In this document: piece after piece, positions 1-64,000 of the stretch
Layout of the letters: every line of letters starts with the position of its first letter
Numbering within the stretch: the first letter of the stretch is position 1
Source: Eledone cirrhosa
Lineage: Eukaryota
Direction of reading: 5' to 3'
DNA: 64,000 nt
NCBI GenBank assembly: GCA_964016885.1
Contig: OZ024740.1
Span: 385,950,001 to 386,014,000 of the forward strand
Made by a program: the position numbers and the translations under genes
The notes under the pieces: generated by a model
What the model was told of the DNA's origin: nothing
The model's database searches: none
The model's input: only the letters and a program-made list of their open reading frames with translations

Positions 1-2600
1 CTTAATATGTCCCTATCCTTATTTCTAACTAGGAACCTATCTAGGTACGACCTAGATGTTCCGCTGATTAGTCCACGTCCACAGTGGCACAGTCGGAAAA
101 TCTAGTCGATATCTATCGGCCGATTATCCGTTTGAGGCTGTTACACCCCCCTCTATTGGGACATGCCCCTACATAGTCCCAACGTGCATCCAGGATACCA
201 TTCCAGTCCACCACCAAAAGCAAGGAGGGAGATATTCCCAGAAAAGTCTCTAGGTGTCGGAAGAAGTCCGGTCGCGGTGTCTCAGATGGGGCATACGCTG
301 CCACCAGCCTGAAGGCTCCACCTTCACTACTGCCGACGTCTAGAACCACCAGTCGACCCTCCGGGTCCAGATGTACCTTCTGTGTGGCAAGACCCAGGTG
401 TTTTCGCAGCAGAACGACAACCCCACCCCCACCCCCTACCTGACAGAGAGATGCGTAGATCTTAAAGTCGTCAAAGTTGGCGCTCGCTGCTGATCCTGGA
501 CTTGCAAATAGCCACTCTGTTGGACCTGAGGTCATTTAAGAGTTTGCCCTGTTTCCAGGACATCCCCAGGCCGCGTGCATTCACGCATCTAACTCTTATA
601 TCGGCCATGTTGGTGCTGAAGAGTTAAAAGGAAGAGGAAAGGAAATTACTTACCTCTTCGTCTCCTGGGGACCAGGCTGCACAATTTCCATGGGGGTGTT
701 GGAAGGGTTGTTTGGTGGGGTGGTGGTTTGTGGTGGGGTGAGGACATCAGTGTGTGGGTGTCTGGTGTGGGGGTGGGGAAACATTTCAATAGAATGCGGT
801 TAAATGGTTTGGTGCAGGGGGGCCCCACATCCATTGGATGGTTCTTTTTCAGTGTTATATAGGTATCCATTGGGACCCTAATCATCTTTAGGTGCGGTTT
901 GCCCGCTGCGTAGGTAAAAGTGATCCCTTCGGTTTCCACCAAAGCGTTATTGTCTATTGCTTTCATCAAAGTTTTATTGTTCTAGTTAATGTATGTATAG
1001 TGTTTTTGTTGTGTTGTGTTTGTTTGTTGTTCTTGTGCGTGTTTGCGTTTTGTAGTATGTGTTATGTTTTCAGGAGGGGTGGGTTTTTTTTGTTTGTGAT
1101 GTTTGTTCTGTTTGTGCTGGTGGTTGTGTGTTTGTTGCATTTTTTTTAATGTGGTGCCTTTTTTTCCTTTTCACCTGTTGGAATGGTTCTCCCTCGTCGT
1201 CACTGGGTGACGTTGATATGGAGTCCTCTTCCGTGTTGTTGGGGAGGGGTATATTTTGGAGTTTTGTTGTGGTTGCTTTTGTATTTGTTTTAGGTGGGGA
1301 GGGGGTTGGGTGGGACAGTGTCTTGTGTTGTTATTTTTGCGTGTTGTGGTGGTGGTTGTTGTTGTTGTGGTGGTGGTGGTTGTGTTGTTGTGTTCGGTGT
1401 TGGCAGAAGTGCCTTTTTTTTACTCGTTAATTGAGGACAGGCAGCCCTCAGGTGAGCCCTGCTTAAGCAGTGGGAACATGACGGCCGCCTACCCTCCACT
1501 GAAATGTTTATATAAGTTAGCCTGTCCAGAGGCACGTGTTGTGGGATATTAGCTATTCGTTGTGGGCTCATTTGCACCAGAACTTCTACGCTAGTCCCAC
1601 TAAATACACCTCCAGAGGACTTTCCTAATGAGATTATCCTGTCTTCATCAAAATCAATGAATCCACATAGTATCCATCAAATATTTACATTTAGTGTGAT
1701 ACTCATAATTTTTATTTTTCGTGTCCTTTTCTCCCTGTATGTGGGGAAAAGGGTGAAACGGGGGGGGGGGGGGGACACAATGGGTGATACAGCGTATTTT
1801 TGTGCCGTTGGCTGGCCATTCATTAGCACCGAAATGCTACCAAACAGTTTTCCTCTTTGGATAAAGGTTATGTCCTTCATTACATCTTTTAGAACCAACT
1901 CAATTGCATTTTGTGATAATTGAGCTGGTTTTCTGGTTTCGTTAAATATTGTCCTTAAAACTGTGGTTTTCAGGACAGCCTCTCTACGTAATACCTGTGG
2001 AGAATTGATGCTAAAAACACCGTTTTGTCCAAAAGTCACGTATTGTTTTGCGTCTTGTAGTAGTTGTTTTGCATTAGTTATGTCAATTGGCGTGTATAGT
2101 TCTGTTTTTTTTACAGTTTGTGCGAACATTTTGGTGTTGTTGTCTTTCTTGTTGCTGTTGTTGATGTTGTTCATATTTTCCTTGGTGTTGTTATTGTAGC
2201 AGTTGTTGGTTGTGGTGTTATTCTCATTGTTCTTGTTTTTGGTGCTGGTATTATTTACCGGGTTTGGTTCCGTGGTTGCAATATTTACAACGTTTTTCGA
2301 TAAGGCGAGGGGGGAAGGCTGCTAGCTTTGTACACCTACCTTCCCTCCACCACTTTTCTTAATGGGCGTGGCACTCACTAAAGTGTGCAAGGTTGAAATG
2401 GCATCCATTATTGACTACCAAGTCTACACAGATTTTTTAGATGAAAATTTCGCCCCAAATAGGGGTGAAAATGAGTTAACTCAACGTCTGAAGGCCCAGA
2501 CAAGGGGTTAAACTAAACAATACTAACAAATTGAACAATGAACTCACAGTTTTTTTAACAATAATCCGTAAAAAATCCGGAGCGAAGTAATGCACGTCTA
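1..2600 (-). mobile_element. Tx1/L1-like non-LTR retrotransposon, 5' part (fragmented ORF1 and start of the APE endonuclease of ORF2); runs off the window start
   Basis: ORF 1290-1577 has a CCHC knuckle (CSHCLSRAHLRAAC). ORF 113-535 has APE motifs (GGGVVVLLRK, GRLVVLDV, AAYAPS, DWNGILD). Clearly related to the copy at 17361-18338. Confidence 0.8.
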
Positions 2601-2604
2601 TCAA

Positions 2605-2898
<294 letters not shown>

Positions 2899-3241
2899 AA
2901 ATAAATAACTCAAATGTTTTAAATTTGGCTTCGTTTATTACTGCTATATATATTTTGGTGACAGCCATCTTTGGTTGTGACCTCTGCAGGCAGTCCGAAT
3001 TAGTGTGGTAGAGACGAGTACACATGTTGTTGAGGTGTATAACTTTGTCAGTACTTGAGGTGTATAACTTTGTCAGTTCCTGGTTGGGTTGTTATTTCAC
3101 TGAGGAACTGGAATCATTTGACTTATTTATTTTATTTTATTGTACATTACTCCGGAGTATCCAAACCAACCTGCGCACTTCGTCGAGTGCTCCAATCTGC
3201 ATACTGAGGTGTTGGTATACAATCAACATATACTCAAAATT

Positions 3242-3301
<60 letters not shown>

Positions 3302-3315
3302 CATATACATATACT

Positions 3316-4662
3316 TAGGTTAATAGGAGTTAGGTATTGTATACCCGTGTCCCATTAAGGTGTTGGCAGCATAGTAATTAGCTGTATGCTTTGGAGCAGA
3401 GCCGTATATATGAAAAAGAACACAAGAGCGTCTACAACATCAAAAGATTTTTATTGGCTTACAATGTTTCTTCCTTGCGTAACCGTAGGATTCATCAGAG
3501 CTATAAAAGGGGTTTGATTGGTGTTATGGACTCTACCAACCAAACATTCAAGAACAAAGAGTAAAGAGAGTAAAGAGCAAAAGTAGGGGACGATAAGTCT
3601 AATTTTGGTGCGGGAGGGTGGGGTGTGGGTCCTTGTTTACTAGCTGCGGTCATATTCATTCCCGGGAGTCGAGTGGTTAGCTGAACCATAGATGGGGTGG
3701 CGTCGATAGTATGGTGCAGAGGGTGTGTAGAGGCTACACAAACACAAAGGGCATATAATATATATATATATAGCGGAGGAGAAAGTACATGAGGTAATTA
3801 GAAATGGAAAAAGAGTAATAATAATAATCTATAATTAATAGTGTGTAATAAGGCATGGGGAAGATTACACTATAATAAGGTATAAAAGTAAGAATAAGGT
3901 AAAATATAAAGGAGGATAAAAGTGGAAATAATAAAGATAAAAAAAAATATATAGAGAATATATAAAGAAATATAAGCGAATATTTGGAGGGGAAAACACA
4001 ATGTAAAAAAACCGATTTTTTCAAATAAAAATAAAAATATAATAATTATGGGGGGAGAAAACGGGATAGAGAAATATGATCAAATGTGATTAGTTGAGAG
4101 AATATAAGATGATAATAGTTATGTCAAGTTTATACATCTTAATAATAAATAATCTGTGTATCAGTTACAGAACCTTCAATTCACTTACAGGTTCAAGCCA
4201 CGTGGCATAGTCCATTGTTTATCTGTGCGGTCATGCGCGTTTGTTTTTGACACCACAGCAGATGCACAAGTTCGTAAATTCCGATGCAGATAGAAATCTA
4301 TTTTTGCTCACCCAGACATTGACGGAGGATCCAATATTCCTAGTTCAATATGTGTGTGGTGTTATTTTGGTTGCACAAATCAATCACTTGGTTCAATATT
4401 ATGGAGTATGAATATGACCGCAGCTAGTAAACAAGGACCCACACCCCACCCTCCCACACCAAAATTAGACTTATCGTCTTCTACTTTTGCTCTTTACTCT
4501 CTTTACTCTTTGTTCTTGAATGTTTGGTTGGTAGAGTTCATAACACCAATCAAACCCCTTTTATAGCTCTGATGAATCCTATGGTTACGTAAGGAAGAAA
4601 CATTGTAAGCCAATAAAAATCTTTTGATGTTGTAGACGCTCTTGTGTTCTTTTTCATATATA
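3316..4662. mobile_element. Non-coding PLE-like insertion with ~255-bp inverted arms (3405-3659 / 4388-4662), each carrying a hammerhead motif
   Basis: The arms are reverse complements (ORFs 3501-3689 - and 4354-4566 + translate almost identically). Flanked by (TA)n. Confidence 0.65.
4566..4610 (+). ncRNA. Minimal type I hammerhead ribozyme motif (second copy on - strand at 3457-3501)
   Basis: GCT-CTGATGA-A.TCCT...AGGA.A-GAAA-CATTG-TA-AGC: core boxes, stem II TCCT/AGGA, short stem III, 3-bp stem I. Confidence 0.6.
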
Positions 4663-4687
4663 CATATATATATATATACATATATAA

Positions 4688-5120
4688 TTATAATAACATA
4701 ACAGTAGGCTGGACTTGTGTAAATCCTTGAAAGGTTTATTATACTATGATCATTTCAATGACCAGGTTCGTATGAATCCTAGACCCAAGGACGACCAGTT
4801 GGTCATCCTCGCGTCTATGATTTTCAGCCCCATGGATTCTATCTGTTACATTCATTTATTATATTTCAAATACCTGATGATATCACCGGATTCATATGGA
4901 ACCCAGTCATTGAAATGATCATAGTATAATAAACCTTTCAAGGATTTACACAAGTCCAGCCTCCTGTTATTTATTATAATATTTAACTCCATACTTGCAC
5001 CACCAACTACACAAATGAAGACGGTTGAGCTGCTTTATGTTGAGTACTCTCCATATTATTACATCAAGATTGACCATTCGGAATGACCAGCTCTATCCAG
5101 TGGTGAACCTTCAAACCTAA
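4688..5120 (+). mobile_element. Short PLE-like hammerhead insertion with ~92-bp inverted arms (4688-4779 / 4888-4980) and a 3' tail
   Basis: Inverted repeat read directly; (TA)n on both sides; related copy at 41540-41745. Confidence 0.65.
4870..4927 (+). ncRNA. Type I hammerhead ribozyme motif with palindromic stem III (TGATCA)
   Basis: ATAC-CTGATGA-(imperfect stem II)-GAAA-TGATCA-TA-GTAT. Confidence 0.7.
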
Positions 5121-5154
5121 ATATATACATATATATATATATATATATACACGC

Positions 5155-5451
5155 ATCTCTACGGAAAGTAAAAGAGTGTTGTCATATAGAGAGTGAAGAG
5201 AGACAGAGAGTAAAGTAGTTAAATTATAGAGAGGGTGAAAGAGGGAGAGAGAAACAACGCTTAGCTTTATAATATTTGAGAGTGAAGAGCGACAGAGAGA
5301 GTAAAGCAGTTAAATTATAGAGAGGGGGGAATGATCTATTATAGAGAGAAGGAAGAGCAACGGAGAGAGTAAAGCTAAGAAACTATAGGGAGGTGTGTAG
5401 GATACATACATACATAATACACACGACACTCAGCTTTATAATATTATAGAT
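5155..5451 (-). mobile_element. Possible 5' fragment of a non-autonomous Helitron-like element
   Basis: The minus strand begins A|TCTATAATATTATAAAGCTG, followed by GT-rich simple repeats, like Helitron 5' ends. Confidence 0.35.
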
Positions 5452-5526
5452 GTATATATATATATATATGTATATGTTTATGATGGTGTGTATATACAAG
5501 TACACTCCATTGTAAATATTTACAAT

Positions 5527-6085
5527 GCAGGTGGGTTCTAAAGAAGTGGTTGATAGCTTCCGGTACCTACGTGATCAGATTAGCATGGGAGGGGGGTGTT
5601 CCGAGGCCATAGTATCTAGAATAAGGATGGGTTGGAAGAAGTTTAGGGAGCTGCTTCCTCTGCTGACGAATAAGGGTTTCTCCCTGCGTACGAAAGGCCG
5701 GTTATATGATGTCTGTGTGAGGTGCGCGAATGAGGTGCATGAATGACAGAGCATGGATGTGTTGAGAGGGATAAATTGTAGTGTGCAGGAGAGGAGACTG
5801 CGATGGTATGGACATGTGATGCGCATGGAGGATGACCGATGGGTGAAGAAGTGCCAAGAAATGCCAGTTGAAGGAAGACATAGTAGAGGAAGACCACGAA
5901 AAACATGGGCGGAGGTGGTGAGAGCAGACCTCAGATCGCTGAAGCTCAGGGTGGAGATGACAAAGGTCCGTGACAAGTGGAGAGATGCTGTGCTGAATAG
6001 GACCCGTCCCATCTTGCAAGCAGGGAAAAGCGGACGTAAAATGATGATGATGATACATATATATATGATGATGATGATGATGATA
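5527..6085 (+). mobile_element. RTE-clade LINE 3' fragment
   Basis: VVDSFRYL, GWKKFRELLPLL, RRLRWYGHVMRM, GRPRKTW; (ATG)n tail. Confidence 0.9.
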
Positions 6086-6086
6086 C

Positions 6087-6138
<52 letters not shown>

Positions 6139-6141
<3 letters not shown>

Positions 6142-6874
6142 AAGAAAGAAGAGTAACATGGTTGGCTGTACAATAAGGGCTTTATTTAAACTACTGACAA
6201 TTGTTTCGTTGATCAGGTGTATCTAGAGTTCGCTAATCGCTTGAGGTTGCATAAATCGATCTCCAATACATTGTTTACAACTGGCCAACACATCAGAGCA
6301 CGTAGATATGAAAATAGTTCACTCGAGGCAAGACTTATTTAGAAAAGTAACACCAAAACAATAACATCAATAATAAAATAGCGTTTAAATAAAACAATAA
6401 CATCAATAGTAAAACATGTATGGTAAATAGATAGAGAAGTTACAGATGTAAAACAGTAAAATATAAGATAGGGTACATTAAAAAGTAATGATAATAATAA
6501 GAAAATGAGGAAATGGAGAATACAAAGAAATAAAAGAAATAAAGGAATGAGAGAGTGTATGTAGAATTAGATTTTAGTAGATTTTGAGGAAGTGTTTTTT
6601 GGTGCTAACATGAGAATCCAGATTTGAGATGTAGATAAGTTTGTGTGGGGGGTCCAATTGTCAGTACTTTAAATAAAGCCCTTATTGTACAGCCAACCAT
6701 GTTACTCTTCTTTCTTTAACTATTATTACTCCAAGTATAACCTGCATAGAAATTACCGCGAACTCGCTGCATAACTATGAAAACATCTTGTTGAGTCAAA
6801 CAAAGTTGTACGTTAAAACTATCCACGACGCGGAGTACTCTAACTTTATTACCTATAACGATAACTTGTTATCC
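6139..6874. mobile_element. PLE-like hammerhead insertion with 65-bp inverted arms (6139-6203 / 6655-6719)
   Basis: Inverted repeat read directly; (TA)n on both flanks; contains the hammerhead at 6192-6300. Confidence 0.65.
6192..6300 (-). ncRNA. Type I hammerhead variant with long stem II insertion and palindromic stem III (CAATTG)
   Basis: Minus strand: TGCT-CTGATGT-GTTGGCCAG...CTGATCAAC-GAAA-CAATTG-TC-AGTA. Core A9 is replaced by T. Confidence 0.6.
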
Positions 6875-6883
6875 CATATATGT

Positions 6884-6922
<39 letters not shown>

Positions 6923-6924
6923 TA

Positions 6925-8283
6925 TGATCTAACGCTCATAGCTGAATCAATGGCTGAACTAGAGAGGAAATTCCAAACATGGAAGCATGGCCTAGAATCA
7001 AAAGGCCTTAAAGTTAACTTGTCTAAGACTAAAGTTCTAGTTGTAGAAAGGAAAATAGGGCACAGGTGCCCTCAGGGAAATGGCCATGCTCAGTGTGTAG
7101 GAAAGGAGTAGGCAGAAATTCCATTTTATGTCCCAAATGCAAAGTATGGGTATATAAAAGATGTAGTGCTATCACAGGTAAACTATCTAAGAATGTAGAC
7201 TTTATATGTGGCCGATGCTCTGGTGCAATAAGTAGTAAGTGTCCACAGGATACTAGCTCCTTCTACTGTCCAGATGGTTCTATAGAAATAGTGGACACTT
7301 TCCGTTACCTGGGTGATGAAATCAGCAGTAGGGAGGGTCTTCTGAAAGTACAGTAGCCAGAGTCAGAATGGGATGGAAAAAGTTCAGAAAGCTTATACTG
7401 CTGTTGGCCACAAAAGGTTTCTCTCTAAAAATGAATGGCAGATTGTATGATGCCTGTATACGAACAGCAATACTACATGGCAGTGAGACATGGGCATTAC
7501 GTGCAGAGGACCTGCGCAGACTGGAAAGGAATGAAGCATGCATGCTCCGTTGGATGTGTAATAGTAATATACGTGAACGGCAAAGCATAAATGAACTAAG
7601 TGAGAAATTAGGAATAAGAGGGATCAGATGCTGTTTACTTGAAAGAAGACTACGTTGGTATGGCCACGTGATGCGCATGAAAGACGACAGCTGTATAAAA
7701 AGTGCAGGGCGATCAAAATTGATGGTAGTTACAGAGTAGGTAAACCCAGAAAAACCTGGGACAATCTGATAAATTCGGACCTTACACACTTCCACCTCTC
7801 TAAGACAATGTCACTGGACCGAGATCTTTGGCGCTATGCAGTAATACAGAAGACCCGCCTTCCCTATGTACAAAGCATAACCTACAGTTAGTAGGCACCT
7901 TTTAACCAAATATACACCCCAATCCACTACCTCTACCCTATCCTCCCACTCCCAGCAACACCACCCTCTCTCTGTAAAGTTGGTACCACAACATCCAGTC
8001 CAAATAAATGAGATAATGAGATAGAGATCGTGTAGGTGTCACAACAAAAATCACACAGTCCACGCTGTAATGTGGCCATGTAGGTGACACGGTAAAAAGT
8101 TCCCAGTTCCACACTGTAAATGTGGTTGGTGTTAGGAAGGGCATCCAACCGTAGAAAACCTGCCAGATAGTCCTTTATGAGCGAGACATGGTCACCCGAC
8201 CAGCCTTGCCTCAAGTGGGACAACTCCCGACTCACCGATGCTAGCGTGGAAGATGGACGTTAAACGAAAATGATGATAATGAT
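6925..8283 (+). mobile_element. RTE LINE, 5'-truncated, with 3' UTR and tail
   Basis: DLTLIAESMAELE, PHD-like Cys cluster, LHGSETW, RRLRWYGHVMRM; frameshifted. Confidence 0.9.
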
Positions 8284-8297
8284 ATATACATATATAC

Positions 8298-8329
<32 letters not shown>

Positions 8330-8612
8330 AAAATCAAGGTCTAGCAAATAGAGAAAAAGTTTTAAAATAAATTTTTAAAAAATCGCTGTACTTACTTTAT
8401 TATTATATACATATATATGTATATATGTATATATATATACATATAAAATCAAGGGAAAGCAATAAATTGATTTTCATGTTCTGGCTTGTTAATTCATTAA
8501 CTTGCCATTGAAACACACTGGCATACAGTTGGACTATACTTGTATCCTTATGTGTATTATTTACATGTAGGAACACATACTTTTATATATACATATATAT
8601 GTATGTATATAT

Positions 8613-10066
8613 ATCACAATCATCATCATCATCATCATGGGTTTGGACGGGAGTTTTCCCACTTGAGGCAAGATTGGTTGTCTGGCTCGCATAGGACTGT
8701 CTGGCGGGTTTTCTACGGCTGGATGCCCTTCCTAACACCAACCACATTTACAGTGTGGAACTGGGAGGTTTTTACCGTGTTACCTACACGGCCACATTAC
8801 AGCGTGGACTGTTTTTTTGTCGTGACACCTACACAACCTCATTTGTTTCGGGCTGTATGTTGTGGTACCAACATAACATTACATTGAAAGGGGTGGTGTG
8901 AATGGGGTAGGGATAGTGGGATGGGGGGTGTATTTTGTTAGAGGTGCCTACTGACTGTAGTAGGTTTCACTTTGTACTTAGGTAAGGCCGGTCTTCTCTA
9001 TTACTGTGTAGCGCCAAAGCTCTCGGTCCAGTGACATTGTCTTGGAGAGGTGTAAGTGTGTGAGGTCGGAATTTATCAAGTCGTCCCAGGTTTTTCTGGG
9101 TCTGCCTACTCCGTGGCTACCGTCTATTTGTATTGCCCTGCACTTTTTTTATATAGCTGTCGTCTTTCATACACATCACGTGACCATACCAACGTAGCCT
9201 TCTCTCGAGTAAACAACATCTGATCCCTCTTATTTCTAATTTTTACCTTAGTTCATTTATGCTTTGCCGTTCACGTATATTACTATTACACATCCAGCGG
9301 AGCATGCAAGCTTCGTTCCTCTCCAGTCTGCGTATATCCTCTGCACACAATGCCCAGGTCTCACTGCCATGCAACATTGCTGTTCGTATGCAGGCATCAT
9401 ACAGCCTGCCTTTCATTTTTAGGGAGAACCCTTTAGCGGCTAATAGTGGTATAAGCTCTCTGAACTTTTTCCATCCAGTTCTGACTATAGCTACTGTACT
9501 TTCAGAACACCCTCCCCCACTGCTGATTTTGTCACCCAGGTAACGGAAGCTGTCCACTATATCTATAGAACCATCTGTGCAATGGAATGAGCTAGTATTG
9601 TGTGGGCACTTGCTGCTACTTATTGCACCAGAGCACCGGCCACATATAAAATCTATGTTCTTAGTTAGCTTATCTGTGATCCCACTACATCTTTTATGCA
9701 CCCATACTTTGCATTTGGGACATACAATGGAGTTTCTACCTACTCCTTTCCTACACACTGAGCATAGCCATTTCCCGGATGGGACCGGCGCCTTATTTTC
9801 CTTCCTACAAACTAGAACTTTAAACTTAGACAGGTTAATTTTAAGGCCTTTTGATTCTAGGCCATGCTTCCATGTTTGGAATTTCTTCTCTAGTTCGGCC
9901 ATTGATTCAGCTATGAGTGTTAGATCATCTGCGTATAGGAGTTCCCACGGGCAGCCGGTCTTGAACTCCACTGTTATAGCCTGAAGGGCGATAATAAATA
10001 GTAGGGGGATAAGAACGGAGCCCTGATGAACACCAACTTTTACACTAAACTCTTCACTATATTCGT
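8613..10066 (-). mobile_element. RTE LINE, 5'-truncated
   Basis: ORF 9243-9971 has ELLYADD and C-terminal RTE motifs; (CAT)n tail at the left end. Confidence 0.92.
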
Positions 10067-10684
10067 ATATGTATATATATCAGGGTTGCAGGTGTTATAT
10101 CAAAGTTTTCCTTCTCCTAGAATTCTGCCTTGACAAAGGTTAAGGGGTCATCTCTCCCGGTGATTTTGGATGGCCATTGACTCTTAAGAGCTCCTTTTCC
10201 CTTTGACATGTTTTGTTTTTAGTCCTGCAGGATGTCCAAAGTCACCCTCCTCACCAAGAAACTTAGTTGGGGTTGCCAGTTTAGTCGCCAACGACCCAAC
10301 CCTGATGGTATCCAATGATGTTGACTTGTTCTTCTTTTTGGTAAATATCATCTTGGTTAAGAGAGTGGGACTGGCTTTGTGCAGTGCCTTTGCTCACTAT
10401 AAAAGCTTCACAGCACAGGCATTGCTTTATATCTGGAGATCTCTCTGCCCTTGTCGTCACATGGTACCATGGGCTCTGCACTATGTGTCAATAATTGTCA
10501 CAAGTGTAGTGTTTGTACCAGAGTTTTCAAGTCGCTGGCTGGACTAAAAAGTCACACTCATTCAGCGCATCGGTAGGGGTTCTCCTACAGGGATATAAAG
10601 TAGTGGCCATACTCAAAAACGAGTTGGCAGCTACCATATATGTATATATATATAATTATCATCATCATCATCATTTTACGTCTG

Positions 10685-10735
<51 letters not shown>

Positions 10736-10740
<5 letters not shown>

Positions 10741-10846
10741 AACCAGTAAGACCCCGACAGCTGAGCTCAAGCCGTTTCGACGGCTAATCCAGAATTAGCC
10801 GTCGAAACGGCTTGAGCTCAGCTGTCGGGGTCTTACTGGTTCCTAT
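10736..10846. repeat. Perfect 53-bp-arm hairpin (5-nt loop) carrying the 3' half of a hammerhead
   Basis: 10736-10788 is the reverse complement of 10794-10846; contains GAAA-CGGCTTGAGCTCAGCTG-TC. Confidence 0.9.
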
Positions 10847-10968
10847 TACCCACTCTACTACCTCAAGTATTGAGTACTTTGGTGCGTTATGGTCCACCTG
10901 GTTCCTTACCACATTTCCTTCGTTATATATATATATATATATATACATATACACATATATATACATAT

Positions 10969-11030
<62 letters not shown>

Positions 11031-11327
11031 AAACAAAATGAAAACGAAATTTCATTTCTCACTCTTAGTATGGCACTTACTTAAATGTAAGTATGCATGT
11101 ATACGTACATACATATATGTATACAGACGTACAGTAGCATGCACATATATATATATATATATACATATATATATACATATGCATACAGGTACACATACAT
11201 ATATGCACGTATCAGTTTAGCGGCGCTAACGTCGCTTTGTTCGTTTGTAAACAAACTGAACAGCCTGAATTTATGCCATACGGTGTTAAGGCAACCACGT
11301 CACCTTTTTGTTCAACACTGACACAGG

Positions 11328-11372
11328 AACGATGTACTAGTTTCAAGCTTGTTAGCTATCATCAGCACCGTT
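11328..11372 (-). ncRNA. Minimal type I hammerhead ribozyme, unit 1
   Basis: Minus strand: AACGGTG-CTGATGA-T.AGCT.AACA.AGCT.T-GAAA-CTAG-TA-CATCGTT. 7-bp stem I, intact core, palindromic stem III (ACTAGT). Confidence 0.85.
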
Positions 11373-11795
11373 TACCCATCTGCCAGATAGTTGAACGTTC
11401 GAAAGTATATACTTTCCTTATGAAAATTAACGGCTGAGCAGCCTAATTTGCATATTGAGTGAGTTAAATCAGTCAGGCATACCGAAAACGATAAATTGAA
11501 ACAAAATGAAAACGAAATTTCATTTCTCACTCTTAGTATGGCACTTACTTAAATGTAAGTATGCATGTATACGTACATACATATATGTATACAGACGTAC
11601 AGTAGCATGCACATATATATATATATATATACATATATATATACATATGCATACAGGTACACATACATATATGCACGTATCAGTTTAGCGGCGCTAACGT
11701 CGCTTTGTTCGTTTGTAAACAAACTGAACAGCCTGAATTTATGCCATACGGTGTTAAGGCAACCACGTCACCTTTTTGTTCAACACTGACACAGG

Positions 11796-11840
11796 AACGA
11801 TGTACTAGTTTCAAGCTTGTTAGCTATCATCAGCACCGTT
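11796..11840 (-). ncRNA. Minimal type I hammerhead ribozyme, unit 2
   Basis: Identical to 11328-11372, offset by 468 bp. Confidence 0.85.
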
Positions 11841-12263
11841 TACCCATCTGCCAGATAGTTGAACGTTCGAAAGTATATACTTTCCTTATGAAAATTAACG
11901 GCTGAGCAGCCTAATTTGCATATTGAGTGAGTTAAATCGGTCAGGCATACCGAAAACGATAAATTGAAACAAAATGAAAACGAAATTTCATTTCTCACTC
12001 TTAGTATGGCACTTACTTAAATGTAAGTATGCATGTATACGTACATACATATATGTATACAGACGTACAGTAGCATGCACATATATATATATATATATAC
12101 ATATATATATACATATGCATACAGGTACACATACATATATGCACGTATCAGTTTAGCGGCGCTAACGTCGCTTTGTTCGTTTGTAAACAAACTGAACAGC
12201 CTGAATTTATGCCATACGGTGTTAAGGCAACCACGTCACCTTTTTGTTCAACACTGACACAGG

Positions 12264-12308
12264 AACGATGTACTAGTTTCAAGCTTGTTAGCTATCATCA
12301 GCACCGTT
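12264..12308 (-). ncRNA. Minimal type I hammerhead ribozyme, unit 3
   Basis: Identical to 11328-11372, offset by 936 bp. Confidence 0.85.
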
Positions 12309-12753
12309 TACCCATCTGCCAGATAGTTGAACGTTCGAAAGTATATACTTTCCTTATGAAAATTAACGGCTGAGCAGCCTAATTTGCATATTGAGTGAGT
12401 TAAATCGGTCAGGCATACCGAAAACGATAAATTGAAACAAAATGAAAACGAAATTTCATTTCTCACTCTTAGTATGGCACTTACTTAAATGTAAGTATGC
12501 ATGTATACGTACATACATATATGTATACAGACGTACAGTAGCATGCCTTAACACCGTATGGCATAAATTCAGGCTGTTCAGTTTGTTTACAAACGAACAA
12601 AGCGACGTTAGCGCCGCTAAACTGATACGTGCATATATGTATGTGTACCTGTATGCATATGTATATATATATGTATATATATATATATATATGTGCATGC
12701 TACTGTACGTCTGTATACATATATGTATGTACGTATACATGCATACTTACATT

Positions 12754-12786
<33 letters not shown>

Positions 12787-12954
12787 GTATATATACGTAT
12801 ATATATACACATATGTATATATACGTATATATATACACACATATATATATATATTAGGAAGGGCATCCAGGTGTAGAAAACCCGCCAGACAGTCCCGAGC
12901 AAGACAGCCAATTTTGCCTCAAGTGGGACAATTCCCGTATATATATATACATAT

Positions 12955-14760
12955 ATCTATATTCTTAGTTAGCTTACCTGTGATCCCACTATATCTTTTA
13001 TGTACCCATACTTTGCATTTGGGACATAAAATGGGGTTTCTGCTTACTCCTTTCCTACACACTGAGCATGGCCATTTCCCAGATGGGACCAGTGCCCTAT
13101 TCTCCTTCCTACATATTAGAACTTTAGTTTAGACAAGTTAATTTTAAGGCCTTTTGATTCTAGGCCATGCTTCCATGTTTGGAATTTCTTCTCTAGTTCA
13201 GCCATTGATTCGGCTATGAGCATAAATCATCTGTGTATAGAAGTTCCCATGGTCAGCCGGTCTTGAACTCCTCCATTATAGCTTGGAGGGTGATAATAAA
13301 TAGTTGGGGGCTAAGGACGGAGCTCTGATGAACACCAACATTTACGCTAAACTCGTCACTATATTCGTTGTTAACTCTAACCTTGCTGACTGTTTCTTTA
13401 TACATGGCTTATATAGCTCTCACAAGCCATTCATCAACACCTAGTTTTCTGAGAGCCCACCAGATAATGGGGTGTGGGACTCTGTCAAAGGCTTTCTCCA
13501 AGTCAACGAAAGCTAAGTATAGGGGTTACTTTTAGCTAGGTACTTCTCCTGTAGTTGTCGTACAATGAAAAGAGCGTATGTGGTACTTTTACCTGACACA
13601 AACCCGAACTGCATTTCATCTAGATCAATTCGCTCTCTGATTAGTTGCGCTATTACCTTTTCTGTGACCTTCATGACTTGGTCAATTAATTTAATGCCTC
13701 TATAGTTTCCCCTATCAAGTCATCTCCTTTACCATTGTAGTAGTTAATGATGATGCTGCTACGCCAGTCCTTCGGAACGACCCCATTCTGTATGACTTGG
13801 TTTACTATCCGGGTGACCATAGTGTGCCCCTCCGTTCCAGATGCTTTCATCATTTCAGCAACTATTTCCGAAGGCCCAGCCGCCTTGCCCGTCTTCATGT
13901 CTTTGATTGCCTTACTTATTATACTACCTTCAACTAGCACTGCTGGTCGCTCTGTAGGATCAATGTGAGGGAGACTGTCTTTCTCCCATTTATTCTCTTC
14001 ATTTAGTAGCCTTTCGTAGTGACACTTCCAAGCTACCTTGTTATCAGCGTCAGTGGTGGCAAGTACACGATCATCATTACGGATACATTTCTCCCCGACA
14101 ATATCACGGTTTTCCTTGACACGTTGCCTAGCAATCCTGAACACCTCACGTTTTTGGTCCTCGCGTTGTAGAACATGCTTGAACCTTCTTTCCTCTGCTT
14201 CCCTTCTTGCGAAGTACACTTGTCTCCTAGCTTCCCTCCTGGCCACTTGATAGTCTTCTCTACTTCCCCCATCCCGCCATACTTTCCAAGCCTGCTTTTT
14301 GGCCTTGATTGACTCCTCCACCTTACTGTTCCACCACCAAGTTACTCTCCTCCTGCCTATAGGTCTGCTCCAGCCACAGACATCATCTGCCGCCTTCAGC
14401 AGGTTAGCTTTCAGGAATTCCCACTGTTCCTCTATATTGTACAACTCTAATTGCTCTTCCTTACTATCAAAAGCATCAAGTAATATGCTTTTAAATTTAT
14501 TACTGGCTGTGGGGTCCTTTAGCTTCCATATTTTTCTCCTGAGGATAGTCCTCCTCTGTTGTCGAGTACGTCTCGTCCTGACTATGAGGTCGCTAACTAT
14601 GAGGCTATGTTGGGAGGTGCATTCTTCATGGGGGAGGGATTTAGTGTTTACAACAGACACTCTGTCACATCTTCTGGTAAGGATATAATCTATCTGACTG
14701 GCGTGTTCCCCTGATCTGTAGGTGATCAAGTGATCGTTTTTTGAAGTTTGTGTTACAGAT
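12955..14760 (-). mobile_element. RTE LINE internal fragment (end of APE to RT), degraded
   Basis: ORF 13686-14729 (SQIDYIL, TWWWNSKVEE, GKAAGPSEIVAEM); the RT motifs continue leftwards with frameshifts. Confidence 0.9.
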
Positions 14761-17700
14761 ATGTTTCTTTATTAGCCACAGGGGCACAAAAGAAGGGGAC
14801 AAATACAAACGGGGAAGTTTACATACAATAAAAACGTGTAAAACATTATAACAAATGCAATTTTAAAAAATTAGTCGATTTTCCCCAATAGGGGGAGACA
14901 GTTCATATGGGTAACACATACCCCCGAAAAAATGTGCAACCCTCATCTCCAGGAGTACGAAGAGTTTGTACCCCTTTCCTCTCTTCCTCTTTTTCCTCAA
15001 CCTACAGGCTGATATAGAGAGAAGGCCCATTCACTTGGGCCATTCTCGCCACTTTCACCCACCTTTCATAAAATTTGCTGGGGTACAGCACCTCTCTCTC
15101 CATCCTGATTCTTCTTCCAAAGTGGTATTTGAAAAAAAGAATCAGTTGTTGGCCGGAGAGAAAGGTGTCTGACCTCAGCCCTTTCAACCTTGTCCACCAT
15201 ACAACCTCTTTCGCCATAGCTATCACACAAAGGAAAACCGCCTCTCCTTCGTTTTTGAAGGAGGGTGGCGGTTTGATCATGACAATGGACTCGGTGGTCA
15301 ACCGGATTGGTCCCACCCGCGACAATAGTCATTCTACATAGCTCCACAGGTCAGTGACGCCCGGGCAGTGTATGAATGCGTGCACGACGGTTTCTTCATC
15401 TCGCACGCACCTCGGACAGATCTTTTTTGCAGGGTCCCTGCCTGGGCGCCCATGTTTGGAGAGCTTGTCTCGAACAGGTAGAGCTCCTCGGTAGCACTGC
15501 CAGGCCAGGGACTTTTGGAAGTTGTCCATCGGTCCCGGGCGGAAGGTCCTACCGAACAGACTGGCCAGTTCATCTTCCTCTACGCCCAGAGTTTCACCGA
15601 GAGCGTTTCACCACCACACTTGCTGAGGATCAACCCTCTATAGAATGACGAAGTGGAGTCTCCACTGAAAGCCGGGTCCGCCTGCCAGAGGGTTGTGAGC
15701 GCCTGAGCACATTCGATGTGCCAGTCGCCCATTTTCCTCGGCCTTTGCTTGACCCAGGACTGCAGGTCAGTCAGCGAGACGAGTCGTGGCAAGGCTCGCC
15801 TCACGAACGGGGCCCACACCGGTTGTCCGGTGAGGAATACGTAGAGATGCCGCAGCCTGAGCGCGTGTTTGCGCATCGTCAACCACGGCATCTCCAGCCC
15901 TCCGTTAGAAAGGTGTTGGCAGCAGATGGATCTTCTCACCAAAGGAGCCCGCCTCTTCCAAAGGAATTGGAAAAGCGCGCGCTCAATTTTGGTGAGCATT
16001 TTGGCTGGACAAGGCGCGACAGTCAAACGATAGTAGAAGGCGGATGCTATAAAAGTGTTCGCCACCTCCGCTCGACCTTTCAAGGATAGTTTGCACTCGG
16101 CCCACTTCTGGGTGAGTGCAAACACCTTGGCCGTCACTTCGTTCCAGTTCTTCTCCACCTGGATGTCCGGACCAAACCAGACCCCGATCAGCTTTACCGG
16201 TCCTTCCGTCCAGCGTCCAACGACCCCATCGGAAGGTATCGGTTTGCCTCCACGATCTGAGTTGCAAACCGATGGACTTGTCCCGGTTCAGCTTCGCTCC
16301 TGTGAAACTTTCGTATTCCTTCAGAAAGGTGCCGACTTCCTCGATTTGCGAGGCGGTCGACCCCATTACTACCACGTCGTTGGCGTAGGCCGACGCCGCT
16401 TTCTATATTCCCGGTTCCCGAGGGATGCCCTGCAATAGCTCCAACTTCCGCAGTAGTGGCTCGAGAGTCAGTACGTACAGAAGGGAGGAGAGAGGGCATC
16501 CCTGTCGAATGGATCGCGTAATATGGAACGGCTCCGAGAGGTAACCGTTCACCTTGACCCTTGAGCAGATGTTGCTGTTGTGCATTGCAGCAATCCAGCC
16601 CCTGAACACGGGTCTGAAGCCTGCCGCCTCGAGCACCACATCCATGGTCAACCCTATCGAAAGCCTTAGACTGATCCAAGTTGATCAGGGCCCCACCGAA
16701 GCCAGGTTTACACCTACCCTCTCTATGATGTCTCACATGAGGTGGAGGTTGTTGTGTATGGACCTGTTCGGGATTGCGCATATCTGCGCTTCTCCCACCA
16801 GGTTTTCGACAACAAGCGCCAGCGTCTTTGCCAACACCTTGGCCAAAATCTGTAACTATGTTTAGCAGAGTTATGGGCCGGAAGTTGCCTATGTCATCCC
16901 CCTTATTCTCGTCCTTCCTGACTAACGTGACTACGCCCTTGGTCACAGAACTGGGAATTCTCCCGTTCTGCTGCCAGTTGCAATAGACCGCTTCCAGGAG
17001 ACCGGAGAACAAGTTCGGCATTGCTACGTAAAATTTGTAGGCTAGACCTTTGAGACTTGGAGATTTGCGTTTGCTGCATTGGCTCAGCTCGTCCCCTATC
17101 TCAGCGGTCGAAATCTGCTTTTTTCAGAATTTCGCCTCGCTGTCCGAGAGTCACGGTAGGCCGTCGAGGTATGGACCAAAAGACATAACCCCTCCCGGCG
17201 TGCCGCCCGGCCCGAACAGTTGAGCAAAGTGCCGCTGAAAGGCCACACACATCTGCTTCGGCTCACGTATCACGCGTCTGTTTTGGTCCTTCAAAGACCG
17301 AATCGTGGACTTGTTGCCACTTTTTGCCTCCGTCACTCGGGCCCAGCTAACAGCTTTGGCTCACTCGTTTCCCAGAGCACGTATTTTGCTTCTGACAATG
17401 CAGCACTCATGCTTTGCGTCAAAGAACTGGGCCAAGGCCGTTCTCGTTGCTAGTACGCTGGCTACATTGCCACTTCTAATTGCCTCTTCTACTTTATCTA
17501 CCAGTTCCTTCTCGGTTCTATTTCTATCTAACGCTAATTCTTTACTAAAAACTAACGAGTCTAATCTAACTGCCCTCTTGAGAGAGTACCACCATCTGTT
17601 GTTGACAATGGCCCCTGTCAAGTGCTGTTTAACTAAAGTGCTAATCCGTCTACTGTAGGCTTTGCTTGTCGGTAACGATAAGTTCAGCTTCCAGTAGCCG

Positions 17701-18345
17701 GGTCCTTGTCTATGGGTTCTATCAAGGTTGGCCATGCAGGTCACTAGTTTGTGATCTGAATAGGCAACCATGAACATTTGTGGACAGCTTAACATGTCCC
17801 TATCCTTATTTCTAATTAGAACCCTATCTAGGTACGATCTAGATGTTCCGCTGCGATTAGTCCACGTCCACAGTGGCAGAGTCGGAAAATCTAGTCGATA
17901 TCTATCGGCCAGGTCAAATCGGTCGATTAACTGTTTGAGGATGTTACACCCCCCTTTATCGGGACACGCTCCCACATAGTCCCAACATCCATCTAGGATT
18001 CCATTCCAGTCCCCCACTAAAAGCAAGGAGCGGGACGTTCCCAGAAAAGTCTCTAGACGTTTGAAGAAGTCTGGCCGCGGTGTCCCGGATGGGGCATATG
18101 CAGCCACCAGCCTGAAGGCTTCACTACCGTCAACGTCTAGGACCACCAGTCGACCCTTCGGGTCCAGATGTACCGTCTGTGTTACGAGGTCCAGGTGTTT
18201 TCGCAGCAAAACAGCAACCCCGCCCCCACCCCCAGCCGACAGAGATGCGTAGATCTCAAAGTCATCGAAGATGGGGGCTAGCTTTCGCTCGCTGTGGATC
18301 CTGGACTCACAAATGGCTACTACATCCATACTGTGCATTTTTTAC
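14761..18345 (-). mobile_element. Tx1/L1-like LINE ORF2 (APE, RT, zf-RVT), frameshifted, with 3' end
   Basis: APE in 17361-18338 (SYLDRVL, YSDHKLV, GPGYWKLN). RT motifs NFRPITLLN, DQSKAFDRVDH, SIRQGCPLS. CPRC...H...C finger at 15329-15529. AATAAA near 14768 on the minus strand. Confidence 0.9.
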
Positions 18346-19450
18346 CTGGAGAAGGCTTTCGACTGTTCCCTGCTCCATAATCTGGTGTTCCCTTAAAAGA
18401 CTGGCTTGTACAGAGGAACAGTCAGAAAGGTTAAAATTAACAATGATTATAGGTTTTATGTGTGGTCAGTACATAGGAGCAGTAATCAGCAAGAGCTTAC
18501 AGGAAACTAGCTCTATTAAATGCTCAGATGGCTCTCTAGAAGTACTTTCAGGTCCCAAATGATAGAGTGGTAGGTGGAAATCTTTTTTTTTCTTTGTTGT
18601 CTCTCTTGATTTTTTTTTTAAACCAGCATTAGTCGTTTAGTTTACATATTGAGACCCCAACCCATCCTATTTATTTTATAACATATGGAATTTCTTGTAA
18701 TGATATTTTTAGAATGTATTAATATAATGTTTTTATTGTCTAAAGAAAATTAATTATCACAGGAAAGCTACCACTGAAAATAAAATTTCACCAGAGATAG
18801 ATTAGCAAAATTTAATAATTGTCGGGTGGGGGGAGTGGTAGGTTTGGAAAAAAATCTGAAAAGTTAAAAAGCAGTGGGGGTGGGGATGATTATTCAAGAC
18901 CCAAGAGTAAGTGATTGCTTCTGTTACCAGGATGACCAAATTAGTAGTGGAGGAGGTGTGTGTTCTAAAAGCACTGTGACCAGAGTGAAAATGAGAGGAA
19001 AAAAGTTCAGAGAGCTACTACTGCTGCTAACCACAAAGGGTTTTTCCCTCAAAGTTAAAGGCTGATTGTATGATGCTTGTGTATGAAAAGTAATGCTGCA
19101 TAGAAGGGATTCCTGTGCACCATGAGCAAAAGACCTATGAAGATTGGAAAGAAATGAAGCTTGCATGTTTCAATGGATGTGTAATAGTAGTGTGCATGAA
19201 CAATAAAGTGTCAATGAACTGAGTGAGAAACTAGGCATAAGAAGGACTGGATGCAGTGTGCAGGTGAGGAGACTGAGGATATGGGCACGCAATGTATATG
19301 GAGGATGACAGTTGTATTAAAAGGTGAAGGGCGCTCAAAGTTGTTGGAAGCGTTGGAAGAGGAAGACCTAGGAAAGCTTGGGATGAAGTGATAAAATCTG
19401 ACCTTACCCAATTAAACCTCTCAAAGGAGATGACATTGATGTAAGAGGGA
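18346..19450 (+). mobile_element. Old RTE LINE fragments interrupted by a small MITE-like insert (~18645-18910)
   Basis: LEKAFD, KKFRELLLLLTTKGFSLKVKG and GRGRPRK remnants. The insert resembles 50544-50690. Confidence 0.7.
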
Positions 19451-19479
19451 ATGCTGCCCTTATTTGTACATTGTCTTAT

Positions 19480-20195
19480 GCTGTGGGTTCATCTTGGATT
19501 TTGGTTAGCAAGATGTTTCTTGAAAAGCTCTACATCTGTACTATGTATATCTCTCAGAATTTTGTAGACCCACTGGTTCTTGTCCCGTTCACTTCCACAG
19601 ATCTTCATTTCTGATCTTCTTCTACCATTTGATGCTGTAGATGTGCCTCAGGCAGATGTTGAAGAATGTCTGGATCTTCTGTTGCATTTACTTTGTTGTC
19701 CTCCAAGTTTCACATCCGTACAGCAGCACCGCCTTCACGTTGGAGTTGAAGGTGTAAAGTTTAGTTCTTGGGCAGATCTCTTTTGATGCTCAGATGGTCT
19801 TTAGCATGATTAAAGCTGCTCTTGCATTGCTAATCCTGGCTGTGACATCTCTGCCAGTTCCCCCATGTCAATCAACCACACTTAACTGTTTGACAAGAGT
19901 GCCAAATCATCAGCCAAATCAAGGTAATCCAGTTGTATACCATTGTTCCTGTCTGTTATAATGGTTTTCCTTATCCAGTCAATGACCAGAAAGAAGAGGA
20001 ACCATGACAGCAAGCAGCCCTGATGAACTTTGGTCTTTACCTCGAGACTCTCTGACAGTTACTCAACATGGGTGATCTTACAGATCATTTCTTGGTAAGT
20101 GCACTGGATGAGGGAGATACTCTTCCCAGGCACTCTGTAGTACATCAGCAGCCTCTACACTGTCCCTCTATCCACACTGTTGAATGCTTTCTCAT
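19480..20195 (-). mobile_element. Degraded LINE RT fragment of a different RTE-like family
   Basis: Minus-strand remnants VKTKVHQGCLLSWFLFLVIDWIRKT and LDYLDLADDLAL. Confidence 0.65.
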
Positions 20196-20787
20196 ATATA
20201 TATGTGTTTGTGTGTATAGATATGTATAAAAAATGATCGATATATAATATATAACAATCATGTAGTTTTATGATGGCTCAATGAGAGAATTGAAGCTAAA
20301 AATCTAAAATCTTAGAGCAGCTGCACACTGCCCAAATCATACGAAACCACATATCTAATATTTTGCAGTGGACAATATGATTAGCTTAAAAAAACAGAGC
20401 GATACAATAAGTATTATACTTACATAGCCACTAAATTTTTATAAGACCTATATGGTACCATTTCATCCAGTAAAAATCAACATTTACTGTTGATTAACAT
20501 CGACAAGAGCTAACAGTCATCAGTAGACATCTTAAAATTTTAGAGAAATGTTAATCCCCAGAGAAGAGGAAGCCAGCCATTGCTCATAGAATAAAAATAG
20601 GATGAAAGTAGTAATGCCAAAAATAGCTCACAGACTACCTCATAAAAAAAAAGTGCTCGACCAAGCTAGGGACACAAATCTAAAGAGATCGAATTTAATA
20701 TATCATGATCATGTGGCTCTTTGATTGTTCAATTAAAGAATTGAAGCTACTAATCCAGCACCTCAGAGCAGTTGTGTGTGTGGTATA

Positions 20788-21390
20788 CAGGGTGCGGACG
20801 ATATTTTTTCGCAAGATTACTGTCTAGGAAAAAATGACACAGTAGTTTTATTTTTTAAGATTTATTTATCAAACTTGGGTCAGTTTGTCTTCATGACTTG
20901 TTCTTTCAATCTCACTTGATAAACCTACCATTGGCTTTGATGACGGCCTCAAGGCGGTCTTGGAATCAGCTACAAGCCTTCATCACTGTCCCCCGACTTA
21001 GGCCCCTAAAGGCACTTGTGATCCTGACCGTCAGATCGTCTTTCGTATTGCAGCTAGATCTGTTGGTGTCTTGTTCCACTGTGCCCTACACAAAGAAGTC
21101 GAGGGGGTTGCAGTCAGGCGAGCTGGGAGGCCAGATGTCAGGTGAAGTGTGGTCGGCGAAGTTGTCTGACAGCCAGGCTTGGGTCTTTCGGCTGGTATGG
21201 CAGGGCGCTGAGTCTTGCTGCATCAGCTTGAGGCCCTCAGGGAAGAAGTGAGGTGGCATGATGTCACCTTGACTGCTGACGACACCTAAGACCAATGTTG
21301 TCGCTGGAAACTTTGTCTGCATGACTCTGGGCACGTCTTTGGATGAGACAGCGAGCCACCTGTTGTTCTGGGAGTTGATCTTCTGGTCTT
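20788..21390 (-). mobile_element. Tc1/mariner (maT-like) transposase fragment with one TIR
   Basis: QQDSAPCH...WPPSSPDCNPLD motif (ORF 21086-21334); TA + CAGGGTG end at ~20788. Confidence 0.8.
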
Positions 21391-21977
21391 ATTTGTCCTC
21401 CCGGCGCGGATTCCAGTAACATATGTATATATATGTTACTAGATATGAATTCTTTATTATTATCTCCAAATTATTTGTCGAGCAATATTGGCCATGACTG
21501 CTGCTACGGTTGTAGGCAGGCCGCTGTCTTATTAGCAAACCACTTTCCACTGATTGACCTCGATGTCACGTGTTCGATTCTTTTTGAATTTGCCACAGAC
21601 GTAGAGGCAGTGATTTTCTCAATGGCTTGGAATTCAGTCCACGCTTCGCTATTTCCTATCCACTGAATTATTTTTTAATAAGTTTCCAGTGTCCTCGCTT
21701 TGCCTGGAAACTTACATGACAATAGACTTTCCTGACGACGGAATGCTTCTCTATATTATTCTTCGGAAAATATATTTACTCCATTCCAGAAACTAATTAG
21801 TTGGAAGTGATATTTTAGTAAGTAAGTTAATTTTATAATTTTCTTATTTTACGTCTCTTATATTATTGTTCTGCAACCCCATGCATTGAACCACACTGTT
21901 ATTAAGACAAAACCTATATATTTGCTAGCATTGATATGCATCTGTATGTATATATATGTTACTAGATATGAATTCTT

Positions 21978-22025
<48 letters not shown>

Positions 22026-22027
22026 AT

Positions 22028-22108
22028 TCATTTTATTAAGGCTAAATAGTGAGTCTTGTAATTCTGAGCTTTCCCCTGTTTATCACAGGGTCATCAGATA
22101 AGAACAAT
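22028..22108 (-). ncRNA. Degenerate hammerhead-containing short repeat (same family as 51152-51299)
   Basis: Minus strand: CTGATGA-CCCTGT.GATAA.ACAGGG-GAAA, followed by the shared tail CAAGACTCACTATTTAGCCTTAATAAAATGA. Confidence 0.55.
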
Positions 22109-22570
22109 GTGTGTGTGTGTGTGTGTTTATATATATGTTTGTGTGTATGTTGCTGTTGTTAATCATTAGACTGTTGCCATGCTGAGGCCAACACTTCATT
22201 TTGCTAGGTTATTACCTAACAGGCACAGAAGCTTACACACATACCTTTTGGCAATACAGAGGAACACACTCAGACACATAGCCATCCCCTAAGACAAACA
22301 AAACATACTTTATAGCACAGGCTCTCAACCCATTTAGGCCAAACACCCCCTTTTGTCCCTCGAAATCACGAAACGCCCCCCCCCCCCCTCTCTCCCCATT
22401 TTTCCATTTTTCAATATACTACTGATTTTGATATCAGTCGATTACTAAAAAATTGATTAACAATATTCCAAAGATACCATTGCAGGCAGCTGAGAGTATA
22501 AATACATTCCTTGAAAGGAAATATATAAATTTCAAAAAAAGGAACATAAATGTTCTTTTTTATGAATAAG

Positions 22571-22950
22571 GAAGGCGCATGGCTTAGTGGTTAGAGCATT
22601 GGGCTTGCAATTGAAAGGTTGTGAGTTCAATTCTCAGACCAGGTGATGTGTTGTTTCCTTGAGCAAGACACTTTATTTCACATTGCTCCAGTTTACTCAG
22701 CTGTAGAAATGCAAAGAGGTGCCATGGCAAAAAAAGCATCCAGCCCACACTGTAAAAGTGGACATGTAGGCGCCACGGAAAAAAGCACCCAGCACTCACT
22801 GTAAATGAGGTTGGTGTTAGGAAGGGCATCCAACTGTAGAAATCAAGCCAGAATCAGTTCCCATATGAGCAAGACAAGGTCAGCCGACCGGACACTGCCC
22901 ACAACAGGACAACCCATCTAACCCATGCTAGCATGGAAGAACGGACGTAG
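22571..22950 (+). mobile_element. tRNA-derived SINE with RTE-like 3' tail, nested in the hAT element
   Basis: A box TGGCTTAGTGG, B box GAGTTCAATTC, central TCCTTGAGCAAGACACTT, tail TTAGGAAGGGCATCC shared with the RTE 3' UTRs. Confidence 0.85.
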
Positions 22951-24440
22951 AACAGTGCTGCTGAAGGACCAGTTGAATTTGTTATATTCCCACCAGGCAA
23001 TACCAGCTATTTTCAACATTTATACGAGAGCAACTCTGTCTAGCCAAAGAGTGATCTTATCTGGAAGAAAGTGGCAATTATATCATTTCAAAGCTTTCCA
23101 ATTTTCCCTTTATTGAAACGGACAGAATAAATGTTGATATCTTACTTGATGTACCCTCCACTTTGTGAGCTTAGAGACCATGAAATAGGGTTTTCATGAC
23201 TATATAAGAGGGTATATTTATTAGTAAATGGTAAAATATATACAACAAATGAGTAAGTGAATTGTAGTAGATGGTTTCCAGTCCAGTCAGACTGCAACTA
23301 CAAATAAAAAAATTGTTAGTTTGCTTTGTAACAATAGCATATGCAAGTTTTGGGATAAATCAACTTACTTTAACTTTGACCTCATTTCAATGCAACCCTT
23401 GAGCTTCATGGAGTCTAGCTAACTCTTTGACGTGAGGCTGAATTTTCCTATGATGTAGCCAGCGATCTCCACGTGTAATTACCTTGTAGCAGTTGCAAGA
23501 CTTACTGTGCAGTCTGGAAACAGCACCAAACCTCCTCTCGACTAAGTATGAGCTTGGAAAAGGCAGAGCAAATCTCTTAGCCTCTGCATGTAGGAGTGGA
23601 AATCGACGCTGAATTTCCTCTTACATACAAAAAAGGGGTTCACCTATTTTGGGAAATCTAATTTTTATCATGTCATCTGCTTGAAGTTCAATGAATTCTT
23701 CCTGAAATTTAACGTCGAAATTGTCGACGTTAGCTATGAAGGCATCTGCTATCCACATTGGGATGTCCATCGGCAAAAGGTCAACAAACCGTTCTCTCAT
23801 GTTGTCTTGTAGTGCATGGAGGTGAGCGGTATAAATTTGGAGTTGGTCATCGCTTACAATGTCTTGAACATTGGCAACACTAGGAAAATTATAGAATTCC
23901 CGTCAACAAATATTCATTTCGATGACATTCAATTTGGCCAGGAATGTTTTCACAGCATTCCTTGCTTTACGCAAGGTGATCTTCTTACCCTGCAAAGTCA
24001 TAATGACGCTATTGCATTTGTCAAAGATGTTAGCGAGGCAGGCGCAGTCTTGCCTCACAACAAGGGTTTTCTTGTACAATTCTGTGTTGTGTCCTCAATA
24101 ATAGAGTTGAACAGTTCAAAGAAGTGAGTAAGGCACTTGCCCTTTGAAAGCCACCTCACTTCAATATGAAGGAGCAACTTGAAAAATTCTTCGTCATTAT
24201 CTTCACACAGTTGCCAAAAAATTCGTTCATTGAGGGAATGGCATTTGATAAAATTGATGACATCAATAGCCACCTGCAACGATTTGCTCAGCGGCTCACT
24301 GAGTTTCTTCGCAGCCATGTGTTGTCGATAAATGACACAATGAACAGCAAATACAGATAGATTTTCTCTCTTCAGAAAAGTGACAAAACCCTTATGTTGG
24401 CCGACCATTGCTCTTGTGTCGTCCATAGCACATGATACAA

Positions 24441-24755
24441 TGTGTGTTGTATGTGGTCCTAGATGTATGTATTACCTGCCTGTGTGTTGTATGAAGTCCT
24501 AGATGTATGTATTACCTGCTTATGTATTGCATGTGGTCCCAGCTGTATGTATTACCTGCTTATGTATTGCTTGTGGTCCCAGCTGTATGTATTACCTGCT
24601 TGTGTGTTGTATGTGGTCCTAGATGTGTGTATTATCTGATTATGTGTTGTATGTGGTCCTAGATGTGTGTGCTACCTGATTATGAGTTGTATGTGGTCCT
24701 AGATGTGTGTATTACCTGCTTATGTGTTGTATGTGGTCCTAGATGTGTGTGCTAC
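24441..24755. repeat. 40-bp minisatellite, ~8 copies, inside the hAT element
   Basis: Unit TGTGTGTTGTATGTGGTCCTAGATGTATGTATTACCTGCT repeated head to tail with no spacers. Confidence 0.92.
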
Positions 24756-25832
24756 GCGCTTCTGTGTTTTTCTTTTCTTTTTTTTATTTGTAATATCATT
24801 TATACAATAGGGAATAAAATAGATCTACATAGTGTTAACTTGTTACTGTTGAGTCAATAATTTCAGACATTATTATCAGTGAAGGAAAGACAAGATTCTA
24901 ACTGGCTGCGCTCAAAGTGTCCTTGACCCAGTTGACTGTGGTTTTTTTTCAATTTTTAGGATCGCAATTGCCGGTTAATGTCTAGACACGCCTGCACACC
25001 TGCTTACAGCTGCAGTCAGACCATAGTTATGCTGTCTGCATGCTCATTCAAATGCATTCACACTGGCTGTCTCAGAGACATACAAATATGGTTTATAAAA
25101 GTTACGAAAGTAAAGAACCTTCCAGTTCCTCCTAGCGCCCCCCTGACGCCCCTTGCTCCAAAACGCCCTGCTGGAGTTCCAAAACGCCCCCTGGGGTGCA
25201 TATGCCCCCCGTTGAGAACCTTTGCTTTATAGTAACCTATAAAATCAACTTAAATTTTTGTCTATTCTTTAAAATTCTGTTTCCTTGTTTGTTTTCACTT
25301 TGACATTCTTTGTTAGTGAGATACACCTATCCACCCCCACCACCCACTCCTTCTCTTTGACCACCATTGCTCTGCTATATATATATATCTACTCATTTGG
25401 TCTACATGCACACAGTTACAGACAGTCATACAAGCTTATTCATACTCATGCGTAAACACACACACACACATCTCATGTATACATATATACACAAAATATC
25501 AGAGACACTTGCACAAAAGAGAAAAAAACATCAGTGGCATACACACTCATGAAATCCACACAAACAATACCAACGATAGACCCACCCGGACTCTCACTTC
25601 AGATCCTACACCTACATGCAGGATTATTTGCCTGCCCTCCTCACACATACTGATTAATTTTTTTTTTTTTCTCTGAAATCTGCTCTTTCCTGATGAAGGA
25701 CTAACTTTTGATACATTGAAACATTCATTTTCCTTTTCCAACAAGTGTGAAACTAAGACTTTGTGTTATTGTATTTCCATGTCTGTCTTGTTTATTTTGA
25801 ACTACACACACACTTATGTGTGTGTTTATATA

Positions 25833-26282
25833 TCTAGGTATATAAAACTGAGGATGTCTGTCTGTGTGTGTCTGTGAGTTTGAATCCCTAATAACTATGT
25901 ATTAGTCAGTCTCTTCTTCATACAGTGAGCAAAGAAAATCCAACCATTTTATGGCCTAGGGCCCGCATTAGGTGAAAAACTTCATTTTTTCAGCTTTTTA
26001 GGGCTTCTTTGAGGCGTTACGTCTAGCCGATTTTCACGAAATTTCAAGGCATATTATGCACATAAAATCAATTCATTTTCTTGATGCCCTGGTGAAAACC
26101 AGGTGAAAACCTGCATTTTTCCTGCTTCATCGAGGAAAATCTTAAAGATTACCCAGCCATCAGAGTATTCGGTTTATTTTCTTTACATATTGTCCAGGCA
26201 TGCAGTTTTTCCACGATTAGGTCTGTTGGCGGCCCACGTTCCAAAATACCTTATCCCGTGCAATGCCGGCTACCACTGCTAG
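25833..26282 (+). mobile_element. Non-autonomous Helitron-like element
   Basis: 5' TC...TATATAAAA followed by CTGT repeats; 3' GC-rich imperfect hairpin CCCGTGCAATGCCGG then CTAG|T. Confidence 0.6.
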
Positions 26283-26892
26283 TATATATATAAAGTTGTA
26301 GTTCCTGTCTGTTTGTTTGTTCACGAACTCCTTCTATGGTTTTGGAGATAGACCCCCCCTCCCCCCCATACTATATATATTCTGAAACTACATTGTGCAG
26401 GGTACTTGGATAAGTATATTTCATTTTAATCAAAAGGTCCTCTGGGGGCACAAACCCCAGCTGAAAATTTTTTCCCTTCGATTTATATGAAATTTAAACC
26501 ATAGGCAAATGACAAGATATGATGCCTATTCACAAAATTTCAGCAAATTTCAATAATATTAAGACACCCTAAATTTTCACTATACCCCCATAGTGAAAAT
26601 TTTGGAAGCTCATAACTTGAGTATTGGAACCTCTATTATCACGGTTTTTCTATTAATTAAATGTAAATCAACAAAAAAAGCACCTCTCTTTTATAGTAAA
26701 ATTTGGCTAATTTAGTCATTTTATCTATGGCAAAACATCACTAGAATTATGACAACAAAAATTATTAGTTAATGCCTCTATTTTTTTAACATTTTCCCTT
26801 TATTTTTTCTCCATAAATTATTTAAAATCAATCATCATTTTCTTACAAAAAAGAATGTGTGAAACGCAGCAAGGCACAGGTAATTCGGCTAG
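26283..26892 (+). mobile_element. Second Helitron-like element in tandem
   Basis: TATATATATAAAG...CTGTCTGTTTGTTTG start; ends GCAGCAAGGCACAGGTAATTCGG-CTAG|T. Confidence 0.5.
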
Positions 26893-26989
26893 TATATATA
26901 TATATATGTGTGTATGTGTATATATATATATATATATATTTATGGATGTATACTTTGATAGGTATTGGCCCAAGTCATGTCTAACTTAA

Positions 26990-27250
26990 TAGCACCACCT
27001 AGCGAAGGGTTTCAAATCAGGATTTGGACACCATGACCCACTCAAGAAGGGAGTTATTGTTTGTAGAGACATACCCCGGTGTAGGAGGTTTATTCAGGAT
27101 TTCTTGAAGCAATTTGTCCAAAGACTTCTTGAACTTGATAGGGTCTGTTTCTATTTTAATGTGTTTTGGTGTAATGTTAAAGAGAGCGGGGTCAATTGAG
27201 GAGAAATAATTGTGCTGTATTGTTGTTATGAGATGAGAGTTTGATTTTTT
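26990..27250 (-). mobile_element. 3' remnant of a CR1/Jockey-group LINE
   Basis: Minus-strand translation PALFNITPKHIK...FKKSLDKLL...P resembles LINE ORF2 C-termini. Confidence 0.45.
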
Positions 27251-27369
27251 TGATTTTTTATGTGTGTGTATACATACAAATATATCTCTGTATCTATATG
27301 TTATACACAGATATCTATGTGTAATAAATCTCTCTCTCTATGTGTATATATATATATATGTATATATAT

Positions 27370-30300
27370 ATATTGTTATACTTTGGGAGGGTCATGTTGC
27401 CAATAAGAAACACACGCACCAGTTGCTTTCACTCCAATTTATTATAAATTAAATTTATAAATTTAAGAATTTGTAAATTTCCGGTTGGTTGGTTGGTTCC
27501 ACAACCGGACGGTTGTTCATATATTGTCAAAGTTCTTTCGTCACACATTCTGTGACCTCCTTAGTGACTGGGGATTCTTTTCTTTGTTTTGTGCCTCTCC
27601 TTTGTTCTGTCCTACGCCATCTTGTTTTTGTGTGTGTCGTATGCTTAGGGTGTCTATGTGTGTTTTTATTTGTTTATTTACATGTTACTAGTTGGTTGTT
27701 TGTTCTATTTGTGTGTGTTTTCATTTTGTCCTTAATTGTAAGTTGTGATGTTGCTATTCCATTCATGTTTTTATTTAATTTTGGTTGGAGTTCATTTATG
27801 TTTATTGCCTCTGTGATTTGTCTAAACGTTACGTCTTTTCTGTGTGTAGATTTTATTTTTATTTCTATGTTCTCTAATTTTCCCTTATGTTCTATTTTAG
27901 CATGTTGGTGGAGTACTGATGATTCTTTTCTATCTTGAAGCTCTCGCCAGTGTTCATTCAATCGTTCTCCTATACTATGAGCTGTCTCACCTATGTATAC
28001 TATATTCTTATCTTTACATTGTCTCTCAGTACATCTTATGCTATATACTATGTTTCTAGTTTTGCAGTTAATATGGGGGCTTAGTTTACAGATTATGCAT
28101 TTCTTATCTATACAGGGAGGTCTTTGAAAAGGGTATGTATTACTAATACGTGTTTTTATGGTCTTTCCATAATCTTAATATTTAGTTTAAGTTTATCTAG
28201 GGCCCTTCCAAATTTGTAAGCTAGTTCACCTCTAGGGGTTGTATTGATGAACATTACACTCTGGTATTTATTGCTATCATACCATGAGTTTATTCTATTA
28301 ACCTTATTTCTAGTTCTTTCTATTCTATTCCAAAATTTTCTTCTATACAAGGGGCAGGTCCCATTTGTATCATTATTTACCATTTTTTCCCATTTGGTTC
28401 TGGCTCCTCTATATACGCTGATTTTATTGCAAACACCCCAACCATCGATTACCTGTACTAGACACAGAGCTCTGGTTAGAAACCATTAATAACAAAAAAC
28501 AAATCCTCCATTCCCATTATGCCAAACCCATGACTTCCACCGAAATTCAGCTGTTTTGGATCACACCAAAATCAACATACTGATTGCGGATTTGGTACGG
28601 GTGATGAGAAACGTGTCCCGCATGTGCAACCCCAAAGAACTGGAGAGAGAGACATACAACACTTCATCCACCATATGCAGTTCTCTGGTTACAATCAGAG
28701 AGATAAAATCAGAGTATATAGAGGAGCCAAAACCAAATGGGAAAAAATGGTAAATAATGATACAAATGGGACCTGCCCCTTATATAGGACAAATTTTGGA
28801 ATAGAATAGAAAGAACCAGGAATAAGGTTAAGAGAATAAACTCATGGTATGATAGCAATAAATACCAGAGTGTAATGTTCATCAATACAACCCCTAGAGG
28901 TGAACTAGCTTACAAATTTAGAAGGGCTCTAGATAAACTTAAACTAAATATTAAGATTGTGGAAAGACCAGGTACCTCCATAAAAACACTTATTAGTAAT
29001 ACATACCCTTTTCAAAGACCTCCCTGTATAGATAAGAAATGCATAATCTGTAAACTAAGCCCCCATATTAACTGCAAAACTAGAAACATAGTATATAGGA
29101 TAAGAATATAGTGTACATAGGTGAGACAGCTCATAGTATAGGAGAACGATTAAATGAATACTGGCGAGAGCTTCAAGATAGAAAAGAATCATCAGTACTC
29201 CACCAACATGCTAAAATAGAACATAAGGGAATGGAGGATTTGTTTTTTGTTATTAATGGTTTCTAACCAGAGCTCTGTGTCTAGTACAGGTAATCGATGG
29301 TTGGGGTGTTTGCAATAAAATCAGCGTATATAGAGGAACCAGAACCAAATGGGAAAAAATGGTAAATAATGATACAAATGGGACCTGCCCCTTGTATAGA
29401 AGAAAATTTTGGAATAGAATAGAAAGAACTAGAAATAAGGTTAATAGAATAAACTCATGGTATGATAGCAATAAATACCAGAGTGTAATGTTCATCAATA
29501 CAACCCCTAGAGGTGAACTAGCTTACAAATTTGGAAGGGCCCTAGATAAACTTAAACTAAATATTAAGATTATGGAAAGACCATAAAAACACTTATTAGT
29601 AATACATACCCTTTTCAAAGACCTCCCTGTATAGATAAGAAATGCATAATCTGTAAACTAAGCCCCCATATTAACTGCAAAACTAGAAACATAGTATATA
29701 GCATAAGATGTACTGAGAGACAATGTAAAGATAAGAATATAGTATACATAGGTGAGACAGCTCATAGTATAGGAGAACGATTAAATGAATACTGGCGAGA
29801 GCTTCAAGATAGAAAAGAATCATCAGTACTCCACCAACATGCTAAAATAGAACATAAGGGAAAATTAGAGAACATAGAAATAAAAATAAAATCTACACAC
29901 AGAAAAGACGTAACGTTTAGACAAATCACAGAGGCAATAAACATAAATGAACTCCAACCAAAATTAAATAAAAAACATGAATGGAATAGCAACATCACAA
30001 CTTACAATTAAGGACAAAATGAAAACACACACAAATAGAACAAACAACCAACTAGTAACATGTAAATAAACAAATAAAAACACACATAGACACCCTAAGC
30101 ATACGACACACACAAAAACAAGATGGCGTAGGACAGAACAAAGGAGAGGCACAAAACAAAGAAAAGAATCCCCAGTCACTAAAGAGGTCACAGAATGTGT
30201 GACGAAAGAACTTTGACAATATATGAACAACCGTCCGGTTGTGGAACCAACCAACCAACCGGAAATTTACAAATTCTTAAATTTATAAATTTAATTTATA

Positions 30301-30427
30301 ATAAATTGGAGTGAAAGCAACTGGTGCGTGTGTTTCTTATTGGCAACATGACCCTCCCAAAGTATAACAATATCGGTTTCAACACACGTTTTCAGATAAA
30401 GAATCTTGCTAAATAAATTCAGAAACG
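27370..30427 (+). mobile_element. Penelope-like retroelement (RT C-terminus + GIY-YIG), rearranged, with ~1.15-kb inverted arms (27370-28515 / 29227-30373)
   Basis: LPVLDTELW...HSHYAKPM (PLE RT thumb region); NIVYSIRC...C...VYIGETAHSIGERLNE...H...H...E...N (GIY-YIG). Flanked by (TA)n. Confidence 0.88.
30175..30217 (+). ncRNA. Degenerate hammerhead in the PLE 3' region (mirror copy near 27525-27570)
   Basis: GTCA-CTAAAGA-G-GTCACA.GAATG.TGTGAC-GAAA-GAAC-TT-TGAC; the core G5 is mutated. Confidence 0.5.
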
Positions 30428-30678
30428 ATATATATATATAATTATGCACTTATATACATGTGAATGTGTGTTGTCCACTTAGTGCAATAATAATTGTTTC
30501 TACTTTTGGCACAAGACCAGCAATTATCCCAGTACAGTACTGGTACTTAGTGCAATAATAATAAAAAGAAAACTTAGAATATTTTAGAACAGAAAGTAAA
30601 TATAAAGAGAGATGAAATGTTATTTCAAACTACTTAGACTGGCTTCTCCGTATTTGTGACGCATGTTTTGATTTTCAG

Positions 30679-30714
30679 GTGACGAGAAGGGATATAGGAA
30701 AGTTTGTGACTGTG
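30679..30714 (+). CDS. Candidate 36-nt phase 1-1 microexon of the Sidekick-like gene (xDEKGYRKVCDC)
   Basis: TTTTGATTTTCAG| acceptor, |GTGAGC donor, open frame, phase compatible with the downstream exons. Confidence 0.5.
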
Positions 30715-30857
30715 GTGAGCCTTAACATATTTTCTTAGCTTGCAGGATTGCCATTCCACAATTTCTATTAAATAATATAAAATTTTTAATACAAATTTAG
30801 TGAATAATGCATAATGGATGGAAAAAATATATATATAATTAAATAAACGACAGAAAA

Positions 30858-30921
30858 TATGTGTATATATTCACTCATATCTATATCTATATATATATAT
30901 ACATACTTATATATATATACT

Positions 30922-30959
<38 letters not shown>

Positions 30960-31025
30960 TATATATACTTATATATATATATATATACTTATATATATAT
31001 ATATATACACATATATATATATATA

Positions 31026-31089
<64 letters not shown>

Positions 31090-31137
31090 TATATATACTT
31101 ATATATATATATATATATACACATATATATATATACT

Positions 31138-31171
<34 letters not shown>

Positions 31172-31259
31172 TATATACTTATATATATATGTATATATAT
31201 ATATGTGTATATATATGTGTATATATATGTATATATATGTATATAAGTATATATATATA

Positions 31260-31320
<61 letters not shown>

Positions 31321-31323
31321 GTG

Positions 31324-31356
<33 letters not shown>

Positions 31357-31461
31357 GTGTATATATATATATGTATATATATATGTGTATATATATGTGT
31401 ATATATATGTATATATATATGTATATAAGTATATATATGTATATATATATGTATATAAGTA

Positions 31462-31513
<52 letters not shown>

Positions 31514-31597
31514 AGTATATATATGTGTATATATATATATGTATATAAGTATATATATATATGTGTATATAAGTATATATATGTGTATATATATATA

Positions 31598-31653
<56 letters not shown>

Positions 31654-31814
31654 TATATACTTATATATATATATATATACACACATATATATATATACTT
31701 ATATACACATATATATACACATATATATATACTTATATACACATATACATACACATATATATATACTTATATACACATATATATACACACACATATATAT
31801 ATATATATATACAC

Positions 31815-31899
<85 letters not shown>

Positions 31900-31918
31900 T
31901 ATACACATATATATATAC

Positions 31919-31981
<63 letters not shown>
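30858..31981. repeat. ~1.1-kb interrupted (TA)n microsatellite
   Basis: Direct reading. Confidence 0.97.
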
Positions 31982-31982
<1 letters not shown>

Positions 31983-34900
31983 CCTTATATTTATTTTTAA
32001 GTTTGACCAATTTATTTTATTTTAATTTTATGGAACTTGCGGCTTTCTACTAAATATGCATACTCACAGAACATGCTTCAATTCATTCTCACAGGCAGTT
32101 AGGCCATAAGGCATTTCTTTGCTTGCCTGGCTCACATTTCTGTAATGATATCTTTTAGATATTTTGCATGCATTTTGAAATTATTAGACAAAAATAACTT
32201 TTTTTTTTAATCGCTCATTTTCAACCCATTTTTTAATTATCTAGTTAGATTTAGTTGTCTCTCTGTCCCTCTGCCACTCTCTCTAAATTTATCTATGTAT
32301 CAATTTCTTTACTTTTCTCAGTCTGTCTCTTCTCCGGCCACCCCTCTCTCTCTCATGAAAATAAATAATTACTGAAGCTGTGGGCTTGGGGATCACTAAT
32401 AGTGTATGTTTCGTATTTTAATGCATTTTGACTACCCACCCCACCCCTTGCAATACTACTATTTTCCGTTTTTGTTTCTTTTTTTTTCTCATTTTTTTTT
32501 GTTTACTTATTTGTTAAATTTTCATATTCAGTTTGATTGTGCATTGCCATTCATATCTAAAACTTGACTGAGACAGAAATTGATAGATCATCGAGCTAAA
32601 TGTCTTGCCATATTAGTCACATCTATTTACATTCTGACTTTAAATCATGGCTGAATCTGCCTTTCATCTGGGATTGATAAAATAAGTACCAGTCAGTATT
32701 GGAATTGATTATACTGAAACCTAAAGCCTTCTGTCTCAGTTAAAATTTGTTTTTACAACAGAGCAGCAGTCTTGTTTTGTTTTTTTATATAGTTTATCTT
32801 CAAACTACCATTGTTATTTCTTAATATTTCATGTAAAGTTTATTTCTTATGTTTTTCATTAATTTTTCCTTGTTTTATTTTGACAGTTTTTGTGTGTATG
32901 CATGTTTTGTTTTATTTTTCTAAATTCTATTAATTATTAAGTTCTTTTGTTATGTTTGAATAAGTATAATTTCTATTTTTCAATTTATTTTTTTTACAAT
33001 ATACATGGCAAAGGTATCATAGGCAAGTGTCTCTTGGCTTTATTCAGACCTTGTGGATGAATTTTATCTGTTCCTGCATCTAAAAGAATGCATATGCTTA
33101 ATGGGTCTACACTTAAAATCATTGGTCATTAGACCTATGTAGTATCTTACAGGACAGGGGTTTTAAAGTTGCAAGTTGGTGCAATGGTGGTCTGTAAAGG
33201 TATGCTATTTTCTGTTGTAGTTTGGAAGCAATGTTATCTATACAGGAGTAGCTCACATTATTGAAGTTAGAGTTTATCATCATTACATACAATGTATGAA
33301 ACAAAAAAATTGGGCTTCATACATTGTTTGTCTGTCTGAATGTCTGTCTGACATCTGAAAACTGTTGTTCATATACATACATACACACACATACATACAT
33401 GTATGCCTATATACATACATACATTTATGTAAATATATAATTGTATGTGTGAGTCAATAAATATACTTGTATTACATGCCTTGTGTCACCCCATCAATAA
33501 AAGCTTTGTGCTATTTTTATAGTTACAAACATTTTAACATATACATGTATGTGTGTGAGTGTGTGTATCTGTCTACTCTAACAACTGGTACTGTTTGTTT
33601 ATGCTCATTAATTTCACATCTTGACAAATATATATCAATAAAATATATACCAGACTTGTAAAAAATATTTGTACTATATGATGGACTAAACCCTTGATTA
33701 TAATGCTCCAGCATGATGCAGTTGAATAATTGAAACCAATAAAAGATTAAATGTTTATATATGTATGTGTGTGTACGTGCTTATGTGTGTTTGTATATTT
33801 GAAATAGAATGTAAGGTATATCTTCCTAGTTTTAGCCATTGCTGTGATGTATAATCAAATATATCAGAACAAATATTAACAAATGTTCATCTTTCTGTAG
33901 TCAGATAAATATTGTTATCGTAATCAAACCAACTGACTTAATGAGATCATAAATGTGGAATAACCTTAAGTAGCTATAAGCTATTACTTTCCATATGCAA
34001 ATGAAGTGGCTGTGTGGTCTCTGGTGAAATCTCAATAAACAAAAACAAGTCAAGTCAAGCTCCCACCTCCCTTTTTTTGTCCATGAAAATATAGAAGAAT
34101 ACATTTCTTCTCTTGCATTTGATGACACAGCCCAACAATAGGTGAAACTAGTAAAATATATCCTAGCTCACATCTCAGATTATTCAACATACACTGTTCA
34201 AAGAATCATATATTAATTATTAAAAAAAGAAAAGAAAAAAAGATTGAAAACACGTTTTTCAGTGGCACCGTGTACCTAGTGAGTTGATATCCTGATACTG
34301 TTGCCATTATCTTTCAGGCTCATCAAAATAAATACAATTTAATCTCAATTGCCCACTCCCCTTTGCCTTTCATCCTTATGGTCGATAAAATAAAGTACAA
34401 GTAATGCACTGGGATAATTGCTGGCTTTATGCCAAAAGTAGAAACAATTATTTTTGTTCTTGTCCCAATTTCCTGTATAAAATATTTCATTTTGCAAATA
34501 TCCTTCGCAAAACCTTAATGCCATAATTAATTGTTTCGTATAAGAATTAATATAACTTTGATCAAGAATTTTTTTTTTTTTTATTCACTTCAATGAATTA
34601 TGTGTTCATTGTGTTCCTTGCTAGCCATGTCATCAGCCAGAGATGGAGTGCAAGTGACCTTGTGACAGACCACACAGGCAAAACAAACATATACAGTATA
34701 TATAGCATTTAACAAAACAATAGCATAACCAGTCTATAAACCAGTGTTTTCTAAGGAGGTTAATAGTATTAGTATGGACATGTATTTTGCCAGTATATTA
34801 GTCCTTTTTTCTTCTTTTCTTCATTGCCTGGTGATAGATAGCAATACATAGAGACAGAAAGAGTAGTACATAAATAGATACAACTCAATCTGTATGTGAG

Positions 34901-37009
34901 TGTGTTGTAGAAGCTAAGATTTTATTCTACTGTCATTTCTAGCAAGAGAGGTTTCCACAACAAAGTTCTTTGCACCATGTACGACAGACAGACAGATAGA
35001 TAAAGGGTCAACATGCTGTAAATACTATGACATTATAGTTCTCTTTCTGTAACTCTCTCACTATATCTCTCTCTTGTTGGCTTCAATTTACAATGAATGT
35101 TCCTATTTATTTATATAGTAAATACGTGCGTTATTGACTGTGTAATACAATTAATGTGGTGTCTGAACACAATGGAACCAAACTCTCATTGTTACTGTGT
35201 CTGTCTCTCCCTCTCTCACCATCTCTCACTATTATGAGCAAGTGGGGGCCCATGCGCTGGCTACCTCACGGCCCCAGCAGATTGAATAGAGAAGGCGTTT
35301 CCCCAGAGGATGGTGAGGGAGACATGCTGGAAGAACTATTCCAGCTCACAAGGCTCGCACCTGCAGGTAGCCAACACTGTGTTGATGGGGATGCTATGGC
35401 CAAGAGCAGGAGAAGTCTCAACCTGGGATTGTCATTGCTTTTGTCAGCAAGGGTTTTAATATCTTGTGATAAAGATGGTTGTCAGGATGTGTTGTCTTTG
35501 TTGTTTAGTGATGATTGGCCAGACTTATGAGCAAAAGTTTTCTAGCTATGACCATACCGACTTGTTTTCAGTAATAGAATATCTAAGACTACATTATTTA
35601 ATATAACCTGTTTTAAATATAACCAGATGTAACTTCAGAGATAATAAGTAGGGTAAAATACATAGATACTCTCTCATTATCAAGAAATATTCATATCTAT
35701 CAGTTGGCATGTTGATATTTTGAGGTGGGTGGGAAGGCTTTTTTTTTACTTTTATGTCTGGAAATTATACCAAAGAACTGTTGCTTCTACATTCCCAGGG
35801 GTTGAATCTGGATTATGGTTAAACTATGTTTTTTTTCTTGTATGAAATCTTAAATTAGTGTAAGTTATTTAAGTAGATATGTTATGTTAGCTAAACCTGT
35901 GTAATAGGACCAACATGATATCCAGTGACTAAATGGTTGATTTTTTTTTTCTTCAGACTGAGTATAGAACTGTCACTTAGAGTCTGTACCCACTTTTAAT
36001 ATATTTTAAGTGGCTCCACAATGTGAAGGCATTCAACCTATTCATTAGGGCGTTGGTCTTATGATCTTAATGTCAGTGGGTCAATTTCTGAACTGAATAA
36101 CACATTGTGTTCTGGAGAAAAACACTTCATTCACATTGCTCCAGTCAAAACTCGGCTGAAAGTGAATACTAGCAGCAGCAGCTGGAGTGTGTGTGTGTGG
36201 GGGGGGGGGGGGGGGGGGTGAACCTGTCTGCTGGTTGGGAGACGTGTACTCTCAGTTACTTAACACCAATGAAACCCAAATAAACTCTGGCTTGATGAAC
36301 CTCTATACTTGGGATAGACTTTAATCTTTTTTTTAACAATGTGGATGTCACCATTGGTTGGAGTATCAAAGAAAGATTACTACATATATTTGTTCGTGAA
36401 CCTAGGCAGAACAAATGCAGCTATCCAAAAGAGATAATATCCAATAAACACTGTTGATAAAATATTTGGAAATTTTACTGTATCATGCTTCTTTTCAAAA
36501 TGAGATATTACTATAGGATGTCACCATGTAAAATTAGATCTATCATTATATCATAAAGTAAGCATCTGCTTCTGTTGTTGAATTATATCGATATAAACAT
36601 TTGGTTCTTCGGATCTCTTCAGCATTTGAAGAAAATCGGGAAATCATTAAGCATCTTTTAAATTCTGAATCTAGCTTTTAGTCTATAATATTTTAGTCAA
36701 TGGTAAATAAAAAAAAAAAAAAGCAAAAAACATAACACTAAATTAGTACTTAACAATATTGTGTAACATTAAATTACATATGTATTTATGATCATCTCCA
36801 TTGCTTTTAAGTCTACTTATCCATGCTGGCATGGAATATTTTCCAAGGGATGTTTTATGACAATGTTTTACAGCCAGATGTCAACCCTTTTAGTCAGCTC
36901 TTACAACATGCAGATATACAGTGTATCCATTCAAAAAACTGGGATGTGAGGCAGAATATGTTGACTTCATTGTTTGATAACAGTTAAACTGGCAGAGAAT
37001 AATATTAGT

Positions 37010-38850
37010 GATGTAACTCACTTTGAATGTCCTGCAACAATACAGAGTTAAGATGTTTTTGAGGGAGCCCCATCGCGGTGGGTAACGTCTTACGACGACT
37101 TTCAGCCAAGATTGCTTGCAAGTAAGTCAAAGATGACCTGAGCGAGGTTCTAAGCCCTGTCCAGCTCGGAGTGGGAATCAAGGGCAGTTGTGAGGCCACA
37201 GTTCATGTGGGTAGACACTTCATAGAGCACATGCCTCCCTTGACACCCTACCTCCTCGTAAAGCTGGACATGACCAATGCTTTCAACAGCATTAGACAGG
37301 ATCACATCCTAGAGACATGTCTCAGACATCTACCCCGTTGTTCACCTTTCATACGGAAGACCCAGCTCACTCATGGCCGCCAACAACAGGCTTACTTTCA
37401 CCACAGATGTCCAGCAGGGGGACCACTCAGCTCACTCCAATTCGTACTGGCAGTCGACGAAGAAGCCCAGTCGGTCCAGTCACCCCTCAACGTCTGGTGC
37501 CTCAATGACATGACCCAGAGTGTCCCGGCTGAGAAGGTAGTTGAAGACCTTCGACATATCCTCCCAGCTCTAAAGCTCCTTGGACTTGAGATCAACCCAA
37601 CCAAGTCTGAGGTGACCAACATCAACTACGGAGAGGCCGAATTCCGCAACTCTATACTCTGCTTCCATCCCATCCTGGCCAGAGCTCAGCTGGCACCCAA
37701 GGACGCCGCATGCATTCTCGGCTCCCCCATTCTCCTGAAAGCCATAAGAGAATGCCTGGAGACCAAGCACACGGATTTGTCCCAATTAGCAGAGAGGTTG
37801 CGACTCATTGACGCTCATCTTGCGCTCTTTCTGTCTCCCTCCCCAAACTTACATTCACGCTGCATGGTGCACCTTGATGAAACCATTCAATGCTATGTGG
37901 GACTCATCTGCAATGTCAGTTTCAACAGTGCAAGCTGGCAACAGGCGACACTCCCAGTGAGGTTTGGTGTGCTCGGCCTCTGATCAGCTTTGGATGTAGC
38001 TTTACCTGCCTACCTCTCCTCTATCTCCTCCTGCCGCACTCTCATGATGATGGAATAGGCTCTGGCCTACTGTACAGGCAAAGGCCTCTCTATCCCTCAA
38101 TATACTATGGTCCAACGTAACTGGGATGACATCAATTGCAAGACTTCTGTCAGGCGGATCGAGTCTGTCTTGGACGAACACCACCTCACCTGTCTCCGCT
38201 CTGCTTCTCAGCACAACAGTGGTGCATAGCTCAATTTCGTGCCCTCCTCATCAACAGATACCCTTCTTGATGATGAGTGCACCCGCATCGGAGTAGCCCA
38301 ATGCTTTGGCCTCTGGATGTGTGAGCCACATAAATTCCACAGCGAGGCGGTTGTTGAATAGTTCTGCCGTCAGAGTGCTGGCCAGTTCCCCCGATACACC
38401 ACTCTCAAGCCTGGATGCAGCTGGCTTTCCATCTCAACTGGAGCCAGCAGGCCTAGTTGCAGAGATGGCAAGCACCCTGACGGAATCACCCTCTTTATAT
38501 TCAAGGAGATAGATTTCTCATCTGGAATGCCACCAACTTAGTCACTTCGGCCACAAACCCCAGCATCACGGCCCGCTTCACAGAAGAATGTAAAATAAAC
38601 AAATACTGGAGTTTGTCCGGCCGCTTCCTCTTCGCACCAGTCGCCATTGAGACCTCAGGCATACCTGGACCCCGTACTGCCAAGCTCCTCCGCATATTTG
38701 GAGCGTCGGTGGCCCGTCTGAGGAGAGAGCCCCGCGAGGTTGGGTGGCTATTGCAGCGAGTGTCACTGGCCATCATCTGCAGGAATGCTTTTGCCGTCTT
38801 ACTTGCTGGCTGCAGCACTTCTGCCCTCTCGCCCTAAGGCCAACCCAATG
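37010..38850 (+). mobile_element. CRE-like (restriction-like endonuclease) non-LTR retrotransposon, degraded
   Basis: KLDMTNAFNSI, LGLEINPTKSE, QATLPVRFGVLGL; RLE remnants DGKHPDGITL and FAPVAIETSG. Confidence 0.75.
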
Positions 38851-39029
38851 ACCCTCCCCTTCACCCCTCCCCTCTCTTCTGTGACACCTGAGCTCTAGTC
38901 ATCGCCTTCCCGTTCTTTTTCTTCTTTCTTTCTCTCTTTTCTCTCTATATTTCCCTAATCTTTCTTTCTTTTTGTTTCCCTTTTTTTTTATTATTGCCGT
39001 CATTATAGTTGTCATTATTATTATTGTTA

Positions 39030-39255
39030 GGGTGATGGATTGGCAGAATCAGTAGAGGGTTGGATGCCATGCTTCGCAGCATAGAGTTACGGCCCTTTAT
39101 GATCTGAGTTCAAATTCTACCGAGGTTAACTTTACCTTTCATCCTTACGGGGTTGATAAAATAAAGTACCAGTCACGAACTGGGGTCGATTTAATCGACT
39201 TTCCCCACCCTCCAAAAATTGCTGGCCTTGTGCCTTTTCAAGAAACCATTATTAT
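39030..39255 (+). mobile_element. tRNA-derived SINE of a second family
   Basis: TGGCAGAAT A box, GAGTTCAAATT B box, conserved central CCTTTCATCCTTACGGGGTTGATAAAATAAAGTACCAG. Decayed copies at ~32640-32710, 34360-34450 and 58550-58705. Confidence 0.8.
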
Positions 39256-40110
39256 TGTTACCGTAAATAATATCATGTTTATACAGTTTTTATCATAAAT
39301 AAATTTCAGAATATAGAAAGAAAAAACAAAATAAGAATTGACCCCAATACTAAACTGTATTGTACTCAATTTTTTCTCTATATCGCTTTTTCATTTCTTC
39401 CCCCTTTCACTCTCTCCTCCTCCAGAAGAAATTGATGGATTCAGACTTGGAGAGGGGATGGACTCTGCCAGGTTTTAAAAATGCTGAAGACATATATTGC
39501 ATATCACACATTGTTTCAAAACTGAAAGCTTCTGTCTAACTTGATACCAGTCCTGATGGATTGGGTGCCTTAGTGGTACCATATAACTCAAAAGTGAGAT
39601 GTCACATTCTTTTCTGTACATTAAAAACATTTTGAAAAATCTAACAATAATACAGTTCAACTAAAAAGGAGACCTTGCTGTGGTATAGGCAGGTGAACAT
39701 TTTCCATACAGACGCTGGCTGTGTGTTAAAGGAGTTTGATTTGCAACTATGTTGTTCTGGATTCAGTCCCAATGCATGGAACATTGGGCAAGTGTCTTCT
39801 ATTATAACCACAGGTTCACAAATGCCTCATGAATAGAATTTCGTAGATGGAAACTGCAGAAGCTTGTCATATATATGCATATGTGTGTGTGTGTGTGTGT
39901 GTGTTAGTTTGTGACTGTATTTATGTTTGTGTCTTTGTTTATGTTCCATAACTTAATGGTTTGGCAAAAAATAGGATCGATAAAATAAATATCAGACATG
40001 AGAAAATAAGTACTGAAGTCAATATGATCAACTAGATGAAGGGGCAGCACCAGCATGGCCATAGTCTAATGACTGAAACTAGTGAGAGAGGAAAAGAATA
40101 AAAGAATATA

Positions 40111-41523
40111 TCATCATCATCATCATCATCATCAACGTTTAACGTCCGTGTTCCACGCTTGCATGGGTTTGGACGGGGGTAGTCCCACTTGAGGCAAGAG
40201 TGATTGTCTTGCTCGCATAGGACTGTCTGGCAGGTTTTCTACAGTTGGATGCCCTTCCTAACACCAACCACATTTACAGTGTGGGTCTGGGAGGTTTTTA
40301 CCGTGTTGCCTACACGGCCACATTACAGCGTGGACTGTGTGTTTTTTTGTCGTGACACCTACACGATCTCATTTGTTTCGGCCCGGATGGCGCGGCCCCA
40401 ACATAACTTTACATAGGACGGGGTGGTGTGGATGGGGGGGGGGGGGGACGAGGGGGTGTGGATGGGGGGGGGGGGTGTATTTTGTTAGAGATGCCTACTG
40501 GCAAGGCGGGTCTTCTCTGTTACTGAGTACCGCCAAAGGTCTCGGTCCAGTGACATTGTCTTGGAGAGGTGTAAGTGTGTGAGGTCGGAGTTTATCAGCT
40601 CGTCCCAGGTTTTTCTAGGTCTGCCTATTCCGTGGCTACCGTCTATCTTTATTGCCCTGCACTTTGTTATACAGCTATCGACTTTCATGCACATCACGTG
40701 TCCATACCAACGTAGCCTTCTCTCGAGTAAACAACATCTGATCCCTCTTATCTCTAATTTTTTCCTTAGTTCGTTTATGCTTTGCCGTTCACGTATATTA
40801 CTGTTACACATCCAGCGGAGCATGCAAGCTTCGTTCCTCTCTAGTCTGCGTATATCCTCTGCACACAATGCCCAGGTCTCACTGCCATGCAACATTGCTG
40901 TTCGTATGCAGGCATCGTACAACCTGCCTTTCATTTTTAGGGAGAACCCTTTAGCAGCTAATAGTGGTATAAGCTCTCTGAACTTTTTCCAACCAGTTCT
41001 GACTCTAGCTACAGTACTTTTAGAGCACCCTCCCCCACTGCTGATTTTATCGCCCAGGTAACGGAAGCTGTCCACTATTTCTATAGAACCCTCTGCGCAA
41101 TTGAAAGAGCTAGTATTTTGTGGGCACTTGCTGCTACTTATTGCACCAGAACACCGGCCACATGTAAAATCTATGTTCTTAGTTAGCTTACCTGTGATCC
41201 CACTACATCTTTTATGCACCCATACTTTGCATTTAGGACACAAAATGGAGTTTCTACCTACGCCTTTCCTACACACCGAGCACGACCATTTCCCAGAAGG
41301 GACCGCCGCCTTGTTTTCTTTCCTACAAACTAGAACTTTGGTCTTAGCCAGGTTAATTTTAAGTCCTTTTGACTCTAGGCCGTGCTTCCATGTTTGGAAT
41401 TTCTTCTCTAGCTCGGCCATTGATTCCGCTATGAGTGTCAGGTCGTCTGCGTATAGGAGTTCCCATGGGCAGCCTGTCTTGAACTCCTCTGTTATAGCCT
41501 GAAGGGCAATAATAAATAGTAGG
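40111..41523 (-). mobile_element. RTE LINE, 5'-truncated, intact C-terminal ORF
   Basis: ORF 40485-41420; (CAT)n tail. Confidence 0.92.
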
Positions 41524-41590
41524 ATATATATATATATATATTATAAAATAACAGGAGGGTGGACTGGTGTGAATCCTTAAAAGGTTTATT

Positions 41591-41648
41591 ATACTATGAT
41601 CATTTCAATGACCGGGTTCAGTATGAATCCGATGATATCATCAGGTAT
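41591..41648 (-). ncRNA. Type I hammerhead motif, same family as 4870-4927
   Basis: Minus strand: ATAC-CTGATGA-TAT.C.ATCGG.A.TTCA.TAC.TGAA.C.CCGGT.C.ATT-GAAA-TGATCA-TA-GTAT. Confidence 0.7.
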
Positions 41649-41757
41649 TCAAAATATAACAAAGGAATATAACAGATAAAATCCATTGGGCTGAAAATCA
41701 GAGACAAGAGGATGACCAACTATTTAGCAGCTTCTACCTCAGATATATATATATATT

Positions 41758-44730
41758 ACCATGAATGTAAGCACCTTAAAGGGTCGCTCTAACGAGGTTG
41801 TAGAAATGCTTGAACGTAAGGAGGTCGATGTTTGTTGTATTCAAGAGACCAAGTGGAGGGGTGGGTCTGCTAGATTCATCGTGGGTAAAGAACGATGCTA
41901 TAAGCTTTTCTGGGTGGGAAATGACAATGGGCTGGGTGGAGTAGGAATCATGGTAGCAGAAAAGTGGGCAGATAAGATAATAGACGTAAATAGAGTGAAC
42001 GACAGAATAATTAAAATAAGACTTGTCCTCAATAGAACTATGGTGACAGTAATATCTGCGTACGCACCCTTATCCGGACTGCTCGGCACTATAAAAGACA
42101 GATTCTATGAGACACTGATGCTCACTACCTCCCAAATAACCGACAGTGACTATATAATTATTGCAGGCGACCTAAATGGTCACGTTGGACAACATTGTGA
42201 CGGCTATGACGGAATCCATGGAGGCTATGGGTTTGGTACTAGAAATGAGGAAGGCTCCAGAATCCTGGAATTCTGTGACGCAAATAACCTAACTATCTGT
42301 AACACTAACTTCAAAAAACGAGACAATCACCTGATCACCTATAGATCGGGGGAACACACAAGCCAGGTAGATTATATCCTTACCAGGAGACGTGACAGAG
42401 TGTCTGTTGTAAACACTAAATCCCTTCCCCATGAAGAATGCACGTCTCAACATAGACTCATAATCAGCGACCTCATAGTCAGGACGAGACGTATTCGACA
42501 ACAGAAGAGGACTATCCTCAGGAGAAAAATATGGAAATTAAAGGACCCCACAGCCAGTCATAAATTTAAAAGCATATTACTTGATGTTTTTGATAGTAAG
42601 GAAGAGCAATTAGAGTCGTACAATATAGAGGAACAGTGGGAATTCCTGAAAGCTAACCTGCTGAAGGCGGCAGATGAAACCTGTGGCTGGAGCAGGCCTA
42701 TAGGCAGGAGGAGAGTAACTTGGTGGTGGAACAGTAAGGTGGAGAGGTCAATCAAGGCCAAAAAGCAGGCTTGGAAAGCATGGTGGAATGGGGGAAGTAG
42801 AGAAGACTATCAAGTGGCCAGGAGGGAAGCTAGGAGACAAGTGTACTTCGCAAGAAGGGAAGCAGAGGAAAGAAAGTTCAAGCATGTTCTACAACGCGAG
42901 GACCAAAAACGTGAGGTGTTCAGGATTGCTAGGCAATGTGTCAAGGAAAACAGTGATATTGTCGGGGAGAAGTCTGTCCTAAATGATGATGGTGTACTTG
43001 CCATCACTGACGCTGATAAGAAGGTAGCTTGGAAGTGTCACTACGAAAGGCTACTAAATGAGGAGAATAATTGGGAGAAAGACAGCCTCCCCACATCGAC
43101 CCAATAGAGGGACCAGCAGTGCAAGTTGAAGGTAGTATAATAAGTAAGGCGATCAAAGACATTAGAAAACTAGGTGTTGATAAATGGCTTGTGAGAGCTA
43201 TACAAGCCATGTATAAAGAAACAGCCAGCAAGGTTAGAATTAACAACGAATATAGTGAAGAGTTTAGCGTAAAAGTTGGTGTTCATCAGGGCTCCGTCCT
43301 TAGCCCCCTACTATTTATTATTGCCCTTCAGGCTATAACAGAGGAGTTCAAGACCGGCTGCCCATGGGAACTCCTATATGCAGATGATCTAACGCTCATA
43401 GCTGAATCAATGGCTGAACTAGAGAAGAAATTCCAAACATGGAAGCATGGCCTAGAATCAAAAGGCCTTAAAGTTAACTTGTCTAAGACTAAAGTTCTAG
43501 TTTGTAGGAAGGAAAATAGGGCACCGGTCCCATCTGGGAAATGGCCATGCTCAGTGTGTAGGAAAGGAGTAGGTAGAAACTCCATTTTATGTCCCAAATG
43601 CAAAGTATGGGTACATAAAAGATGTGGTGGGATCACAGGTAAACTATTTAAGAATATAGATTTTATATGTGGCCGGTCCTCTGGTGCAATAAGTAGCAGC
43701 AAGTGCCCACAGAATACTAACTCATTCCATTGCACAGATGGTTCTATAGAAATAGTGGACAGCTTCCGTTACCTGGGTGATAAAATCAGCAGTGGGGGAG
43801 GGTGCTCTGAAAGTACAGTAGCTATAGTCAGAACGGGATGGAAAAAGTTCAAAGAGCTTATACCACTATTGGCCGCTAAAGGGTTCTCTCTAAAAATGAA
43901 AGGCAGGCTGTATGATGCCTGCATACGAACAGCAATGTTACATGGCAGTGAGACCTGGGCATTGTGTGCAGAGGATATACGCAGACTGGAGAGAAACGAA
44001 GCTTGCATTCTCCGCTGGATGTGTAATAGTAACATACGTGAACGGCAAAGCATAAACGTACTAAGGGAGAAATTAGAAATAAGAGGGATCAGATGTTGGT
44101 TACTCGAGAGAAGACTACGTTGGTATGGTCACGTGATGCGCATGAAAGACGACAGCTGTATAAAAAAGTGCAGGGCAATAAAAATAGACGGTAGCCACGG
44201 AGTAGGCAGACCCAGAAAAACCTGGGATGACTTGATAAATTCCAACCTCACACACTTACACCTCTCCAAGACAATGTCACTGGGCCGAGAGCTTTGGCGC
44301 TACACAGTAATAGAGAAGACCGGCCTTACCTAAGTACAAAGTGAAACCTACTACAGTCAGTAGACACCTCTAACAAAATACACCCATCCCGGTCCCACTA
44401 GCCCCACCCCATCCACACCACCCCTTCAATGTAAAGTTATGTTGGTGTCACAACACCCAGCTCGAAACAAATGAGGTCGTGTAGGTGTCACAACAAAAAA
44501 ACACACAGTCCATGCTGTAATGTGGCCGTGTAGGTAACACGGTAAAAACCTCCCAGTTCCACACTGTAAATGTGGTTGGTGTTAGGAAGGGCATCCAGCC
44601 ATAGAAAACCCGCCAGACAGTCCTATGCGAGCAAGACAACCACTCTTGCCTCAAGTGGGAAAACCCCCGTCCAAACCCATGCAAGCGTGGAATATGGACG
44701 TTAAACGATGATGATGATGATGATGATGAT
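41758..44730 (+). mobile_element. RTE LINE with APE domain and an internal deletion of the RT N-terminal core
   Basis: ORF 41761-43107 (NVSTLKG, CCIQETKW, AGDLNGHVG). ORF 43071-44333 jumps from SKAIKD to IRKLGVD, then GVHQGSVLSP and YADD. (ATG)n tail. Confidence 0.92.
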
Positions 44731-44749
44731 ATATATCTATCTATCTAAG

Positions 44750-45010
44750 GCGGGTAAAATTCCCGAGATCCATGGACGAGTTCTCTCCAGCGGTCTCTGT
44801 CCCTCATTATCGCTGCCATATCCTGCATCTCCAACAGACCAGTGTCTGTCCTTAGGGCATCAACATATGTTAACCTTGGTCTTCCTCTTCTAGTGTGTCC
44901 ATGTAGGGGCTCCCAAAGGAGCACTGAGTGCAATGTCAACTCTGGATGTCGGTGAGCATGTCCAGCCAACCTCAATCTCCTCTGTGTCACTTTTGAGCTG
45001 ACTTTTGGGA
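44750..45010 (-). mobile_element. 3' end of another RTE-like LINE family
   Basis: RRLRLAGHAHRH...GRPRLTYVD...DRDRWRELV (ORF 44745-44990). Confidence 0.75.
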
Positions 45011-45465
45011 TATATGATATATATATATATATATGTTAAGTTTAGAAATGTTAAAACACTTATTGAATTTACAAAACTAATAAATAACCTGCAATTTTTT
45101 TTTTTTTTTTTTTTTTAAACCTAAAATATTGATTCTTCACCCTAAAATAGCATAAATTAAATATTTTCAAACATGACCGTTTAACTTTCAGAAAATCTCT
45201 TTCTACATATATTCCCTCTCTCTATATATATTATCTCAGCGGCTCTCACTGACCGCTTTCCCTGACAAATTGTAGTATCATACATTTTAAAATCTCTATA
45301 ACTGTTACATTAAGCAACGTTTTTCTTACTCACACATTCTCTATTGAATTTATTACGTTTTCGCATTTTCTCATTATTAGGATATAAATGTTAAACTTTC
45401 TCTTAGGTTAATCACTACCTTGATTAAATCTTAACCATTTAACATCTCAGGGTATGTCATATATC

Positions 45466-45528
45466 ATTATATTTTGTCTGATGAGGACGTACTGTTGTAC
45501 ATCCGAAATATGTATAATAAAATGTAAT
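45466..45528 (+). ncRNA. Well-formed minimal type I hammerhead ribozyme, sense to the Sidekick-like gene
   Basis: ATTATATTTTGT-CTGATGA-GGA.C.GTAC.TGTT.GTAC.A.TCC-GAAA-TATGTA-TA-ATAAAATGTAAT. 12-bp stem I (with G-U), intact core, self-complementary stem III. Confidence 0.8.
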
Positions 45529-45565
45529 TGATAAAAAGAACATCTATTTTATTAATATTTGTATA

Positions 45566-45609
<44 letters not shown>

Positions 45610-45612
<3 letters not shown>

Positions 45613-45704
45613 TGTCCCAAAATGTATACACACTTCGAAAGCATTCTAATAAATATTGCCTGTACAGGTAATCAAAGTGTGTACACATTTTGGGGGTCAC
45701 CCTG
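45610..45704. mobile_element. Tc1/mariner-type MITE (~95 bp)
   Basis: Imperfect TIRs CAG..CCCAAAATGTATACACACTT / AAGTGTGTACACATTTTGGG..CCCTG; TA flanks. Confidence 0.65.
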
Positions 45705-46794
45705 TATATATAAATGGAAAACTATTCACCATCTTCAGTGAACATCTACGTTATTTGTTATATCAATTAGAAACCACTGTGATAAAAAAAAACTATTTGA
45801 TTTCTTTTTCTACTGTCCTCTCCTATCAAATTGCTGGCCTTGTACCTAACTTAGAAACAAATATTTGATGTAAAGACAAAACCTTTGCCAAGAATTCTTT
45901 ATTGAGAACTTAATTTGCTGTTCTATGATTGATAACCAACTACTGTTTATAGAAGCTTTCCATAATCCAACAGTGTGGTACTGCCTAGCTTATTAACCAA
46001 CACCAACAACAGAGTACATGAATGTGGATGCCTATTGTGAGCAATAAAGTAATTTTGTAATTGCAAACACAATACCTAGAGTGATTCAATTATTTTATTT
46101 GTTAAAACATTCAAAGGAAAGATTCAACTACTCAAGCAATAGTAGAAATTGTGAGTGGTGTGCATGAAAGTGTGTCATGTATGTATGTGCTTGTGCATGC
46201 ATGCACATACATGTATACACAACATGCACACACATATATATACATAATATACTTTTGTACAAGATATTGGCCAACACGTCATTCAATAAATAATGATGCA
46301 ATTAGATTCAAGCACTCAAAAACAAATGCAATTTAGTAGTCCATGATAAAGTATGAGTACAATAACAATAATTGTGAAGGCCAGATGTAGAAATTCATAA
46401 CTCGCTTTCTTCAGAATCTGCTGTAATACATATTTCTGTGGCATTCATCATTACGCAATGCAGCCATCATGTTACCACCAACACGACTTCATCAGACAGC
46501 ATCATAAAGAGGCAGGCTGTGGAAGAAGAAACATGATATCTGTCCCCTTATCTATAACCCCTATTGAAATAGAAATGTTACATAACCTTTTGCTTAAGAT
46601 GTTATCTGATTAAGTTATGTTGGTGGTTGCCTGATGACTGCATTGTGTAATCATCAATGCCACGGAAATATGTATTATGGAAGATTCTAAATAAAATGAG
46701 TTATGAATGTCTACATCTGGCTATAGCAATTATTATTGTGTATATAAAAAATATATATGTATGTATTATTTAACATCTGCTATCCCTGCAAGAA

Positions 46795-49700
46795 ATCATC
46801 ATCACCGTTTTACATCCGTTCTTTCACACTAGCATGGGTTAGACGGGTTGTCCTGTTGTGGGCAGTGTCTGGTCGGCTGACCATGCCTTGCTCATACAGG
46901 AACTGATTTGGCTTCATTTCTACAGTTGGATGCCCTTCCTAACACCAACACTGAGTGCTGGGTGCTTTTTCGTGGCGCCTACACGTCCACTTTACAGTGT
47001 GGGCTGGGTGCTTTTTTGCTGTGGCACCTCCACGACCACCTTGTGGTGGGGGGTGTGAGGGCATATTGTCTATATGCTTCAGCTTGTAGCCATGGGAGGT
47101 TGTGTACTCTGTATTACTGCGTGACGCCAGAAGTCACGGTCGTGTGTCATTGCCTTTGAGAGGTGTAATTGGGTAAGGTCGGCTTTTATCACCTCATCCC
47201 AGGTCATCTTGGGTCTCCCCACTCCGCGGTTTCCATTGACTTCTAGTGCTCTGCACCTTTTTATGCAGCTGTCATCATTCATACGCATCACATGTCCATA
47301 CCAGCGCAACCGCCTCTCCTGCACACAGCATTTGATTCCTCTTATGCTCAGTCTCTCTCTCAATTCATTTATGCTTTGCCGTTCACGTATATTACTGTTA
47401 CACATCCATCGGAGCATGCAGGCTTCGTTTCTCTCTAATCTATGTAAGTCTTCCACCTTCAGCACCCAGGTCTCACTACCATGCAACATTGCTGTTCGGA
47501 TACACGCATCATACAGTCTGCCTTTCATTCTGAGGGAGAAGCCTTTTGCAGCTAGCAGTGGTAGTAGTTCCCTAAACTTCTTCCATCCCGTTCTTACCCT
47601 AGTTATTGTACTTTCTGAACACCCACCTCCGTTGCTAATTCGGTCACTTAGGTAGCAGAAGCTGTCTACTGTTTCTACAGAGCCCTCCCAGAGATTGGTG
47701 GTACTTGTTTCCTGTGGCTGTTTGCTGCTTGCTGTCTCAGCACAGCTGCTGCATGTGAAGCCTACATTCTTAATTAAGGTTCCTGAGATCCCGCTACATC
47801 TCTTGTGTACCCATTGTTTGCATTTGGGGCAGAGAATGGAGTTCCTACCTACACCTTTCCTACATACTGAGCAAGGCCATTTCCCTGAGGGGATCTGGGT
47901 TCTGTTTTCTCGTCTACTTACAAGGACCTTAGTCTTTGTCATGTTGACTTTGAGACCCTTTCTTTCTAGTCCCTGCTTCCAAGTTTGGAATTTCTTCTCT
48001 AGTTCTACCATAGATTCAGCTATGAGTGCGAGGTCATCAGCATACAGGAGTTCCCATGGGCATCCGGTCTTAAACTCCTCCGTTATTGCCTGCAGGACTA
48101 TGATGAACAGGAGGGGGCTAAGAACAGAGCCCTGGTGGACCCCAACCTGTACGCTAAATTCCTCGCTATACTCATTGCTAATCCTAACTTTGCTGACTGC
48201 TCCCCTATACATGGCTTGTACCGCTTTCACAAGCCATTCATCTACTCCTAGTTTTCTAAGAGCCCACCAGATTACAGCACGTGGAACTCTGTCAAAGGCT
48301 TTCTCAAGGTCGACAAATGCCAAGTAGAGTGGCTTACTTTTAGCTAGGTATTTTTCCTGTAATTGCCTCACAAGGAAGAGGGCATCAGTGGTGCCTCTTC
48401 CTGGTACAAACCCAAATTGCATCTCGTCTATTTTTACCCGGTCCCTAATCAACTGTGCTATAACTCTTTCTGTTACTTTCATGACCTGGTCCATCAACTT
48501 TATACCTCTATAGTTTCCTCTATCTAGTGCATCGCCTTTACCTTTGTAGCAGTTGACAATGATGCTACTGCACCAACCTTTTGGTATGGCACCTTCTCGT
48601 ATTACCTGGTTAACAATACGTGTGGTTATAGTGTGACCTACAGACCCAGATGCCTTCAGCATCTCGGCAGCTATACCCGATGGACCGGTTGCCTTCCCCA
48701 TCTTCATATCTTTGATTGCCTTACTTACTACGCTGCTGCTGACTTGTACTGCTGGTCCCTCTATAGGGTCTACTTGGGGTAGGGTCTCTTCTTCCCATGC
48801 ATTCTCCTCATTTAGTAATCTATCATAATGACTCTTCCATGCATCTTTCTTCTCAGCACTTGTGAGGGCAAGCTCACCTTTATCATTCCGGATACACTTC
48901 TCTCCAATGACATCACAACTATCTCTGACACACTGCCTCGCAATCTTGAATACCTCCTGTTTCTGGTCCTCACGTTGCAAAACATGCTTGAATTTTCTAT
49001 CCTCTGCTTCCCTCCTAGCTAAGTATACTTGTCGCCTAGCTTCTCTCTTGGTCTCTATGTAATGTACCCTGCTCCCCCCGTTCTTCCATTCTTTCCATGC
49101 CTGTTTCTTGGCCTTAACTGCTTCATCTACCTTATTGTTCCACCACCAAGTCACTCTCCTCCTGCTTGAGGTCTTACTCCAGCCACAGACCTCATCCGTC
49201 GCCTCTAGTAAATTATTTTTTTAGGAACTCCCAGTTCTCTTCTACATTAAATGTCTTTATCTGTTCTTCTTTACTGCCGTAGGCGTTGAGTAAAATATCA
49301 TTGAGGGGACTTTCAGCTTCCAGATCTTTCTTCTCCAGGTTGGCCTCTGTTTCCGGGTTCGTCTAGTTCTGACCGTGAGGTCGCTGACAACTAAGCTATG
49401 TTGGGATGTACATTCCTCACTAGGGAAGGCTTTTGTGTTTACGACCGTCCATCTGTCACGTCCTCTGATGAGGATAAAATCTAACTGACTAGAGTGCTCC
49501 CCTGATCTATAGGTGATCAGGTGGTTGTCGGGTTTTTTAAAGTTTGTGTTACATATCGACATGTCATTGGCGTCACAGAATTCTAGAAGTCTGAATCCTT
49601 CCTCATTCCTTGTGCCAACCCCATGGCCTCCATGTACTCTATTGAAGCCGTCGCAGTGTTTACCTACGTGTCCGTTAAAATCTCCTGCGATGATTAGGAA

Positions 49701-50505
49701 GTCATTGTCGTCTGTTAGAGCAGTAGTGTGCATTAAGGACTCGTAAAACTTATCCTTAAGTTCGTCTGGCAGCCCCGATTGGGGTGCGTAAGCTGATATT
49801 ATTGTGGTAATTGTTTTATTCAGGACTAGTCTGAGTTTAATGATTCTTGCATTTACCCTGTACACTGAGATTACTTTATCTACCCACTTGTCAGCTAGTA
49901 GTATACCTACACCACCCATCCCATCGTCATCTCCCACCCAGAAAAATTTGTAGCACCGACTTTTTCCTACGAGGACTCTGGCAGACTCTCCTCTCCATCT
50001 AGTCTCTTGCACACAGCATACATCAATTTCCTTTCGCTCTAGAATTTCTACGATTTCTCCTGCTCTTCCTTTCATTGAGCCTACATTGATGGCACCAACT
50101 CGGAGTTTTGGGCATTTGTCGACACTCGTAGGGAAGGGTCTCTGGGTTAGCGCTTCACGTGGGTGCTTGGTAGCTCGCAGATTCATATTTCATCTATTGA
50201 TTCAGAGTTGCTCAAATTTATTCTCAGCTCGTCCATCCATAACGGTGGGAAAATTGAGGGCTAGAAGAACAGTGGTGGTGGGATAATGGCAGGGTGTGTT
50301 GGGCTGTGACAGGGGGGGAGAGAGTTAGTTAGGTAGTAGTAGTAGTAGCAGCAGCAGCCGTAGAAATGGCATGCTGAGGTTTGATTGGTCGAATAGGCTA
50401 TGGCGGTGTGAGGGGGTGGGAGGGAGAGAAATTGTGAGGTAGGCACTGAGAGTCGCCTTCAAGACCGCATGGTAAATCCGAAATAATACAGCAGATATAA
50501 TACAG

Positions 50506-50508
<3 letters not shown>
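46795..50508 (-). mobile_element. Near full-length RTE LINE (5' UTR, APE, RT, PHD-like finger, tail), frameshifted near 49200-49300
   Basis: ORF 49257-50186 is the APE. ORF 47079-49154 (691 aa) has NYRGIKL, QFGFVPGRGT, FVDLEKAFD, GVHQGSVLSP and YADD. Confidence 0.95.
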
Positions 50509-50546
<38 letters not shown>

Positions 50547-50694
50547 TCTCGGGTCCCAAATAATAGGGGGTGGGGGTGGAATAAATGGGGGTAGGGAATC
50601 GGTAATTTTTCTAGATTGTTTCAATTGAGGGTTGGAAAAAATCTGAAAAATTAACAAGCTGGTGGGGACGATTATTCGAAACTCAAGTGTGTAT

Positions 50695-50935
50695 ATATCA
50701 TCATCATTTTATGTCCACTTTACAGTGTGGGCTGGGTGCTTTTTTGCTGTGGCACCGCCACGACCACTTTGCAGTGGAATGATAGGGACCCCAGGCCTAT
50801 CATATCATTTCAACAGCTGAGTAAACTGGAGCAATGTGAAATAAAGTGTCTTGCTCAAGGAAACAACACATCACCCGGTCTGAGAATTGAACTCACAACC
50901 TTCAATTCTCAGACCGGGTGATGTGTTGTTTCCTT
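50695..50935 (-). mobile_element. SINE copy whose 5' end is replaced by a 35-bp fold-back
   Basis: Same family as 22571; 50857-50891 is the reverse complement of 50901-50935. Confidence 0.8.
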
Positions 50936-51151
50936 ATGATGTGTATATATATATATATTTAGAGTAATGTCCAGCACTCGGTGCGTAGTTTCCAGTAAGT
51001 ATAGACGTGTAGTACTAAGCAGAGTGTAATACTACTAATAAAAAAAGACGATTTGTTTATTGAGTAGTGACGTGTGTTTTGCTATTGATCAGCTCAAGGT
51101 TCAATCTGTATCAGTCTGACCCAACTCTGGAATCAAAAGCTCATCATATAT

Positions 51152-51345
51152 TCATTTTATTAAGGCTACAGTATTATTACTCTGGAGTTTCACCTGCTTC
51201 TCATTGGGTCATCAGACAATTTATTGTTTGATGATCCTATGATGAGAAACAGGCAAACTCCAGAGTAACAAGACTCACTATTTAGCCTTAATAAAATGAT
51301 TATTTAAATGCTACTTCAGTATTGAGTACTCTTTTCTCTGTCATC
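51152..51345. mobile_element. Head-to-head pair of degenerate hammerhead repeats plus tail
   Basis: Minus arm ATTGT-CTGATGA...GAAA-CTCCAGAG-TA-ATAAT. Plus arm TTGT-TTGATGA...CAAA-CTCCAGAG-TA-ACAA. Outer arms TCATTTTATTAAGGCTA / TAGCCTTAATAAAATGA. Confidence 0.6.
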
Positions 51346-51392
51346 TATTACATATGGATATGTATATATATATGTGTGTGTATGTATGTATG

Positions 51393-51438
<46 letters not shown>

Positions 51439-51529
51439 CATGTATATATAGTGGGCTCCGTAAGCCATAGTGAAGGCAACCCATCTAGGAGGACAGTAAC
51501 TCGGATTAAAGACTACTGCTTGGGGTAGA

Positions 51530-53605
51530 CGTGAGCTCTGTAGGCTATAGTGAAGGCAACCAGTCTAGGAGATAATAAAAACTAACACAAGGTGTAGAAG
51601 ACTCTTGAGTCCAGTAAGACAACCTCTCTAGTGCTGATGGCACAAATAATGCACACAGTCCACACTGTAAGGTGGTTGGTGATAGGAAAGGCATCCAGCC
51701 AGAAAAACCCTGCCAAAATATGAACCGTACAACAAACATAACTCCCACAAATTGCATATACAGGGCTAATACTAGTCATGTTAGTGCTGAGCACGGTAGT
51801 GGAGTGGTTATAGTAGCCATGTGCAAGACCTAGGATGAGGTGACTTTGCACCTCTCAAATATCTTTGGTGTTATGTAGTAATACAGAAGACCTGTCATAG
51901 GTTGAAGCATACGTCTAGTATGCACTACATAACCCCTATCCCCCCTCCCCCTTTCATATACTTCCCACACCATAACACTCCACCCACATCCTAATCACCC
52001 CACTCTTCTCCCATGCTTTTACACTCCCTTGCCCCAGTCCATGCTGTAAAGTGGTCATTTTGGTGCCAAAGCAAAAAGCACCCAGCCTACACTGTAAAGT
52101 AATCATTATGGTACCATGATAAGAGGCACCCAGTCCACACCGTAAAATAGTTATGTAGGTGTTACAACAAAAAGCCCCAGCACACATTGTAAGTGATTGG
52201 CATTAGGAAGGGCATCCATCCATAGAAAGCAAGCCAGAAACAGTTCTGTATGAGCAAGTCACAGTCACCTGACCTGACTTGCCTTAAATGGGACAACCCA
52301 TCTAACCCATGCTAGCATGGAAAATAGATTTTAAATGATGATCATGTGAGGTTTAGTTTTTTAACGTCAGTCTTCACAACCTCGTCTCAAGTCTTCCTGG
52401 CCCTACCTCTTCCACAGGTTCCAACCACAAGGATGTCTCTGCAGTTTATTTTATGCAGCTTATTTTATCATTCATATGCATCACATGTCCATCCCAATGC
52501 AGTCATCTCTCTTGCATATCATCATCATCATCTTCATTTAACGTCCATTTTCCACGCTAGCATGGGTTTGACGGGAGTTGTCCCACTTGAGGCAAGGTTG
52601 GTCGGGTGACCATGTCTCGCTCATATAGGACTATCTGGCAGGTTTTCTACGGCTGGATGCCCTTCCTAACACCAACGACATTTACAGTGTGGACTGGGAA
52701 CTTTTTACCGTGTTACCTACACGGCCACATTACAGCATGGACTGTGTATTTTTTGTCGTGGCACCTACACGATCTCGATCTCATTATCTCATTTATTTGG
52801 ACTGAATGTTGTGGTACCAACTTTACAGAGAGAGGGTGGTGTCTATATCCAATTCCTCTTATGCCAATTTTTCTCTTAGTTTGCTTATGCTATGTCAATC
52901 ATGCACACTAACAAATCATATCCACTGGAGAATACTTGATTCATTCGTTCTAGCCACCACAGTCAAGGCCAAATGTTTCACTGCCATATAGCATTGCTGT
53001 TCACACACGCAGGCATCATACATTCTACCTTTCTCTCTGAGAGAAAATGCCTTTGTTGTCAGCAGTGGTAACAGCTCTCTAAACTTCTTCCAGCCTGTTC
53101 TTATCCTAACTATCACACTTTCAGAGCATTCTCCCTAACTGCTAATTTAATCAGCTAGGTAAGAAAAGCTGTCAACAGCTTCTAAGGGGCATCCCTCATA
53201 ACTGAAATTATTCATTTCACATGTGCTCTTAGTACTTACTTCTCCTATGCAACTGCTACATATAAAGTCTATCTTTTCCGTTAGCCTACCTGCAATCCCA
53301 CTACATCTCGTGTACATTCATAAATTTCACTGTGTGCAATTTATAGAATTTTTGTCGACCCCTTTCTGACATATCAAACAAGTTTACTTCCTTGATGATA
53401 TCACCATCCTGTCTTCTTTCCTACTTATTAAGACTTTTTCATCTTTGCTAAGTTTACTTTTAGGCCTTCCATGCTTGAAATTTTGCCTCTAACTCAGCTA
53501 AGGATTCAGCTATGAGGACTTGGTCATCAGTGTATAGGAACTTGCATGGAGTGCCAGTTTTAAACTCCTCAGTGATGGCCTGAAGGACAATGATAAACAG
53601 CTGTA
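51530..53605. mobile_element. Cluster of old RTE 3' ends and a decayed minus-strand RTE (52345-53600) with a nested younger RTE tail
   Basis: Repeated TAGGAAGGGCATCC tails; GWKKFRELLPLL in ORF 52916-53116. Confidence 0.75.
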
Positions 53606-54591
53606 GACTTATTTGATATTTATCTTTTCATTGAAATGTCCAAGTATATTAGTGACAAATAACTTTCTGTTTGATATTTGCTACTCCTTAATTGTTGAGT
53701 TGATGTAGATGGGTTTTTTTTTGGTACTATTTCTAGCATCACTATGACTCTGTCATATTGTCCTGATATACAGATATTCATTCATAGTTGATTTCATTGA
53801 ACAATAGCTGCAAATATGTCGGAAATATGGATGATGTGGATGAAAATTGACTAACAACCATCACTAGTAGTAGTAGTAGTGGTGGTGGTGGTGGTGGTGG
53901 TGGTCAGTTGTAGTGGCAGTAGTAGTAGTAGCAGTGGTGGTGGTGGTGGTCACTGTTGCCACTGCTGTAGCAGCAAGTAAAAAGAATATCACTATAGGTA
54001 GCACTATATTAACAGCTGCAGTAATAACATAGTTATCATCATACTGTTTAAGTCTATTTTCCAAGTGTCATTCTATGTAGCTTTCCAAGTCAGGTGACCA
54101 TGTTTTGCCTATACAGATCTGTTTTGGGCTTTGTTTTCTCCATTTGGATGCCCTTCCTAATGCCAACCACATTACAGTGTGTACTGGGGGAGGGATCTCA
54201 TTATAGAAATAGTTATGAAGATAATGATAATAATATTGATGATGATAATATTAATGATTTAAATTAATTATCAATTTTCTTTATTTCTCATTCGTAAAAT
54301 AAATGTTTTTTAAGATGTGGTGCAAAATGTTTCTTTTTTTCTTAATTGATTTTGTTTTATTTCGTTTTGTTTTTTGCATGATTATTTTTTCTTTTAATTT
54401 TATTTACATTACTTTTCTAATTTGTTTGTTTGTTTTGTGTTTTGTTTGTGCAACCCAAGCTTTGTAATTATATTTTAGTCACTGAATATGGCTAAAAAGA
54501 AGCTGCTCTGCTGACTGGCTGCACATGTTTATACGTAAATTTAGCATGTTTGTTTTGCCTTGATATTGTTGTATTTAACTGCTCTCTTCAG

Positions 54592-54657
54592 ATCCTCTAA
54601 GCATGCAAGCAGCTCGCAAGAAACGAGACAGTGTTAAAAACTCAACAACTATCAGAG
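54592..54657 (+). CDS. Candidate 66-nt phase 1-1 exon of the Sidekick-like gene (DPLSMQAARKKRDSVKNSTTIR)
   Basis: Long U-rich upstream tract, TGCTCTCTTCAG| acceptor, |GTCAGT donor; splices in frame to 59580 (G+GA = Gly). Confidence 0.65.
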
Positions 54658-54904
54658 GTCAGTTCTGATATATTGAAATTGTTCATTAATAGGATCATAA
54701 TTAATCATTTACTCTCATTCAATTTTTTGTTCCAAACCATCTCTAATTAATCCACAATTTCTAGGTCAGCTAATTTTAGACAATATCTTGTCACATTAAA
54801 TATCTAATTTTATGTTGTTTTAGTGAGGAAAGAATAAAAGCTACCGGTTTTCTACATATTTCATAAATGACATGCTTAGCCACACTGCTAATAATTTATA
54901 TAAT

Positions 54905-55207
54905 AGTGTTGTTTCCTTGAGCAAGACACTTTATTTCACATTGCTCCAGTTTAGAAATGAGATAATAGGACTGGGGTCCCTATCATTCCACTGCAAAGTG
55001 GTCGTGGAGGTGCCACATCAAAAAAGCACCCAGCCCACACTGTAAAGTGGACGTGTAGGCGCCACGGAAAAAAAAAAGCATCCAGCACTCACTGTAAATG
55101 AGGTTGGTATTAGGAAGGGCATCCAGCTATAGAAATCAAGCTAGAATCAGTTCCCGTCCCACCCTTGCAAGCAGGAAAAGTGCACGTAAAATGATGATGA
55201 TGATGAT
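54905..55207 (+). mobile_element. 5'-truncated SINE with RTE-like tail
   Basis: Matches the 22571 family; (ATG)n end. Confidence 0.8.
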
Positions 55208-55489
55208 GTTTAATAGACAATCTTATTGTTGATTGCCTGGTATTAAATTCTTATTTCCTATATGAGTTATTCACTTTTCTTTACTTCTAGATGATATGAT
55301 ATTGTGATTTAATACTTGTATTCAGGCATTAGATAACCAGCTGTGTATTAACCAGTTTTTATCTGGTGACAAGCTGTGTATTGTGCATACAGCCATGTGT
55401 GTGTGTGTGTGACAGCTCACACCTATACAGGTTTAGCTGGCCTCCTCCAAGGTATATCTCGTTGGAGATGTCATGGGTAATTTAATGAT

Positions 55490-55638
55490 AGAGACCCCAG
55501 TCTTATCATCTCATTTCTATAGCTGAGTGAAATAAAGTGTCTTGCTCAAGGAAACAACACATCAACCGGTCCCAGAATTGAACTCACAACCTTTTGGTTG
55601 CAAACCCAATGCTCTAACCACTAAGCCATGCGCCTTCA
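55490..55638 (-). mobile_element. SINE 5' half
   Basis: Reverse complement of the tRNA-like head GAAGGCGCATGGCTTAGTGGTTAGAGC. Confidence 0.8.
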
Positions 55639-57114
55639 CTACGTACAGCCATGCCATTTAATGTCTCAAATACACCTTTTACCTAACTCTAAATAGATAT
55701 TACAGAGTAGAAGTAACACACAGTTGTAAATCAGCAGAAGCTTTCTAAAATTGATGGGTGCTTTGTTATTTTGTAGTACTGAGTTCAACTCTTGCAGTGG
55801 GCACACCTTAAAAGAAGATAAATTTTAGCTAGCTGACTTTTATTGCATTCATACTATATAAATTCAAAGTTACCTTCACCTTTTTGATTCCAACCTGACA
55901 AAATCCAACTCTTGTTCCATGAACAAAACCACTCAATTAAAGGTTCCCTATGTAAATTAAAATTTTCCAACATAATTTTATATAACAATTATACATTATG
56001 TGTCTTAGAAATGAAATAATCAATAATTTTAATAAATCCCTCAAATTTATTCTTTAATTAATTGAAATAAGGTGTATTTCATTAGAAATATGGCCAGGAA
56101 AGAGTTCAGTACTTTTTAAAAATTGCATTCTATAGAAAAACACCAAATCTTAACCAGCTTTGTCAACCAAGACAGGCAGCACTGGTCAGCATTTTTCAGT
56201 TATGAGTTAAATATAAACTTTTAAATCTTCCAATTGTGCTGCTTAATTTTTATCCATTTAACCATGCAAATCTTCAGACACCACCTTGTCAGATATTATA
56301 CACATCAGAAGATTCCAGGTTCAAATCCTGGCAAGCTTGCCAATAGTAGAAATCATAACACACGACTTTAAATTTACTGTAGGAGTTCACAATATTTAAT
56401 GCTAACTATATTTAAGGCTAACTACATTTTAATAAGTTGTTATTGTTGTTTAAATCTAAGTTAGCTTTGATCCAGCAGACCTTTTATCAAAGGTGTTCCT
56501 GACATGATTTTCCTATCTTTTTGTATATATGTTTCCATTTTGTTTTTTTTTCTTGTTTTTTTTTTGAGGGGGGGAACAGTTGGGTGTGAGTTCAAGGGGA
56601 TTAGGATGCCATTTTTAGAAGGTCTAGCAACCATGTATAGGTTTCCTCATTTTTTTGCATTTAAATTAAATATTTAAATTAAATACTTTTAGTGTTACAA
56701 TTTATCGTTTATATTTTGAAACAATTACAGAGTATGGTAATTCTGTAGTAGTTACCATACAGACTATGGTAACTCTGTTTTAGTAGTAGTTACCATACAG
56801 TACAATTTACCATTAGAAATAATATTAATATAAAGTTGAAATCTGTCCCAATCCCAGAGGCTAATCAGGCTGGTACTTATCCCAGTTTCATTAACATTAA
56901 TTGACTGTCAGGATGCCTGTCCATCCCATGATTAAAACCCAGCTACTGCAGGTACTCATTTTCAGGTGAGTGGACTGGAGCATTGTGAAATGTGCCATCT
57001 AGTAGGAGACTAACTCATAACATTAGGAAATAATAAAAGCACACTAAAATTCTCAAGTGTTTTATTAGTTTACAGTACTTGATTCAAATTCCTCCTCAGA
57101 ATACTGGAGAGATT

Positions 57115-57443
57115 CATTTCATTTTACGTCCACTTTTTCCCTGCTTGCAAGGGTGGAACGGGGACTGATTTTGGCTTGATTTCTACAGCTGGATGCCCTT
57201 CCTAACACCAACCTCATTTACAGTGAGTGCTGGGTGCTTTTTTGCCATGGCACCTTCACGACCACTTTGCAGTGGAATGATAGGGACCCCAGTCCCTATC
57301 ATCTCATTTCTACAGCTGAGTAAACTGGAGCAATGTGAAATAAAGTGTCTTGCTCAAGGAAACAACACATCACCCGGTCTGAGAATTGAACTCGCAACCT
57401 TTCGATTGCAAGGCCAATGCTCTAACCACTAAGCCATGTGCCT
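57115..57443 (-). mobile_element. Full-length SINE (22571 family)
   Basis: Head, central domain and RTE-like tail all present. Confidence 0.85.
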
Positions 57444-59122
57444 TAGAAGAATATTATTCTAATATTATAACTGAGACACTTTTGTGTAGAATTGTGTTCT
57501 TATTGAGTTCACTCTGTAATGTAGTTTCAGTTCCTAATGTCAGTTATCTTCAGTTTTATCTCTGTCTTGAGAAGGTTCCCATTTCCTTCCTACTAAAAGT
57601 GCATTTGGGGAAAACAACAATAAACTACTACAAACTCCCAAAGATGTTAAAAAATAACATTAAGTAAATCTCAGCTTGGATATGCTACTGTAATGGAAAT
57701 ATTTTCGCCATACACTAATTGGGTTTCTCCACAAGATACAGGCCATTGTAATTGAGGTTCTTAACATAATACTGAACCATTGTAATAATGTTATCTTTAA
57801 TATCAATTTGTAAAATAGATGCTATATTTATCTGAAGTGGTTGGTTGACACTGTTAAAATGATTATTACTACAAATAAAACCAGGCCACATTCACAAGTA
57901 GCTCATTTTTATTTCATATTATTAATTCCTTGAAAACAGATGCCACAAATATATAAGGGGATAGAATGAGATTATGATGCTTGTGTTTTTATTTTATTTC
58001 TTATGACAATAGCCATATAAGACTTGACATTAATAAGAAAATTGGAAACTGCTTACAAACTTGGCTGGCCAAGAACTTAGCTCATAATTTTCAGTTTTGC
58101 CAAACATTAACACAAGCTTTGACAGTAAAATAAGTTTAACTATCAAAATTCCATATTGACTGATTTCGACTCTTGGATCAGTGATTAGTTAGATGAGTAA
58201 GTTTTCAAAATATTTTGATATAGGCTCAGAATCTAACATTAAAATTCATTAGCTAGTTGATATCTTCAGTAAGGGTTAGACTCATTGTCACAAGCCAAGT
58301 CAGTATTTAATCTGAGCTACTAACTTCTCAGATGGGCCAGTAGCTGCATCTCACATGTGTTTCTGCATTCTACAAAATACATCGGGTTCATTTTATCATG
58401 ACATTAATACAATGTAGGTTGTCATGTCTTTGACACAACTGAAGAGTTCTCATGTGAGAGTTAATATTAAGAAAACATTTTCATGTATTACAAATTGTTC
58501 AAAACAGAATATTTCATGGTTTCTATTTGTAGGCATATATAATGTAAAATTGAGGCAGTGAATTGGCAGAGTTGTTAAAACATCAGATAGAATGCTTTGC
58601 AGTATTCATTTCAGCTCTCTGAGTTCAAATCCCACCAAGATCAACTTTACCTTTCATCCATTCAAGAGAGATAAAAGAAAATGCTAGTCTAGCACTGGGG
58701 TCAATTCTTCCTCTATATCTCTTTCTCACTTCCATTCTCTCATACTCTCTATCCTTCTCTGGAAGAAATCTGCTGTATTCAAACTTGGAGAGAATTAGGC
58801 TCCACCAGATTTTAAAATGCCTTAGAAATGCTATATGTCAATACAGCATCCCAACAACTCCTTGGGGAGTTAGAGGACTATGCTTTCAAGCATATTGAAT
58901 CTAAAATTAGAGTACTTTATTTAGTATCAAAATGTACATCTTTCAGCATATGAATATATAGGCTTAGATACACAAACATACATTTACACATCACATCTAC
59001 ACACACATAAGATAAAATATTAAACAGTACAAGATGTGATACTGTTCACAATTAAAGTAATATTATTTTTATATCTTTACTATTAGACATACATGTTGTG
59101 TACTTCCATTGGCAATGTTTAA

Positions 59123-59343
59123 CCCTTTAGCATTTAAACAGACTATATCTGTCCAGAATTCTCTCATCTCTTTCTATTCAAACCAGCCATAACCAGCTGC
59201 TCATACCAATGTTAATGTATTGTTCTCAAAATAAATAATATCAAAATCTTGTAGCTTCGATATCTTGTGAGATAATTATGTGAGACAAAGCCTTTACCAT
59301 GAAAATACAATAGTAGATATAGAGTAATGTAAATGCTAAAGGG
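59123..59343. mobile_element. piggyBac-type MITE (221 bp)
   Basis: TTAA|CCCTTTAGCATTTA ... TAAATGCTAAAGGG|TTAA: perfect 14-bp TIRs and TTAA flanks. Confidence 0.8.
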
Positions 59344-59579
59344 TTAAGTCAAAAAGATTTCAAATTATATCTTTTCTATTCACTAAACCTCTGATAGCTG
59401 TTTGAAAAAATTGCACAAAGTAACTAAAACGTTTATCTTATTTTGTACTGTAGCTATTGTGACTTTTTCTTAATTTTTATTTTGCTTTAGTTTCTAAAAT
59501 ATATTTTAACTTGTATTTTTGTAAGTAAGTAAAATTGTAATATATATATTTTGTTTCATTTATATTTTCACATATTCAG

Positions 59580-59753
59580 GAAGTTGGACTAATGTATTAT
59601 TGAAAGAATCACCACAGACTGGTGCATTGCTTAATATTCACAGCTTAGATACTGGCAAAGTATACCAATTTCGAGTACTAGCCTACAATTGGCTTGGAAT
59701 TGGGCCACCAAGTAAGCCGTCTAAACCTATGTTGATACAAGATCCAGAAAAAG
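59580..59753 (+). CDS. sdk: Sidekick-like gene: C-terminal half of the last fibronectin type III domain
   Basis: TTCAG| and |GTATGC splice sites; GSWTNVLL...LDTGKVYQFRVLAYNWLGIGPPSKPS fits the FN3 consensus Y-x-F-R-V-x-A-x-N-x-x-G-x-G-x-x-S. Confidence 0.8.
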
Positions 59754-59934
59754 GTATGCATTTTTTAAAACTATTTCCTGTCCATTTTCATGCAAACATA
59801 AGGAGAATGTATTCTGAAAATTAAGACATTTGCATATTGTTTGAAAAATTGCTTTTAGGATGCCTTTCCTTTCAATAATCCAACCCTTCCTAGCAAGGAA
59901 AACGAATGTTAAATGTTTACAATGTTGATGGGTA

Positions 59935-60282
59935 AGGGTAAACGTTAAAAACCCCCTTTGGTCATGAATGACCATAGGATTTACACCTAGAAAGTTTCCC
60001 TCTGAGGCATAAGTCTGGGCTAGGTTGTTTGTGGAAGACTAGCTGTCACCCATGCATACCAATCTCCTCTCGCCACACCATCGATGTTGTCCAAGGGAAA
60101 GACAATGGCTAATACAGCTTCGCACTAGTGATGCTGCAACTCATTCTACAGCTGAGTAAACTAGAGCAACATGAAATAAAGTGTCTTGCTCAAGAACACA
60201 ACACACAGCCCTATCTGGGAATTGAACTCACAACCTCATGATTGTAGGCCCAATTCTCTAACCACTAAGCCATGCACTTTCA
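59935..60282 (-). mobile_element. SINE with the same tRNA-like head and a different 3' tail
   Basis: Head is the reverse complement of GTGCATGGCTTAGTGGTTAGA; the tail differs from the RTE-type tail. Confidence 0.7.
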
Positions 60283-61342
60283 CAGGCAATGTTGATAATG
60301 ATGATAATTATTCATGAGGTTTTCTGTCAAGCCAAGTGCAATAATAAAGTTTGAAATCTTGATCATATCATCAGTAATAATCCATCTTTACTTATTACCT
60401 ATTATTTTTCTCCCCAAACTTTTAGCTATTTTCTATCTGCATAGCTTTAATTCAATAGGAGAGAAATCAAGAAGTCTATTTGTAAATTTTCCAGTTATTA
60501 AACAGAAACAGTTAGGATTAATAGTTTCACTACAGTCATATATGCTCTGTCAAGCTGAGGCATTTAATGTGATATATGAATATAATTTCGTTAAATAATT
60601 CTAACCTTCCATTGAAATGGAATCAATATATATATGTTTTACGTATTTATATTTTAGAAAGATTTATAGCATTTCATAAATTACTATTCCTGTCTTATAT
60701 CAGCAAACTTTTGAAAATAAGAAATATTCTGATATTAAAAGGAAATAAAAGTTACTGGTAAGAAAAGAGAACATCTGTTTAAATGCTTTTGAATAGCAAC
60801 ATTAGTTCAGCAATGCTGTCTACTATGCCATTGTGGGGTTGTTGTAGTAGCAAATAATCATTGAAAGAAAGTAGCCTATATTTGCATTAAAGCTTGAAGA
60901 GTTCAAATCTAGTGTTAATAATTGTATATGTAAACATTTGGTACCTGAAGATCATGTAAGGATGTCACAGTAACACAAGAGGCAATATAACATTAAAATC
61001 ATGCTAAATAAAAATTAATAGGTTGTTTAATCTCCACTATATATATATATTTTTTTTTTAATAAGTATATCCAATTTAGAATAGAGACACTGTATCCATG
61101 TGTGTCATAAGAAGCAACTAAAAGTGTTAGTGCCTGGAACTATTCCTATACAATTTTAATAAAATTATTTTACAGATGTCCATCAATCTTTGTATGAAAT
61201 ACTACATTGATTTAATTAGCTTATATTTCATAGAGTTTGTGTATTATAGCTTGAAATGTATTTGTTTTTAACTGAAATTTAAGTATTTTCCTCTTCCAGT
61301 CTTTCTAGCTTGTATTTATACATTTATTTATTTTCTGTGTAG

Positions 61343-61489
61343 GTGCACTTGGAGGAATGCGAGAGTTCAGTGAGAGACCATTCCATACAGAATGGTGGTT
61401 CTTGCTCATTATTGCTCTGAGTGGTTTAATTGTTATAATGGCTGTTGTGCTGTTATTGGTCCTGGTAGGAAGGAAGCGAAAGATGACCC
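61343..61489 (+). CDS. sdk: Sidekick-like gene: transmembrane exon
   Basis: TGTAG| and |GTAAGT. PFHTEWWFLLIIALSGLIVIMAVVLLLVLVGRKRK resembles the Sidekick juxtamembrane/TM signature PFYEEWWFLLVMALSSLI (from recall). Confidence 0.85.
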
Positions 61490-62134
61490 GTAAGTAGAGC
61501 TTTATCTTTTAAATCAGAACTTCTTAGAGTAGCCAAATTAGTCTATTGTTAGATATCAGAAAATTGATAGCAATCTTCTCATGACATAGAAATTAGTCTT
61601 GGTCCGTCTTACTTCTTCAAATCCAAATAATAAAATAACATTTCTTTTAATCCTCTTATTATTATTATTTGTCTTCCAAGCTTTTTGTAAGTTCAAAATC
61701 CTATGAACCTTCAAGAGAAATCAAGAAAACCTATTATTTAGTCATTTCTTCTATACTGAAAGGGTTATTATGCTTTTGAGGAAAGTAGAAATCAGTTTGT
61801 AACTTTCCCACCTGTTAGCAACTTCAACAGGGCATAGACGCAAATTTAAAGGGTTTTAGGTGATACTTTTGCTTGAGTAGTCTTTCTTAGTGCCTCTACA
61901 ATCCTTAAATAGATTATCCTTAGCCCTTTCATTCCCATTATGTAAAACACTGCCTGAAAATTTCAAATAATTCGGAAAATAATTAAGAATTTGGAAAGAT
62001 TTAGTAATGCAACAAACATTCTCATTATTTATCTGGTATGTGGAACATAACTTAAAAAAGATTCTTACATAAAATTATGATGAAAGGTTTTTCTATAAAT
62101 ATATAAACTTTAGAACAATCAGTTTTCCCTTGTA

Positions 62135-62420
62135 TAGTTCTTCTTCTCCTTCACCCACTTATTTCTGAGAGGGCTGTTGGGGAAGAGTCCTCAAACACTC
62201 CTTCTGGCAGGTCCTGTCAGAAGCAACTGTCTCCAACTAATCCGACTGGATCCCCAAGCGTGATCAGCCAAGCTCATGGATGTTATCCAACCATCTTGCT
62301 CAGGGTCTACCCCTGGGTCTCCTGCCAGTTAGTTTTGCCCATAAAATATGTCCAGTGATTCTTTCCTGAGACATTTTAACCATATGCCCATAGTATCGGG
62401 GCTGTGATCTCTCAATTTGA
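62135..62420 (-). mobile_element. Decayed LINE 3' fragment
   Basis: Minus-strand GRRPRGRP..RWLDNI-type C-terminal remnant. Confidence 0.5.
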
Positions 62421-62818
62421 AAAAGTATAGTTGTTGTATTACTAAATATTTTTTGGGAATGTCCATCAATATCTTTCTTAGATGAAAATATTCCAAATCC
62501 TTATATATTAGTTGCATGTATATTTATTTGATTAAACTACAGCATGTGCAGTCATATACTTATCTACTTCATGTTCTTTGCATGCATTTTCCTACTTTTG
62601 CTTAATAAAAAAGAAAGTACCATTCTGTGTTAAATGGTATATCTATTGATGCCTTGCTACAGTGTCTGTACTAGATTAATGCCATCCCTTCCTTCCACCA
62701 GTACACAGGCTAAATTTTAAAATCTTCTTAGATATTGCTATACTTCCTATTACTGTATATTTTGCTACTTAATATTTCTGACTTTATCTAATGTTATTTC
62801 TCATACAATATTCTATAG

Positions 62819-62957
62819 GTGAAAACATTCGCCGACGTAACACACCTCCTCTTCCACTGGAACCCCCAGTACTTGATGACGGAGGTTTCTCCACATTTGA
62901 TCGACGGCAGTCGCGTAGAACTATTGGACACCGTACCAATTCTTTGCGCAGCATGAG
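62819..62957 (+). CDS. sdk: Sidekick-like gene: first cytoplasmic exon
   Basis: TATAG| and |GTTAGT; phase compatible (C+GT = Arg). LDDGGFSTFD resembles the Sidekick cytoplasmic LDNGGF motif (from recall). Confidence 0.8.
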
Positions 62958-64000
62958 GTTAGTCTTATCAGTTTTCATGAATTAAACTTTTGTAAATTGA
63001 CATTTTAGTGTTTCTTATATAATTAAAGCAAAGCAAATAGGATATCACCAGTATTCTATTAATTTTAAATGCCACCTTTTTTTTTTTTTTACCATTTTGT
63101 CTGGAGTGAACAGCAGTGCCCATGACCCCTTTTAGGTCAAATAAGGATCGCATGGGCAAGATGTAGTTCTCTGACCTGTCGAGTTTCAAACTGTCATGAT
63201 CCTTGCCAGCATGGAAAACAGACATAAAATGATGATTATGTATTATGTATTAATTTACAGACCATCAATTTTATTTTCGGTGGAATATTAGATCAATGAA
63301 TTTATTTTGAATCACTGGGCATTTACTTCGATCATTTAAAAAAAAAATGTTTTTCTTATGCTTGTCTTCACTGAGTTTAACTATGAATAAGTTGGCTAAG
63401 ATGAACTTTGAATTATGGTGTTGTGTCTTTGAAAATTTATTTAAGTTTGGAGTTGTCATTGAATATTTAATTTATTTTATGACTCTATTCCTTCTTTTTC
63501 TTTTTTTCTACTTTTTTCTTCTCCTCTTCTTTTTTTTTCTCCTCCTCTGCCATTTAAACACATAGGATCTACTGATCAAAGTGAGTTTGAGCTTTTTAAC
63601 AAGTACTGATTCAATTATAAATTCAACACATTTTGTCAGTAACTTTATAGAATAATGTGATGTTGATTTCAAGAGTTGATGTTGTTTTGTTGTTTAGCCT
63701 TAGGTAAAATCTGACTGGGCAACCTATGACCAGAAGCATTCAAATCATGACCATCGCGTCTTTTTTTTTAAATTTAATTTAATTTAATTTTTTTTTTTTT
63801 TCATGTGGCATAGTGCAACTAATATTACATCATCCAGTATCATCTTAAATATCATCTTTTTTTATGTTGGCAGGGTGAGATTTCTAGCACGTCAAGTGAC
63901 CATGCAGAGACTTGTTTGCCTGTGATTTTAAGGGCTTTCTTATTTAGTCTATTTTATTGTAGTGTCATATATTTTCTTCTTTAAGCTATATAACAGCCGT

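Follow-up and report, generated by a model that had tools for sequence, protein, structure and literature searches.

Can the splicing of one short exon decide whether an octopus adhesion protein is open to cleavage by a furin-type convertase? The question is raised by a stretch of 64,000 nt from Eledone cirrhosa (hereafter the window; G000:C1:385950001-386014000, i.e. positions 385,950,001-386,014,000 of OZ024740.1, in a 3.0-Gb genome), in which a first-pass annotation had described a frame-preserving 66-nt exon that adds an R-K-K-R motif to the membrane-proximal fibronectin type III (FN3) domain of a Sidekick-like protein, and had suggested that alternative splicing switches this protein between an intact and a cleavable or shed ectodomain. 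In the vertebrate retina it is Sidekick that specifies synaptic partnerships, and in flies it holds tricellular junctions. Homophilic adhesion via Ig1-4 has been shown for mouse Sdk1/2 (excerpt of PMC5045292), fly Sidekick has been located at tricellular vertices (excerpt of PMC6894751), and Sidekick splice variants have been described as being of unknown significance (excerpt of PMC7479261). An exon that adds or removes the sole predicted convertase site would provide a clean natural pair of isoforms for the study of adhesion strength, turnover and the release of a soluble competitor.

Identification of the host gene

When the exon at 59580-59753 was used as a query, one close relative (P0001) was retrieved, the matches of which are named Sidekick. 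Within the window and its flanks (190 kb on the upstream and 10 kb on the downstream side), 29 exons were identified that are colinear with the Octopus bimaculoides protein P0400 (named isoform X1 in RefSeq). At 70-100% identity, they account for 1,757 of the 2,174 residues of P0400, residues before 371 lying outside this region; identities of this order mark the source organism as an octopod. P0400 contains 6 Ig (I-set) and 13 FN3 (fn3) Pfam matches, a single transmembrane (TM) helix is encoded by exon 61343-61489, and the last exon in the source genome (L026) ends with the C-terminal PDZ-binding motif GFSSFV. This combination of 6 Ig domains, 13 FN3 domains, a TM and a GFSSFV end is the hallmark plan of the Sidekick family (excerpt of PMC7479261), and the host gene is an octopus Sidekick orthologue, in line with the Sidekick-like identity first proposed. 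The L1CAM, Dscam, contactin and LAR families were ruled out by the GFSSFV end and the named matches. The features of the locus are listed in Table 1.

Table 1. Features of the Sidekick locus around FN3-13 (positions in the window unless another coordinate system is given; a slash marks a splice site)
Feature	Position	Strand	Remarks
FN3-13 A-B-C exon	L008:4265-4391 = G000:C1:385934265-385934391	+	70.2 kb before the 66-nt exon
3' part of the 70.2-kb intron region after the FN3-13 A-B-C exon	1..54591	+	
Second optional 36-nt phase 1-1 exon	30679..30714	+	reads GDEKGYRKVCDC; cag/.../gtgagc
TGCATG (Rbfox-type hexamer) in a U-rich stretch	54375..54380 (-217)	+	not above chance
3' splice region	54574..54591	+	branch-point-like TTTAAC, TGC at -12, CTCTCTTC tract, AG
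66-nt phase 1-1 cassette exon	54592..54657	+	adds 22 residues, R-K-K-R among them, to FN3-13 (predicted C-C' loop)
R-K-K-R codons (P4-P1), furin-type motif	54615..54626	+	predicted cut before Asp
Constitutive exon, strands C'-E-F-G of FN3-13	59580..59753	+	cag/GAAG...AAAG/gtatgc
Juxtamembrane and transmembrane exon	61343..61489	+	
First cytoplasmic exon	62819..62957	+	

The 70-kb intron is filled with pieces of LINE-type retrotransposons, at 47085-50189 (-), 41728-43104 (+), 17367-18341 (-) and 37126-37980 (+), in which endonuclease, reverse transcriptase and PHD finger domains were identified by Pfam; the copy at 47-50 kb retains long open frames. It also contains a 468-nt tandem repeat (11023-12546; 3.3 copies, 99% identity), which represents either a recent duplication or an assembly artefact.

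Splicing of the 66-nt exon

The acceptor (...tgctctcttcag at 54580-54591) and the donor (GAG/gtcagt) confirm the exon exactly at the coordinates first proposed. Positions 54594-54656 translate to PLSMQAARKKRDSVKNSTTIR, the first residue (D) being made at the junction with the upstream exon, and the exon joins exon 59580-59753 in frame; over 25 residues it agrees at 88% with its orthologue in O. bimaculoides. Transcript evidence was taken from contigs of 4 of the 24 listed runs, which are RNA by guess or unlabelled and carry no tissue labels; such contigs drop rare forms and give no inclusion levels. In the contigs of runs X22, X16 and X3, the end of the upstream exon (L008:4391) is joined directly to the 66-nt exon, of which the initial 30 letters are read, and the contig of the fourth run, X13, breaks off inside the upstream FN3-13 exon. 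In the X22 contig (1,730 nt, depth 8.1, 0 differences), the upstream exon occupies 188-314 and window position 59578 is found at 379, with exactly 66 letters between the upstream exon and the exon at 59580; the X3 contig (1,187 nt) shows the same spacing, both having been paired between their upstream and downstream placements by length and depth. The joint 54657>59580 can be inferred from this spacing. The skip junction was found in none of the four runs, three of which show inclusion and one of which is broken, in contigs that drop rare forms. The X13 contig of the downstream exon begins exactly at 59578, as would be expected from a branch of two upstream forms but equally from low cover or pre-mRNA, and the X16 contig breaks 30 nt into that exon, possibly at an allele; neither was counted. 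The 66-nt exon is a real, spliced exon of octopus Sidekick, with the 5' joint seen directly in three of the four runs.

Uniqueness and conservation of the furin-type motif

Among 27 full-length cephalopod records, R-x-[KR]-R occurs exactly once in the ectodomain of each of the 23 that contain the exon and is absent from the ectodomains of the 4 that do not. The motif is expected 0.003 times per 22-mer at ectodomain composition, and shuffling of the exon residues regained it in 4.9% of 200,000 shuffles, so that a single sequence is weak evidence and the claim of a furin motif is carried by conservation. In an alignment of six cephalopod sequences, 5 of the 20 gap-free columns of the exon are invariant, and these include P4, P2 and P1 (0.009 by chance, the positions having been named after the motif was seen); P3 is free (K or T) and P1' is acidic. 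The constitutive flanks of the same six sequences are invariant at 26 of 42 and 36 of 57 columns (62-63%). The alignment of mollusc Sidekick proteins that had been proposed as a check thus finds the exon kept in Octopus, an argonaut and cuttlefish, with the R-x-K-R site retained selectively in octopods and cuttlefish while the exon sequence drifts. Judged by its sequence, the motif is very likely a convertase site. The NST sequon noted earlier is also borne out, but as an octopod-only feature, since it has been lost in the cuttlefish-type sequences; it lies at P5', where an N-glycan could hinder convertase access in octopods. The source genome encodes six P-domain matches, the two closest to furin having E values of 4e-26 and 3e-21, and among solved structures two P-domain loci strongly matched furin and kexin only; enzymes of the furin type are thus encoded there.

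Isoforms in octopuses and cuttlefish

Isoform counts for Octopus refer to annotation models, 15 of the 20 cluster members being listed. Eight of these 15 include the exon (O. sinensis X1-3, X5 and X6; O. bimaculoides X1 and X2; and O. vulgaris), four skip it (O. sinensis X4, X7 and X8; and O. bimaculoides X3), and three (P0393, P0396 and P0399) stop inside the FN3-13 intron and lack a TM. The last three are predicted secreted forms that end at the FN3-13 loop and may be artefacts of an intron of such length; a search of the FN3-13 intron of the source genome gave no match to the tails of these models. All 17 cuttlefish-type records that span the loop (Sepia pharaonis and relatives) contain the exon with R-T-K-R, as does Argonauta hians. 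Inclusion looks like the common form, with skipping apparently minor. The alternative splicing proposed in the first-pass annotation is supported by skip models in two related octopuses (annotation only); the contigs of the four runs, which drop rare forms, contain no skip junction. With the exon present in every one of the 17 cuttlefish-type records, the case for a regulated switch is only partial, and such a switch may be rare or restricted to octopods.

Other small exons were identified in the same intron. The 36-nt exon (Table 1) is orthologous to an exon of O. sinensis X5/X7 (tblastn, 11 of 13 identical) and was not seen spliced in the four runs examined. A GCATG is located at -18 relative to its acceptor. 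The 36-nt exon encodes a C-D-C motif and would directly precede the furin exon; the membrane chain offers no partner for the two cysteines, which might, speculatively, link ectodomains to each other. A further exon of 45 residues, present in the FN3-13 intron of O. sinensis and O. bimaculoides (P0394, P0395, P0397, P0402 and P0399), has no match in the DNA compared (the window with its flanks of 190 kb and 10 kb). A crude scan for small phase-1 exons, which missed the known 36-nt exon, gave candidates at 15758, 17820 and 23813 that were rejected as lacking homologue support. The last of these (23813-23821, +) is a 9-nt frame-keeping candidate with good splice sites, without homologue or transcript support.

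Predicted structure and fate of a cut FN3-13

The fold was modelled on the cuttlefish orthologue P0422 (AlphaFold2, 48-row alignment), the source protein being spread over several exons. The model contains two FN3 domains with pLDDT values of mostly 85-97, and the insert occupies residues 123-143, flanked by strand C (114-122) on one side and strand C' (147-152) on the other, with pLDDT values of <50 at residues 134-141. Modelling of the loop, which had also been suggested, thus places the furin motif in a predicted exposed, flexible lumenal C-C' loop of FN3-13. A Foldseek search with the fold returned generic FN3 tandems only.

The two sheets of an FN3 sandwich are A-B-E and C'-C-F-G, and a cut in this loop would therefore leave strand C of the outer chain between strands C' and F of the membrane chain. 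FN3-13 of the source protein contains no cysteine in either of its exons. Monobodies based on FNfn10 are unusually stable. A monobody split in the same loop (named CD there) refolds and binds its target, with a Tm of ~45 C versus 78 C (excerpt of PMC11666773), a result that may overstate retention because of that stability. Co-folding of the two predicted FN3-13 fragments scored 0.54 versus 0.02 for the best control, which is weak support; 86% of contacts were common to the runs and the partner pLDDT was at least 67, and in the benchmark only 5 of the 78 solved complexes passed with a score of 0.60 or lower, a range that also holds each of the 4 mismatches that passed. The pass may be explicable by likeness to solved FN3 folds.

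We put at about an even chance the reading that a furin-type nick in the C-C' loop generates a weakened non-covalent heterodimer, turned on or off by splicing of the exon. By way of the 66-nt cassette exon, the last FN3 domain would carry the only R-x-K-R of the ectodomain within its predicted C-C' loop, and cleavage in the secretory pathway would then yield a chain of ~1,880 residues (Ig1-6, FN3-1 to 12 and strands A-B-C) and a membrane chain of ~290 residues (strands C'-E-F-G, the TM and the tail). The halves would stay clasped by strands that interleave across both sheets, with no cysteine linking the chains. With the adhesive Ig1-4 head on one side and the cytoskeleton-linked tail on the other, the nicked domain would form the weakest link of the series, and the ectodomain might be released under load or after a second cut, whereas exon skipping would give a covalently intact tether.

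In the main competing explanation the nicked FN3-13 simply falls apart, and soluble Sidekick from the inclusion isoform competes for Ig1-4 homophilic binding as an ApoER2-like decoy. Such direct shedding would be consistent with halves that lack a disulfide link, with the loss of ~33 C of Tm in the split FN3 domain (PMC11666773, in part), with the hint of a soluble form given by the three octopus RefSeq models that end in the FN3-13 intron without a TM, and with human SDK1, which is shed by a metalloprotease just after FN3-13, at AVSA/QVEA (excerpt of PMC7995609). We nevertheless consider it unlikely: no match to the tails of the truncated models was found in the intron of the source genome, the two halves are interleaved, and inclusion appears so common (17 of 17 cuttlefish-type records and 3 of 3 informative runs) that obligate shedding would leave little adhesive Sidekick. 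Because the cut would split one beta-sandwich into interleaved halves, a heterodimer is likelier than immediate shedding. The exon, its motif and, in annotation, its skipping agree with the earlier idea; cleavage is a prediction, and the position of the predicted cut within a domain favours a nicked heterodimer over direct shedding.

The same loop in other animals

A set of 308 Sidekick proteins was retained from 444 stored proteins by a filter requiring a TM and a C-terminal SS[FY]V (with five named exceptions); this set is redundant and vertebrate-rich. In these records the C-to-C' span typically measures 13 residues. The motif is found in the FN3-13 loop of 33 of the 308, namely 25 cephalopod, 2 Elysia and 6 Trichinella/Trichuris records, and reads R-A-R-R-K-R in Elysia and R-R-R-R or R-L-R-R in Trichinella/Trichuris, with unrelated neighbouring residues. 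The inserts with the furin consensus outside cephalopods are those of P0006 and P0318 (Elysia) and of P0209, P0217, P0423-P0425 and P0428 (Trichinella and Trichuris). The motif is absent from the loop in the other gastropods, bivalves, brachiopod, annelid, nemertean, arthropods and deuterostomes of the 308 set, in which optional exons may have escaped the databases. Insects have paired isoforms with and without an insert of 7-8 residues at the FN3-13 loop junction, e.g. P0380 versus P0381 of Drosophila ananassae (8 residues) and P0140 versus P0026 of bees (7 residues); the oyster proteins P0429 and P0290 differ by 2 residues at this junction, and hemichordates have an insert of 6 residues. None of these carries a furin motif. 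The optional inserts of insects and oyster mark the FN3-13 junction as a hotspot for small optional exons. An insert like that of the octopus had been said not to be known from vertebrate or fly Sidekick. This holds for the motif, as no vertebrate or arthropod record of the 308 set has R-x-[KR]-R there, but flies do have an optional small exon (the fly data being both forms of Drosophila ananassae; D. melanogaster lies outside the set).

That the motif has appeared repeatedly in one loop, in lineages as distant as these three, suggests a selected property. One tentative extension of the nicked-heterodimer reading, an extension that on balance we doubt, is that the C-C' loop has long been a hotspot of splicing and gained a furin site on at least three occasions (in coleoids, sacoglossan slugs and clade-I nematodes), with the nick serving as a mechanical fuse and octopus splicing setting the share of Sidekick tethers that can break under tension. 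It is improbable, in our view, that the motif remains uncut in vivo and that the insert serves, as a basic and flexible loop, to bind glycans, lipids or a partner or to act as a membrane spacer. Tolerance of furin-less inserts in the loops of insects, oyster and hemichordates would fit such a role, as would the reported association of Sidekick FN3 domains with membranes (excerpt of PMC7479261). However, what has been conserved in cephalopods is the exact furin pattern, whereas in a charge patch K could stand in for R, and the inserts of Elysia and clade-I nematodes likewise end on R-x-[KR]-R.

Splicing regulation

The TGCATG and the TGC that had been pointed out in the U-rich upstream intron are present as described but are not above chance. 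The 250 nt upstream of the exon are 52% T and include a GCATG at -48. TGCATG is not enriched (27 on the + strand of the window, or 0.1 expected per 250 nt), nor is TGC (3.4 expected per 250 nt), and constitutive exon 62819 of Sidekick also has a TGCATG, at -240. Neural microexons of the eMIC type measure 27 nt or less, a limit above which the exon lies with its length of 66 nt. Targets of the eMIC domain are characterized by a UGC between the branch point and the AG, a UCUC tract and a long AG-free zone (excerpts of bioRxiv 2021.02.24.432780 and 2024.09.17.613571). A TGC at -12 and a CTCTC are present before the 66-nt exon, but each element is common, and the AG-free zone there is 47 nt versus 34-87 nt at three constitutive exons of Sidekick. 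A single SRRM_C (eMIC) match (29.3 bits, cut-off 27), corresponding to an exon of a microexon regulator in the source genome, was identified at G000:C22:28167743-28167880 (L031). Neural control of the 66-nt exon is a candidate lead, not a result.

We regard it as very unlikely that cleavage is a near-constitutive step in the maturation of coleoid Sidekick and that the skip models are minor splicing noise over a 70-kb intron, with no regulated switch, since the absence of the skip form from the 17 cuttlefish-type records and the examined runs, the chance-level intronic motifs and the short skip loop (11 residues, Y to W, versus the usual 13) are countered by skip models of both O. bimaculoides (X3) and O. 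sinensis (X4, X7 and X8), an exon length that keeps the frame, oyster isoforms that also have an 11-residue loop and, weakly (chance ~0.02-0.03), the first 30 exon letters, which, as a regulated exon would lead one to expect, are identical across runs although the upstream exon differs at 16 of 127 sites.

Comparison with known systems

The exon is already contained in public gene models, and we found no report of a furin site in Sidekick, which is apparently new: none is described for any Sidekick in open-access full text (subscription papers and the supplements of microexon studies being outside this scope), and the words furin and shed are absent from the 2020 Sidekick review (PMC7479261). 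In the excerpts consulted, Sidekick is named only in a reference of PMC9815951, and PMC10815196 contains nothing relevant. Vertebrate and insect Sidekick share the plan of 6 Ig and 13 FN3 domains, TM and GFSSFV with that of the octopus, and insects also share annotated isoforms with and without a small insert (7-8 residues) at the same junction, but vertebrate and arthropod proteins have no R-x-[KR]-R in the loop among the 308 records.

The general device has precedents that make it less surprising: other receptors are known to have a splice-controlled furin site or to be cut by furin within an FN3 CC' loop. PTPRK is a type IIB receptor phosphatase, the subunits of which stay non-covalently joined after a furin cut. 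Like Sidekick, it is a homophilic adhesion receptor; its membrane-near furin cut yields outer and membrane subunits and is followed by ADAM10 shedding and then by a gamma-secretase cut (excerpt of PMC12067748). It differs in having phosphatase domains, and splice control is not reported in that excerpt. In ApoER2/LRP8, exon 6B (7B in mouse) is similarly a short cassette exon that adds a furin consensus to the ectodomain of a neuronal receptor, and furin-dependent cleavage occurs in cells (excerpt of PMC7410921). The ApoER2 site lies between modules, frees a soluble decoy and is included at a low level, whereas in Sidekick, a homophilic adhesion protein, the site is internal to a single FN3 domain and its inclusion seems to be common. 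Furin cuts the insulin receptor in the CC' loop of FnIII-2, where the site is part of a disordered insert to which the alternative exon 11 also belongs (excerpt of PMC10573852). The position of the site and the presence of an alternative exon there are thus alike, but the insulin receptor is a kinase receptor with a constitutive site and disulfide-linked chains, whereas in Sidekick the exon itself carries the predicted site and the halves of FN3-13 would be held without a disulfide.
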